Below are positions 1 through 64,000 of a stretch of DNA of 64,000 bases, piece by piece. The first letter of the stretch is position 1. Each line of letters begins with the position of its first letter. The stretch is from Sphaerodactylus townsendi (Eukaryota): contig NC_059426.1 in the NCBI RefSeq assembly GCF_021028975.2, positions 88,598,001 to 88,662,000 on the forward strand, in the 5' to 3' direction. Made by a program: the position numbers and the translations under genes. The notes beneath the pieces are model-generated. The model was not told the origin of the DNA and searched no databases. It saw only the letters and a program-made list of their open reading frames with translations.

Positions 1-664
1 ACTAGAATTTCTGAGCAGCTCCTAAATCTACAGGGAAGAAAGTTTCAATGAATAACTGATGCCTTCCCCGTTAACCTGTGTAGGTTTGGACAGTGGCAGA
101 TGACAAAATGATAGAATGCATGGCAACCTCTCCCCTGCAAGTCTTCCTCCAACCCCACCCCCAGCCGGCAGTGATCTCTGCATTCACCCCCAGTTCTGTT
201 TTCATGGGGAGGGGGCAGAAAACATAGAATCTGCCCTGAGCGCAGTTTGGCCCAGCTATTCCTCTGACCTAGAGTGAAAGTGTAACATTATTTCTTCCCC
301 TACCTTCTTTCTAGGGTTTTGATCAGGAGCAGAAATAATTATTTTAACACTCTGTTAAAGTTGCCAGAATAACATTTCTGCCAAAAATTGAACTGCCAAA
401 CAGTATTTCCTTTTTTATTGACAACAGGGGAACATAAATGTTAAGAAAACATTATCTGTTTTCAGCTATCTTTACACAGATGTATCAACAGTAAGATGTC
501 AAACCCACATAGGAATAAGGAAAAGTCTCTAGAATGCAGAAAGACTCTCGGAGCTTGTTTGAACCACTATGCTACAGAGTAAAGGAATACTGGGAAGAAG
601 ATATTAGATGAAAAAGGCAGTTAAAGTTTATAGAAAAAGAACTAAGAGTATATATTACACATAC

Positions 665-736
665 ATTGGGAAACCCAATTTCCAGCGCACCAGTATACTC
701 CAGTGTCACCAAAAATAGGATCTGCTTCACAGCCAC
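665..736 (-). CDS. Candidate 72-bp internal exon of an unidentified host gene
   Basis: Acceptor ctgcttctctctag| and donor |gtatgt. Length is a multiple of 3 and it is open in two frames (VAVKQILFLVTLEYTGALEIGFPN or GGCEADPIFGDTGVYWCAGNWVSQ). No homolog recognised. Confidence 0.35.
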
Positions 737-960
737 CTAGAGAGAAGCAGAGTAGATCCTCAGATGTTGACATCACCCATGATTTCTAAAATAAGTGCTT
801 TCTTGTCACTCCTATGAGAAAGAGTAAAGAACTACACTTTGGCATATTTGTTGTGAGGGCAAACATTGCCCTGCATTTGACATTAATGGACTGGATTTCA
901 GGGCCAATGGCTCAATTTGAAAGGATGACTCTACAAGTAAGAAGGAATTGTTCCCTTTTC

Positions 961-3077
961 ATAAGAACATATGAACATAAGAACAAGCCAGCTGGATAAG
1001 ACCAGAGTCCATCTAGTCCAGCTCTCTGCTACTCGCAGTGCCCCACCAGGTGCCTTTGGGAGCTCACATGTAGGATGTGAAAGCAATGGCCTTCTGCGGC
1101 TGTTGCTCCCGAGCACCTGGTCTGCTAAGGCATTTGCAATCTCAGATCAAAGAGGATCAAGATTGGTAGCCATAAATCGACTTCTCCTCCAAAAATCTGT
1201 CCAAGCTATCCAGGTTAGTGGCCATCACCACCTCCTGTGGCAGCATATTCCAAACACCAATCACACGTTGCATGAAGAAGTGTTTCCTTTTATTAGTCCT
1301 AATTCTTCCCCCCAGCATTTTCAATGAATGCCCCCAGGTTCTAGTATTGTGAGAAAGAGAGAAAAATTTCTCTCTGTCAACATTTTCTACCCCTTGCATA
1401 ATTTTATAGACTTCAATCATATCCCCCCTCAGACGTCTCCTCTCCAAACTAAAGAGTCCCAAACGCTGCAGCCTTTCCTCATAAGGAAGGTGCTCCAGTC
1501 CCTCAATCATCCTTGTTGCCCTTCTCTGCACTTTTTCTATCTCCTCAATATCCTTTTTTGAGATGCGACAGCCAGAACTGGACACAGTACTCCAAGTCTT
1601 GACGCTGCCACTGCTTTATATAAGGGCATGACAATCTTTGCAGTTTTATTCTCAATTCCTTTCCTAATGATCCCCAGCATAGAGTTTGCCTTTTTCACAG
1701 CTGCCATGCATTCAGCTGACATTCCCGTGGAACTATCAACTAAGACGCCCAAATCCCTTTCCTGGTCTGTGACTGATAGCACTGACCCTTGTAGCTTGTA
1801 TGTGAAGTTTGGATTTTTTGCCCCTATGTGCATCACTTTGCATTTTGCTACATTGAACTGCATTTGCCATTTCTTAGCCCACTCACCTAATTTATCAAGG
1901 TCAGCTTGGAGCTCTTTGCAATACTTTGTGGTTCTCACCCACCCTACGCAATTTAATTTATCATCTGCAAACTTGGCCCACCATGCTACCGCCCTTTACT
2001 TTCAGATCATTTATGAATAGGTTAAAGCGCACTGGTCCCAAAGCGGATCCTAAGGGGACACCACTCCCTACATCTCTCCATTGTGAGAACTTCCCATTTA
2101 CACCCACTCTTTGCTTCCTGTTTCTCAACCAGTTTTTAATCCATAGGAGGACTTCCCCTCTTGTTCCTTGATTGCTGAGTTTTCTCAATAGTCTCTGGTG
2201 AGGAACTTTGTCAAAAGCCTTTTGGAAATCCAAGTAGACAATGTCCACTGGTTCCCCCTTATCCACATACCTGTTTACACCCTCAAAGAACTCTAGTAAG
2301 TTTGTAAGACAGGATTTGCCTCTGCAAAAGCCATGCTGACTCTTCCTCAACAGGTCTTGCTTTTCTACGTAAACTTTAATAATTTTATCTTTAAGTAATT
2401 AAGATTCTACTAATTTGCCAGGAACAGATGTCAAACTGACTGGCCTGTGACTTCCCAGGTCCCCCCTAGATCCCTTTCTTTAAAATTGGTGTATGACATT
2501 GGCCGTCTTCCAGTCTTCAGGGATGAGAGCCTGATTTTAGGGATAAGTTGCATATTAAAAGAATTGAGAAGATCAAGCAATTTCGTAGCTTGGGCTCTTT
2601 AAAGAACTCTTGGGTGAATTTAGATAGTCTGGGCCAGGGATTTGGTAGCATTTAGTTTATCAATGGCTGCCAGAACTTCTTCCTTGTCTACCACTATCTT
2701 CGCTAGTTCCTCGGATTTGCCTCCCAAGAAGCATGGTTCAGGTGCAGGAATTTTCCTCATTTCCTCTTGGGTGAAGACAGATGCAAAGAATTCATTCAGC
2801 TTCTCTGCAATCTCCCTGCCATCTTTTAGCACACCCTTTGCTCCTTTGTCATCTAACGGGCCTACCACTTCCCTAGCTGGCTTCCTACTTTTGATATACT
2901 TGAAGAACTGTTTGTTGCTGGTCTTGATGCTTGCAGCCATGCGTTCCTCATAATCCTTTTTTGCCTCCCTTACAGCTAACTTGCTTCTCTTTTGCCACCA
3001 TTTGTGTTCCCTCTCATATTCTTCATCAGTCAAACTGGACTTCCATTTTCTAAAAGACATTTTCTTTTTTTCTGCCA
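961..3077 (-). mobile_element. 5'-truncated CR1 LINE (ORF2 reverse transcriptase, frameshifted, plus 3' UTR and microsatellite tail)
   Basis: Minus ORFs read [64 protein letters not shown] near 1960-1975, LQADLDKLGEWAKKWQMQFNVAKCKVMH and LPYEERLQRLGLFSLERRRLRGD, all hallmark CR1 ORF2. Tail repeats ataagaacatatgaacataagaac at 961-984. Confidence 0.95.
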
Positions 3078-3576
3078 CTTACTGCTTCTCACATGCATTC
3101 ACTTCCCCTAGTGCTTACTCCCAACAGCAAAAAATGCATACAGGGCAACACTTGACATGAAAAACTGGTCAGGGGAACTTAAAATGGTTGATATCACTAG
3201 ATCCCTATGCAATACTTTCAAAGAAGTTCAACTTTTCGCACTGGCTTAGCACAAGATTTGGTGAGGCAGTGGGGATTTCCACACAAGAAACATAAAACAT
3301 GTTCAGGTTGCAAAAAAACCCACGTTTTATCCCGCCATTTGGTTCCAAAAATGTTTCCAAGCAGCCTTTTCTCCATTTTTAAAAACCCCTCTTACAATTA
3401 TTCTTTTGCCTGAAATGTTTCTGAGTCAGCTTCCCTGTCAGCGCAGTTACATTTACAATGTTTTATTTGTCCTGCTGCTGTTTTCCATGCCTCTGTGCTG
3501 CCACCCAAATTCCTCCCCAGCACCATTTTTTCACATCCCTCATCTCTCTCCTTTCCCGCTCTTCATTTTGATCAGT

Positions 3577-3603
3577 TGCTGCTGCTGCTGCTGCTGCTGC
3601 TGT
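3577..3603. repeat. (GCT)n microsatellite
   Basis: Direct reading. Confidence 0.9.
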
Positions 3604-3861
3604 TGGGTGAATCTACAAAGCATCTATGAAACAGAGCTGCAGAGCTATGAAGCAATGAATTAATGAAGCATCATTTCAATGAATAAGCAAAAAAAATTTT
3701 AAACCCTCACATTTGGGGGCAGGGAATGCAGACGAACTTCATGGTAAAGGGGGGGGATCAAAAACCTTCTAGGTGACTTGTGAAGAAAGAGCCAGGATTA
3801 AGAAAATTTGAAAAGGAATACTATTCAAGCAGAACAGCTGAAAGGTTAATAGTAGGCATTT

Positions 3862-3915
3862 GAGGAGGAGGAGGAGGAGGAGGAGGAGGAGGAGGAGGAG
3901 GCGGCAGCGGCGGCA
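3862..3915. repeat. (GAG)n followed by (GCG/GCA)n compound microsatellite
   Basis: Direct reading. Confidence 0.9.
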
Positions 3916-5931
3916 AAGTTTCTGAATATGGTTGATAGTTCTTGTGTGTGGGTAGTTTGTATTTGTGTAGTTTGTGTATAAAACCAAGCACAGATAAGGG
4001 CTCACAAAGACTGTAATTTTATAATAACATTCATAACAACCTAAAGTGTGGATAGTAGAAACAGCTGATGTTCTTTCTAGTTCCATAATGAGGGTGTAGA
4101 TGGATTGCCTGGAATTTCTTGCTGGTTCTCAGTTTCCCGCTGTGGTTATAGGCATTCACCAAAGGCATCCCAGAGTTCAAAGGCAAACATTCTGGTCTGT
4201 AATACATTCGGTCTCCTGAAATGTATTACACAAGTCCCCACTATTTTGTTTCTCCACTATTCCAGAGAGTTATTTGAATTTTCTCTTAGCTGCACTGCTG
4301 TGGGGCGCAGCAGAATGGACATTGCTGCTCTGCACTGGGTCATTCTGAATTACCACTGAAAGATTTTACATCCTGGCCTTGTCTGCATGCTTGACTCCCC
4401 TCCCTGTTTTTCTTATGTCAAAGATGTTGATATTAGCTTCAGCAGAGAAAATTAAAAGCTTGCTTCTGAAAATGTTTTGATTCTTCCTTCATCTATAACA
4501 CACACACACTGAAAGAGACACAGAGAGACTGGACCACAGTTCACAGTTCTTCCAAACTAATACATCCTGAGCACAATTCTGAGTTTGATCTATAAAACAG
4601 GAAATTGTTTGGAGCTTCTGTACAGAAATGGCAGCTTCATTTATGTTTTCACTATTCACTCAGTAGTATATGTCCTACAGTAGCATGAAAGATCTATACA
4701 CTGTAGCAATCTTTCCAATTCATTCTATGCATTTTAAAGGGTCATTGCTATCCCATGGAAACCTTTGAAAAAAGATATTTACTTGTATGCTTTCCTGCTG
4801 TTTATGAGCCAGAACATTTGCATAAAAACAGACTAGCTTCTATTTTAAAGTACACAATTGTTTGTGATCTGTCTTTTTATAAATTATAATCCTGGTTTCT
4901 GATATGACAATAACTGGTCATTCTGAAAAGTATCTTTCATTTCACTGTCAGAGGATGATGACTCCAGAGAACCATAAGCAACAGGCACAGATGAGCCCTT
5001 TGAATATTATAATCTGTTTTTATGCTAATGTGCATGGTGTAAGCCATATAAAACACTGCTGACAATGTGGCATATGAGGAGAATTATTACCCTTAAGATG
5101 TGGCTCAAGTTTTTCAAAGCAGCCATTATTCCTGAAGTAATAACATTTTTCTGTTTATTATTTATTTTTTTAAAAAGAAAAATTCTATATCCGTCTGTGT
5201 CCAAGGTAACCTGAGGCAAGTGACAACAATGCAGAATATAAAAACCATGTGATCTAACAAATAAGGGAACACATTAAAACATAACTCAAAACAACATGCC
5301 CCAACAAACAGGATATTTCTCCTTGGCCCAGTTCAGGATGTCTCCAAAGCTCTCCAAAACATGTCTGTCTTGCAGCCTCACCAGGCAGCCGGTAGGTAGA
5401 AGCTGTTCTGGTCTCATCTGGGAGGCTTTCTTGATCGCCATATCAGGAAGTGCTGTAATTCAGTCTGGGAACAAGAACACTTTTACTTTCTAGTTCCAGT
5501 TCAGTTTGGCTCTTATTAGCAGCCAGTTCATTCAAGATTTGAAATAGAAGCTGAAGGGTGTTATTTGCAGTGGAAAAGCATACCCAGCACCTTGATCTCA
5601 GTCTCCTATGACTGCAACTAGCTGAATCCTTACTTTCAGGCTTCCACACTAGAATAGTAGCTTGCAGCTGGGAGTTTTAAAGAACTTTAATATATTCATT
5701 TGTTTGATTAAAATGAACAGAGATAAGCCATCCAACACGCTGACTTCAGCTTTCCATCATTTCAGAATACACATTGATTTTTTACTTCCTCATAACTTAC
5801 CAGTTTGGTCTTAAAATAATTCAGGGCTACAACTAAAAAGCCTAAACTGAAGTCCTTGAATGGATCACAGTTAAATGCTAATGAACCAATACAAGACAGC
5901 CTGTGCTTCCTATACAGGCTTTGAAGTATAA

Positions 5932-6172
5932 ATGCCAGCCTCCAGGCGGGGTTTGGGATCCCCCAGAATTCAGCTCTTCTCCAGACTAAATATAGTCGTT
6001 CCCTTGGAGAAAATGGATGCTTTGGAGGGTGGGTTTTATGGCATTGTACTGCACTAAGGTCCCTGACCACCCCAGGATCCATACCTGAATCTTCAGGTGT
6101 TTCCCCAACCTCCACCTGATAACCCTTCCCCTGCATCCCACGCCAGTTGCCAGAAGGGACCTGGCAATTCTA
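5932..6172. mobile_element. Non-autonomous hAT-type element of the TAGGGTTGCCA-ended family (degenerate)
   Basis: gccagcctccagg...ttcccttggagaaaatggatgctttggagggtggg...ctggcaattcta. Related copies at ~36760-36963, ~43595-43645, ~48960-49160 and 50875-51168. Confidence 0.6.
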
Positions 6173-6781
6173 CTATCAAGTGATAATATGACATGGATCT
6201 AAGGAATATTATTAGCAAGCATACTTATGTTTTAAACTATAACAAAAATCAGCATGTGAATAACAAAAATCAAAATATTTAAAGTCACCTTTATATCAAC
6301 AATAAACATTAATTTGTACCTAGACATTTCTCCTTAAATAAATAAGACCAACTAAAATTTTACTTTATGACTTTTGCCCCAGTTCTGTGGTATGTGTGGA
6401 ATGTCGCTTGACCCACGGTTCTTCAGAAATTTCATTGCCAGTGGTGCTTTGGAATTGCACACACAAGGTCAGATTGGTTTGTATCTGAAGGGAAATACAT
6501 AGCTCTACTGAAACAAGTGATCATCACGATGTTTGCAACAGCCCTTTTTCCCTGCAAAAGCACACACACAAAAAAACTAAGGGTGCAAAAATATTGTATT
6601 CTATTGTATTCTACACAAACATTCCAATGCCTTGTATTTCTCCACTCAGGCACTAATGACAATCAAAGACTGACATTCCACAGTATGATAAGAAAAATAA
6701 TAATATCTGAACTGGAAAAATCTCAGCGTGTTCACAATATCTGCCACGCTTTAAAATATGTACCTGTTTCTGCCTTTGGGA

Positions 6782-6975
6782 GAGAGACAGCATGGCATCA
6801 TGGTTAACAGCAGGTGAATTCTACTCTGGGTTTGATTCCCCACTCCTCCACATAAACAGTGGATTCTTGTCTGGTGAACCAGATTTGTTTCCTCGCTCCT
6901 ACACATTTCTGCTGGGTGTCCTTGGGATAGCTACAGTTCTTCAGAACTCTCTCAGGCCCACCTGCCTCACAAGGG
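6782..6975 (+). mobile_element. tRNA-derived SINE (Squam3/MIR-core-like)
   Basis: A-box-like catggcatcatggttaa, B-box-like gggtttgattcccc, body ctgggtgtccttggg...ctctcaggcccacctgcctcacaagg. Other copies at ~24345-24560 (-) and ~32735-32905 (+). Confidence 0.65.
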
Positions 6976-7676
6976 CCCTTTCTGCACAGCACAAATAAGA
7001 AGTCCTGAGGATGGGGAAAAGGCGTCTTGGGGAGGAAGTCTGCACAGATTTTCCCCAAGATGTCATCAGGCCATTTTATTTTAGGGGAGAGGGGGGGAGT
7101 GGGGAGGGAGAGGGAGAGGGAGAGGGAGAGAGAGAGGCGGAGAGAGAGAGAGAGAGCTAAGATACATGTCATAGCCAAAAAGCCTGGGTAGATATGTCAA
7201 ACTTACTCACATAGGTGGATTCCTCACAGCACAAATGTAATGGGCTGAGGAGGGAAAATACGGGGGAAGAACTTTACACAGGTCTCTTCCCGAAAACAGG
7301 CTCAGCCCGTTATATTTATTTCAGCCCAAGTTTTACAAATATCACCAAACTAGCAATCTTTTTGCAAAATCCCAGGTTTCAAATGCTTCCTGCTACCTGT
7401 GCAAGCTATGTCTAATTTCCCCCCCTTCCGTCCAACATTTCTCTAGAGAATCCACTCAAATGGCAGCCACCATGATCAGATGGGGGGAGATTCATGGTCG
7501 CAGGGTAAAGATTCTCAGTTGTGTAGGGGAGGGGAGGATTTCTTGCTGCCCACCATTCAAAGGACCCAAGTATGGGGAGGGGAGGGAGAGAGAGATTTTT
7601 TTCCTTTTCTTGCCTGGGTACTGTTTGGCCACAGAGGTCCTCTACAGGACACATGCATTCTGGGAAGGGGTGAAAA

Positions 7677-7777
7677 CAGTGGTGGGATTTAGCAGGTTCA
7701 CACCACTTTGGCAGAACCGGTTGTTAAAATGGTGCTTGTAAACAAACAGCAGTTAAATTATTTAAATTCCACCACTG
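7677..7777. mobile_element. Small hAT-like MITE
   Basis: TIRs cagtggtgggattt ... aaattccaccactg. Confidence 0.6.
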
Positions 7778-8043
7778 GAACTGGTTGTTAAATTATTTTA
7801 ATCCCACAAATGGGGGGGAAGTGTCTGTGTGAAGGAGCTGCAGCGTTTGCTACTGCTTCCTGAATGGGTAAGCTTTTCATGTTCAAAGGGGAAGAGGGGA
7901 AAATGGGTCCATTTATAATGAGCTACATTTGTTATGAATGAGCTATGCAGAATGCACCATACAGTCATCACTGGTAGTCCAGAATGATTGATTAATTGTG
8001 TGAAACAGGACTCACAAAGTACCACAGATATAGTGGACACTAA

Positions 8044-8160
8044 AGCAGATTTTGCATGGGCCAAAAACAGCAGTGTGAAAATGGTGTAAAAGGGTTTAAA
8101 ATGGAGTAAAAGGGTTTCCACTGTTTTCACACCGCTGTTTTTGGCCCATGAGGAATCCAC
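8044..8160. mobile_element. Degenerate short Harbinger-type MITE
   Basis: gcatgggccaaaaacagcagtgtgaaaa ... ttttcacaccgctgtttttggcccatg is palindromic. Same family as 35434-35549 and 51190-51329. Confidence 0.7.
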
Positions 8161-9019
8161 TGTTATTTTTCAAAGAACATAATTTAATAATTACTTTCAA
8201 ATCATCAGATTATATCTTCATTGCAAATCATTTCTTACTACGAAATACTGAAAAACTAACAAATGTTGCTTCTTGTTCAGGACGTTTCTACCTCTACAGC
8301 AGCAGAAAAGATTTCTCAATAAATTAGAAAACATCCAGATTCGTGACATGAAACAGATGGCCCAAATTAACCTCAAACTGTAGTAAGTTCACATTGTAAG
8401 AAAACCTACCGTAGTCAATCTGGGTTGACCATAGCTAAACTAAATCATCCTGTACTTTTGAAACAGGAAATGTAAACCTCACTGCAAAATATTTATTCTT
8501 ATGCCCTATCCCTGTTCAAGTACAGTGGTGTGAACTATGCGGTTCTTGAGTCACCAGGGCACTCTGACTCTGCAACAGTACCAGGAACCAGGACCAGAGA
8601 GACATTCAGTAACACAGAACTACAGATACAGACAGTTCTGTGCGTAAAGGTGGTAAAGAGACAGCAATGACCTCTAACGAATGACACTGGCTAGGCTTTG
8701 AATTTATGATGATGTATGGTTAGTTAGCATTTGCCTGTAAAATGGAACAAGTTGGTCCCCTCATTTCAACAGCACATATTTCTAGAGGTTCCAGCATCTT
8801 GACCTATGTTTTCCCCCTCCATAATGTCCCAGTGTTCTGTTTTAATGTCCCTCTTATTTTCAAGATTACTTGCATTTCTGTTTTTTCCAGCCTGTCCTTA
8901 CCAATTCTTCTAAAACATTTAGAACATATTTTCCTCTTTACTGATATCTCAAAAATCTAGTTATTTGTCACTTTGCATCTGGGCTATTTCTGACAAATCA
9001 TGACCAAGCCAAACCTATA

Positions 9020-9880
9020 CTGATCTTCTAAATGGTGCATGGAGCCAGCAATGGGCTGGATAAGAGCGAACAAATTGAAATTAATCCTGATGAAAGAGAT
9101 GTTCTCTAGTAGAAAGGCAGACCAAAGACCTGGATGGGGTTATACTCCCCTTGAAAAGCCAGGTTTACTGCTTGACACAGCAGTCACCATAGGAAATCAG
9201 ATGGCTGTGGCAGCTCAGAGTCATTTTGCACAGTTTCAGCTAGTGCTAAGCTTCATACATTCCTGGGTCAGTCAGATCTAGCTTTTGTGATCCATGCCTT
9301 AGTTATAGCTACACTGGGTTACAGTAATACAGTCTACTTGGGGTAACCCTTGAAGAATGTCCAGAAGCTGCAGCTAGTGCAGAATTCTGTGACTAGATTG
9401 CTGGCCAGGGCCAGCTACGGGAGCATGCAACTATACCAATTACACAGGTTACTAATCTGCTCCTGAGCTCAATTCAAGGTGCTTGGTTTGTCCTTCAAAG
9501 CCCTTCATGGCTTGAGACCAGAGTATCTGAAGGACTGTCCTTTTCCCCGATATTCTAGTCCAGGAATTTGGATCACAGGAAAATACCCTCTTGACTGCCC
9601 AACAATCAAAGACGCTCATCTATTTGGCAGCCCTGGATTACGGAACAACCTCCCCAGGGAGATGCGCCTGGCACCCTCACTTTCAATCTTTAGGAGGGAG
9701 TTGAATATAGTTTTATTTAGAACTGCATTTGACTCATTCAGTTTTTATTTATTGGAAATCCTAACTGAAATTTTAAATTGTGGTCTTTGGGGTATTTTTA
9801 TAATCATTTTATTTACATTGTAAGCCACATTGAGTTCTGCAAGATAGAAAAGCTGCTAATAAATGTTTAAAATAAACAAA
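9020..9880 (+). mobile_element. Old L2-clade LINE 3' remnant
   Basis: MGWIRANKLKL (WM..NKLKLN motif), a QKLQLVQN-like segment at 9361-9385, LSFKALHGLRPEYLKD, and a 3' end tgtaagccacattgag...aataaa. Confidence 0.8.
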
Positions 9881-10740
9881 CAGACTTTTAATCTTGGCTC
9901 AAGAAGTCTACAGTTTGAGAACTGCTACTGCTGGATCTTCATAGGGAATTTTTAATTGCATGCTGGGACTGATTGTCCCTTGGCTTCATTTAAGCCAATC
10001 AGTTTTTCCCAGCTGCTTCTAAATCCCCAGGAAACAGCAAATGCCTCCATAACAGGCACTACTTGCACAATACAACAACAGTGTTTAGATTAGTTTTCTA
10101 CTGTCCGCCCAAGACAGCCAGCAGTAAATAAAAACCAGCAGGGCTCCTAGTTCTTAATATGGGTTATAGTAGGAAACAAACAGGACAGTGTAGCAGAAAA
10201 ACAAAGGCCAGCCACAGCATGACTGCCAACTCTGGCCCTTATATTAAGTTTCTCTTATGGTCTTCTTGTAAGAAGAATAAGAATGCGATGGTGGTGGTCC
10301 TACTCCTCCAGCAATGACCAAAAAAATTAAGCATCTGCGGACAGAGCAGCTTATTTTTTCTGCCCAGTAAAACTCTCCCTTTCATTTTTGCTGACGCCTG
10401 CCACTTTCTGATGCCGAAACCTCTGCTGCATGTGAGCTTGCTCTTCCTGCTGGTTCTAACAATATATAATTTACCCATTTTTTATTTTTGATGAGCTGCC
10501 TTTAAAGACACAAAAACACGATATGAGAATCAGCCATGATTCGCATATCGTGACTTCATGTCTTTAAAGACAGCTCATCAATTTTTTAAAAAATGAGAAA
10601 ACTATATATTGTCTCAATCAGCAGGAAGAGCTGAGTTGAACCGTGTACTTTTTGAGCTAAAAAGAAGCACCGCCATGATGTGTGCAGAGAAAACATCCTG
10701 GGCAACTTTAGCAAAAGGTGGCTGCAACGGAGATTTAAAG

Positions 10741-10742
10741 GG

Positions 10743-10813
<71 letters not shown>

Positions 10814-12653
10814 ATACACATAACAACACAGTACAAGTGTCTGGAATTCATCTCTGAATATCGAGTCCTTCCCAAGGACCTAGGATATTAGAGGTATTTG
10901 CGTAGAATATGTGCAGTACCTAGAAGTGCTGCTTTCTGCAGCATGTGGACTGATGATCTGTCCAAGTTTAGGCTTTCCAGATGTTTTTCAAGATTTCTTG
11001 GGATTCCTCCTAGAGCACCGACTACTAGTGGGATTATTGTTGTTCTTTTTTTGCCACAATCGTTCAACTTCAATTTGTAGGTCCTTGTATTTTGTGATCT
11101 TTTCCAGCTCTTTGTCCTCTACCCTGCTGTCAACTGGCCTGGCAACATCTATGATCCAAACATGTTTTTTCTCTATCACTGTAATGTCAGGGGCAGGGGT
11201 AGGGAACCTTTAACACTCAAAGAGCCATTTGGACCTGTTTTCCACGGGAAAAGAAAACACTTGGAGCCGTAAATAATTTTTGACATTTAAAATAAAGATA
11301 ACACTATATATATATATAGGGGTTTTTTTACCTTTTACGCCGCTCATTCTGAGAAGTGCATGAATGTGCCCGCCCTGCTGCCTGCAGGGCGGGCAAGGAT
11401 GAAGCCGGCTGACTGCGGTACTCATTGGCGGCTGGGAAAGCTTACCAGCCCACTCCAATGGGGGCAGGCCAGATGGGAAGCCCACAGCATTGGCCAGCTG
11501 ACCTTGCCGTGGAGCGGTGTGAAGTGCGCCCGGCCTTCTGCCTGCAGGGTGGGCAAGGATGAGACCCGTGACTCATTTCGTGGAGCCACAGTGCAAGGGC
11601 AGAAGAGCCGCATGCGGCTCTCGAGCCGCAGGTTCCCTACCCCTGGTCTGGGGTGTTGTGTGCCAGGTGTCTGTCTGTCTGTATTCTAAAGTCCCAGAAT
11701 ATTTTTGCTTCTTCATTTTCTGTGGTCCTCTCTGGCTTGTTAACAAGTACCAGGTCTTCCTACTGGGGCAAGCCGTGCTTTTTACTGAGGTTCCAGTGCA
11801 CCATTGCTGCTAGCCTATTGTGACGTTAAAGAGATAGTCAGTTTGGGCTATTTTCTTACAACAGCAGATGATGTGCTCCCGCGGTTTCAAAACCCTCTTT
11901 GCAGAGAGCGGCACTTTTGGGTCATTGTAGGACTTTTCAATTACGTGTCTTTATTGCATTTGTCCGTAATGCTTGCTCCTGGGCAGCAAAAATGAGGCCT
12001 TCAGTTTCCTTCTTTAGAGTTCCCCTTTACTGCAGGCCTTCCCATGTTTTCTTGCTTGCTTAACCTTTCCTTGTGTTTGTAAAGTACTTTGCCCTTAGAG
12101 TGGCTTGTTTAGCCACTGCTCCTTTAGATGTTTTAAACTGTTGGACTCCTATACTCCTTTGAGTCTTTAGCTTTCAGCATCTCAGCCTTGTGGACTTCTT
12201 TTCCCGTGCTGGCTCTTGACTTTCTTGGATGTATTCTTTCCAGGCTTCTTTTCTCTTCCTCTACTGATTGCTTGGCGTGGAGCAGTCCTCTTCCTCCTTC
12301 TGACCTTGCTAGAGTAGAGTCTGTCTACATCACTTCTTGGATGCAGTGCTCGATTGGTGAGTCGCAATTTTCCTTGTTCTTCTGTCCAGGATGTCGAATT
12401 TGGCTTGTGTCCAGTTAATTATGCCAGCTTAGTGTAGCGTACTACAGGCACCGCCCGAAGTATTAGTTGCCTTTATTGTATGTACCTCCATTGCTTTGAT
12501 TTCAAAAATTTTCTTACCCTTCTAAGATATTCCTTCCTAATTACGCCTTTGACTTCTGCATGCTTGATGTTCTCTGCTTGCAGTATCCCCAAGTATTTGT
12601 AGCTTTCATTCACTGGTAAGCTCTTTATTTCTATGGCATTTGGCATATTCACA

Positions 12654-12698
<45 letters not shown>
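10741..12698 (-). mobile_element. R4/Dong-type non-LTR retrotransposon with restriction-like endonuclease, 5'-truncated and frameshifted
   Basis: Minus translation gives HNTPD-ITVIEKKHVWIIDVARPVDSRVEDKELEKITKYKDLQIEVERLW..TIIPLVVGALG..LQKAALLGTAHILRKYL (PD-(D/E)xK RLE C-terminus) and RALHPRSDVDRLY..GGRGL. Flanked by (TTG)n at 10742-10812 and (TTA)n at 12656-12698. Confidence 0.88.
11194..11645. mobile_element. Non-autonomous hAT (Charlie-like) element nested in the R4 LINE
   Basis: 16-bp TIR CAGGGGTAGGGAACCT / AGGTTCCCTACCCCTG; 8-bp TSD gtcagggg / gtctgggg. Confidence 0.92.
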
Positions 12699-12701
<3 letters not shown>

Positions 12702-13358
12702 ATTTGATAAACCGCCACCCCCGAAGGGTTATTTAGAAACTGTCTCCAAAGACAGCTCATAATTTTTTTTAAAAAAGGTGGAAACTATATATTGCTGGAA
12801 TCAGCAGGAAGAGCTGAGTTGAACCATGTACTTTTTGACCTAAAAGGAATAATGGGCATAATGTATGCAGAGAAAATGTCCCAGGGCAAGTTCAGCAAAC
12901 AGCACATACAACGGAAGTTTCAAGCAGCAGAAAATGGCAGGAGAGAGAAAATGAAAGTGAGAGGAATTTTTTAATTGGGTGGGAAAAATAAGTTGTATCC
13001 TGAGGTCTGCATAGCAAGCAGGAGATGACTTTAAGCCAACTTGGCAAAAAAGAATTGCTAGTTTAGCGTTTTCACAAAAACCTGGGTTGAGCAGAAATAA
13101 AACGTCCTAAAGACATCTTGGGGAAAAACCTGTGTGGACTGCCTCCCCAAAATGCTTTCCCCCCATCCTCAGTACATTTTATTTGTCCTATGCAGAAAGG
13201 GCCTGTGTGAAGACTCAGGAAGAAACTAGGGACACACACAAATATCTGGTTGCTTCTGCACATACACAGATATTATTTTTTTTACAATTCAGTCCTATGC
13301 ATCCTTATTTAGAAGCAAACAGCAGCAATTTAACACTTACTTCTAAGTAAACATATAC

Positions 13359-13569
13359 CGGACTATAATTAGAAATTAGTAGGATTTGGAAAGGGTCATC
13401 TACCCAAATGTCACTGAGCCAAAGCTTAACATCTTTATCCACTTTAGTCTCAAAAAAAGCTCTTGTTCTTAAGAATAGATGTTTGGCTGAAGTGGAACAG
13501 AAGTCCTGTAGCAGACTGTGGGAAAGATCCACAGCTGCATTTGTCTGTATTTCTGTTTCTTCTTTCAGT
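13359..13569 (-). CDS. Candidate 211-bp coding exon of an unidentified host gene
   Basis: Acceptor ctctctttctatcag|, donor |gtatat (alternative |gtaagt 18 nt further on). Open frame (R)LKEETEIQTNAAVDLSHSLLQDFCSTSAKHLFLRTRAFFETKVDKDVKLWLSDIWVDDPFQILLISNYSP in non-repetitive sequence. Confidence 0.45.
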
Positions 13570-13954
13570 CTGATAGAAAGAGAGCATGGGGTAAAGTCAG
13601 CAGTTAGATAAACAGTGCTTGCCAAGCGCAAACTGACAGTTTGGTTCAGTATTAGCGACATGCTGATTTATAACAGTCCTGCACAATCTACACCATATCA
13701 TAGTTTGGATGTACACTGAAGCACAAAGGAGTACAGACTTCAAACTCAGAATGCAGATTTCAAACTGGCACATTTGCTACCATAATCATAGTGCAGGCCA
13801 TGGAAATGTTGTTAGCATCTTGGCATCCTACTGAAGATATGCTTTCGGACAGTTCAAGGGTAATAAACTCATAAGATCTAAAATGGAAAAGCATTTTCAT
13901 GAACTCCAAAGCTTGCATCAAAAGTTGTGTGAGACATTCATATTCTGCCCATGA

Positions 13955-14225
13955 GATGTGTCCAGAAAGTTCAAATGGTGCAGAATGCTGCAGCCAGGAT
14001 GCTGATCGGAAGAGACCGTATTACTCCAGGCTTGACTGATCTACTCTGGCTCCCCATTTGTTTCTAGGTACAATTCAAGGTGCCACTTTCAACTTTCGAA
14101 AGCCTCTACAGTTTGAGACCAAAATTGAGACCTACTCCTTTATGGACCTGCCTGAACACTGCCGTCATCTTCAGAGGCCCTGCTTCAGGTGCCCCCATCT
14201 TCTAAATATTAAGTGGGTGGCAGCT
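13955..14225 (+). mobile_element. L2 LINE fragment
   Basis: cagaaagttcaaatggtgcagaatgctgcagccaggatg (QKVQMVQNAAARM), followed by an L..L.WLPI..R.QFK-like segment. Confidence 0.7.
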
Positions 14226-15728
14226 ATTTCCCCCCACCCCATGCCAGAGGCACCTTTGTAATCTTTGGATGAGATTCTGTAGCCAAGGCAAGAGATTTTC
14301 CCAGTTTGTGTTGAGCAAGCTTCTGTTCTGTCTCTTTTCTCTGCTGCCATGAAACCAGCTAATATGGGAACTAGCAGGCACATTAAAAAATTATGGGGGT
14401 TAGAAAATAGAGAACACTATTTCCATAGTTTATTCTAATACACAAAGACAGAGGAAAATCATTCAAACACAGACACTTTAAAAGCGAAAGACTATCTCAT
14501 ACATTTGAAAACGTAGGTGAATTCTTAGTTTATATCTATGGGTTAAAACATCTGACAGCTATATGAGGGACAACAGACATTTTTTTAAAAACTCTGCTAG
14601 TTTAAACAAAGAAGGTTTATAGAGGACAAGCTTGTCCAATCACATCATACTATTCTTCTGCTCCAACAGAAAATGATGCAGTGGATAAAGGTTTTCCTCA
14701 GTCATGCAATAGTACCAGTGGCAGCCTTCAGACTGCCGCGATGCAATCGGGAGTTTTGCACAGTCCCCAGTGCTGCAGCGTGGCTGCCATGTTTCCACCC
14801 CGGAGCCGCTCCTCAGCAATGGCTTTGCTCTGAGAATTTCCTGAACCACAAAGGTTGAGGTCCTTTTGAAATGCCCCTTTGTTGCTCCGGAGGCTTCCGC
14901 CACCATGCAAAACTCTTCTGTAGCAGAAACAGGGCCAGTTTTCTCACCTTGCTGCTCTGGCCCACCCCACCAATGGTCAGGCACTGAGAAGGGGTGCCTT
15001 CCACCCCCTCCAGTGGAAAAAAAAACAGAGGGAGAAACCTTCGTTTTTATAAAGGAGGGAGAAAGCTTGGCAGAAAAGTGGCATGTGTGGGCGCCACGAA
15101 CGGGAGGGCGAAGATTCTCATACACGCAAGGATCTTAGATTTACATTTTAGACAGAGCGGGGTGGAGGACAGTGATCCTGTCGCACATGCAAGGATTTTA
15201 GAGTGGGGGCAAGGACGCTGATTCTTAGTGCCTGATTTGTGTTCGAGTCATGTAAAACTAAAATAGTAAAAGTGAGTGGGGGGGATGGGGCAAGAATCAG
15301 CCAATCCGAATGGAGGAAACATAGGCTGCCTGCACATGTGTGAAAGAGACTACGGAAGAGCTCACAGTGCTTAAGCAGTGCTTATGGGAAAGCCCCAGGC
15401 TTGTGGGGAACCATTCAGGGCTTCCCTCACTGGCCCTGACTTGAGCAAAGGAAAGAGCCAGGCAGCAGTGGGGAATTACAAGCAGGGTGAGAAGCCCTGC
15501 AGCAGGTATGCTCCCTGGCTAAGCCACGGACCATTTATAAAGTGCAAAATCAGCCTTAGTCACACTGGTAGCCATGTACGTTAAATCAGAGTTGTTCCAA
15601 GAAGTTATCAGAACAAAAGGTGACCAAAGATGTAAGACTTTCCTTCTGAGAACCACAGTGGTAGTAAAGTGTTGGGCAATGGCTGGTGAGAATGAGGTTT
15701 TGATAAAGTCAGCTTCAGATACCTGGGC

Positions 15729-16122
15729 CAGTGGTGGAGGGCCAAGGGGACAGGGGGGTGCGTTGCGCACCAGGCGCACGCCTGGGGGGCGCAAAATCAC
15801 CCCCTGGTCCCTCCCCCTTTTCCCCGCGACTCCCACAGCCCCCTGCGGCACCCCTCCCGCGGCACCCCCACCCCCCTTCCCACACTTACCTACGTTCCTT
15901 TTCTTTTTTTTGTACTTTTTGAGGCTGAAAAAATCGGCCTAGTTACAGTTCAGGGAAAAGACTGCCTGAGGAACTACAGTTCCCAGGAGACCTTGGGGCT
16001 CACAAGGTCTCCTGGGAAGTATAGTTTGTCAGGCAGTTTTTTCCCTGAACTGTAACTAGGCCGATTTTTTCATTCTCAAAAAGTACTAGAAATAGAAAAG
16101 GAACGTAGGTAACTTTGGGAAG

Positions 16123-16157
<35 letters not shown>

Positions 16158-16270
16158 CCTGCCTGCCTGCCTGCCTGCCTGCCTGCCACGGGGGGGCACC
16201 GCGGAGGGGGGGGCGGGGGCGGAAAAAACGCACTGCGCACCGGGCGCAGTTTGGCCCAGCTACGCCTCTG
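15729..16270. mobile_element. Non-autonomous hAT-type element with a long internal palindrome
   Basis: Perfect 8-bp TSD acctgggc on both sides; ends cagtggtgga... / ...ctacgcctctg; internal inverted repeat ~15885-16115; (GT)n and (GCCT)n tracts. Confidence 0.85.
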
Positions 16271-17731
16271 ACCTGGGCCTGAGGGACATCTTCTATTGTA
16301 GCTTATGCAAGATTACATGTCGACTCAGCAGATGTGTAAAGAAAAGTAGGCCATATGGAATCAGAGAAATACAAGACTTCTCCAACAGTATCTGTACAAG
16401 GAGTTAATATGACTTACCATCTAACTTAAACAACAAAGAACACTGGATATAACTTTTGGAACATATCTACCATGAAATGCTTACATTTTGTGGTGGCTTG
16501 CAGTTGTGTTAGTAAGAGTTAAGAAAGTCTCTTAAAATAAGAAGGCTATTGGGCTGTTTTGGTATACTAACTGCCTCATTTCTGATATATACTTCTCCAG
16601 ATATGGCCTATTTGTCTACCTAGAAAAAATTCAAACAGCAGTGCCACAAAAATTGCTATCCCTTAAACATTAAATGAATGGTATGCTTGGGAAAATATAG
16701 CACGGTGCCAGGGTTCTATCAACAAACCAAAATTTGTCGTCATATCTGATTCAGAAATTACAAATAAACTATGGTTTTTCAGGAAGCCACAAATCTTTAA
16801 AATCTGAGCTCCCCATAAGTGGAAGGTAGAGAGGATAGAGGGAGCATAAGAGTTTAAGGAGTTTAGAGATTTATTCTCATAATGAACCAACTTTTCTCAT
16901 GCCTGAAACCCATCATGCCTGAAACTGCAAACTGATTTAAATTGGACACTAGTAAACGGTAGCTATAAGGAAGGCCATACTCTCTACCATTACCTCCTAG
17001 GTTCTGCTAGAACTATCTGGGTGGTAGCCCAAGTCACAAGGGACACTCATTCACAACACTTTTTACGGAATAATTTTTACAAGCAATCTGCTTACCAGCA
17101 TGCTGCCTGTCTAGTGACTGCTAAACTTACAACTTCTTCCATGTCCAAAGCACTAAATTTAATTTCAATCTGCATCTTTTTTGAAAAGAAAATCTGAAAT
17201 TGTTTAAGATCTGTACAGGAAACCTAAATTGTAACAAATGTGTGTGAAAAATGCCAGATCTTTGTCTACTCAGAGCCTGTGCCAAGAGGCTGCTTTCTAT
17301 CACAACAGCAACTCTTGGAGAATAAAAAAAAAACCCTCCCTGCCGTCCAGAAGCCCCCATTGGGCTGAATGGACTTATGCTGTCTTCCATGAGCAGATTT
17401 GTGCTCCCCCCCTTTGGATGGGGCCGCCAGTCAAGGAAACCACAAACCTCACTTTGCAAGAACTAAGCAAGGCTGTTACGATAGGATGTTTGGGAGGTCA
17501 TTAATTCATAAGGTTGCCATAAACTGGAAGAGACTTGACAGCACTTAAAACACCCATGTCATTAAAAAGCCAGCAGTGCAAGTGCCTGCAGTAAGGAGGG
17601 TATTTCAACATGCTTGAACACAGGGAAGGTTAATACAGGCTTCACATATACATTGGTGAGGTATGTTGAAAGAACCATACCTCACCAACACAAAGAAGTC
17701 GAAGGATCAGGTGAATATGCTGGGCAAGAAC

Positions 17732-17910
17732 CAGAGATGTAGCAAGGGGGGAAAGCGCCTGGTGCATTGGTGCATCCTCCGCCCCTGCCCCAGAACGCCT
17801 CCGTCCTGGAATGCCCCCGGAACACCCCCGCCACACTTTCACCACACCCCCACAGGGGTGCGTGCCTGGTGGGTCACGCAACCCCCGGCCCCCTTGGAGT
17901 TACGCCTCTG
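17732..17910. mobile_element. Short hAT-type MITE
   Basis: Ends cagagatgtagc / gttacgcctctg; imperfect TSD gcaagaac / gcagaaac. Confidence 0.7.
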
Positions 17911-18834
17911 GCAGAAACAGAACCTTAGAGTAATTGGACTTCACTGTGGACCGCAAAATCCTTAAGGTAAGCTCTGAACTGGGACCAGCCTTTCCTAATG
18001 CATCTTCATAGGAATGTTTTCTGGGAGAAATCCAGCTTTGGTCTTAACGACATTATGGCAGAAATATTTACATTTTTTTGATGAAGTGCTAGATCTGTAC
18101 CATACTTGGTAGGTTACATTAGAACACAGTCTAAGGCTTGGCTCCACCTGAAACTTTTTAAGTAGCACAGGGAAATTAACCTTATATAAAGTGCAATGGG
18201 TATTTGCTACATATATCCCCACACATTTTATTTTTTACTAACTCTGGGAAAACCCATTGTGCTAAAGTGTTCAGAAGTTTTGGGTTTCATGAATACTGCT
18301 AAGATCATTGCCTTGTGAATATTAATGGTATATCCAGACATGTGAGTTAAATTTCTTGAACTTTAGTAAGACTTCTGTTGTTTAGTATGCTGGCTGAGCA
18401 ATAGATGAGTACATTTTTACCTAAATAAAATACTGTGTTTCTGTTTGGTTGAATTTCATTCTTATATACTGAACTTGAGGGTTAGCTTTAATTTTCTGGT
18501 CAAGGGATTCAATAGTCCATATAAAACAATTAGAAATGTGTTTGCCTCTATGTTTCAATATGCTACCTTTCCATACAATCAGGGTTCCCAACACAGAGAA
18601 CATTGGGCTTCTGGTACTTATAAAGACAAAACAAGAATATTTCTAGACTAGAATATTTCAAGGACTGTAATCTGATAAAAAATATTAATTGCTTTTTATG
18701 AAAGGAGTTTCAAAACTTTTGTCAAACCATTTTTTTTAAAAAAATCTAACAATTATATAAGGTTGGCAACAGTATATTTCCTCCTTTTTGGCAAATTATA
18801 TACAAACTAGTAATTATATACAAACTAGTAACTA

Positions 18835-19480
18835 GTAACAACAACAACAAAACCTTTGTTTGCATAATAAAATAGATAAATTTAAAAAAGAGTACAATTA
18901 AATGGTGGATGAAAAAATAATGTGTTAGTAATTTTAAAGAATGAGTAGACAGGTCAAGGAGCTATATCTACAACAACTGATTATCAAGTTGTTAATAAAA
19001 TGTTAATATGCTCTAAGCTTTGAACAGAGTTTACAAATTTGCCAACTTTCTTTGTAACTTCCCCAGTGTCAACCAATCTTTTGATGTTCAGATAAGCCCT
19101 CTTTATTAGCGAGTAAAGGAGAAAGCAGGTTATGTCTAAGAGTTGAATAGAAAGGGCAGTTCAGAAGGACATGAGGGACAGAGTCAGTTTGATGCAACTC
19201 ACATGCACAAAGCCTGTGGTGATATGGAGTTTTTAATTGTCTCCCCTTGGTCACAGCTGAGGGGAAAACATTACACCTTGCCAAAGTGAGAGCTCTGTGG
19301 TGTTGGGCTGTTTTAACTGCCAGAAGTAATTGAATGTTTTTGATAAACTAAGGGGTAACCCCAGAAATAAGGAAGAGCAAGATTTGGTCACAGTGCTAAT
19401 CGGGTATTGATGTCCTTGGTCAATTAGCCTTTGCTTCAGGGCACGACAGATTTCATTAACAGTAAACATGTTAAGTGTGT
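18835..19480 (-). mobile_element. Non-LTR retrotransposon 3' fragment with C-terminal CCHC knuckle (clade uncertain, RTEX/Crack-like)
   Basis: ARCNVFPSAVTKGR..TPYHHRLCAC...DSVPHVLLNCPFY..LR; (GTT)n tail at 18835-18850. Confidence 0.7.
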
Positions 19481-19495
19481 TGATGGACTATCCTA

Positions 19496-21560
19496 GGCCT
19501 ATTCCACATGAACCAATAAACATGGGTTAAGGATGGTAAAAAAACTCGTTGTGGGTGGGAAGTTTGCATGGTTCCCGTCCCTAAAGCAAGTCAGAGCCAC
19601 GTTTTAGCGGCCAAGCCAGATTTTTCAAGAATTGCTGAAAACGCAGTTCTTTTTTTAAAAAAATCATAGCAAGCTGGCATTATGCGAAAGGTCTGGCAGG
19701 AGGCGGGTTTGTTAAGCCCGCCTCCAGCAACGACACCACCACCGGCAGTGGCCATGCTGGGGAGGGAGAACCGTCCCGGCAGCCATGCTGATTGGGTCAG
19801 CCACCCCATGGGCTGCTTCCTGCTGGATAAGCTGCAGGGCTAAATAGGCAGCCCAAAGCATGACCCCAGGGCCACCTTTCTTTATTTTTTTGGCAGGTTG
19901 TCCCTGTGTTGCTATGCAGGGGCACACCTGTGCGTGACTGGCAGAGCGCGACTTTGTTGGCAGTATGGATCGAGGGCCCCTGGAGAGGAGGATTCTTGGC
20001 TCCAAATGTCCAGGCTGGACATGGGCTCTGGGTCCTGGAGATGGTATCTGAGCTGGACCTGGCAGCGTCCACCTGCCAATCCCTCTCCCCCGCCACAAGG
20101 GAGGTCTCCTGGTCTGAGAGGAGTGTCTTGCAGGGAGTAACCAGGAAGTTTGGGAGACCTTGGAGGGTGCATTGGACTTGAGAGGCATTTTCAGGGAGAG
20201 CTGCCCATCGGGGAAGGAGACTGGTCAATGCGGTAAGACTGTGGTGGGGCTCGAGGGGGTCCCTGTCCTACACATGATCTCCACCAGGGAAGGTGATGGA
20301 AGAGCACTAGGGCATGGGGTCACCGGGAGGGATATGGAGACACGAGACCTGCTAGCAATCTGTGGGGAGCCAGCCATCCAACAGGCCTTAGACAGGAGCC
20401 ACTGCAACCTGGATGTCTCTGAGAGGGTGGCTTGAGAGATGAGGCACCTGGACCACCAGCGCACAGCCACAGAATGCCGCACAAAAACCAAAAACATGAG
20501 GCAAGAGTACAAGCGTGTGGTCCAGCACAATAGAGGAACAGGCAACTTGCCCCTTCTACAAGGAGCTGGACCATATACTCAGGTGAGACCAGAGCATCCG
20601 ACCCTTGTGTACTGCCAGAAGCTTCCACCTGAGGGTCAAGGCTGAGCTCAAGTAAGGTCCGTCCAACCAAGCACCAGCCCCATCAGAGCAGGAACCCATC
20701 CCCCAGCCTGGACACATTGTCTACCAGGCCACTACAGGTCCCTCACAGCCTCCCGGATTCAAGTAAGGGGGGAGAGCCCCCCTATCACCTTTTGCCCCCC
20801 CCCCCAGCCTGGGGCAGAGCAACATTCCCAGGAGATCCCAGCCTCATGCAGTCCTCAGACCATGGGAGCCTTGAATGCTTACAGTTCCAGTGGCAGCCTC
20901 TCCCCTGCACTGCAGCTGCAGATAAGGGTAGAGAGCCTCAAGGGGATGGGGATGGGGCTGGCCAGGGCCCATGCAGGCAACTGCTGGCAGAGACTGGAAA
21001 CATGGCTAGGCCCTGACAGCTGCCTGCCCCTGCCCAATGCCAACCACTCCAAAGGGCTCCTATCTCACTGCCGGCATTCTCTGCAGCAGAAGTGACAGCA
21101 ACACAGAACACGGACCCGGATGCCACCCAGATCTGGATATGCCACTAGGGACACAATAGGAAGGACAAGACAAGCACGAGGGGCCACCCCTAGGCAAGGA
21201 CATCTCTCCCTCAGAAACACGGCCTCCCTCACCTCATCAGGGGTGCCATTTTGCAGGCCAGGCCCTTCAAAGCAGAGGAAGGCAGCATTACCCATACTGG
21301 GCACCCGGCCTCCAAGATCATAGAAAAGGCAAGCAGGCTGGTAGAAGCAAGAGCAATGGGAGGCAGATGGGAGGCGGGCTCCTTAGGCTGGAATTAGGGG
21401 TGCTGTTTTTCAGCACTTGCCCATGGCACCAATTTTTGTGGACATGATGACCCTGAGGCACAGTGGTTCCATGCCACTAGCAGAGTCATCACCCCAAGAA
21501 ACCTGTGTTTTTTCTCTTCTGTAGGCTGTTACTGGGAACAAGGAGCCGCAGTAGAGAAAT
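19496..21560 (+). mobile_element. Harbinger-derived element carrying a decayed Myb/SANT (trihelix) gene, no transposase seen
   Basis: Begins with the Harbinger-like end ggcctattccacatg. 20300-20590 encodes RDLLAICGEPAIQQALDRSHCNLDVSERVA*EMRHLDHQRTATECRTKTKNMRQEYKRVVQHN..CPFYKELDHIL. GC-rich block in AT-rich surroundings; right end not resolved. Confidence 0.75.
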
Positions 21561-22358
21561 AGGTCCCCCAGTAGAAACCTTTCTCCTCAGCTAACTATAC
21601 CCCATTACAAAAAAAGTTTGGCTGATTATTAATGATGCTAGTTAAGACAAAATGCTAGAACAGAATCAACAACGTATCAACTATATTTCCCTTAAAGCAG
21701 ATTAGATCTACAGATTACGTTTAGTCATCACTTTGTTTAGGGGTAGCAGCCCTACCCTCAAACTCATCTGGGTTCTGGGGAGTCCAACCCCCAGGCAAGG
21801 AAGGTGGGTCGGCACAGCCACCTGCGGGGCCGGGGCAACTAGGGGAAACGCCACATTAGGCAAGCCAAAAAAGCATCAAGGAGGAAGCACCAAGTCTCTC
21901 CCATGCTCTCAGGGGTTAGAAGAGTGGCTGGAGAGAGAGGGCCTAGGGATGCATTTAGCTCCCGCTTTCTCTTCACATACCAAGATGTGCTCATTGAAGG
22001 AAGGGGTCCTGCAGGGCACAACAGCCCCAGACTCCAGTCCAGAGAGGAAGGACAAGACACACTTTATGTAGGTCTGGTAATTCGCAGATTATGGCCTTTC
22101 CTGCATGCATATTTTACCACTGATTTTCCAAGTGGTCATACCTTATGTTTGGGAAATGTTTTTTGTGAATCATTCCACATATTTCCAACCCCCCCCCCCC
22201 CCCGTCTCTTTTGCTCTTGTCTCTTCAGTTGCATTTGTTCCACACACTACTGCTGAAAATATATTATTCCTAATGGTGGTGGGATGTCACCCCTAATACA
22301 AACAAACAACCCTCCCCGTTTTCTTTTCCACAAGCACTCTAGGATTACTGCATAGTTA

Positions 22359-23272
22359 CCGTATATACTCGCGTATAAGTCAACCCGCATATAAGTCGAG
22401 GCACCTAATTTTACCACAAAAAACTGGGAAAACTTATTGACTCTCGTATAAGTCGAGGGTGGGAAATGCAGCAGCTGCTGGTAAATTTCAAAAATAAAAA
22501 TAGATGCCAATAAAATTACATCAATTGAGGCATCAGTAGGTTACATGTTTTTGAATATTTATTTCAAAGAAAAACAGTAAACTGGCTCTGTAAGTGGAAA
22601 AGAGGGTCAACAAGAACAATATGATATCAACAATAACTTTAAAAGTACAAAAACCTTAGCTCAACCAGCAACCAAGCTAAAACAAAAGAGTTAAAATCCT
22701 CCAAAACTGGATTCCTCATCATCATCTGTATGCCCAAATGTAACCCAACTTAGATTTTAAGAGGGATATTATCAGAAATGGAAAATCTACTATTAGCTTC
22801 CATTGTAAACAATGGGGGATGGGGCATCCCCTTTGGGGGTCAATAACTTTGGATCTCCTAACCCAAACTTCACCAAACCTTGCTGGTATCATGAAGAGAC
22901 TCTCCTGATGAGACCAGCCAGGTTTGGTGAAGTTTGGTTCAGAGGGTCCAAAGTTATGGACCCTCAAAAGGGTAGCCCCATCTACTAATAGCTCCCATTG
23001 AAAACAATGGGGAATGGGGGCACCTCCTTTGGGGATTATAACTTTACTGGACCCCTAGAACCAGCACATTACCAAACTTGGCTGGTACCATCAGGAGTGT
23101 CTTCTGAGGGTACCCTGAAATATTGGTGCCGCTAGCATAAAAACTGCGCCCCCTGCTGGCCGGCAAAGTAAAAACACAAAAAAAATTTTAATGACCCGTG
23201 TATAAGTCGAGGGGAGCTTTTTCAGCATTAAAAATGTGCTGAAAAATTCAACTTATACATGAGTATATACGG
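22359..23272. mobile_element. Non-autonomous Tc1/mariner (Tc2-like) element
   Basis: TIR CCGTATATACTCGCGTATAAG / CTTATACATGAGTATATACGG; TA target duplication on both sides. Confidence 0.88.
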
Positions 23273-23364
23273 TACATTGAAGCAGCAATTCAAAAAATGT
23301 CTCCACCTCCATTTCTGCCATTTAGAACTACCCACACAAAGCAGAAACAACAACAAAACCCCCT

Positions 23365-23524
23365 NNNNNNNNNNNNNNNNNNNNNNNNNNNNNNNNNNNN
23401 NNNNNNNNNNNNNNNNNNNNNNNNNNNNNNNNNNNNNNNNNNNNNNNNNNNNNNNNNNNNNNNNNNNNNNNNNNNNNNNNNNNNNNNNNNNNNNNNNNNN
23501 NNNNNNNNNNNNNNNNNNNNNNNN
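23365..23524. other. Assembly gap (160 N)
   Basis: Run of N. Confidence 1.
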
Positions 23525-25145
23525 TAGCGATAATAAAAAATAAAATTAACAATTTAAAATAATCATCAGAAAGAGAGCTACTGTATATGTTACATCAGCA
23601 TTATAGTCTCCTAGAAGAAAACGCACAGCAATAATGGGTTTTTGCATTTTTCTTGCCGCTAGCAAAGGATGGATTAACCAAATGCACAATCATTACTGCA
23701 GCAGTCTCTTCATAATTTCCTCCTGCAAAGGCAACTTGCCTTGTCAGTTTCACTTGTTAACTGCAGACACAGTGTATCTTCACCTTAACATCACATCACT
23801 AGTATGTGATGTATGTAACATGACATCACTACATCATTTTTTAGCCGACTTGCATATATGACAGGGTAATTAAAGGAAGTTACAAAAGTAACCAACATGT
23901 CATAAAGTTAGTCTTCTGTTTCTTTATGTAAAAACATAGAATCAACTACAGTCAGTCAGAGCCAGGCATGGCCTCAGTACAATTTAGATCCTCTGTCTCA
24001 GAGAATGGAAGAAAACAGAAAGAGGGGAAAATTCACCTTGTAATTTGCACTACTATCCAACATGGCCTATATTTTTATTGTTGCCTAATTTTACAGCTCT
24101 ACAACAAGAAGTTACCTTTTATATAATTATTTATTCAAATAGGCCTCTCTTCCCAGACAAGTTGAGCTCAGAGTGGCTGACATCATACAATACAGCGCTT
24201 TCCCCCAAGTTAGAAAACAACTGACAAATACTAACTCAGTTATCTTTGCAACAGTGTATGTTACAACACAATTACCATCATCATATTTCAAATAGGAAGA
24301 TGATCTTGAGGGAAAATTACTTCCCTTGGGTCACCCAGCTAAGATTTATTACTTTAGATATTTATACCCCATCTTTCTCCCCTACAGGTTCCAAAGAATG
24401 TTATAACATCATATAACATTATTCTTCCATCTTCCACTTTATGGTCACTATAACAGGTTAAGGTGAAAGAGAGTGACTGGCCCAATGTCACTCAGGCAGA
24501 CAGGAAATTCAAACTGAGGTCTCCCAGATCCTACCCTGAGATTTAACCACTACACCATTGCCCTGCTGAATCAGAACATCTATTCCAGCTCTTTATTTCT
24601 AACAGCAGCGACTAGGAAGTTCTTGTGAATGCATGAAGACAACAGCCTTGTCCTGTTCTTTGTTGCGAGCACCTATTTGTCAGGGCTGGCAGCCAAACAG
24701 GAAGCCAGGAAGCAGTTTGGCAAGTCTTTGAGGCAGCCTGTAACAACTCAACCTGCACTGAAGTTTCTCAGACAAAGGAATCAGACCACCAGAGACAATA
24801 TAATGCCCTTATTATCTTCTCAGATCACCTGAACCCACTGCAGTTGCTGCAGTAATGTGGTGCAGTCTCTGACCACCTACAATAGTGCTGTTAAACCTGT
24901 ATTTCCTTCTGACTAGAAGTTGCCTGAGTCAAGGTAGTGAATAAGGTTTCAGGTTCATGGAGACTTACTCCTGTTGTTCAAATGCATACTGCCTCTGTTC
25001 AGATGTAGGGACAAGTAGAACAGATATATCTATCATCCTACTCTGTCACTGATACTAATGATCATTACTTCATCTTGTGGCAGTGTATTCCATAAAATCA
25101 AATTATGGATCTTTTTTATCTGTCCTAAACCTACTGCCAATCTAA

Positions 25146-25614
25146 GGCCCCTTCGGCACAGAGGCGGAAGGGGTTGAGTCAGCGTAAACCACGCCGACCC
25201 TACGACGCTGGGACTGTCCGCATGGACGGTCCCAGAACCGGCTAGGACAACGGCGCCACGGAGCGCCGTCACCCAGCCGACCCGGCTTGTCCCTGGCCCT
25301 CTGGCACATCGCCGAGGCCTGGAGACACGCCCCCCGGCCCTGCGCACCTGCTTGAGCGTTGCAGGGCAGGGAGGCGTGTCCCCAGGCCTCGGCAACGCGC
25401 CGGAGGGCCGGGGACCAGGTAAGTGCAGGTTGGGAGGGGGAGGGGGAGGGCGCCTTGGAGCCGCTGCCGTTTGGGAAATGCCGGCTTCGCGCTGGTCGGG
25501 CGACGCGAGTGTGGCGCGGCTGCACAGCAGCTGCGCCCCCTGTGCGAATGGCTCCCTGGGGACGCCGTTTTTGCCGTCCCCAGGGCGCCATAAAACGCCC
25601 GTGCGGAAAGGGCC
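25146..25614. mobile_element. GC/CpG-rich Harbinger-type MITE
   Basis: TIR GGCCCCTTCGGCAC / GTGCGGAAAGGGCC; 3-bp TSD TAA/TAA. Confidence 0.9.
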
Positions 25615-27146
25615 TAAGTTGCATTTGTGGAACCAAGTGCTAGTATTGTGACAGAGACAGAAAGGTGTTGGTCCTCTTGTTTGTAATACTTCTAATACTC
25701 CTCCTTGGTCACTGATTTCCTTTCTTTATCAAAAAGACCAAATGCTTCAGCCATTCCTGATTAGGAAGGTTTTCCAATTCGCACATTACTTTGGTCATCA
25801 TTTTCTGAAGCATTTTGCTCTGGAAAATCCTTTTCTGGAGATGATACAGCTAAAATGATACGTCAGTATTTTAGAACTAAGATTTTCAATAGACATTCTT
25901 GATATATCCTTATAAATCCCTGTGTCCCCTAATAAAGCTGCCAACCAGTTCTATAGTCCAATTTATTTAAGTATCTTTGTTTAAAAAGCTTTGGTCCCAG
26001 TGACATTCTAGGGTATTCCTAGAATCTTAAATCAAGTTCTAAATGTGATCCTAAATAGAGTTCTAAACTCATTGCCCTCAAAAGGCATAACTCTACTTAG
26101 GATTGCACTATAAATTAGCTTAAAATAATTGTATCTCTTCCTACTAGTTACTTCATAAAATAACAATATAAAATTCTAAATATAATTTGACACCAACAAC
26201 TTGATACCAGATAATTGACCTTTTTAGAAAAGAAAAAAGAGATTATTAATGTTTGAGGAGAAAGACTCTAAACAACATATAAAGAAGCAGATCACTGCCT
26301 TACTATAGGCAATTATAAACCACTGTGTACATAGTATGACACAACTGCATCATTTAACATTCCATTCCTGTCTCCTGAAATTTACCCTTAGTGGTTCAGA
26401 TAACAATACCTGAGTTTTTGTGCTCAACTTTTTTAAGAGAGGAGAAGGTATCATAAATACATGGACTGAAAATAAATTCTGTCTTATCTAGTCTGTTCTT
26501 TGGGCTACCCTTAGTGGTTTATCCAGTCCATGTTTTCTTTCTCACAGTCATACTAGCAGAAAGCGGAAATAGGCCACCATCAGCATGCCTGAACTATGCT
26601 AGCCAGCACACTGAAGCCAATCTGAAGTGTCCTTCATTGTATAATGAAATACAAAAGAGACTCTGTTTGAGATACCCAAGAAGAAAGCTTGTGGTCTGGT
26701 CCATCTGTCAAAAACGTAAACCATGTTAAACAAAGGCCTGATCTGAATCCATTGGAAGATTCTGAGTTACGTCAGAAACTCCAGAAGATAAGAAGGAGCA
26801 GTTATTCTTTAAATTCCAGTAAGACTGCCTATACCCCCTTTCCTCCTGTCTTCTTTCTCCCATCTATACCCCCTTCTCTCCCATCTTCCCTCTCATCTGA
26901 ACTGCAGCTATCCAAAATTCTGATTCCCACATGGAAGGACCCTGAATATCATAACTGTATATATTCTGCTAAATGGTGACTCTGCTGAGTATATTAATTG
27001 CCTGACTATATGTATTATCAGACTATTTTCCATATTCCACCATAGGCTATTAGGGATAAATAAGGGGAGAAGTCCTGGGCAGTTTGGGTTTCAGCCCTTC
27101 AAGTGTTTCACTGATCCAAATTCATACATTTTAACAGAAGTTCCAG

Positions 27147-29761
27147 CAGGGGCGTACCTAGGTAAGCTAGGCCGAGGGGGACTGAAAAACTTCCTGAGTT
27201 TGGCCCACGACACCGGCTCACAAACACCTCCACTCCCATCAAAACATGCATGGCTCTCTCCCCACCAACTGTTTCTAATTTCCTAATCACAACAACCCTA
27301 TGAGGGTAGGTTGTTAGCCTGGTAACTCCAAGCCAGTGCAAAGTGGGTATTAAGCATGTAAATCTCTCTCACAAATCACCCCAGCAAAACATTTACCAAA
27401 CAAATGTCCAGCATCATCTCGAAGTGGAATCCACCCCAAACAGCATCACTTTCAATGAGGTGTTTTAGGCAGGGAGCTCAGATTCTTCTTTTAAATCTAC
27501 CTTAAAGGGGAGAATCTGGGGTCCCCGGTTAAAACAAATGGAAAGTGATGCTGTTAAAGGTGATCCTGAAACAGCATCACTTTTGAGGTTGGAGATTCAG
27601 ATGGGAAACAAATAGCAGATTGACTTTGGAATCTGGGCAAATTTGGGCACATTAGGATAAGAATTGTCGATTATGTCCTCTGCAGAAATATGAACAAATC
27701 ACGAATGCAATGTATTTGGGTTTGGGGGTATTTTTTTTGGTGGTTTTGGCCTGCAGGGGTGCATTTTTTAAAAGCTAGCAGCACCATGATTTCAGGGCAT
27801 CATCTAGAGATTGCCACAGTAATTACCACCGAGTTTGGCGATGTTTGGTTCAGGAGCAGCAAGTTATGGGCCGCCCAAAATGGGGGAATACCCCCCCATC
27901 CCCATTGTTTTCCAGTAGGGCTAACTGAGATGGGGGGGCTACCATTTGAGGACCGCCAGCGAGGGTCCCCAAATCATAAACTGCAAACCTGGTGGAATCA
28001 TAGAAATAGTTACCAGATGATACCCTGAAATTTTGATTGTGTCACTAAGCTTTAAAATACATCCCTTCCAGGCTTTTAAAATTTTAAGATTCTTTGTTTG
28101 CAGTGACTGCTCCATTGTAGCTAATGAGGGAATTTCTGAGGCAGGCTGCACATTTGAAGATAGAGGCACTAGACATTCAAGGTGGCTCCAGGAAGCCCTC
28201 CTGGTAATAGCATCAGGTTTAGAGACCTTTGCTTCTGAGGATTGTGCATGGGCCCCAAAGGCTTATTTTGTTTCCCTGCTCCCTGCACATGAAGCCTGCT
28301 GGCTGGAGTTCTTTCTGGGGCTTCTCAAGCCCCACCCACCCCAAAGCAAAGCTCACCAAGCTTGAATCGCTCATTACTCAAGGTCTCTTGGAGCCACCTT
28401 GAAAGTCTGGGCAGCCCTCACTATCTTCAAAAATGTGTGGTCACTGTACACACTCAGAAATTCCCAGAATCTGCCAGGCTTTTCAGCAAGTTCTGTGGTG
28501 GGAAAATTATTTTTCCACCGCCAAGACGCTTCCAATAAGGACTTTTCTGTTATGCCCAGCTCTGTGGTGGAGGTTTCCGGCAGGAGGCACTGTGGTAGTG
28601 GTCTTTTCTCTGGCCGGGGGGCACTTATTTCCTGCAGGGCTGCTTGGTGCAGTCCTGAAGGAACCAGCCAACTTGCTAAAGTTGCTTGTGGTGGCCGATG
28701 CTGTGGGCATCAGGTTCACCTTCAGCTTCGGTGCCCACAGCATTTCCTCTTCCACACACATTTTGCTTAAGTGGTTCCTTTCAGGAGACTCACACCAGCA
28801 GCTACAGAATGCCCCACCCAGAGCAAGATCCCAACCCCTACACGTTGCCTCCTGTTGAAACCTCTACCACCCAGAGCCATCTGGGCATAACCCAGCCCAT
28901 TAGAGTCTATGGTGGGAAAAGTCATTTTTTCCCACCACAGAGCCTTCTGAAAGAGCCTGGCAGATTCTGGGGAATGTCTGTGTAAATTCTGCCTGCACAT
29001 TTTTTGAAGATAGGCCAGACTTTCAAGGTGGCTTAAAGGGCGCTGAGTAATAGCATCCAAGCTTGGTGAGCTTTGCTTCTGGAGTGGGGGGGGGGGGGGG
29101 GAGTTGAGAGGAGTTCGAGGGAACTCAAAGCCCACAGGCTCATGTGCGGGGCGGAAACAAAATAAGCCTTTTGGAGGCCTAAGAATTGAACTAGAAGCAA
29201 AGGTCACCAAACCTGGATGCTATTACCAGGAGGCCTCCTGGAGCCACCCTGAAAGTCTGGTGCCTCTATGTTTAAAATGTGCAGCCTGCCTACACACTCA
29301 GAAATTCCCCATTGGCTACAATGGAGCCAAAGAATCACTGCCGAGAAACAAAGTCTTCTTTCAAGCCCCTATTGCCAGAGATTAACCCTGGAGAAATTTT
29401 AAAGCTAGTGACACCAAGAATACGGTATCATCTGATAACTATTCTTATGATTCCACAAGTTTGGTGAAGTTATGTTTAGAGAGGGACCAGATATAGTCCC
29501 TCGATGAGTAACCATTAACAATAATTACAGGGTCCATAACTGGACCTGAACCAAACATCACCAAATTTGGGTGGTATCATCAGGACAGACTCTAGATAAT
29601 ACCCTGAAATTTTGGTGCCGCTAATATACAATTGCGCCCCTGCCGGAACGTGAAAAAACACTTTTTGGAATTTTAAAACACAAACGACCTGAAATGTTGG
29701 CCCCACGTGACCAAATGGGGGCGCCGGGGCCAGGGTACTGTCCTAGGTAGGAACGCCACTT
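27147..29761. mobile_element. Large non-autonomous hAT-type element with internal repeats
   Basis: Ends caggggcgtacctagg ... cctaggtaggaacgccact; near-TSD agttccag / aggtccag; multiple copies of the accaaacttgg/cctgaaatttt module. Confidence 0.7.
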
Positions 29762-31578
29762 TTCAAGGTCCAGGGTGATTATTGTAATCCATCCTCATAC
29801 AGCTTCCAGGGCAATAACTGCCTGTCCTTCTTAGCCCTCCTTAGAAAGTGCAGTATTGTGAACATATATTAAGAGTATCATTCACAGGATGAGGCAAGAG
29901 TAGATTTCATTAGTAAGATACTGCATTAGTAAACAATAGCTATTTTCAAGAGAAGGGTACAATTATAAAAAGTACAGTTTGAAGCTCTTGTTTTATGTAT
30001 TGAATTGTAAATTTAGAATGAAAAGAAAAAGTTTCTCTCTTACATTTGCACGCAGTGAGAATTTACCATAATAGATGTTACACACACTACATATTTTGTA
30101 TTCTTAATGCACAAGGATACTTTTACCATCAAAAGTAATTAATTTTCTATTGAAACATCTTTAATTTAAAATCATATTGTCAGCAACAAAAATGTAGTAC
30201 AACATTAAAGGTGCAATACAAAAATGCCAGTCTTGAACTGGTGATTGTGTTTCCTTTCATTCTTTCATTCTTTCTGCACAGCACTGGGAAAACAAGTTCA
30301 CAAAGAACGCCTTTATAACTAGCAAACAATGCACTCTTCCATTCTTATGAGTAGATTCCAATTGTAGAATGAAGACAGGAGGATGTAGAATGAATTTGTT
30401 CAATCATATATTTCCTCATTTTGATACATTTACACTGCATTCCTAGAACCACTTTCCTGGGTGTAATCCCTGCTGAATAAACTAAAGTAGTATACTGAGT
30501 CAACCTGTTTAGGATTGTTCTCTTGCACATTCCAATCACCTGCAGAATTTAAGTAAACACTCAGTAACCAGAAACCAACAAGCCACAGCCAAATTAGTCC
30601 CCTAAATGTAATCTCATCATTGCCAAGAGCTTCGATCTGATCTCTTTAAGTGAGCAGAAACGTTCCTGAAAGTATCTATCCCTTGCATTAAAGTACTTCA
30701 CATGAGAAAAAAAAAACAAGCAACCCCAACACAAGAGTCAGCAAAGAGTCCAAAAGATCTATTATTCCAGGGAGGGAAAAGTTCACCGCTGCTTCTGCAA
30801 AGGCAGCTGCTGAGGCATGACATCATTCTTCAGAGCCTGGGATCCCAAACTCTCCCTCCGACATTCGGCTCTGAAAAACCACCAGCCACACACAAGGCAA
30901 AGGTACAGCCACGAGAGAGGAACATTTTCATTACCTGCCACATGGAGCAGTTCTCTTGCCACGCCATTCTTGAGTTTGGATTTCCCAGACAAAACGTAGT
31001 CCTATTAGCTAAGGGACGGGAAAGGCAGCGCGTCCGGGTCGAACACCCCCTGCTGCTTCCCTCCACTCCTTCCCAAAACTTTTCACAGCACGGCGAGGAT
31101 TTCAGGCAAAACGACTGCGGGGAGAGTAGACAGACTGGCCGGGTCAGTTGTCATGGAGATCACTCTCACTAACCCCACAGGCTCGCTCGTGGCTGGCCTC
31201 CCTCTCACGCGCGCACACGCTCGCCATTCTTCTGGAAAGCATCCACGAAACAGCCTGCCTTTTTCATCCCCGCTTTCAAGCATTCTGCCCCTCCTCCATA
31301 GCTCCCTCAAGCCGGCCCAAGGAAACGCACTCGGCTTTCCAACTGATTGTTGCAGCTAGAGAAAGAGAAGTTTGTGACATCATATTGAAGGTACTTTCCG
31401 CCGAGAAGGAGTGCACGGACAGGTTTGGTTGCAAACATTATGCAATAAAGCGGAGGCCGCTTCACGGAGGCTGTAGGGTCATCTGACATTCAGAGTTTCA
31501 GAGCTGCATCTCAAGGGCGGACTTGAAATGTAATAGCAAGGGCTGGAGGATGACTCTCGGGATAGCTAAATGGCTTAC

Positions 31579-31670
31579 CTTGTAGTTTTACACAAAACGC
31601 TGGCCGGCTGCTTTAATTTCTGCAGAGATTCATTTTGGTCAGACAGGGGACCCTGGCTTGTTTCATCTTT
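31579..31670 (-). CDS. Candidate 92-bp exon (KDETSQGPLSDQNESLQKLKQPASVLCKTT), possibly near a gene 3' end
   Basis: Strong acceptor ttttcttcttcattgcag| and donor AAG|gtaagc; only one frame open. Downstream 31356-30150 looks UTR-like, with ATTAAA on the minus strand near 30160. Confidence 0.45.
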
Positions 31671-34157
31671 CTGCAATGAAGAAGAAAAATGTGAGAAAGG
31701 GTTGTGAAATTTAAAATATAAACCAGAACAATTCATACTTCCCACTGCTTGATACCCACATTCCACACAAGTTATCTTTTCATTTTGGCTGCTCGTTTTT
31801 AGTTACATATGTGCAATCAATTATGTCAATGTGACGGGCATGCAAAACAACAGAGCATCTGGGCAATATTCTATTGCTGAAAATTATTCCATCAGAAACA
31901 AGCAAAAATATTTTTATTGCAAAGTATGCATTTATGAGTTACTAAATTAGTCTCCTGCCTTTTTACTTTTCCACATGGCTGGATTTCCTTATGCCCTTCA
32001 TATCTTACATTGGTCAAGGCTCACAGTAACATTTACACAAACCATCTGAGCAGCTCTTAACGAATATTAACAACTGAAAGTACAAACACATCTAGCAGCT
32101 GTCAGTTTTTGAAAGAACTGCTAATTTCTTCTGAGCTTTTAGACATTTCTTAACCATGGTGTGTATTTTGGGTGTAATTAGATTTACTAGGCCATCATTT
32201 CAAAAATAATAGATTACCATGACACTCAAAAGACCATTCTATGAATATGAGGTTCATAATTATGGTATTCCTGTAAAGCTCTATGGATGTTCTGGTGTTC
32301 TACAAATCTCAGGCTTTCTGGAAATAATGGCCATTCTTTCAAATATATGCACTGTGGCAGATGTTGTAATTAAATAATATTTTGATGGAATGCTAAAAGG
32401 AAAATCAAGGAAAAACTAAAAAAAAAGAAGCAGCACCCTCACATCTATCACATATAAGGCAATCCAGTTTTTATTCTGAAGCTCTGCTTCTTTTCTCTTT
32501 CAAAAGTCATTATGTGAACATCATTCTGACTTTAAAGAGAAATGGCTATTAGTAGATAAACTGAAATACTGGTCCCCAACACCCCAACACCCCACCACAC
32601 TCCTTACATTGTCCTGTACCCATGTAAGCCTCCCATATAATACGAGTTCCGTGCACTTGCAATTCCATCAAGTGATGATGCTGAATCATTGATAACTGCT
32701 ACTACAATATTTCAGGAAGCCAGACAGCTAATGTTCTAGTGCTGGTCAGACAGGGAAGACTCAGGTTAAGATCCTCATTTTGCCCATTGAGAGAACTTGG
32801 GCACTATTATTCAGCCTAACCTATCTCACAGGGCTGTTGTGAGGATGGAGGGTGGAGATTTACCTCACTCTGAAATCCTTAAAAGAAGGGTGAGATAAAA
32901 TCTATCATAATTCCACTGTATGAGTGCTGAGGTCCTATTCTGGAATGCTGTGTTCTGCTATACAGCACAGCATAAGACTGGGGCTGTTTGAAACAGTTTT
33001 CTTCTCCCTGTATCAGATACTATGGTGGATATTGAAACATAATTCAGCTTATAATTCATTTCACATCAGAAAACATTCGGAAAATCAGATTCAAACTGTA
33101 AATGTGTTTTGAAATTATATTAAATATTATTTAAAAGTGTCAATTTAATTATTGCGTTTTCAAGATCTATATTATAATTTGCACTGGATCTCTTTCAGTG
33201 TACACTGAGCACATAAATGAATTAATTTACCCAATACCAATACATATGTAATCATCAGGTAGCTTAAAATCAGAAGGAGACAGACTTGTTGAAACCTTCT
33301 AAACTATAAACTTAATTTCAAGTGCAAATATTTTATATGTCATATTTTAAAGTGATATTTCAAAACTTAGTTAAATCAGTTCCTGTCTAAATGTGTGGCA
33401 GCTCCACACCATGGCAGCCTTGGATGCAACACTCAGAATAAAATAATCCAGATTTAAAAAAAATATTATTCAGAGATGTTGTGGCACCAAAAAGGTCCTT
33501 ATTTGAATTTCATTGAACTTAGTGGGAACTTTGACAGGAATTTAAATGGGAGCAGAGGCAAGGCCAGACCTTTTAAATGTAAGATAGGGCCTGAGAGACT
33601 TCCTTCTTTGGAAAGTTAATTGAAGACATTTGCTGAGGCTTTTAAAAGCTCCATATAAAGCCTCAGAAAATCTGCAAAGTTCTTGATTGTCGTACAGCAC
33701 TACATACACAATACTCCCCCTAGTGGGAATAACAGCTTGACAGAACTGAGTTCTAAAAAGTACATTTCCAGCCTATTTTTCTTTGTTTGCATACCAATCA
33801 TGATATGATCAAAGGTATCAAAAGCCTCATAAATGCCAGACATTTTTGAGGAATACATAATATTACAACTGTAGTAGACTCTTCATTTTCTGTACGTCTT
33901 TAATCTAAATCTTTTTTTTTCCAGGGAAGGGTATATAATCATGTGTCTCAATATATGTCTGCTCAGAATTAAACTTACTCATTCTGTCGAATGTTACAAA
34001 TTCTAACAAATTAATACAGCTCTCTAGTACTGAATGTAATTAGGTTATAGCTTCTCAAGAACCCCTGAGAAGAACCATTGCCATACTGACTGACCTTGAT
34101 CCGTAGAACAGTTTGAATGCAACATCAGGCAGCAGGACCTAAGAAGCTAGAAGCTTA

Positions 34158-34271
34158 GACCCCTTCCACACATGCAGAATAATGCACTTTCCATCCACAC
34201 AGTAAAATCCAGCTGCAAAGTGGATTGAAAGTAGATTGAAAGTGAATTATTCTGCATGTGCGGAAGGGGCC
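34158..34271. mobile_element. Short Harbinger-type MITE
   Basis: gaccccttccacacatgcagaataat / attattctgcatgtgcggaaggggcc; TSD TTA/TGA. Confidence 0.85.
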
Positions 34272-34436
34272 TGAAGTAGATTCCAAAGCTCCTAGTAAAA
34301 GCATCACAGAACAATATTCAGGGAAGGGGAAACATCCATTCATTGAGGAAATGATTACAACTTTGGCAACACAGAGAAAGCTTGAAGAACTGTTTCTATC
34401 CTCTTCCCTTGTCATATTAACTGAATTGGTCTCCAT

Positions 34437-34577
34437 GGCCCCTTCCGCACACGCAAAATAATGAATTTTCAAACCACTTTCACAACTGTTTGCAAGTGGA
34501 TTTTGCCATTCCGCACAGCTTCAAAGAGAACTGAAAGCAGTTTGAAAGTGCATTATTCTGCATGTGCGGAATGAGCC
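34437..34577. mobile_element. Short Harbinger-type MITE
   Basis: ggccccttccgcacacgcaaaataat / attattctgcatgtgcggaatgagcc; TSD CAT/CAT. Confidence 0.88.
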
Positions 34578-35433
34578 CATGTTATTTGGGGGATTAGAAT
34601 TAACAGGGGTTAATAGGTGCAGTATAGCCTGCTGTATTCCTGCCATCCCAAGTTATAGCCTAACAAGCCCAAAGACCAGACCTATTTATTCCATTGCTGT
34701 GATAACATGAAACAGGCAAAAAAAATGACAGTCATAGGAGTCTCAAAAATTCCTGCTTGTCCCCAAAGCAGCCACCTATTCCCATGTTGCTGTTATAAAG
34801 GGTGAGTTAGTAGCCATTTCCTACAGGGCAAATTACTGCACTAGCCAGCCTGGCCCTGTGCCATACTATTATTCTTCATACAGTTAAAACAAAATGGCAT
34901 TTAACAGAAACAGTTAAAAAAATCAATGGTACATGCCAGCCATAAGAAAACAGTGTGCACCACATTTAACCCATTTTATAGTAGTGAGGCAAAGTGAACA
35001 AAAAGGAGGAGGATAAATACACAAATTCAGGCCAAATGTCATCATGTTTCATAATCATTTATTGCATTTTCAAGATAATTCCTTTTTATTCATGAGTTCT
35101 AACATTAATTCATATTTCTATATGTGGCATATTGTTGCCTTCTGCTTTTGAAGAATTTATTTGTTTAGTTATTACTATGGCTCATAAGATCCAAGAGCTA
35201 TCCTTTCCAGAAATTTGAGTGAGAAAGACTGATTGGATTGGATTCCAGTGAACATTCTAATGTAAAATTAATTTTTCTATTAATTTTCAACCAAAATGAT
35301 AATTGGACATACCCATAACTTATGTATCATACTGGTTGCTTATCTCTCCCAAAACCTATCTGAGTCTAACCCCAATTTAAAGAATCTAGTAGGCATCAAA
35401 TAATAGCAAATATTTTTAATCAAATTAATCTAA

Positions 35434-35549
35434 GGCTGATTCCGCATGGGCCAAAAACAGTGGTGTGAAAATGGTGTAAAAGCAGAGAACAAACCCTTTT
35501 GCACCACCATTTTCACCTGACCCTACTGGCCCATGTGCAGAGATCAACC
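35434..35549. mobile_element. Short Harbinger-type MITE
   Basis: ggctgattccgcatgggcc ... ggcccatgtgcagagatcaacc; TSD TAA/TAA. Confidence 0.8.
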
Positions 35550-35576
35550 TAAGGCTTTTGCTTTACGTAATGCAAT

Positions 35577-36138
35577 GGCCGTTTCATGGGCCAAAAGCGG
35601 CCTGGAAGGCGATGCGCCGCCCCGGGCGCGCCGTTTGCACAAGCGGCGCTGCTGAAACGCGGCAATCCGACCTGGCTGCCCTTCCCATCCCCTCAGAGCG
35701 GCGTCCGGGCCGGCCTACAAAACAACCCTTTAAAGGGTTGTTTTTTTTTGAGGGGACAGCGTCTTCCAGGCGGCGCGGTCGCGAACAGCACCGCTTCGAG
35801 GAGTACGCTGTTTCCCCTTCCCTCTCCCACCTACACTCACCAAGCAATGCATTAAGTCCTGCTGGCCTCCTAGAATTCCTCCCTCGCTGATATAGGACCC
35901 GGTGTTGCGGTGTGGGCGAGGCTTAGGAGAGCCAACAAAACACGACTCTTCAACAGAGGCTGAGGGAAGAGGGAGAAGGAAGAGGGAAGAGGCGACTCCC
36001 GTCGCGGAGCAGCGCCTCTCCTATGATGGCCTTTGCTGGGCCATTTCGCCCGCGGCAGCACAGCGAGCGGGCCTCCACCCCCACGCCGGCAGAATTCTTG
36101 CTGGCGTGGGGGCGCATAGAAGCCATGCGGAAACGGCC
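35577..36138. mobile_element. GC/CpG-rich Harbinger-type MITE
   Basis: ggccgtttc... / ...atgcggaaacggcc; TSD AAT/AAT. Same family as 51416-51933. Confidence 0.88.
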
Positions 36139-37274
36139 AATGTTTCTTCTCAGACTGTTTTCTGAATTTTCATATTCAGTTCCATATTCCAACTCTGTAA
36201 CAGTTTTTCAACTATAAGTTCATTGTCAGGTTTCTAACAGATATACACAGATTTACATGCTTTGCGTAATGGGTCTATAAAAGTTTTTTTTTTAAGTAGG
36301 TGGGTCTGAAGTGGCCAAGTCTGGGTCAAGTCTGGCACAAATTTAGGCAATGGGTTAATTGCGAGATAATTTCAAATAATCCATTATATACAAATTCCAT
36401 ACATCTTCCTACCTATAGCTCTGTGCGTATTCTGGAGGAGTTGTTTTAGGGATTTTCTGTATTATTGAGTCACTTCTGGCCCCGAGCTGCTTCAGTTCAT
36501 CCCCTGCTTTCACACATTCTCTTGAACCCTTAGCTTTTGTCTCACATTTTTTCAGGTTCTTTTATCCTGATCTTTTTCTAGCAAATTTGAGTTATGTTTG
36601 TTTGCTTCTGTAATGTTTCCTGCACTTCTGTTGGTTCCACACACTTCTCGCCCAGTTTCCACTGACTGGACCATGACAAGACACCCTGTATTCATTTCCT
36701 TTAACCTCATTAATAAGGATTTTTACTTTTAAAAAAATGTTGGCAAATTTTCAAGTATTTAGGCTTGCCAACTCTGCTTTGGGATATTCCTGGAGATTTG
36801 TAGGTAGAACCTGGGGAGGGCCTGATTTTGGGAGGGAAAAGACCTCAGTATGATATAATGCCATAGAGTACACCCATTTTCTCCAGGTTAACTGATCTAT
36901 GTAGTCTGGAAAACAGCTGTAATTCTGGGAGCTCTTCAGGCCCCACCTGGAGATTGGCAACTTGATGGCACACCCATAGTAATATATTGCTATAAGAAGG
37001 CACAGGATTAATAGTTGTTCTTCCTGTATGCTTGCAGCAATTGGTAACTTTTGCTTTGTCTGCCCTGATTTTTTAAAATGTGTCTTAGGCCATTTGCTTC
37101 TTGTGCTTCTATAAGGCACAGGTGTACCCACTGCTCTTTCTAGCCATTCAAGCTTCATTCTTTCCCTTTTTGATTTTGATATTATCCCCCCCCCCCCCCC
37201 ATGGAAAGAAGGAATTTTTCTCCTGGTGTAGGAAAGTCTTTTTAAAAAATATTCTCTAATGTGCCTGTGGAGGG

Positions 37275-37810
37275 AAGGCACCATGGTAAAACCTGATCTT
37301 GTCGGATCTTGGAAGCTAAGCAGTGTCATTACTTAGATCAGTGGTGGCGAACCTATGGCATGGGTGCCAGAGGTGGCACTCAGAGCCCTTTCTGTGGGCA
37401 CACGTGCACAGAGTTCATCATGGGGGGGGGGCGGAAAATCACACACACACACATCTAGGCTGGCCTGGGCACGATCCTATAAATGGGGCTTGCTTCTGAG
37501 TAAACCCTCCTATGGTCATAATTCACCCATTCGAAGTGTTGCATGGTTGCTTCACAAAGCTTACTCCCGAGTAACACGTGCCTCGGAGCCAACTGTTTTT
37601 TCTAAACTAAAACCTCAGTATTCAGGTTAAATTGCTGTGTTGGCACTGCGATAAATAAGTGGGTTTGGGGTTGCAATTTGGGCACTCTGTCTCGAAAAGG
37701 TTCACCATCACTGACTTAGATGGAAGACCCCCAAGGAAGACTCTGCAAGGGAAGGCAACAGCAAACTACCTCTTCTTCTCACTTAACTCGAAAGCCCTTT
37801 GCTGGGTTGG
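37275..37810 (+). mobile_element. 5S rRNA-derived SINE with a Bov-B/Sauria-like tail, split by a hAT MITE
   Basis: aaacctgatcttgtcggatcttggaagctaagcag...tacttagat|ggaagacc matches the 5S rRNA internal region; tail gggaaggcaacagcaaactacctct. Confidence 0.7.
37339..37713. mobile_element. Non-autonomous hAT (Charlie-like) MITE
   Basis: TIR cagtggtggcgaacct / aggttcaccatcactg; perfect 8-bp TSD acttagat. Confidence 0.92.
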
Positions 37811-39069
37811 ATAATGGGATAGAGTTGTCATAGCTGTGGTGACCTATGGGAGTGCACTCCAAAGAACCCAGTGCTCACATCTCATGCAAATACACAAAAA
37901 GCTAACAGTGAGCAGTCTTCAGAAGTACAATATTTCCATTGACTTCTTCCTCTAAATGTATCATAGAACAGCAGCAGTCTGCCAGGTTGTTTGCCCAATG
38001 TCATATCATAGCATTTATTTACACAGGGTGAACTTAATGGCTAGCTCGGCAGTCGCTTTGAACTGAAAATGCAGTGCAGAGCCACAGCATTTTTTGCGGT
38101 TCCTTTTCATATTCAGCTATAAATGTGAGCTAGGAAGTTTATATAACCTGTGGTGCCTGAGCAGATTGTTATCTTCAAACACTCATTAGGAAGCAGGCTC
38201 TTGAGGTAAAATGCCAGATTAATGTTACTGTTGCTTTGTAAGACATATATTTTCTGTGGTCTACCTCAAGTACTACGTTTATTCTATTCTAGACATACCT
38301 CATACTGGGTTGAGTGTATGATCAAGGGAACTATAAGGTTCTTGCCACTAGTCTCATAAGACGGTGCCTGAAATAAATGCAGATTGTTTTCACTGCAGTG
38401 TGCAGTATCCAAATGGGAAGAGGCGTATGGAAACATGTTGATGAGTCAATGGAAAACACTTGTCCCTTAGAGACCATTTTAGTCTTCACATTCAAACATC
38501 ATTGTATGAGAGCCAAATAGTGCAGATCTGAATATTCTTCCATTTTTATTTTTGAGCCAGAAGTGGTTTTGAGAGGGGATAAATATGTCCTGAAAATAAT
38601 TATGAGATATTCATCTTTCCCCCATCCCTATCTTATTTCCTGCCATTATTTCTTCTTATGGCTACTACTCCTTTCGTCTTCCTTTATTAATCAAATTGAC
38701 AGTTTCAGCCAACTAGATCAGAGTGATGGTAAAAAGCCAATCAGATCTGTCCACATATAACATTAGGAAAATACATGGAAAGAAAAAGGAGAGAGGAAGA
38801 CCAATGTAAATGAAAATGACTTGGTTTGGGGGCTTGCAACCAGTTGCTTCAAACAGGGTTTCTAAGAGGTTGGGAGCTCAGGCAGGGAGGTCAAGGGGAA
38901 GCAACAGAGAATCCCTCTAGTCCAAGTTTTCAGAGAATGGATGTGGAAGCTCCACGTCAGCAAGAGGGGAGATGTGCTGCTATACTCCTGCTATGAAAAT
39001 CTAATCAAATTCAGGCAAGTATCCTATTTCACTTGAAAATATCTTGAAATGACTAAACCAGTTTTGTAG

Positions 39070-39575
39070 GTAGAAACCAAATAGGAGAGCAGGGGCTATC
39101 CAGTGTTTTTCAGGGAGTGGCACATGTATGATTATCTGCCCACTGGGCAGAAATCATGATTGTATGCTCAAGCCATGGAGCTCCTAGCTCTCAGGGAGTA
39201 GGTTCATATCTCTGAGGCTAAGGTTACTGACCTGGAGAAGCTGAGGCAGAGAGAGAAGTTTGGGGATGAGACCCTCAGGGACTTACAAGAACAGTACCAC
39301 TCATACAGTGACAACTCTTCTACTGTTCTGGAGAGTGAGAGTCTTGAAGCCACAGGGCATCAGTCTGAGAAGGAGGGATGTGATCAGTTGGAATGGACCC
39401 CTTCCTTGGGAGATGGATCTTTTGTACTTTTGAGGGTGGGGGAAGTGGGTTTCTGATAGTGGATGTTCAATTATTAAGAATATAGAGAAAGGGGTTCTTT
39501 GATTCCATGGTGACTTGCCTGTCTGATGTGAAGGTTGAAGACATCAAAAGCTGTCTAGATAGGTTAGGATTATTG
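39070..39575 (+). mobile_element. CR1 ORF1 remnant (zinc finger/coiled coil plus start of the SGNH-esterase domain)
   Basis: Degenerate GYPVF..E.HMYDYLPTGQKS..ELLALRE..EAKVTDLEKLRQ, then VTCLSDVKVEDI..LDRL. Confidence 0.7.
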
Positions 39576-42500
39576 TCTAGTCTAAATTCAGGCAGGAAAA
39601 CCCCAACTGAAAATACAGCAGCCCTTTCCCCCAGATCCAATTAAGCAGCAGAGTTCTCACAAGTGGGTACAACCATGCACCTCCCCCACGGGACCAGATA
39701 ACCGCACTCTCAGAAGATTCTGTAGAAAGGTTGTTCTGAAGAAGTGAGATGGCAAGACAACAGCAAGCAAGCAAACATGCTAAAACCAGTCAGAACATCA
39801 GAGCAACGGCAACCCCAGATACCTCAACTCCGGTCCCACCTGGACACTGATGGCAAAGCCAAACACTCAGGTCTTGACAATATTGTGGCATGAGTTTTCC
39901 ATGTACAAATAACTTGTTTTCTCAGGCACAAGAAGTGGATTGCATTGTGGACTGAACAACAGAAAACTAGCTGAGGGATGCAAGTTTTCACATGCTTTGT
40001 ATCTTTTGAATTCAATTTCTCCCTCCTCGCAACACCCACACAAAATGTAATGATCTTATGGTTTCAGACATAAATAGAAATTAATCAGCTTGAGATTCCT
40101 CAGAACCACTTTCATTATATGAAAGGATTTATTTCACACGCACACACTCTGAATGAAATCATTTTACTTCAATATAGAAAAGGCCTTTAATGAAAAAGAT
40201 AAATACATGCATAATGTACCACAATGTGATTTTTAACAACGATCCCCTTCCCCAAAACATTTGATCTGAATAAAGAGGCAGATGCTTTCTAGACTACAAG
40301 TCTAAGTGTTGTACCGTAAATTATAGCAAGATTCAGTTCTTAAAATGTCTACATATTCATCTAGAGAGTAATAGATGCTTATTAAATCATTTGTCACTGG
40401 TAAAACTAAAGAAAATGTACATGTTTCAGGATCACTAACACAAACTAGAGTTTACTTATTAACACAGAACAGAGATTTTTTTTATAATGGGTTGGATGGT
40501 CTATTTAGGCCATTTTTCTTTTCCTATTGTTCCAGTGGAGTAGTGATGTTAGTGAAGAAAAGCAAAACAGAAGTCTAGTGGCACCTTAATTATTAACAAC
40601 ATTTATTCCAGTATACTTAGTTTGTATTTTATATTTATTTTATTCTAGCTCTATCCTATGAAGAAACTTTTGGCATCAAATTCCAAAGTGCTTCAAAATA
40701 GATAAATCTTTTTTCCTTATAGTAGAGTTTTTTCTTTGCGTATATTCTTAGTTACTAATTTTTTTGTTTCCTTTAAAAATATAATAAAACTATTTCCCAA
40801 AATAGATAAACCTTTGAGCCAATAGTAAATATTATATTAGAGTTGGGAAGACACCTCAGAGAAGATCTCATACCACAGACTCCCTGGTGTGTATTTTCCT
40901 TTGAATATGTCAAGCAGGCATTACTCTCTTGGTGAGAGCCAAGGACATTTTTTAATGGGTCTGTAAAACAGGACCCCTTTGTCCAATTCCCTTCAATCTT
41001 TGGGGGACTCTTTAGTAGAGAGGGCTAAGGTTCCCTGAAAATGTGGTGACATTCGCCTAAAATATATATGCTCTGGAAGCTTGACTTTATATTCTTGTAG
41101 GAAATAATGGACAGACATCCATTTTTTATGAAAACAGAAACTGTTTACAATATGACTTCCCAATACAATAATACTCTCAATATTTAATTATAAGCATTTG
41201 ATGAGAATTAAAACAATAATTTTGGATGTGAGCACCCCAGCAGGAATTAGGTTTAGGCCAAAGGGGTCTGTATCGATTTCACAGCCCAGTCTACATTTTC
41301 ACATTCAGCGATCAGCTGCAAGCAGAGTTTCTGCCTAGTCTTATCATCGGCTCCAGGACCGATAACTAGAATGAATCTGGCAAAGAGTACCCTTGTTTTT
41401 TGCTTAAATATTTATATCCCACTTTTCATCCTGAAAAATCCAACAGTTTACAAATACGTGCAAGTGTAAAATTACCATTTTGAAATTTTAAAAAACTATA
41501 CACACAAACCAGCATTCTACCAGTGGAAATTGCCCACCATTCAACTATAATTCCCAGCCAAATTCATCATGAAACAGTCTTCTAAAAAACAGAAAGGAAG
41601 CTTCTTGCCTTACCTCCTTTAGTAGCCTAATGCAGAGAACTGAATTGATGACTAGAAAGCCAGTAATTGGGCATTTCAAGAAAAGGCTTTGTTTCCAGGA
41701 AACTAGAGCTGTGTTTTTTGGGGGTTTAGTTTGGTTTAATTATGTGGTATTTATTCATTGTCCTGTAGACTCTAAAAGAACAAATCTCTACAACCAAACA
41801 TTACATTGAATTTCTTCCCCACTTCCATAAAAAGCATTTTTCTCCCAGACAATTCCCACAAGGCATGTGCTCAACAACACTCATCTGTTATTAAGATCAG
41901 CTCAGCAACAAACAATCCCACTCTTGATGGTTTTGTTCCTGCTGCCAAGTGTCTGCAAGACACCAACCCTGAGACCTGGGGGGAAGGCATCCCAAGACAC
42001 TTGTTTATTTACTGAATTCTTTCCAAGCAGACTCACCCCATCTTAGAAGGCCTGAGCTCAGCTCAAATGACCAGCCAGCCAATACCCAGTGACTTCAGTG
42101 CAAGAGGAAAAGAACTAAATCAGGTGTATTTGAATTATAGTATTGACAAAGATTTTAAAGCTTTCTTGTTTTTAATGTTAATTTAAAGTTACTGTAATAT
42201 GGATAACTTCTCCAGTGAATGATGGGAGGGAAGTCCAAATAGTTATTTGTAGCATTTGTAGCATTGTAGCATTTACCTAATTGATTAATTAGTGTGGAGT
42301 GACTGAATCACTTTTGTGTAACTTTTATTAGTTTTTTGGTTGTTTTGTTGTAGTGATAAAATTCATTTTAAAAAAATTAAAAGGGGAAATGCCCTGTTTT
42401 GTACGTTTCTTGTCCCCTGTTCTAAAAGCATGTCTGACATTATAAAAACCATGGCTTCCCTGTTTCCTGCTTTTAATTAAGTATAACTTGGATAAACATT

Positions 42501-44221
42501 GTCAAGCATCCAGAGAACATTTTGGATGACCCATAATGCTCATCAAGCTCAAAAATGCTCCAGAACAGCTCCATGCTCATGAGCAGAATTAGGCCAACTA
42601 TATTTTGTACTAGCGTTTAACTTAGGACAACTATTTGGAAATCTTTTTTGAAGTTAAGCAATGGGCTGATTCTCAGCACTTCTGAGTACAAAAAGTGTTG
42701 GATCATCCTGAGTGGTATCTGGATACTTAACAACACGTCAAGAAGCACACAGTCTTTTAAGCACTGTTACATTTAACAGTACAATGATAGAGTTCTATGC
42801 ATACATTTCTTATTTATTGCAGCATATTTTAAAACATAAGACCTTTCTAATATCAGCAGGAATGTGATTTCCACCATTTGGTAAAGAATTGAATTGCAAA
42901 AGCATTGAGCAAAACCAAGTCAAAGAAAACACTGACAAAATCAAACTTCGCTTATTTAGAAAAATAGAGATAAATGTAGATGTCTCAAAAACAAATCCAA
43001 AATAATATTTTAATCAGCATCCAAACTGTATTATTGTATTTATAACCTTGCACCAGGTCACAAAAGAACATATTTCTTCTGTAGCATATATCATGCTTCA
43101 AGAGAGTGAAATAATTTCAGTCTCTCATCTTGCATAGATAGTCACCCAGTCTGTGGCCACAGAAAGTTGGCTGCAATTCTAAACATTCATACAAAGGAAT
43201 AAGTCCTGTCAAAAGTCTGTGGAACTTTCTCACACAAAAAGAGTACTGGATCAGTCTTTTGGCTCTCTTATTCCTAAAATAAGTTATTTAAACAAATATT
43301 CCAGGCGATCTCATTTTGGAAGTTTTCTATTTAACTGTAAATTCCTTGATCATGCTAGGAATTTTCAGACAAATGAAACTGTAGTTCATATATTAATATT
43401 TGATCAACTTCTCTGAATAAATAAGTATTGAATAGGACTTATAAGTCAAAGTTAGTAGTGATGCTCTGGCTAAAAGGCAAGGGGAAAGGTACTGCTAAGA
43501 GTATAAAGTGGTGGAAAAAACAGTATTGGGAAAGGACAGTCAAAGCTCAGGTGTAGACTGGCCCACTGACTGATGTCTTTACTGGCTACCCCTAAATCTG
43601 CCCTTCTCAGGCTCCAACCCTCAAATCTCCAGTTATCTCCCAGTCCAGAGCTGGCAGTCCTAACCTATTAAAATCAGCCAGATATTCCTTAGTACCTTGA
43701 GTCAAAACTCTTTTCTGGATAGATCTCATTACACAGCCACCTTACATTTGTTTTTACAATGAGTAAATTATTCTGTGCTGTGTATAAGCCACATAATTTT
43801 TATTCCAAGAAAAGCAACCTAACATCCTATTTCTTTGTAAAGATGCATTTTGACCCATAGTGGTTTCCTTCTGACTTCCTCTCAGCCTCCTCAGATCAAA
43901 CTGTGCAAAAGTGTCCCATGACCTCCACCAAGCATTCTTCCATTGAAAGAGTTGTAAAAGCTAAGCTTCAAAGCAGAAAAATGTCACATGGAACACAAAT
44001 ACTAGGAGCTCATCACAGCCTGCAAGAGAAACATTTGAACACATTCCAAAACATTGTTTGTTTGTTTGTTTGTTTGTTTGTTTGTTGAATTTAATAAACC
44101 ACCCACCCCCCAGAGGATTAGAGAATTAAATTTTCACATATTGGTTGTAAAAATCACTGCGTGATGTGAAATCAGTTTCCTCTGACTATTTCCTTTCCCA
44201 GTTACCAATTACATTTGCATG

Positions 44222-45183
44222 CACTAGCGTAATGCCCATTGGGCAAGGTGGGCAGCTGCCCAGGGCATCACCTTGTGGGGGGCATCAAAATGCTGGGTTC
44301 GTTTTTGGGTATTTTAGTGGTTTTCCATTTGTGGCCTGCAAGCCTGCAGGGGGGGGGGGCGCGATTATTTTAGGTTAGCGGCAATTCAAAAATCTCAGCG
44401 TATCATCATGAGACGGTCCTATGCTACCCCCCCAAGTTTGGTGAGGTGTGTTTAGGGAGTCTAAAGTTATGGAGTCCTAAAGGTGTTCTCTATCCCACAT
44501 TGTTTCCAATGGGGAGCTGTAATAGCGAGATGGGGGCTACAGTTTTGAGGTGGTCCGATACCTTTGGCCCCCCTGAACCAAATTGCACCAAATTTTGGGG
44601 GTATCATTAGGGCAGTCTCCTGATGAGACCCTGAAAGTTTTGAGACTGTGCCTTCAGAAATGTGCCCCCTACCGCCTGCAACCCCCATTGACAGCAATGC
44701 AGAAAACTCAATGCAGAACAAAGATTCTTGGGCAAATTTCTAGGATGTTCCTGCAGGGGGTGCATTTTTGGATGTATCGGCACCAAAAATTTCAGGGTAT
44801 CATCTGGAGATGATGGTACCCCCCAAGTTTGGTGCAGTTTGGTTCAGGGGGGCCAAAGTTATGGACCCTCAAAACTGTAGCCCCCATCTCCTATTAGCTC
44901 CCATTGGAAACAATGGGGGATGGGGCACCCCCTTTGGGAGTCCATAACTTTGGACTCCTTGAACCACACCTCACTAAACTTGGGGAGTAGCATAAGGACA
45001 GTCTCCTGATGATATGCTGAACTTTTGGTGCTGATATGTCTAAAAATGCAACCCCTGCAGGCACCAATGTCCTGGTGCAAAAAGAAATTTGGTCGTGGTG
45101 GAGTGGCCGCTCAAGGGGGGGGCATCCAACTCAGGTTTTGTCCAGGGCTACAGTTTGCCCAGGGCTGCCTCGTTACGCCCCTG
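44222..45183. mobile_element. Non-autonomous hAT-type element
   Basis: Ends cactagcgtaa / ttacgcccctg; perfect 8-bp TSD tttgcatg; internal alternating inverted copies of a ~150-bp module. Confidence 0.9.
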
Positions 45184-46297
45184 TTTGCATGCCTTGAATT
45201 CTCTGTACCTCTGCACTGACAGAGCTTTATTGCTAACGGGTTTATTTTAATATATTTGAACTCTTTCTGCTTCAGCAGGATAGACTATTGGAAACTGTCA
45301 TCTCATCTCTCACCAGCATCTCTAGTCACTGAAGGGCAAGTTACTGGAGTTCAATGGACCTCTGTACTTCTCTATACTGGTGTACCCTAGTTCATCAAAG
45401 CTCATCACATCATCTTCCCATAACTGGATTCTAAGTCTAATCTTCAACAGAAGCTGCATTTTCAATCATTCATTAAGCAAATCTTAATGAATGATTAAGA
45501 TTCATTAAGGACAATCATTCATTAAGCAAATCTTTCAAGCCAACTGTAAGTAATGAAAACAATTTGTAAATAAATGTTTCTCATTTCTGCAAGCATAACA
45601 TTGTTAAAAAGGTTCTTCTGAACCACAATGCCCTTTCTATGGCGTAATTGCAACTGTCATGTCAAAATAATTTGATAGTGAGTTATGATAAGCCACCACC
45701 ACAATGAGTTCCCTCTGGCACTAAAGCAGAGTTGTGTTTTTCAGCTTTAGAAAAAAAATCAAATTGATGAGTCATAAAGTCAGCTTGATTCAATTTCTGT
45801 TTAATTTCTTTTGAAGGGGAGTATTGCTGGTAACCCATGGCTGAAGTCAAACTCCCCTCTCTTGGAAGTCCTGCTGCTTATTCCCAAACAGGATGAAGAA
45901 AATTACTTAAGGCCATCACTGGTGAGGAAATAAATTTCATAAATGCTCAGGGGCACCCAGCAGTTTCCCAACAACAGACTTTACATAAGGAAGAATGACA
46001 TGTCATTCCATTATTCTTTTTTAGGACTTTTGTGCAGCTGCTGGGCTGTAGTTTGAAGGAAAAACTACTACAGGATGAGTGGAGCAGGAAATCAAAATGC
46101 TTTTCTTTGCCCTTGCACCATTTTTCTGTTGAAGATTGCTCCAACCAAGTGGTCTGACTGTTGCTGGGGAACTTTGTGCATACTCATGGGGTTACTATAG
46201 TGGGGAGCAGTAAAAGCAACTTGAGATAAGTGATTTTAAAGGCAGAAAAACATTCTGAGGGGAAAGGGTTTTAAAAGCACACATGCACACTTACAGG

Positions 46298-46965
46298 CAG
46301 CTGTGTACTGTTACCAAATGGCACAACTCCCCCTGCCCCCTGCCAAACTCCCCCACCACTGCTAATCACCTCCATTAAAAAATTAAACCTTTCCTCCTCC
46401 AAGTGGGGCCAGGGCAGATCAAGATGGGCTTCAGGAGGGCGGCGCCAGAGCAGTGAGGGACTGCCTTGTTTACAGGGCCACTCCTGGTACCTGGACCCAG
46501 CTTGCCCTGCAGGCATCCAGAGGTGCCCAGCAAGCAGGTCATGGGCTCAGCTGGTGGCCTCCCCTCCCCTTTCTGTGGGAGGCACCTTCCCAGTCAGGAT
46601 GCATTATGCCATTCCCCCTCACCACTTCTGGCTGGGCAGGTGGCAAAAATGCAGCCGGAGCCGCCACTCGCTCACTCACCCATCCACTATAGAGAATGTG
46701 CTCGGATGGGGCCAGATAACCTCCAGTCAAACTTTGGCTGCCTCCCTCAGCCTGGAGGTTGTCCACTCTGTTTCTAGCCTCTGTGGTTGATTTTTTTGCA
46801 TGGGCATGGCTGGGAGGAGTTCTAAGAAGGTGTGGGCTGGCAGGGGGAGCTCAGCTAGGGCTGGGGGCTGGGTGTGGGGGGAAAGAAAAAGGGGGCAGGG
46901 GCCAAAGTGAGCCCCCCATCTAGGCAAATGGGGCCTGCATTGTTTGCCCCCTAGATATGCCATTG
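46298..46965. mobile_element. Older non-autonomous hAT-type element
   Basis: 8-bp TSD cttacagg on both sides; GC-rich body; end ...gcccccctagatatgccattg. Confidence 0.7.
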
Positions 46966-49642
46966 CTTACAGGCAAATCCCTGTCTTCAGATTACACCTA
47001 TAAAATGGCTACATTCTGTAGAAAATGAAAGCTGTTTAAAAAGTTCTGTCCATATTTCTTATACTAACCCAGTTTGAAAAATGTGCAAAGGGCATGGCGC
47101 TGCTGGAACAGAATCATCACTTCATTCACATAGTATTGCCCTGGAAAATCTTTTTAAGTTGGGCCATGAGTTCCCTGAAAGTTAAAATCCAGGAGGAGAA
47201 ACTTCTCTTTTGACTCAGTAAGAGGGCTTGAAACTTCTTCACTTACCTGAAATCAACAACAGAAGGAGTGAACGGGAAGCATACTCAATTCCAAAACAGA
47301 AACTATCCATTTAACAAAGATACCATGGCACCTGAATACGTAATACCCAATTTATAAATGAGCTGAGGGTAATCCAACTAATTTTACAATGCTATTTAAA
47401 AATTAGCCTTTGATAATTAAACTGGATATAAAACAACATATAGATTCTTCTATTAAGAATGAATATGTAAAAAGACTGGAGAAGCTGGACAAAGGAGAAA
47501 TCAGAATCACTAAACTGGTCAATCTGGGATTGATACACACACAATGCAATCCTAAAAACCACTTTCCTGAAACCAACCCTGAATTAATAGACCTGCTTAG
47601 GATGGCTCTAACAAAGACTACATTCAGATATCATGACAAACCTGTGTTAGCTTATGACACAGACAGAAACATGTCATGCTCCCTCTCTTCTCTACCCTTC
47701 CTTCTCCATTGCCCAGGTGACTGCATTCAGATGTCATGGCAAATGGGAGTTTATCTGAAGGTTTCTAAACCAGGACACATGCATGAAGAGAAAAGGGAAG
47801 TAGTGGGAGTTTCTACAAACAAGTGTGTCTGTGTGTCCGGCATAAACAAACAGATTTTTCCTAACATATGAATGAGGAGCAATGTCCTATGCTCCAAAAT
47901 GGGACAAATAATTCCCTCAGGGGCTGTTACAGCTCAGGAACACAATGCTGAAGAGGAGCAGAAGCCTGTTCCCCAAAACAGTCTGGAAATGAAATGAGAC
48001 CCTGCAGACATTTAAAATTCTTCTCCCCACAGCTGCTATGCAGCTGCAGGTAAAGTGAGTGGAGTCTGGGAAACCCAGATCCAACTCTTTACAAAACTCT
48101 ATGTGTAGTTTGTAGAAATATATGACTTTATTTCATATCTTTTCCAAGGATGAAAGCACATTGATAATTTGACAAAAATTAGGTAGGGATCAAAACTAAA
48201 AAACATCAGGAGTGTTCTTAATTGTGCAGTGTTTGTTACTCCAGGTAGACCCACTTAAAGACAATGTCTGCAAAGTACTCTCAAAGTGTTTTTTTTTAAT
48301 CTGTGCTGATAACATCCTTGGCATTGTGGGGAGACCACCTTTTCTTACAATAAAGTATTTTTTTAAATTTACTCATACATTTCAACTTGGAACTTTTTTC
48401 TGAGTTGTCTATGTTTTTGCTGATATTGGTCTTCTATAGACTTATTTTATACCCTGGATTGTCTCACAAATTTTTACAACCTGTTTTACTACACATGTCC
48501 TTGAATGCTGAACAGGAAGCTAATAAAACAGACAGTACAAACCGACAAAACTAAAGCACTCAGTATATAATTTACAAAGCAACAGTATCATGTCACTGTC
48601 AAATATCTACATAAAATCTCATCACCTGTACCCTTCCATACTCTATTACATACAACTGATGGATTGATCTGATCATTGTTGGGGCAGGGGCAGGGGCAGG
48701 GGCAAGGCATACATTGTTCAGATATGCTGATGGTATGTTCTACTTTCTATAAGTTACACAGTAGCCTAAGGGGAAATTGACAAAATTGATAAGAATGTTT
48801 TCTCCAATGCACTTCTGGCTCAATTAGGAACAAAATACTTTTCCCTCCAATGTGGTCTCAGATCTTCAGTTCCCGTCTCTAAAACTGGAACAGGAGCAAC
48901 CTACTGGATAACAAGATCGCACAGGAGTGCCATCTTAAGAAGAATTGCACCTCTGCTAGTGTCTGAGAAGGGTGGAGTTTGGAGTGGTGCCTGACGAGGG
49001 TGAGGTTTTGGTAGTGAAAGGAACTCTATGTGGATGTGAAAGAATAGACTGCACCCTTTGAAGGGGCCACTTCCTCCAGGGAAAATTACTACTGTTGTCT
49101 GGAAATCAGCTGTGATCCTGGGAGACCTCCAGGCACTATCAAAAAGTTGGGAACTTCTCAACCAATCAGATTCTTAACTGCAGATAGACATGACATCTTA
49201 ATGTAACATGATTGTTAAAGATCATAAACATTCTCAATACTTTGTAAATAAACAACTGCAGTTCTTACAGACAGGTGCTAAGAATAGGTATTGGAAGTGA
49301 TTATTACTTTTCTGAACAAAAAATATTGTCGTGGACCTGCCCACAATAAACATCATACAGAGCTAGTATCCAAGGACATAGATCTTGGAATCCCCAAGTA
49401 TAAGTGGCAGAGTTTTGGGGATTTTACAGACTCTAAATATATCCTGTGAGTGTAATCCATCACTGCCACAATCTTAAACACACATCTCAGTGCTAGATGT
49501 GAATTATAAATATTTTACTTTAATAACAGAAAAAAGATTATTTGTTTATTTATTCATTCATTCATTCTATTTATAGGCAGCCCTTCCCTTTATGAATTCA
49601 GGGTGCATTCCAACACAAAACAATAGTAAAATTCATAAAATG

Positions 49643-50060
49643 CGGCTGGCCTCCACGCGGCTGGCCTCCACGCGGCAGACCCAGGAGCCTTCACAGCTCT
49701 GGCCCGGCCTGAATGGAGACACTCTCCCCACCTCCCGGCTGTTCGGGCCCTGCGGACAGCAGGTTCTGTAGGACACAGAACTGTTAAACAGGTGCCTTTG
49801 GAGGGACTGGCAGCAGAAATCTGTGCCTGCCAGCCTATGCTCAAGATGCCATCAGTAAACCTTCTTTATAGGAGGAAAAAATAGAGATTTGGTCGGACGC
49901 CTTCCCATTATTATTATTATTAGTATTGTGTAACCGCTGTTTTAAAGATTTTAATAACTTATTTATTATGTTTTATGTTGTACACCGCCCAGAGCCCCCA
50001 GGGGATGGGGCGGTATAAAAGTTTAAAAAATAAATAAAAATAAATAAATAAAATAAATAA
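49643..50060 (+). mobile_element. L2-like LINE 3' end with (AAAT)n tail
   Basis: tgtacaccgcccagagcccc..ggggatggggcggtataaaag followed by (aaat)n; possible TSD ataaaatgc. Confidence 0.7.
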
Positions 50061-50874
50061 AATGCCTCAATAAGCTTATAGCAATCATAATTTCAAACAG
50101 AGGGATGCAAAGACTATGTTATTAGACATATTGCCAAAAATACTCCAAACATTTCCAAAGAACTGATTCAGTATTTGATAAAGGTAGCCAGGGTAGTACT
50201 TGCCACAAAATGGAAGCCATCAGAGTGTCCAAGCCCAAAGAATTTGGAAAATAAACTAGTGGAATATGCAACAATGGCAAAATTAATGAACTCTGTGAAT
50301 AAGTGAGTTTCAAGATAAATGGCAAGCATATTACTTATTTTGTTAAAATAGTAGAATATTGAAGGAAATTGTTGAAATGATTGTATAAATTATCATTAAC
50401 CTTGATGATATATTATATATTAGATTGAAAAGGGGTTTAAAAGAAAACAGACAAATTATTAATCACATTTTGAAAAATGATAATAACATGTCAATACAAC
50501 TTTTATTTTGTGAGGAAATTTTTTAGAAAGTTATAATAGAAGTCATTTATCAGTATTCTTCATATAATTTGGATTATTCAAATGTATATTAAGAATAGCC
50601 ATCATTGGTAATCTTTTTTTTATTTTAGATAATAGTATATGTACAATTTGATTTCATCTCCTAGTCTCTAGAACTAATTGTAATTATGATTTGATTCTAT
50701 TTTCTTTTTTCTATTTTGTTAATTTCTATCTATATATTTTGTTAAAACTTTAAAAAAATATATCCTGTGGCGTGTTCCCAGACCTAGTTCCTACCAGCAT
50801 GGATTTGTTCATCAGGGCACACAATCTGACTCCTCCAAAGAAGCAGAGCTGTCCTTTTATCTTGGCCTACAGAC

Positions 50875-51168
50875 TAGGATTGCCAACTCTAGGTAGTGAA
50901 ATTCCTGGATGTTTCAGGGTAGAGCCTGGGGAAAGTGGAGTTTGAATAGGGGAGGAACTTCAGTGATGCCCAAAGGCACCTGGTAGGCCACTGCGAGTAG
51001 CAGAGTGCTCCACTAGATGGACTCTGGTCTGATCCAGCAGGCTGTTTCTTATGTTCTTCTGAGGTAAAAAATAGATTACATTTTCTCCAGGGGGACAGAT
51101 CTCTGTCATCTAGAGATCAGTTGTAATTCCTGGAAATTTCCAGGACTACCAGGAAGTTGGCAACCATA
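50875..51168. mobile_element. TAGGGTTGCCAAC-family hAT-type MITE containing a ~90-bp CR1 3'-end insertion (50966-51058)
   Basis: TIR taggattgccaac / gttggcaaccata; degenerate TSD ctacagac / ccacagat. The insert matches the reverse complement of the CR1 3' end at 975-1060. Confidence 0.8.
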
Positions 51169-51189
51169 CCACAGATCTGCCTATACAAA

Positions 51190-51329
51190 GGCTGATTCCG
51201 CATGGGCCAAAAACAGTGGTGTGAAAATGGTGTGAAAATGGTATAAACTCTTTTACATTGCTTTAAACCCTTTTACACCGTTTTCACACCGTTTTCACAC
51301 CACTGTTTTGGGCCCATGCGGAATGAGAC
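51190..51329. mobile_element. Short Harbinger-type MITE
   Basis: ggctgattccgcatgggccaaaaacagtggtgtgaaaa / ttttcacaccactgttttgggcccatgcggaatgagac; TSD AAA. Confidence 0.85.
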
Positions 51330-51415
51330 AAAAAGAATGTGATCACTTCCCCCACTATAAATTGCACAAACTAGTCCAGGCCTAAACTTTGCAGTTTACT
51401 TAACTATCTAAGTAT

Positions 51416-51933
51416 GGCCCTTTCCGCATGGGCCAAAAACGACGGCCTGGGGGCGGTAAAAACGCTGCCCCCAGGCCGCTGTTCGCACAGGCGACCTGAC
51501 TGCCCTCCCCCTCCCCCAGGGCGGCGTCAGGCCGCCCTAAACAACAACCCTTTAAAGGGTTGTTGTTGTTGAAGCGATCTTCAGCGGCAGCAGTGCGAAC
51601 GGCGCCGTAAAGAGATACGCTATCTCCCTGCCCGTCCCACTCACCTGCTTGTCCCCGTGCATTAAGCCTGCTGGCGATGAGAAGCCCATGCCCACGCTGT
51701 CCTCCGACCCCTGGAGGGTGGGAGGGCAGCGTGGCGAACGGCACCAGCAGGCTGGCTAAATGGTGCTTTTGACCAGACGAAACTGCTCCGTCGCGGAGCC
51801 ACGCCTGCCGTTTGCCCGGCCTCTGCTGAGGGCAGATCCGCGTCGCGTGCATCGCTTGAGCGACGCCTTCGCCTCCACGCCGGTGGAATTCTCGCCGGCG
51901 TGGTGGCGACAGGGAGGCCGTGCGGAAACGGCC
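51416..51933. mobile_element. GC/CpG-rich Harbinger-type MITE
   Basis: TIR GGCCCTTTCCGCA / TGCGGAAACGGCC; TSD TAT/TAT. Confidence 0.92.
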
Positions 51934-52501
51934 TATGAAATAGCTCAAAACAATAGGTGTGGGCAAGTTTTTTTTCTTTTGACCCACATAAAATATCACT
52001 TGGTATTAGACTTCTGTCAATACAAAGAGTTTTATTATAGAACTCCAAACTATCTAAACTTTGATTTATACTTTGTTGACTCCCTGTGTTACCCTGTTCA
52101 TGCCACGTGGTTAGTCAAGATTGTTGCTGAAGGCTTTGAGGCCATTTCACTTATTTATATACAAAATGGTCGCTATGCCAGGCAGGACTAATCCAGCACT
52201 GAACAAAAGTTAAATCTTTTCAAATACCACACCCCATTTCAGACATTTATAGGTTTCAACAGAGACAGTCATACATTTGCAAGGCAGCTATAGCTTATGA
52301 AATCTATAAACAGAGAAAAAGAGCTCTCAGAGTATTCACTGCATTGCACTTTATAACAGAACCAAGGAGCATGTCAAGCTACCAAACTAGAAACAATTCT
52401 TCAGAGCAATGGCTCTTAATTATGGAGTTTTCAAAAAGAAGGTAATGGCTAGTGGTAATGATGTCTAATGTATTTTTAAAATGAAGACTTAATAGAAAAA
52501 A

Positions 52502-55330
52502 CATGTTGGATAAAAAATCAATTAAAAAACAAAAAATAAATTTTAAAATTTTTAATTTGATTTTTAAAATGAGGAAAAATCTATCTAGAGACAGTTTTCT
52601 ATTTTTAAAACATATTCGAAAAGTCATTCATCATAAAATAAAGGTTAGCTTTTAATTATGTAGCACAAGGCTGCATGTTCCTGCAATGTTTAAAAAATTT
52701 TGATAAATGAATTCTATTAATCCATTCACAGTCTTATGTTTTTCCAGAGATTTCTGTAAGATTTATTGTCGAAGGCTTTCACGGCCGGAATCACTTGGGT
52801 GCTGTGTGGTTTCCGGGCTGTATGGCCGTGTTCTAGCAGCATTCTCTCCTGACGTTTCGCCTGCATCTGCCAGCCACAGATGCAGGCGAAACGTCAGGAG
52901 AGAATACTTTAAGTAACCCTTAACAGGCTCCCCACAGCACCATTCGATAGATTGTTTTGGGCAGTATTCTATCTAGAAGATATTGTCACAGATGTTTGGC
53001 TTTGCATTTCTCAAAACTGAATTTATGACTGCAGAGCCTTCTTCTTCACAGCAAAAAGTTATAAAAAAATAAGTATACAGAGAATAAGTTATACTGAGAC
53101 CCGCTGTTCGCTTTACCAAATCCTATGTACACAGAATCAACTCCTTACCTCTTAAGTGCTAAATTTATAGATCTGCACAAAGAGGAGTTCAGTGTATTGG
53201 GTTCGAGGGACAACAGTAAAAATGAAAGTGAAACCTTTTCAGCAGAATACTCCACAAGTCTTTGATCTTTGTGTGTATTAGCCTGCAGTTTATCAAATTA
53301 TTCTCTCCTTGGAGGAGAAAAATTATAGTGGCAGCAAGCCATAACTCCAGTTTGGGAATATTTTAAATAAGAGAGTGCTTACTCTATCTACTTATAGATA
53401 AGTCAGGCATTTGTGCAAAATTCAAAACTGCAACTAAGAAAATGCAAGACCTAGTGGCCCCAAATGAAACAATAGCATGAGAGGTGCTTTTGATGAAGAG
53501 ATGACAAAAGGAAAATGTTTCAAGAGGCAGGATCTTCCAGGTGGGTAAACATTTTGATCATATTTCTTAAAGACTGACTTGAGGAATTGTCATATTTGAG
53601 CAAAATATATTTGCTATTCTTACTGCATGTTACTGTCATTTTGAATACAGTTATGAAGGAAATAAGAGAGGCTGAAACAATCAAATCTTCTTTGCACTGG
53701 CAATACCAAGTGGCAGCTTAAATACAATGGAGTAATACCAAAATAAGATGAAATGGTATAGATAACAAAATAACAACATGGATTTTTTGTTTGTTTGTTT
53801 TGGGGAATCAATCGTCAACCTAAAGGATTCGAAAACTTACCCAGTTTCGAAGGATCCACCATCCTATTATTCTACAGTTTTCAGAGTTATCTGTTCAGGA
53901 TACATCCATATTCACGAGTATATAGCTTAAAGAAACAAAATCCGACCACCCAGGAGACCATCATGGATAAGTTTGTGATAAAACCAGCAGATTAGAAACT
54001 AGGTAACTGATGATAAAATTGTCCATTTTGTTTATACAACAAAGTCTTCAACTTCCATCTGATTGAAAACCCATACTTAATTAATATGGTTCGGTCATTT
54101 TGAGACCAGGAGACAGTCTACCCAGCAGAGATGATCTTGCAGGGAAATTGCTGAATAAAGTGTTTCGCAACGGCGGAGGCTCACGTGGAAATGTGGCTCG
54201 TGGAATGTGAAGTTTCTGTGCCCGCTGTTAACTAAGAATTACACTTTTTTGTGCCAAGCGCAGCTGCTTGGGTTAAATCTACGGAAGCCACACATAAACG
54301 CCAGCTTAGTGTGAAAAACAGACTACCATCCTATCATCTGCATACAGCGTGGTGGCGTAACTGCAATGCAAAAAAAAGTTTAAAAATAATTTCCCGTCCC
54401 AACTTACCCACGGTGCAACAGCCGAAATCCAGGATGAGGAAAGAAAAGAGCCGCTGAGCAGACTGCGCATTCAATCGCTACGAATCGCATTTAAGGGATT
54501 GCTTCCACCTTCATCTGGTTGTAAATGTAAAAGGTTGTACAAACAAAGAATGTTAATAAAACCAAGAGGGTATAATTTTTTTTGGAATTAATACTTGATG
54601 CAGATGAAATTTGGAAATCCATGTGATCGATAAATGTACCTATTTTATGTTTGTAATCTTTGTAACTTGCTTACATTTGTTCCAAATGGCTTTACTAGAT
54701 ACCTAATAAAATGAATATTAATAAAATTTAAAACTGAAAAAAACAAGTAATAGCTTCTTGGCATTTCTGCCACAATCCATTGGCTGTGAACTTCTTCATT
54801 AGAGACAAGGGGGAACTCTGGGCATTTTGAGGGCCGGGATTAAAAAATAAAACCCTGAAAAAAGAGGGACAGCCAAAGGAATTTGATAATATTATTATGT
54901 TTTGTTTGTTCTGTTAGCTTGTTCTGTCCTTCTCCACTGGGAAGCTGACCTGCTGAATAATATCTATGTTGTGCAGTGGGAAATGCTGCTTGATAAGGTT
55001 TAGCTACTCTTTTCCAGACATTTTGTATGTGAATTGAGTCACGACATGAAGTTTTGCAAACTAAGATAGGCTATGATGTCTTAAATAAAAGATCACTAGT
55101 AAAAAATGAGAAAACTTTTTTCCTTTAAAAAGGCCATTCTACAACTGTGAAAGCTGAAAAAATGCTGGACAGATTATGTTTTTACAGGAAAGTTCACTGT
55201 TATTTGATACTGAGAATATGGAAACCTCAGTACAAATAACCAATGTTAATTGGCTTAATTTGTTAATGATAAAAAAAAGTAGCTGGGTCAGCAACTGAAA
55301 ATCTTTTTGTGATGCAAAGCATATAATACC
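52502..55330 (+). mobile_element. Decayed hAT transposon with transposase remnants
   Basis: 53440-53500 resembles the end of a BED finger (MQ.LV..MKQ.HE.C). 53955-54162 reads TIMDKFVIK..DKI..FVY.T...F.LIENP..INMV.SLRPG.SLPSR.DLAGKLLNKV, a typical hAT N-terminal region. AT-rich subterminal aaaatc repeats near 52505-52570. Boundaries approximate. Confidence 0.65.
52764..52906 (-). mobile_element. Penelope-like element terminal (pLTR) fragment in inverted arrangement
   Basis: gatgcaggcgaaacgtcaggagagaatgc...ggccatacagcccggaaac..gtgaaagccttcgacaa resembles squamate Penelope ends; perfect 29-bp inverted repeat 52841-52869 / 52877-52905. Confidence 0.75.
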
Positions 55331-55959
55331 ATAAATAATTTGACATTGGTCCATTTCCACATAACACAAATAAAATGTGTTTACGCAGACATTGGAAGTT
55401 TTCGCGCACACTGTTTGTTGCAGATCTGTGGCATGTGAGGTCGTCGCGTTATCGCACATCTGTTAAGCACACTTAAGCAGAAATATTGTGCCGGCCCCTT
55501 TTGTGCCACATTCAGCCGTTGTTCCATTTTTTTCCGCAATAAACGATACTTGCATTACGCTTTTGGGAAGCGCCCAGTTTCCCCAAATTTAGTGCCTGGT
55601 CGCGAAACAAATGTGGGCGAAAGTGGATCGAAGCGCGGGGTTTCGCCAGCGTGGCGAGATTTGATCCATCAATGGGAGTCTGACGGAAGCGTTCTGGCTG
55701 TAGCGCTTTATTCCTTTGTTCCCATTTTGCATCTTTCGCCTCCCCTCATACCCGTTGATGGTAATGCGCTTGCATTTCGACCGAGCCCTCGTGGCCCGTT
55801 GCCGCGATGATGATATTTGCTTAGCCGCGGTGACTCGTCAGCTCGTTTCCTGCCCACGTTACGCTTGGCGTAGCGTTTGAGATACCGTTAGCGGGATGGG
55901 AGAAAACCGGCCTTACAAACAATGCGACGCCATTTTGAATTAGGGTCCGGGCCGAGTAT

Positions 55960-57870
55960 TATCATGGCGGCAGGAGAGCGAAGGACCTCGTGCCGTGTGG
56001 GGAAGAGGATTCAGCGCTCGCTAAGTCTCGTGCCGCAACGGGCGTGTTTGAGAGGGTGGCAGATCAAATCGCGAAAGGGGCACAACAGGGCGTCCGTTGA
56101 AGTGCAGGGCGAAGAGGCAAAGACTTTGAAAAGGACTTTAAGCGAGATACCAGCACAACAACACTTCAGGGAATGGGCTCGGGCGATGCCCTTCTATGAG
56201 GAGCTTCGAGCAGATGTTAGGGGGGGACGGGGCGATCAACCCCGCGCGTAAAGCTCGGAACAGAAGTCGCGTCGTGACGCTATACGGAAGCCGCTGACGC
56301 GAAATTCCACCAAAGCGTTAGGGAGCAAGACTTACAGAACCATAAGGCGCAGAGATACCTGCAGGGGTTTCGCCCCGTCCACCTACATCCGAGGGGTAGG
56401 GATTTTTCCTATACTTCGCACGATACCCCGGATGGCGCTTGCTCTGTTATTACCTCTCTTGTGATGGGGCACTCAGATACGCTTCACTTCTGGAGTTAGT
56501 TTAACGTGGTCGCTCATGTCCTATTTCTCTGCCAGGTGGATGTGCAGAAATGTACATTCCAGCTGTCGCTGTTGTTGCACAGTGCAGTGGACTGGGTGAA
56601 TCCTCGAATTCTCCCCTCTCTCCTCCTTTGGTCGCGGGTTCTGCGCAGCTACTGAACTTATGCGGCTTTTAAGCCAACGGTTTCCACCTCAGGAGAATCA
56701 ACCGTTCTCAGAGGGCCGTGCCGCCAGATCTATGTAATGCGCCCAGATGAGTGGTGGTTCATTGGCTGTTTAGCCTGCTGGTGTAGGCCATGCTTTGTGA
56801 GGTGTTCCCCGACATCCCTCCATCACAGTCGTCGCCAAAAGTGGGGACAGGTTAAGGGCACAGCTGTTCTTGATGGAATTTGCCTGGTGGGTTCAATGGA
56901 CATGCAGGAGCAATGGTCCCTCACAGGCGTGGGCATGTGAGAATTGACCACAACAGGATGCCTCTTAGCCATTGCATGTTAAGTGCTGCGTGTCTGCGCC
57001 CTGCCAGGGTGGTGTTGCTGCTGGAAACGGTGTCGCGACCAAATTACCCTGCGGGCGCTCAGCACTCTGGCAGCAGGTAACGTCAAAAGGAAGAAAAGTG
57101 ATGATGTGACCTCATGTTCTTTCTCCTTCATGGCAGCTCTCTTTGCAGACCTCTGGTGACATGAATGAAAGTGTCCTTGACCATCCTATTGCTGGAGTTC
57201 TGTAGTGCAAATGAAGGTGCGTTGAAACCACAAACTGAAACCCCGCAGCGATTTTGTGGTAGGCGCTCTGAGGCATAGGACAACCCGCTCCATTACTTAC
57301 GACAAAGAGGAAGACAGCATGCCCGCCAAAAGTGGGCTGCTCGTGCACAGATGCCCGCACAGGCTCACTGCTTGATTCGCCAATGGCAGATGCTGAAGTG
57401 CGGTCAGCAACATGCAAACCCTGGGATGCCTATGCAGATCTGCTCATGTGCTCAACAAGAAAGTGTATCTCCCGCCATGCGAGCTAGGGTAGATGACGGT
57501 GGATTCATAAAAGTTCCTTCCATCACCTGGCGATTAATTGTGCGTCTATCAACAGCGATGTCCTCTTACAGGCTGCACATCTCTGACGATGATGGAACTG
57601 ACTTCACCAGAGCGGAGAATGACTGCTGACGAAGTGTCGCGGCGTGTTAAGTGCACCGGCTGACTTTTGCGAAGGCCATGGTGGAACAGGGAGAGTCGAG
57701 GCAATGGAAGGCCGAGGATAGGCGGGGAAAAGGAGGTAAGCGTCATTCATGCAGAGCGGCGCAGAGCAAACAGGGAGCTGTCATCGCTGAGGCTGGCCAT
57801 CGACAGGGGAATGACATAATGCAGACCCTTGTGGCAGCGGCTTTGCTGCAGCGCATGGGCTCCTCGGTGT
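55960..57870 (+). pseudogene. Harbinger Myb/SANT (trihelix) DNA-binding gene 1, spliced and frameshifted as sequenced
   Basis: Joining frames at 55960-56225 gives WRQE..KDL.AVWG..IQRSL..RNG.VFERVADQ..KGHNRASVECR.KAKTLK..F....HN.SG....MPFYEEL. A downstream acceptor tcctcttacag| at 57570 is followed by a charged coiled-coil segment (AKAMVEQGE..QWKAEDR). Confidence 0.75.
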
Positions 57871-58199
57871 AGGGGTGCTGGGGTTCATTGCGGTAGCCCT
57901 CTGCTCCTCGCGATGCATCACAAACCTTGCCTGCCCCAGCGTTCAGCAGTGCCTGCCCACTTGTGAAATTGCTGGCCCGGCTGCAAATCTCGTGGAAGTC
58001 ACGGCCGAGGTGACTTATCCACTCTGGCTGAGGACACCGACTTGGAGTCTATTGGTAGGCCAGCCTTCCATCACAGGTGGAGACCTGATGATGGTTGGGA
58101 GACACCTCTGAGCTGTGCTGCACTCAGGTGGCTTGCCAGAATCACAGCCAATGCACAAGCGGCAGGGAAGCCCAAAGCAGAATGGACCTGTGAGGACCT

Positions 58200-58838
58200 C
58201 CCCTGTTATTTCTCTGTCTGCACCACCACGGGCAAGCCCCTTCTATTACATAGGTTAGCTAGCGATGCGTTTAGGCATCAGAGTTAAATTTGTTTAATAT
58301 TTTTAAAACAGGCTACACATGGCTGCCCTCTCAGGTAGGTTGCCAGGAGAGGATGGTCATGGAAAGCAGACAATCCTCTGCTGCGAAGATGTAACCAGCC
58401 AGCTGACCCACCCACCCACCCACCCTTGTTTTCTCTGTCTCTGCCACGCGGTGAGCCCCAGCTTTTACATAGGCTAGTGATGATGTCGCGTTTAAGCATC
58501 AAAAGGTTAGTGGTTTTAATATTTTAAAAGGAGCTACACGTGCCTGCCCTCTGTGGTAGGTTGCCAGGAGAGGATGGTCATGGAAAGCAGACGATCTCTG
58601 CTTTGCAGAGATGTAACCAGCTTAAAGCGACCCACCCCTGTTTTCTCTGTCTGCCACCTGCGGCAGGACCCCCTGCTTTATAGGCTACCGAGTGATGTGC
58701 GTTTAAGCATCAGAGTTTAATTTGTTTTATGTTTTATAAAAGCGTTATACATCACCTGTCCTCTCAGGTTGGTTGCCAGGAGAGAGGAAGGTCATGGAAA
58801 GCGAACAATCCTCTGCTTTGCAGAGATGCGTAACCAAT
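58200..58838. repeat. About three tandem copies of a ~215-bp unit inside the Harbinger element
   Basis: gcgttta(a/g)gcatca at 58268, 58488 and 58699; ggttgccagga...ggtcatggaaagc recurs three times. Confidence 0.85.
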
Positions 58839-58951
58839 AGCGATAATAAACCATATGCACAAGCATTTGTGAAAGTACAATTGCCTTTATTGTGTGATTT
58901 AAGCAATGCATTTACAGCTAAGACAACTTTAAGGGGCCTTGGGGAGATGGG

Positions 58952-60975
58952 TTAGGAAGTTTGGTGCTTGTTTCGCTGGATGCCGCGCCATGTGGTTTTG
59001 CCTGCCTTCTCTGCAGCCCTCCGCTGCCAGAAGGAGCCTCTGGCGGCCCCTTCCCTCCTGTTCATCCCATACTCCAGCCACAGCCAGCCTGCGCTCAGAT
59101 CCTGTCTGAAGAGTGGAAGATATAACACAGTGAAAAATTTAGATGATGCAAGTGGCGGAGTCTGGTTCCTGCTGTGTGTCCCCTTCAAATCTTCAGTACC
59201 GCCAAGCCATCCCGCTCCATGCAGAAAAGTTCTGCTGCCATAACCCGCTTAAAACAACCCCGGCCAGTTTTCCATGCTCACAGTTGGCATCCAGCGATGG
59301 CTCTGTCTGAGTGCCAACTTCTGCATGTCGTGGTTTCTGTTGCAGAAGCCCTGCGTGGTTAGAGCCCCCTCTGTGTCCTAGACATTCCTTGCAAACATGG
59401 AGGGTGCAGAGCCAGTTAGCATTTGAAGATGCGTGACACAACTCTCAGTAACATGGGCAGCGTTGGCATCCAGCGGCAACACCCTTCCCAAAGAACGCAC
59501 TGGCACTCACCAGGGTAGGCTTACCTCATCTTCACTGCACTGCACCTGGGTGGCCCCGGCTCACTCTCCTCCTTGGTTTTGGTGGTGGGCAGAAGCTGCT
59601 CCTGAAGGGAATAGGGATGCATGGCTTTACAGCTCCAGATAGCCACATACATCTAATTTTAAATTAAGCTCTCTCCCACATCCAACAGAGCCCCTGCTGT
59701 CCCTGAACAGGAGGCCCGCATGTGGGGCTCCCACCAGACAAGCGTAGGCGTGGCACACTGAATGCAAGTTCCCCCTATGTCTGCTTTCTCAAGTTTGTAG
59801 TTCTTAAAAGTTTGCCTTAGACTCCACACATCAAGTTTCTCAAGGTGGGGCGAGGAATATGGTCGCTCTTCAAAGCGTCGCTGTTGGTTAAAGTGTAATA
59901 ACCTTTCTGCGTTGATGGGAGGTAAACTTTAGCGGCAATGCAAGCAGCAGGGAGAGCAGAGTGGCCTGAAACACTCACGTCTGTCGCGCTCCACCATGAT
60001 TTAAATATTTTGCAGCTAGACCATAAAAGGCCAAGACTGAGAGCATGCATGGCCGGAGATAAGCGGTGCTCACATGCCAGCTTTAATTTGCATGACTTCA
60101 AAGGGAAGTGGTAAGGGAAAGAGGAGAAAGAAGTGTGTGCCCTCCGGCCTTCCTCTACTGCAGCATGCTCAAAGGGCATCACATTCCCTCTCCTTGCCCA
60201 CCCTCAGGGCTACGCTTGGCGTGGTTGGATCAGACGCTTTAAATGCTAAGGGCTGGCCAAAGTAAACACAGCAGTACATTTGGGCTTGTTCATGAGAACC
60301 TGGATTGACAAGGTGAGGTTTCACATCACCAGCCGCACGCGTTGGGGGGGGGCCGCGCTTACTGACCGGGGAGTGGTCTGGCTCTGGCTGTTAACCTCGT
60401 CCACGGCTGCACGGTGCTCATTACTGCCTGCAATTTTAGCACCGTTCACACAGTCACACCTCTAATCGTTGTGCTCAAGCAGACCCATTGCAGCAGGGTG
60501 CTCTGTACTAAAGTAGAAGTCACACTCCTTCAAATAAACTCACAATCTCACTGATTGGTTGGTTCTCCAGTGGTGCTCAGATTAAAGCTAGCAGGTGCAT
60601 TTGAAACCAGAAACTGGTTTGTGCTGCAAGAGCATGCTGTGGAAAATTACCAAACTCACCCCCCTTCATTTCGATGTCTGCGCAGGGGACACCAGCCTTC
60701 AGCCAAGCCTGCATGAGGGAGTAGTGCTTTGGCCTCCCAGCGGCAGCTTGGTTCTCCACACTGAGGCAGCTCTCAACTTTAAGTACTCTTTTTTTGGCTT
60801 TCCACTTGTTTTGAATCTGAGTAGGGCTCATTGTGTCCTCCTTGCCATGGCCTTGCTGAGGCCGGAGTATATTTTCCTGTTGGGGCCTTCGCTACCACCA
60901 CCAGGTTAGCCACCCTGCTGATCACAGACGGTATCATCGCCTCCACCTCCTCTTCCGACCAGTTCACGAGAGGGC
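58952..60975 (-). pseudogene. Harbinger Myb/SANT gene 2 (divergent subtype), multi-exon and frameshifted as sequenced
   Basis: NWSEEEVEAM..VISR...EGPNRKIYSGLSKAMARR...SPTQIQNKWKA.K...GRPKHYSLMQ.WLKAG at 60967-60660; donor gtgagt at ~60655; candidate exons ~60310-60425, 59525-59601 (ttcag| ... |gtaagc) and 58952-59101 (coiled coil, stop). Confidence 0.7.
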
Positions 60976-61669
60976 GACATATCGACCCTTCAAAGGTGCT
61001 CCACTGTTACTGAGGAATTTGATACAGAATTACGAGAGGAGGGGATGGGCCATGAGAGCCCTTTTGAAGAGCGCCTTGGAAGGGCAGCCCTAATAGTGAG
61101 CTAACGGGAAGAAAAACGACGCGTGACGTTGCATGTTTAACCCGGAACTTCCTGTCCCTCATGCGCACAGGCTGTAAAACTGCTGTTAGAGTGCTCCAGC
61201 AAACAAGCATCCATGGATTACGCCAACAGGAGTCTGGCAGTGTCTATGAACTTCAGTGCACAGTCTCACTTAAGGCCTCACTGTTGCATACCTCACTTAA
61301 TAATACAATTTTAGCCAGCGTTTATAGAGTCGGGGGGGCTGTCGCGGCCCATCTTGGAGCTTGCCGAGGGACCATTGAATTCCGAGGTGATTCCCGTACA
61401 AACCACCGCGCATCTTTTTTCACGCCTCCCAAAGGTAGCACCGTGCGCCACTAATCAACTCATGAGACGAATTTCCTTTAGCAATTGAAAGGTGGTTCCT
61501 GCCCTGGATGCTGTCTCAAGTGTGAGTGAATTGGAGATGTGTGGTAGAATTGAAGACCGCGGCGTGTAGGTTTGTTTATCAGTGGAAAAAACTTTATTCT
61601 CGGAAAATAAAAAAAATTTTTGCACATTAGCACACACACCAATGATGCAAGACATGAACGGAGAGGAGA

Positions 61670-63865
61670 CTACTGCTGCACAGGGCGGTTGCAGTAGAGG
61701 TAGGTGGCCAGGGCATTTCTCACAGCCTTCCCCTTGCCAGATGCTGATCCTCAGGATAGGACCCTCACCTGAGCCAATTATGATGGGCTGCTGCTCTCTT
61801 CCATCTGAGTTAGCGAGGGGGGCCAGTCCGCCATTCACTCTCGGAGAGTCTGATTTTCCGGCCATGGGTTGTGTAGAACAACACAAGTGGCAGCAGGAGT
61901 TAACCCTCTCCACCCTTATGGGCAACTTGTGCTTACAGGCACTTCCACCATCCTTTAATGCGTAAAGGCAGCTCCACAACACATCTGGCCTGCTCATTCT
62001 TCTGTTGTGCAAGTGGCTCTATCGCGTTCATTGGATGAGTAGCTGGCTTTACAACCACCTCGCATGGGAATCGCCATCCATCAAAATCAGCGATTGGGAC
62101 AGCCAGCGTGAATGGACAATACAGGGTTAACTGGGAAGAAGGCACCCTGTCATGGCCTGTTAGTGTGAAATGGCAACCCTGAAAATGTCTTGGCGTCGTG
62201 GCTTCTGCGGGGCCAATGTCCACCTCAAAGGTGCGATAATGCATGAAGCAGCCCGCCACCAAGAACAATGGAGGCCACCCTCTTCCTGTTGATGTAGTCC
62301 GCAGAAGGCGTCCGATGGAGTTTTAAGTCTGTGAATAATGGCACCATCAATTGCTCGAAGCGCCAGCGGAAGCCTATGTTAACGATCCCGGCGCACTTAA
62401 CCTGGAGGTTGTTTGGGAAAAACAGACAGTTAGTGTCGCCATTGCTCTGTGTCTCTGGACATGACGGGGTGAGGCACATGAAGTCGCTATGGGGCCGATT
62501 CTGCAGGCATGCCTTATGGCGCTTCTCTCCTCATCAGAGATCTTGCTCTGAATTTTCTTCGTTTCCTCTCTTCTCTCTATTTTAATACAGAAAAGCGGGA
62601 GGGCAATTGGCTGAATGGCCCTCCTGGATTAAATCTGGGCCGATCCTGTACGCCCAGCACTGCCAGGACAGGCCCCAGTTTAAAAAAAGATGCTGCGCGC
62701 AAATTCACCCATAAGCCTGCCTGGGTTGTGGTTTGCCCGATGCCACAGCAGCTGTATCAATACGAGTGGTGCAATGCCAGGCTTAGCGAGCATATAGGAG
62801 TGAACAATAGGTGAAACCATTTACTAAGATACTCAAATCACGAAAACAAATTAAGTAGCGCCATATCTGCCTCAACCCCTCACGATCACGGTGAGGATAT
62901 CTGCCCCTGGGTGGAACCTTCCCAGCCCTTCACTCCAAACTGGCCCCAGAATGTTCAACATTTTGCCCCTCTCTGACCTGGCGCTTTTACAGCTCCTTTT
63001 CTTCCAAAATTAGATATGCATACCCACAATTCCTGGGCCGGTCCGCTCTGGGTTGAACGGCGCAAAAGGCGCATCCGATAGCGTTGTTGAAGCCTACCAC
63101 CCGCAGGGGTAGCCTCCCGTCATTTGAATAAAAAATAAAGAAAGGGGAACATGTGTCCCCGCGCCTGGACTCTGTGTAATCAAACTCCAGAAAATTGAAA
63201 CTGTACCTCAAGGGCCACCAGACCCAAAGAGACACGCACCCAAAAGTGAGAGTGTGCACGACTGGTAGCACTATCAAACCATGTCAGCCTACCTTCTCCA
63301 CTGGATCATAAAACCCGGACAACCCTCTTGAACAGGATGTTCCTTCCGAAAACTCACAGAATTCATGGACAGCCTCGGCGGTGGTGGTGCCTCAAACTGC
63401 TGCCGCTTTTATCCCACGAAGGAGTTAGGACTGGCCAGATACCAAATAGCCATCCCCATACATCACCCGAACACTTCCTTGCGCCATCGCGTGTGTCTTA
63501 GGCCTCGAGAAACGGTGCTAGGCTGTCAACGATCCTCTGAACGTTCCTCTGCTCATCACGGAAGTTCTTGAGCCATTCCTCATCGTTCCATGATGACCAC
63601 GCGGATGCCACCACCAGTCCTGCTACGGTGCGGGTACGCAAGCGGTGGAAATTACCGCAGGCAACCGGCGGACCCGCAGCCTAAGCCCACTGACCGAAAG
63701 TGCGAAGCCTGCGCGGCAAACTATCATGCACATCGTGCCGTGCATGAAGGCTTTGTCTTGGCAGACCGACCCTCGTCCAGTGGCGCAGAAGCGTCACAAC
63801 CAGAAGCAGCTCTGTCTCCTCCTGGTAGTCCGAGGCATTCGCGACCCTGATGGCTTTTCCATCGA
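61670..63865 (-). pseudogene. PIF/Harbinger (HARBI1-like) DDE transposase, two exons, frameshifted as sequenced
   Basis: Exon 1 (ends at 63293, AAG|gtaggc): WNDEEWLKNFR.SRGTF..IVDSLAP..MAIWYLASPNS. Exon 2 (starts at 62401, ccag|): AIDG, ADYINRK..ASIVL, HD.RV, GDS, ARCVVE..KGWWKCL, CVVLHN, GKAVRNALATYL. AATAAA on the minus strand at 61593-61598. Confidence 0.88.
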
Positions 63866-64000
63866 ATATTATGCCCACAAAGCAGTTCATGTAGCAAAAG
63901 CGGGCGCTAGTGAGGGCAACCTACCTATGAGTAGCAGTACCTCGACTCCTTGGTAGCGAGAACTTCGAGGCTCACGATATGAAATGGCGGCGAGATCGCG

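What the first reader, a model, noticed from the sequence alone, without database searches (positions are those of the whole stretch)
55400..64000. Three-gene PIF/Harbinger transposon: transposase plus two different Myb/SANT genes
Seen: a spliced Harbinger DDE transposase (-, 61670-63865), a co-oriented multi-exon Myb/SANT gene (-, 58952-60975) and a second, clearly divergent Myb/SANT gene (+, 55960-57870), all in one continuous CpG-rich block with no internal TIR/TSD that I can find. Established: canonical PIF/Harbinger elements encode one transposase and one Myb/SANT protein that binds subterminal motifs and recruits the transposase. Inference: this is a three-component Harbinger, where the second Myb could bind the other end, act as a heterodimer partner or repressor, or counter host silencing.
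Basis: partly seen in the sequence, partly recalled or inferred. Interest (0 to 1): 0.82.

Follow-up and report, generated by a model that had tools for sequence, protein, structure and literature searches.

The report
Harbinger transposon with two Myb genes
This stretch is most of a 9.3-kb gecko Harbinger "jumping gene" that carries its cutting enzyme plus two different Myb/SANT DNA-binding genes, where published Harbinger elements have one; the same three-gene set recurs in young, mobile elements of a second gecko.

Summary

- **What the window holds.** Window 55,394-64,000 is 8.6 kb of a ~9.3-kb PIF/Harbinger element; the window ends about 343 bp short of its right end.
- **The complete copy.** A Sphaerodactylus townsendi contig (L003) carries the same insertion, with the identical flank junction. 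There one pair of ~30-bp terminal inverted repeats (TIRs) and a 3-bp target-site duplication (TSD) enclose three genes:
  - a two-exon DDE_Tnp_4 transposase;
  - a three-exon Myb_DNA-bind_4 gene ("Myb1", 200 aa);
  - on the other strand, a four-exon Myb_DNA-bind_4 gene ("Myb2"), only 30% identical to Myb1.
- **No internal boundary.** The TIR motif occurs only at the two ends.
- **Broken frames are technical.** The window copy has more than 130 frameshifts, but its non-transposon flank has the same indel density, substitutions are strand-asymmetric and no CpG is lost. This fits nanopore gap-fill error, not decay.
- **Other families.** Two further Harbinger families in Eublepharis macularius, with copies 99-99.99% identical, also carry a transposase plus one Myb of each class. 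One family (11.35 kb) shows TIRs and TSDs at three loci.
- **Function of Myb2.** Unproven. A complex prediction gave weak support for its C-terminus touching the transposase N-terminus.
- **Earlier scan result.** The scan reported the same architecture before on other DNA of this genome (s1-745854).
- **Verdict.** New variant of a known kind.

The parts
55391..55393 (.). Target-site duplication, left copy (ATT on the + strand, which is AAT in L003 orientation)
   Evidence: The flank ...GCAGACATT| is identical to the L003 flank at its Myb2-side end. The L003 element is flanked by AAT on both sides.
55394..55424 (+). Left terminal inverted repeat (GGAAGTTTTCGCGCACACTGTTTGTTGCAGA)
   Evidence: It aligns to the L003 TIR at 9360-9330. 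The L003 TIR pair is 37 nt long and 92% complementary (I1). The motif TTTTCGCNCACAC occurs only at the two ends of L003.
55896..58193 (+). Myb2 gene (class-2 Myb/SANT). Exons at 55,896-56,397, 56,670-56,752, 57,121-57,224 and 57,571-58,193. The frame is broken many times in the window.
   Evidence: Coordinates were mapped from L003. tblastn of L003 ORFs onto the window gave hits in all three frames. The intact exon 1 (L003:8314-8844, - strand) hits PF13837 at E=2.6e-20. Exon structure comes from mapping P0087.
58199..58895 (.). Tandem array of ~221-bp units between the 3' ends of Myb2 and Myb1
   Evidence: Repeat families D10 and D12 in the window and D1 in L003 at 5520-6404. Contigs L001, L002 and L004 all end inside it.
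58952..60980 (-). Myb1 gene (class-1 Myb/SANT, 200 aa in intact copies). Exons at 60,980-60,658, 59,388-59,283 and 59,103-58,952. The frame is broken in the window.
   Evidence: A window piece hit P0001 (S. townsendi, PF13837) at E=2.6e-10. P0008 (200 aa) hits PF13837 at E=1.1e-15. tblastn of P0008 onto the window and the coordinate map place the exons.
61670..63862 (-). Harbinger DDE transposase gene (443 aa in L003). Exon 1 at 63,862-63,287 and exon 2 at 62,399-61,670, with a ~0.9-kb intron. The frame is broken in the window.
   Evidence: The L003 gene call at 521-2775 carries DDE_Tnp_4. The exon 2 ORF hits PF13359 at E=4.2e-32. The window aligns to L003 over 59,258-64,000 and the coordinates come.
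55394..64000 (-). The element as far as the window holds it: 8,607 bp of about 9,325 bp. The last ~343 bp, including the right TIR, lie beyond the window end.
   Evidence: Window position 64,000 corresponds to L003 position 379, and the element starts at L003 position 36.
52877..55390 (.). Host flank, not part of the element. It is shared with contig L003 up to the same junction, which shows that window and L003 are the same insertion.
   Evidence: 97.7% identity at substituted positions, but 97 indel events in 2.4 kb.

Best explanation
**What it is.** Window 55,394-64,000 is one copy of a young, multi-copy PIF/Harbinger cut-and-paste DNA transposon of the gecko Sphaerodactylus townsendi, or a very close relative. 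The window's flank and insertion junction match an S. townsendi contig. The window lacks the last ~343 bp of the element. The full element is about 9.3 kb, has ~30-bp TIRs (GGGCGTTTTCGCACACACT...) and makes a 3-bp TSD.

**Its three spliced genes.**
- A DDE_Tnp_4 transposase.
- A class-1 Myb_DNA-bind_4 protein (Myb1), co-oriented with the transposase.
- A class-2 Myb_DNA-bind_4 protein (Myb2) on the other strand. It has an N-terminal Myb/SANT domain, an acidic linker, and a C-terminal helical region ending in a basic tail.

**Shown here.** All three genes sit inside one TIR/TSD-bounded unit. One Myb of each class travels with a Harbinger transposase in three element families of two gecko families, with different gene orders.

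**State of the window copy.** Its many broken frames are mostly sequencing error from low-coverage nanopore gap filling, not decay. The accurate contig for the same locus has intact genes.

**Inferred mechanism.** By analogy with zebrafish Harbinger3_DR, the transposase cuts and pastes the element. At least one Myb protein binds subterminal DNA, binds the transposase and carries it into the nucleus. I think it most likely (about 50%) that both Myb proteins are working parts of the transposition complex. In that case Myb2's C-terminal region would contact the transposase N-terminal region. The alternative is that one of them is a passenger.
For: **One bounded unit in S. townsendi.**
- L003 is a whole contig of 11,772 bp. 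NCBI calls three genes on it: Tnp at 521-2775 (+, 443 aa, DDE_Tnp_4), Myb1 at 3467-5467 (+, 200 aa, PF13837), and a third gene at 6463-7972 (-).
- The uncalled upstream ORF at 8314-8844 (-) is a clean Myb_DNA-bind_4 domain (E=2.6e-20). It joins the called exons in another copy's protein, P0087.
- The TIR pair lies at 36-66 and 9330-9360, with AAT on both sides.
- The transposase-side end is precise in four contigs whose flanks are unrelated.
- L001, L003 and L004 are 98.5-99.9% identical.

**Window and L003 are the same insertion.** The flank junction is identical and 2.5 kb of flank aligns.

**The window's damage is technical.**
- Indel events are about 0.6-0.8 per substitution in the element, and outnumber substitutions in the flank (97 events against 55 substitutions in 2.4 kb).
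- A>G changes number 117 against 37 for T>C.
- CpG count is 375 in the window against 372 in L003.
- 31+38 frameshifts fall in the transposase CDS alone.
- The assembly paper reports about 6.6 Gb of ONT reads used by TGS-GapCloser on a 10X assembly (10.1101/2021.08.13.456260).

**Recurrence in Eublepharis macularius.**
- Family Em-1: six loci share at least 12.9 kb at 98.8-99.9% identity, holding MybA, Tnp and MybB.
- Family Em-2: three loci share 11.35 kb at 99.9-99.99% identity. TIRs read GG[C/T]TGAATCCACA and TSDs are CAT, CAT and TTA. The unit holds a Myb1-like gene, a Myb2-like gene (P0067) and an intact Tnp.

**Two Myb classes.** They split with 100/99 support, and each element has one of each.

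**Complex prediction.** Myb2 C-terminus against Tnp exon 1 plus Myb1 scored 0.59, with the best of 3 controls at 0.01. Replacing Tnp exon 1 gave 0.00 (weak support only).

**Literature.** PMC9710019 states that all PIF elements known in plants and animals have two genes, and summarises the Harbinger3_DR mechanism.
Against: - **Thin sampling of the Myb2 side in S. townsendi.** The Myb2 side with its TIR is seen at only one locus, although in two independent representations (window and L003). The other contigs break in the 221-bp array.
- **Myb2 could be a captured gene.** Class-2 Myb genes also exist without any transposase nearby in the same genome (L011 and L015). St_Myb2 groups with one of them.
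- **A two-gene relative may exist.** In Sceloporus I found only a class-2 Myb next to a Harbinger transposase, with no class-1 hit. Two-gene relatives may therefore suffice for transposition.
- **No functional data.** No RNA or read data could be obtained, so neither expression nor function of Myb2 is shown.
- **Weak complex result.** The pass is of a kind the tool calls more often wrong than right unless the pairing was already likely. Partner pLDDT was only 44-50, and the runs agreed in as little as 7% of contacts.
- **No end-specific motifs.** No end-specific subterminal motif sets were found.
Confidence: 0.85

Rival explanations
1. Myb2 is a passenger. A host Myb/SANT gene, or the Myb gene of another Harbinger, was captured inside the element. 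It is carried along but plays no part in transposition.
For: - Class-2 relatives are very numerous in squamates: 2,797 hits at E<=0.001, with names such as MSANTD2/7 and ZSCAN29-like.
- At least two S. townsendi class-2 genes have no transposase within 10 kb (L011 and L015).
- St_Myb2 is sister to one of these (97/94 support).
Against: - A class-2 gene with an open frame is kept in three element families whose transposases are only ~44% identical.
- It is present in every young full copy seen: 6+3 loci in E. macularius.
- In Sceloporus a class-2 Myb is the only Myb detected beside a Harbinger transposase.
- There is weak predicted contact with the transposase N-terminus.
Confidence: 0.2
2. The block is two elements: an ordinary two-gene Harbinger (transposase plus Myb1), with the + strand Myb gene belonging to a separate nested or adjacent element.
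For: - A 221-bp tandem array separates Myb1 from Myb2, and assemblies break there.
- Only one S. townsendi locus shows the Myb2 side.
Against: - The only two copies of the TIR motif in L003 lie outside all three genes, and the same 3-bp TSD flanks them.
- The window, built from long reads, and L003, built from linked reads, independently show the same contiguity.
- Em-2 moves as one 11.35-kb unit with TSDs at three loci. Em-1 moves as one unit of at least 12.9 kb at six loci.
Confidence: 0.03
3. The window copy is a truly dead, decayed relic, and its frameshifts and stops are real mutations.
For: - Relative to L003 there are more than 130 frameshifting indels and 5 new stops in the coding exons.
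- Pfam finds nothing in the window pieces.
- The earlier scan report on another copy in this genome called that copy dead.
Against: - The same indel density is present in the non-transposon flank.
- The indel-to-substitution ratio is far above what neutral decay gives.
- Substitutions are strongly strand-asymmetric.
- There is no net CpG loss: 375 against 372.
- Contig L002 has a similar patch and shares 28 "variants" with the window, which is what systematic error would produce.
- The assembly filled gaps with about 3x ONT coverage.
- The accurate contig for the same junction has intact genes.
Confidence: 0.1

Closest known systems
Harbinger3_DR (zebrafish), the reconstructed reference animal Harbinger
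   Same: It has a DDE_Tnp_4-type transposase, a separate Myb/SANT-like gene, short TIRs and a 3-bp TSD. Its Myb-like protein binds the transposase, is needed for nuclear co-localisation, and binds a subterminal motif (as summarised in PMC9710019).
   Different: It has one Myb-like gene. The gecko elements carry two, of deeply diverged classes (30% identity; split 100/99). They are also larger, at 9.3 kb to more than 13.8 kb.
PIF / Ping / Pong elements of plants (ORF1 plus TPase)
   Same: Same superfamily and the same two-component logic, in which a Myb-like ORF1 is required together with the transposase. The transposase exon also hits Plant_tran (PF04827) at E=8.6e-15.
   Different: These are two-gene elements with a TTA/TAA target preference. 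The TSDs here are AAT, CAT, CAT and TTA, and a second Myb gene is present.
HARBI1-NAIF1 and MSANTD/ZSCAN20-type host genes (domesticated Harbinger proteins)
   Same: Class-2 Myb2 belongs to the same Myb_DNA-bind_4 world as genes that NCBI names MSANTD2/7-like and ZSCAN29-like in squamates. PMC9392472 lists ZSCAN20 as putatively Harbinger-derived.
   Different: Those are single-copy host genes without TIRs. Here the genes lie inside TIR/TSD-bounded, multi-copy, near-identical elements.
Earlier scan finding s1-745854 (16.8-kb three-gene Harbinger block, same genome)
   Same: Same architecture (transposase plus two different Myb/SANT genes), and the same statement that it recurs in other geckos.
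   Different: It concerns different DNA. That copy was called dead, whereas here the apparent decay is shown to be largely assembly error and the element's ends and TSD are defined. The iguanian case I looked at showed only a class-2 Myb plus a transposase.

Membership tests
PIF/Harbinger superfamily (DNA transposon) | Transposase with a DDE_Tnp_4 (PF13359) catalytic domain | tested here: met
   L003:1894-2772 hits PF13359 at E=4.2e-32, 111 bits against a cut-off of 24.8. The window aligns to this gene over its whole length. The window pieces alone give no Pfam hit because of frameshifts.
PIF/Harbinger superfamily (DNA transposon) | Catalytic D, D, E residues present | tested here: met
   Read directly in the intact ORFs: GAIDGCHI, LILADGAFP and VVERAFGRLKGRW in L003; GAIDGTHI, VIADGAYP and VVECSFGRLKARW in Em-2. 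The assignment is by motif inspection and the full-length Pfam match, not by structure.
PIF/Harbinger superfamily (DNA transposon) | 3-bp target-site duplication | tested here: met
   AAT on both sides in L003. CAT, CAT and TTA on both sides in L012, L013 and L014. The classical TWA consensus is met by only one of these four.
PIF/Harbinger superfamily (DNA transposon) | Short terminal inverted repeats | tested here: met
   L003 arms at 30-66 and 9330-9366 are 92% complementary. The left arm is present in the window at 55,394-55,424. The right arm lies outside the window.
PIF/Harbinger superfamily (DNA transposon) | A second, separate gene for a Myb/SANT-like DNA-binding protein | tested here: met
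   Met twice. Myb1 (P0008) hits PF13837 at E=1.1e-15 and Myb2 exon 1 hits PF13837 at E=2.6e-20.
Canonical two-gene Harbinger architecture | Exactly two genes (transposase plus one Myb-like) | tested here: not met
   Three genes lie inside one TIR/TSD unit in L003 and in Em-2. PMC9710019 states that all known PIF elements have two genes.
Active (autonomous) element | Intact ORFs and near-identical copies at different loci | tested here: met
   L001, L003 and L004 are 98.5-99.9% identical with unrelated flanks. Em-2 copies are 99.9-99.99% identical. Actual transposition was not tested. The window copy itself cannot be judged because of sequence quality.
Functional requirement for both Myb proteins | Each Myb needed for transposition, or binding the ends or the transposase | not testable with these tools
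   The only result is a weak in-silico hint: 0.59 against a best control of 0.01.

The most novel reading that the evidence does not exclude
In a clade of gecko Harbinger transposons, transposition needs three element-encoded proteins. The two anciently diverged Myb/SANT proteins would be non-redundant subunits. For example, one might tether the transposase through its C-terminal helices and carry it into the nucleus, while the other reads the subterminal DNA or regulates the complex. On this reading the three-gene set has been kept by selection across element families whose transposases are only ~44% identical.
Probability: 0.35. Interest if true: 0.7.

Novelty: new variant of a known kind. 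Interest (0 to 1): 0.55.

Why it matters
PIF/Harbinger is the textbook two-protein DNA transposon. A 2022 paper states that all known PIF elements have two genes (PMC9710019).

A lineage in which young, apparently mobile elements always carry a second, very different Myb/SANT gene raises a clear and testable question: what does an extra sequence-specific DNA binder add to a cut-and-paste machine? Candidate answers are end discrimination, regulation, nuclear import and escape from silencing.

It also bears on squamate gene evolution. The class-2 Myb family has thousands of relatives in lizards and snakes, including host genes named MSANTD-like or ZSCAN29-like. These elements are a plausible living source for such domestications.

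The intact S. townsendi and E. macularius copies are ready-made material for a transposition assay.

There is also a practical point. This stretch of the assembly is indel-ridden gap fill, so pseudogene calls made on it are unreliable.

Tried and rejected
- **Pfam on window pieces.** Twenty stop-free pieces gave no meaningful hit, because frames switch every 10-20 codons.
- **PDB sequence search.** Two window pieces gave nothing.
Window 55,892-56,248 in frame 0 had no relatives. The ORF is largely an out-of-frame artefact.
- **Sequencing runs.** None was listed for the block, so read laying could not be used. There is no RNA, junction or depth evidence.
- **First working reading, "old decayed copy with CpG decay".** Rejected after comparison with L003.
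- **L002 as an older subfamily, with the window sharing ancestral states with it.** Rejected. L002's differences sit in one indel-rich patch and the rest of it is identical to L003, so the shared "variants" are systematic errors.
- **The 2.5 kb left of 55,394 as part of a giant element.** Rejected. The TIR and TSD sit at 55,391-55,424, and the homology beyond them is the shared host flank.
- **Search for end-specific or repeated subterminal motifs.** Only one extra TIR-core copy turned up, about 60 bp inside the Myb2-side end. The result is inconclusive.
- **Look-ups not on record.** P0001, P0062 and P0095 returned nothing.
- **Right end of family Em-1.** Not reached, because the 10-kb flank limit stops short; the element is longer than 13.8 kb.
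- **Literature.** Searches for a Harbinger with two Myb genes or a third ORF found none. This covers the searchable corpus only; Repbase was not available.
- **Complex prediction.** The verdict was weak support: score 0.59 against a best control of 0.01. That mark was reached by 51 of 78 solved complexes and 2 of 108 mismatched pairs. At 0.60 or under, however, it was reached by only 5 of those 78 and by all 4 mismatches that passed. The runs agree in at least 7% of contacts and partner pLDDT is at least 44.
- **Spliced models.** Joined spliced protein models were not built or searched.

Full report
**1. What is in the window**

From about 55,400 to the window end the sequence changes from GC 0.35-0.42 with CpG o/e 0.28 to GC 0.52 with CpG o/e 0.63. 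Frames switched every 10-20 codons, and Pfam found nothing in 20 stop-free pieces. One Myb1 piece (60,580-60,891, - strand) did find a relative. It was a 142-aa Sphaerodactylus townsendi protein with PF13837, at E=2.6e-10. Its full-length cluster mates (P0004, P0008; 190-200 aa) are a multi-copy family in that gecko.

**2. The intact sister sequence**

P0008 is encoded on three small S. townsendi contigs.

- Contig L003 (11,772 bp) aligns to the window from 52,877 to 64,000.
- On L003, NCBI calls a 443-aa DDE_Tnp_4 transposase (521-2775, +), the 200-aa Myb1 (3467-5467, +), and a 251-aa gene with no Pfam hit on the other strand (6463-7972).
- Upstream of that third gene, an ORF at 8314-8844 (-) is a clean Myb_DNA-bind_4 domain (PF13837, E=2.6e-20).
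- Another copy's protein (P0087) joins this exon to the called exons, giving a four-exon gene.
- Myb1 and Myb2 share only 30% identity over 71 residues.
- The transposase has two exons. The second hits DDE_Tnp_4 at E=4e-32, and the D, D, E motifs are present.

**3. One element, with ends**

- The motif TTTTCGCNCACAC occurs in L003 only at 41-53 (+) and 9343-9355 (-).
- The arms GGGCGTTTTCGCACACACT[T/G]TTTGTT[C/G]CAGA are inverted repeats, and AAT flanks both. The element is therefore L003 36-9360, 9,325 bp, and encloses all three genes.
- The transposase-side end is sharp in four contigs with unrelated flanks.
- In the window the left TIR is at 55,394-55,424, preceded by ATT and by the same flank sequence as in L003.
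- Window position 64,000 corresponds to L003 position 379, so the right 343 bp are missing from the window.

**4. The window copy looks broken, but the damage is technical**

Window and L003 share the insertion junction and 2.5 kb of host flank, so they are the same insertion. They nevertheless differ in ways that point to sequencing error.

- There is about one indel event per 18-25 nt, in the flank as well as in the element.
- Indel events run at 0.6-0.8 per substitution in the element and outnumber substitutions in the flank.
- Substitutions are strongly strand-asymmetric: A>G 117 against T>C 37.
- The CpG count is unchanged: 375 against 372.
- L003 is nearly identical to L001 and L004, with 3-54 mismatches in 4.4 kb, and has open frames. 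The errors therefore lie in the window.
- Contig L002 has a similar indel-rich patch and is otherwise identical to L003.
- The 28 "variants" that the window shares with L002 are therefore systematic errors.

The S. townsendi assembly paper describes a 10X Supernova assembly whose gaps were filled with about 6.6 Gb of ONT reads by TGS-GapCloser (10.1101/2021.08.13.456260). That fits. I conclude that the window is S. townsendi or a very near relative. I also conclude that the true copy at this locus cannot be called dead from this sequence.

**5. Does the three-gene set recur?**

A full HMMER search with Myb2 exon 1 found 2,797 relatives, spread across squamates.

- **Eublepharis macularius, family Em-1.** A 385-aa class-2 protein (P0177) lies at 10 or more loci. 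Six loci on four chromosome records share at least 12.9 kb at 98.8-99.9% identity. They start at a sharp end (GAGTTATTTCACACTCACACTT) with unrelated flanks. The unit holds MybA (+), a 430-aa DDE_Tnp_4 gene (-) and a second PF13837 gene, MybB (+). The far end lies beyond the 10-kb flank limit.
- **Eublepharis macularius, family Em-2.** This family, found through P0067, is complete. Three loci share 11,349 bp at 99.9-99.99% identity, with TIRs GG[C/T]TGAATCCACA and TSDs CAT, CAT and TTA. The unit holds a Myb1-like gene (-), a Myb2-like gene (+) and an intact two-exon transposase (-).
- **Divergence between families.** Transposases are ~44% identical between the S. townsendi family and each E. 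macularius family, and class-2 domains are 40-54% identical.
- **Two Myb classes.** A maximum-likelihood tree of 17 Myb domains splits into two classes with 100/99 support. St_Myb1, Em-1 MybB and Em-2 Myb1-like fall in one class. St_Myb2, Em-1 MybA and Em-2 P0067 fall in the other, together with other squamate genes. The tree is unrooted, its branches are long, and resolution inside class 2 is poor.
- **Gene order.** It differs among the three families, so this is not one nested insertion copied around.
- **Class-2 genes without a transposase.** Two S. townsendi class-2 genes have no transposase within 10 kb (L011, L015).
- **Iguanian case.** A Sceloporus locus has a class-2 exon 3.5 kb from a frameshifted Harbinger transposase, with no detectable class-1 gene.

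**6. How it most likely works**

Established for the superfamily, as summarised in PMC9710019:
- both proteins are needed for transposition;
- the Harbinger3_DR Myb-like protein binds the transposase;
- that binding is needed for nuclear co-localisation;
- the Myb-like protein recognises a subterminal 9-bp motif.

By analogy, the gecko transposase excises and reinserts the element, making 3-bp TSDs. The flanks suggest a loose palindromic AC-NNN-GT target. At least one Myb acts as its DNA-binding and import adaptor.

Both Mybs end in basic clusters that look like nuclear localisation signals. This is by eye, and is an inference.

For Myb2 I ran one complex prediction, with Tnp exon 1 product plus Myb1 plus the Myb2 last exon, and Myb2 as the scored partner.
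- The verdict was weak support: score 0.59 (runs 0.28, 0.65, 0.59) against a best control of 0.01.
- Replacing the Tnp chain while keeping Myb1 gave 0.00. I read this as the predicted interface being with the transposase N-terminal part.
- By the tool's calibration, the mark was reached by 51 of 78 solved complexes and 2 of 108 mismatched pairs. At 0.60 or under it was reached by only 5 of those 78 and by all 4 passing mismatches.
- The runs agree in at least 7% of contacts, and partner pLDDT is at least 44.
- This is a lead, not evidence of binding.

Searches for end-specific subterminal motifs were inconclusive.

**7. Comparison with what is known**

All defining Harbinger features are met: a DDE_Tnp_4 transposase, short TIRs, a 3-bp TSD and a separate Myb-like gene. 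The two-gene architecture is not met. Four full-text searches found no report of a Harbinger with two Myb genes or a third ORF. PMC9710019 says that all PIF elements known in plants and animals have two genes. Repbase could not be consulted.

The scan itself has reported this architecture before, on other DNA of this genome (s1-745854). I used that note as a lead. I confirmed its gecko claim independently, but only partly its iguanian claim.

**8. Limits**

- No sequencing run was listed, so there is no expression or read-level check.
- Joined spliced proteins were not built or searched; every search was exon by exon by reference.
- No contig was taken for human, and no N stretch was filled.

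**Verdict**

This is a new variant of a known kind, of moderate interest, with a clean experimental follow-up.

Noticed in passing
window 52,877-64,000 (and L002:6345-~9100): This stretch behaves like unpolished nanopore gap fill. It has about one small indel per 18-25 nt, even in single-copy flank, with strand-asymmetric substitutions and an unchanged CpG count. Pseudogene calls made on such stretches of this assembly are unsafe.
   Followed up: yes
window 58,199-58,895; L003:5520-6456: A tandem array of ~221-bp units (3-4 copies, 71-95% alike) sits between the convergent 3' ends of Myb1 and Myb2. Three S. townsendi contigs break inside it. Its function is unknown.
   Followed up: partly
window 20,298-20,552 (+): A second, broken class-2 Myb/SANT coding remnant lies far from the element. 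It is 49% identical to Myb2 exon 1 over 85 aa (E=4e-24). It may be a relic of another element or a host gene fragment.
   Followed up: no
window 972-2,051; L002:2-3524; L004:1-355 and 9138-9495; L011 several places: An unrelated repeat family is shared at 87-94% identity between the window and several S. townsendi loci. In L004 the Harbinger copy is inserted right next to it.
   Followed up: no
L016:38,666-43,529 (Sceloporus undulatus): A class-2 Myb exon lies convergent with a frameshifted Harbinger transposase 3.5 kb away, inside an intron of a large SH3/RhoGEF gene. NCBI models it as a 756-aa protein spanning 30 kb. No class-1 Myb was detected.
   Followed up: partly
L011:13,170-15,458 and L015:10,001-14,231 (S. 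townsendi chromosome CM037616.2): Class-2 Myb/SANT genes (P0038, P0082) have no transposase within 10 kb. One lies among TRIM/RING genes. They are candidates for domesticated Harbinger Myb genes.
   Followed up: partly
L003:30-35 and 9361-9366; L001, L002 and L004 flanks: The flanks of independent insertions resemble each other (..TTGAC/TTCAC/TTTAC + NNN), and the L003 target reads GAC-AAT-GTC. This suggests a loosely palindromic target preference rather than the classical TWA.
   Followed up: partly
window 8,042-8,157; 35,432-35,492; 51,188-51,327: Short palindromic MITE-like repeats (GATTCCGCATGGGCCAAAAACAG...) occur several times in the window. They are unrelated to the Harbinger TIRs.
   Followed up: no
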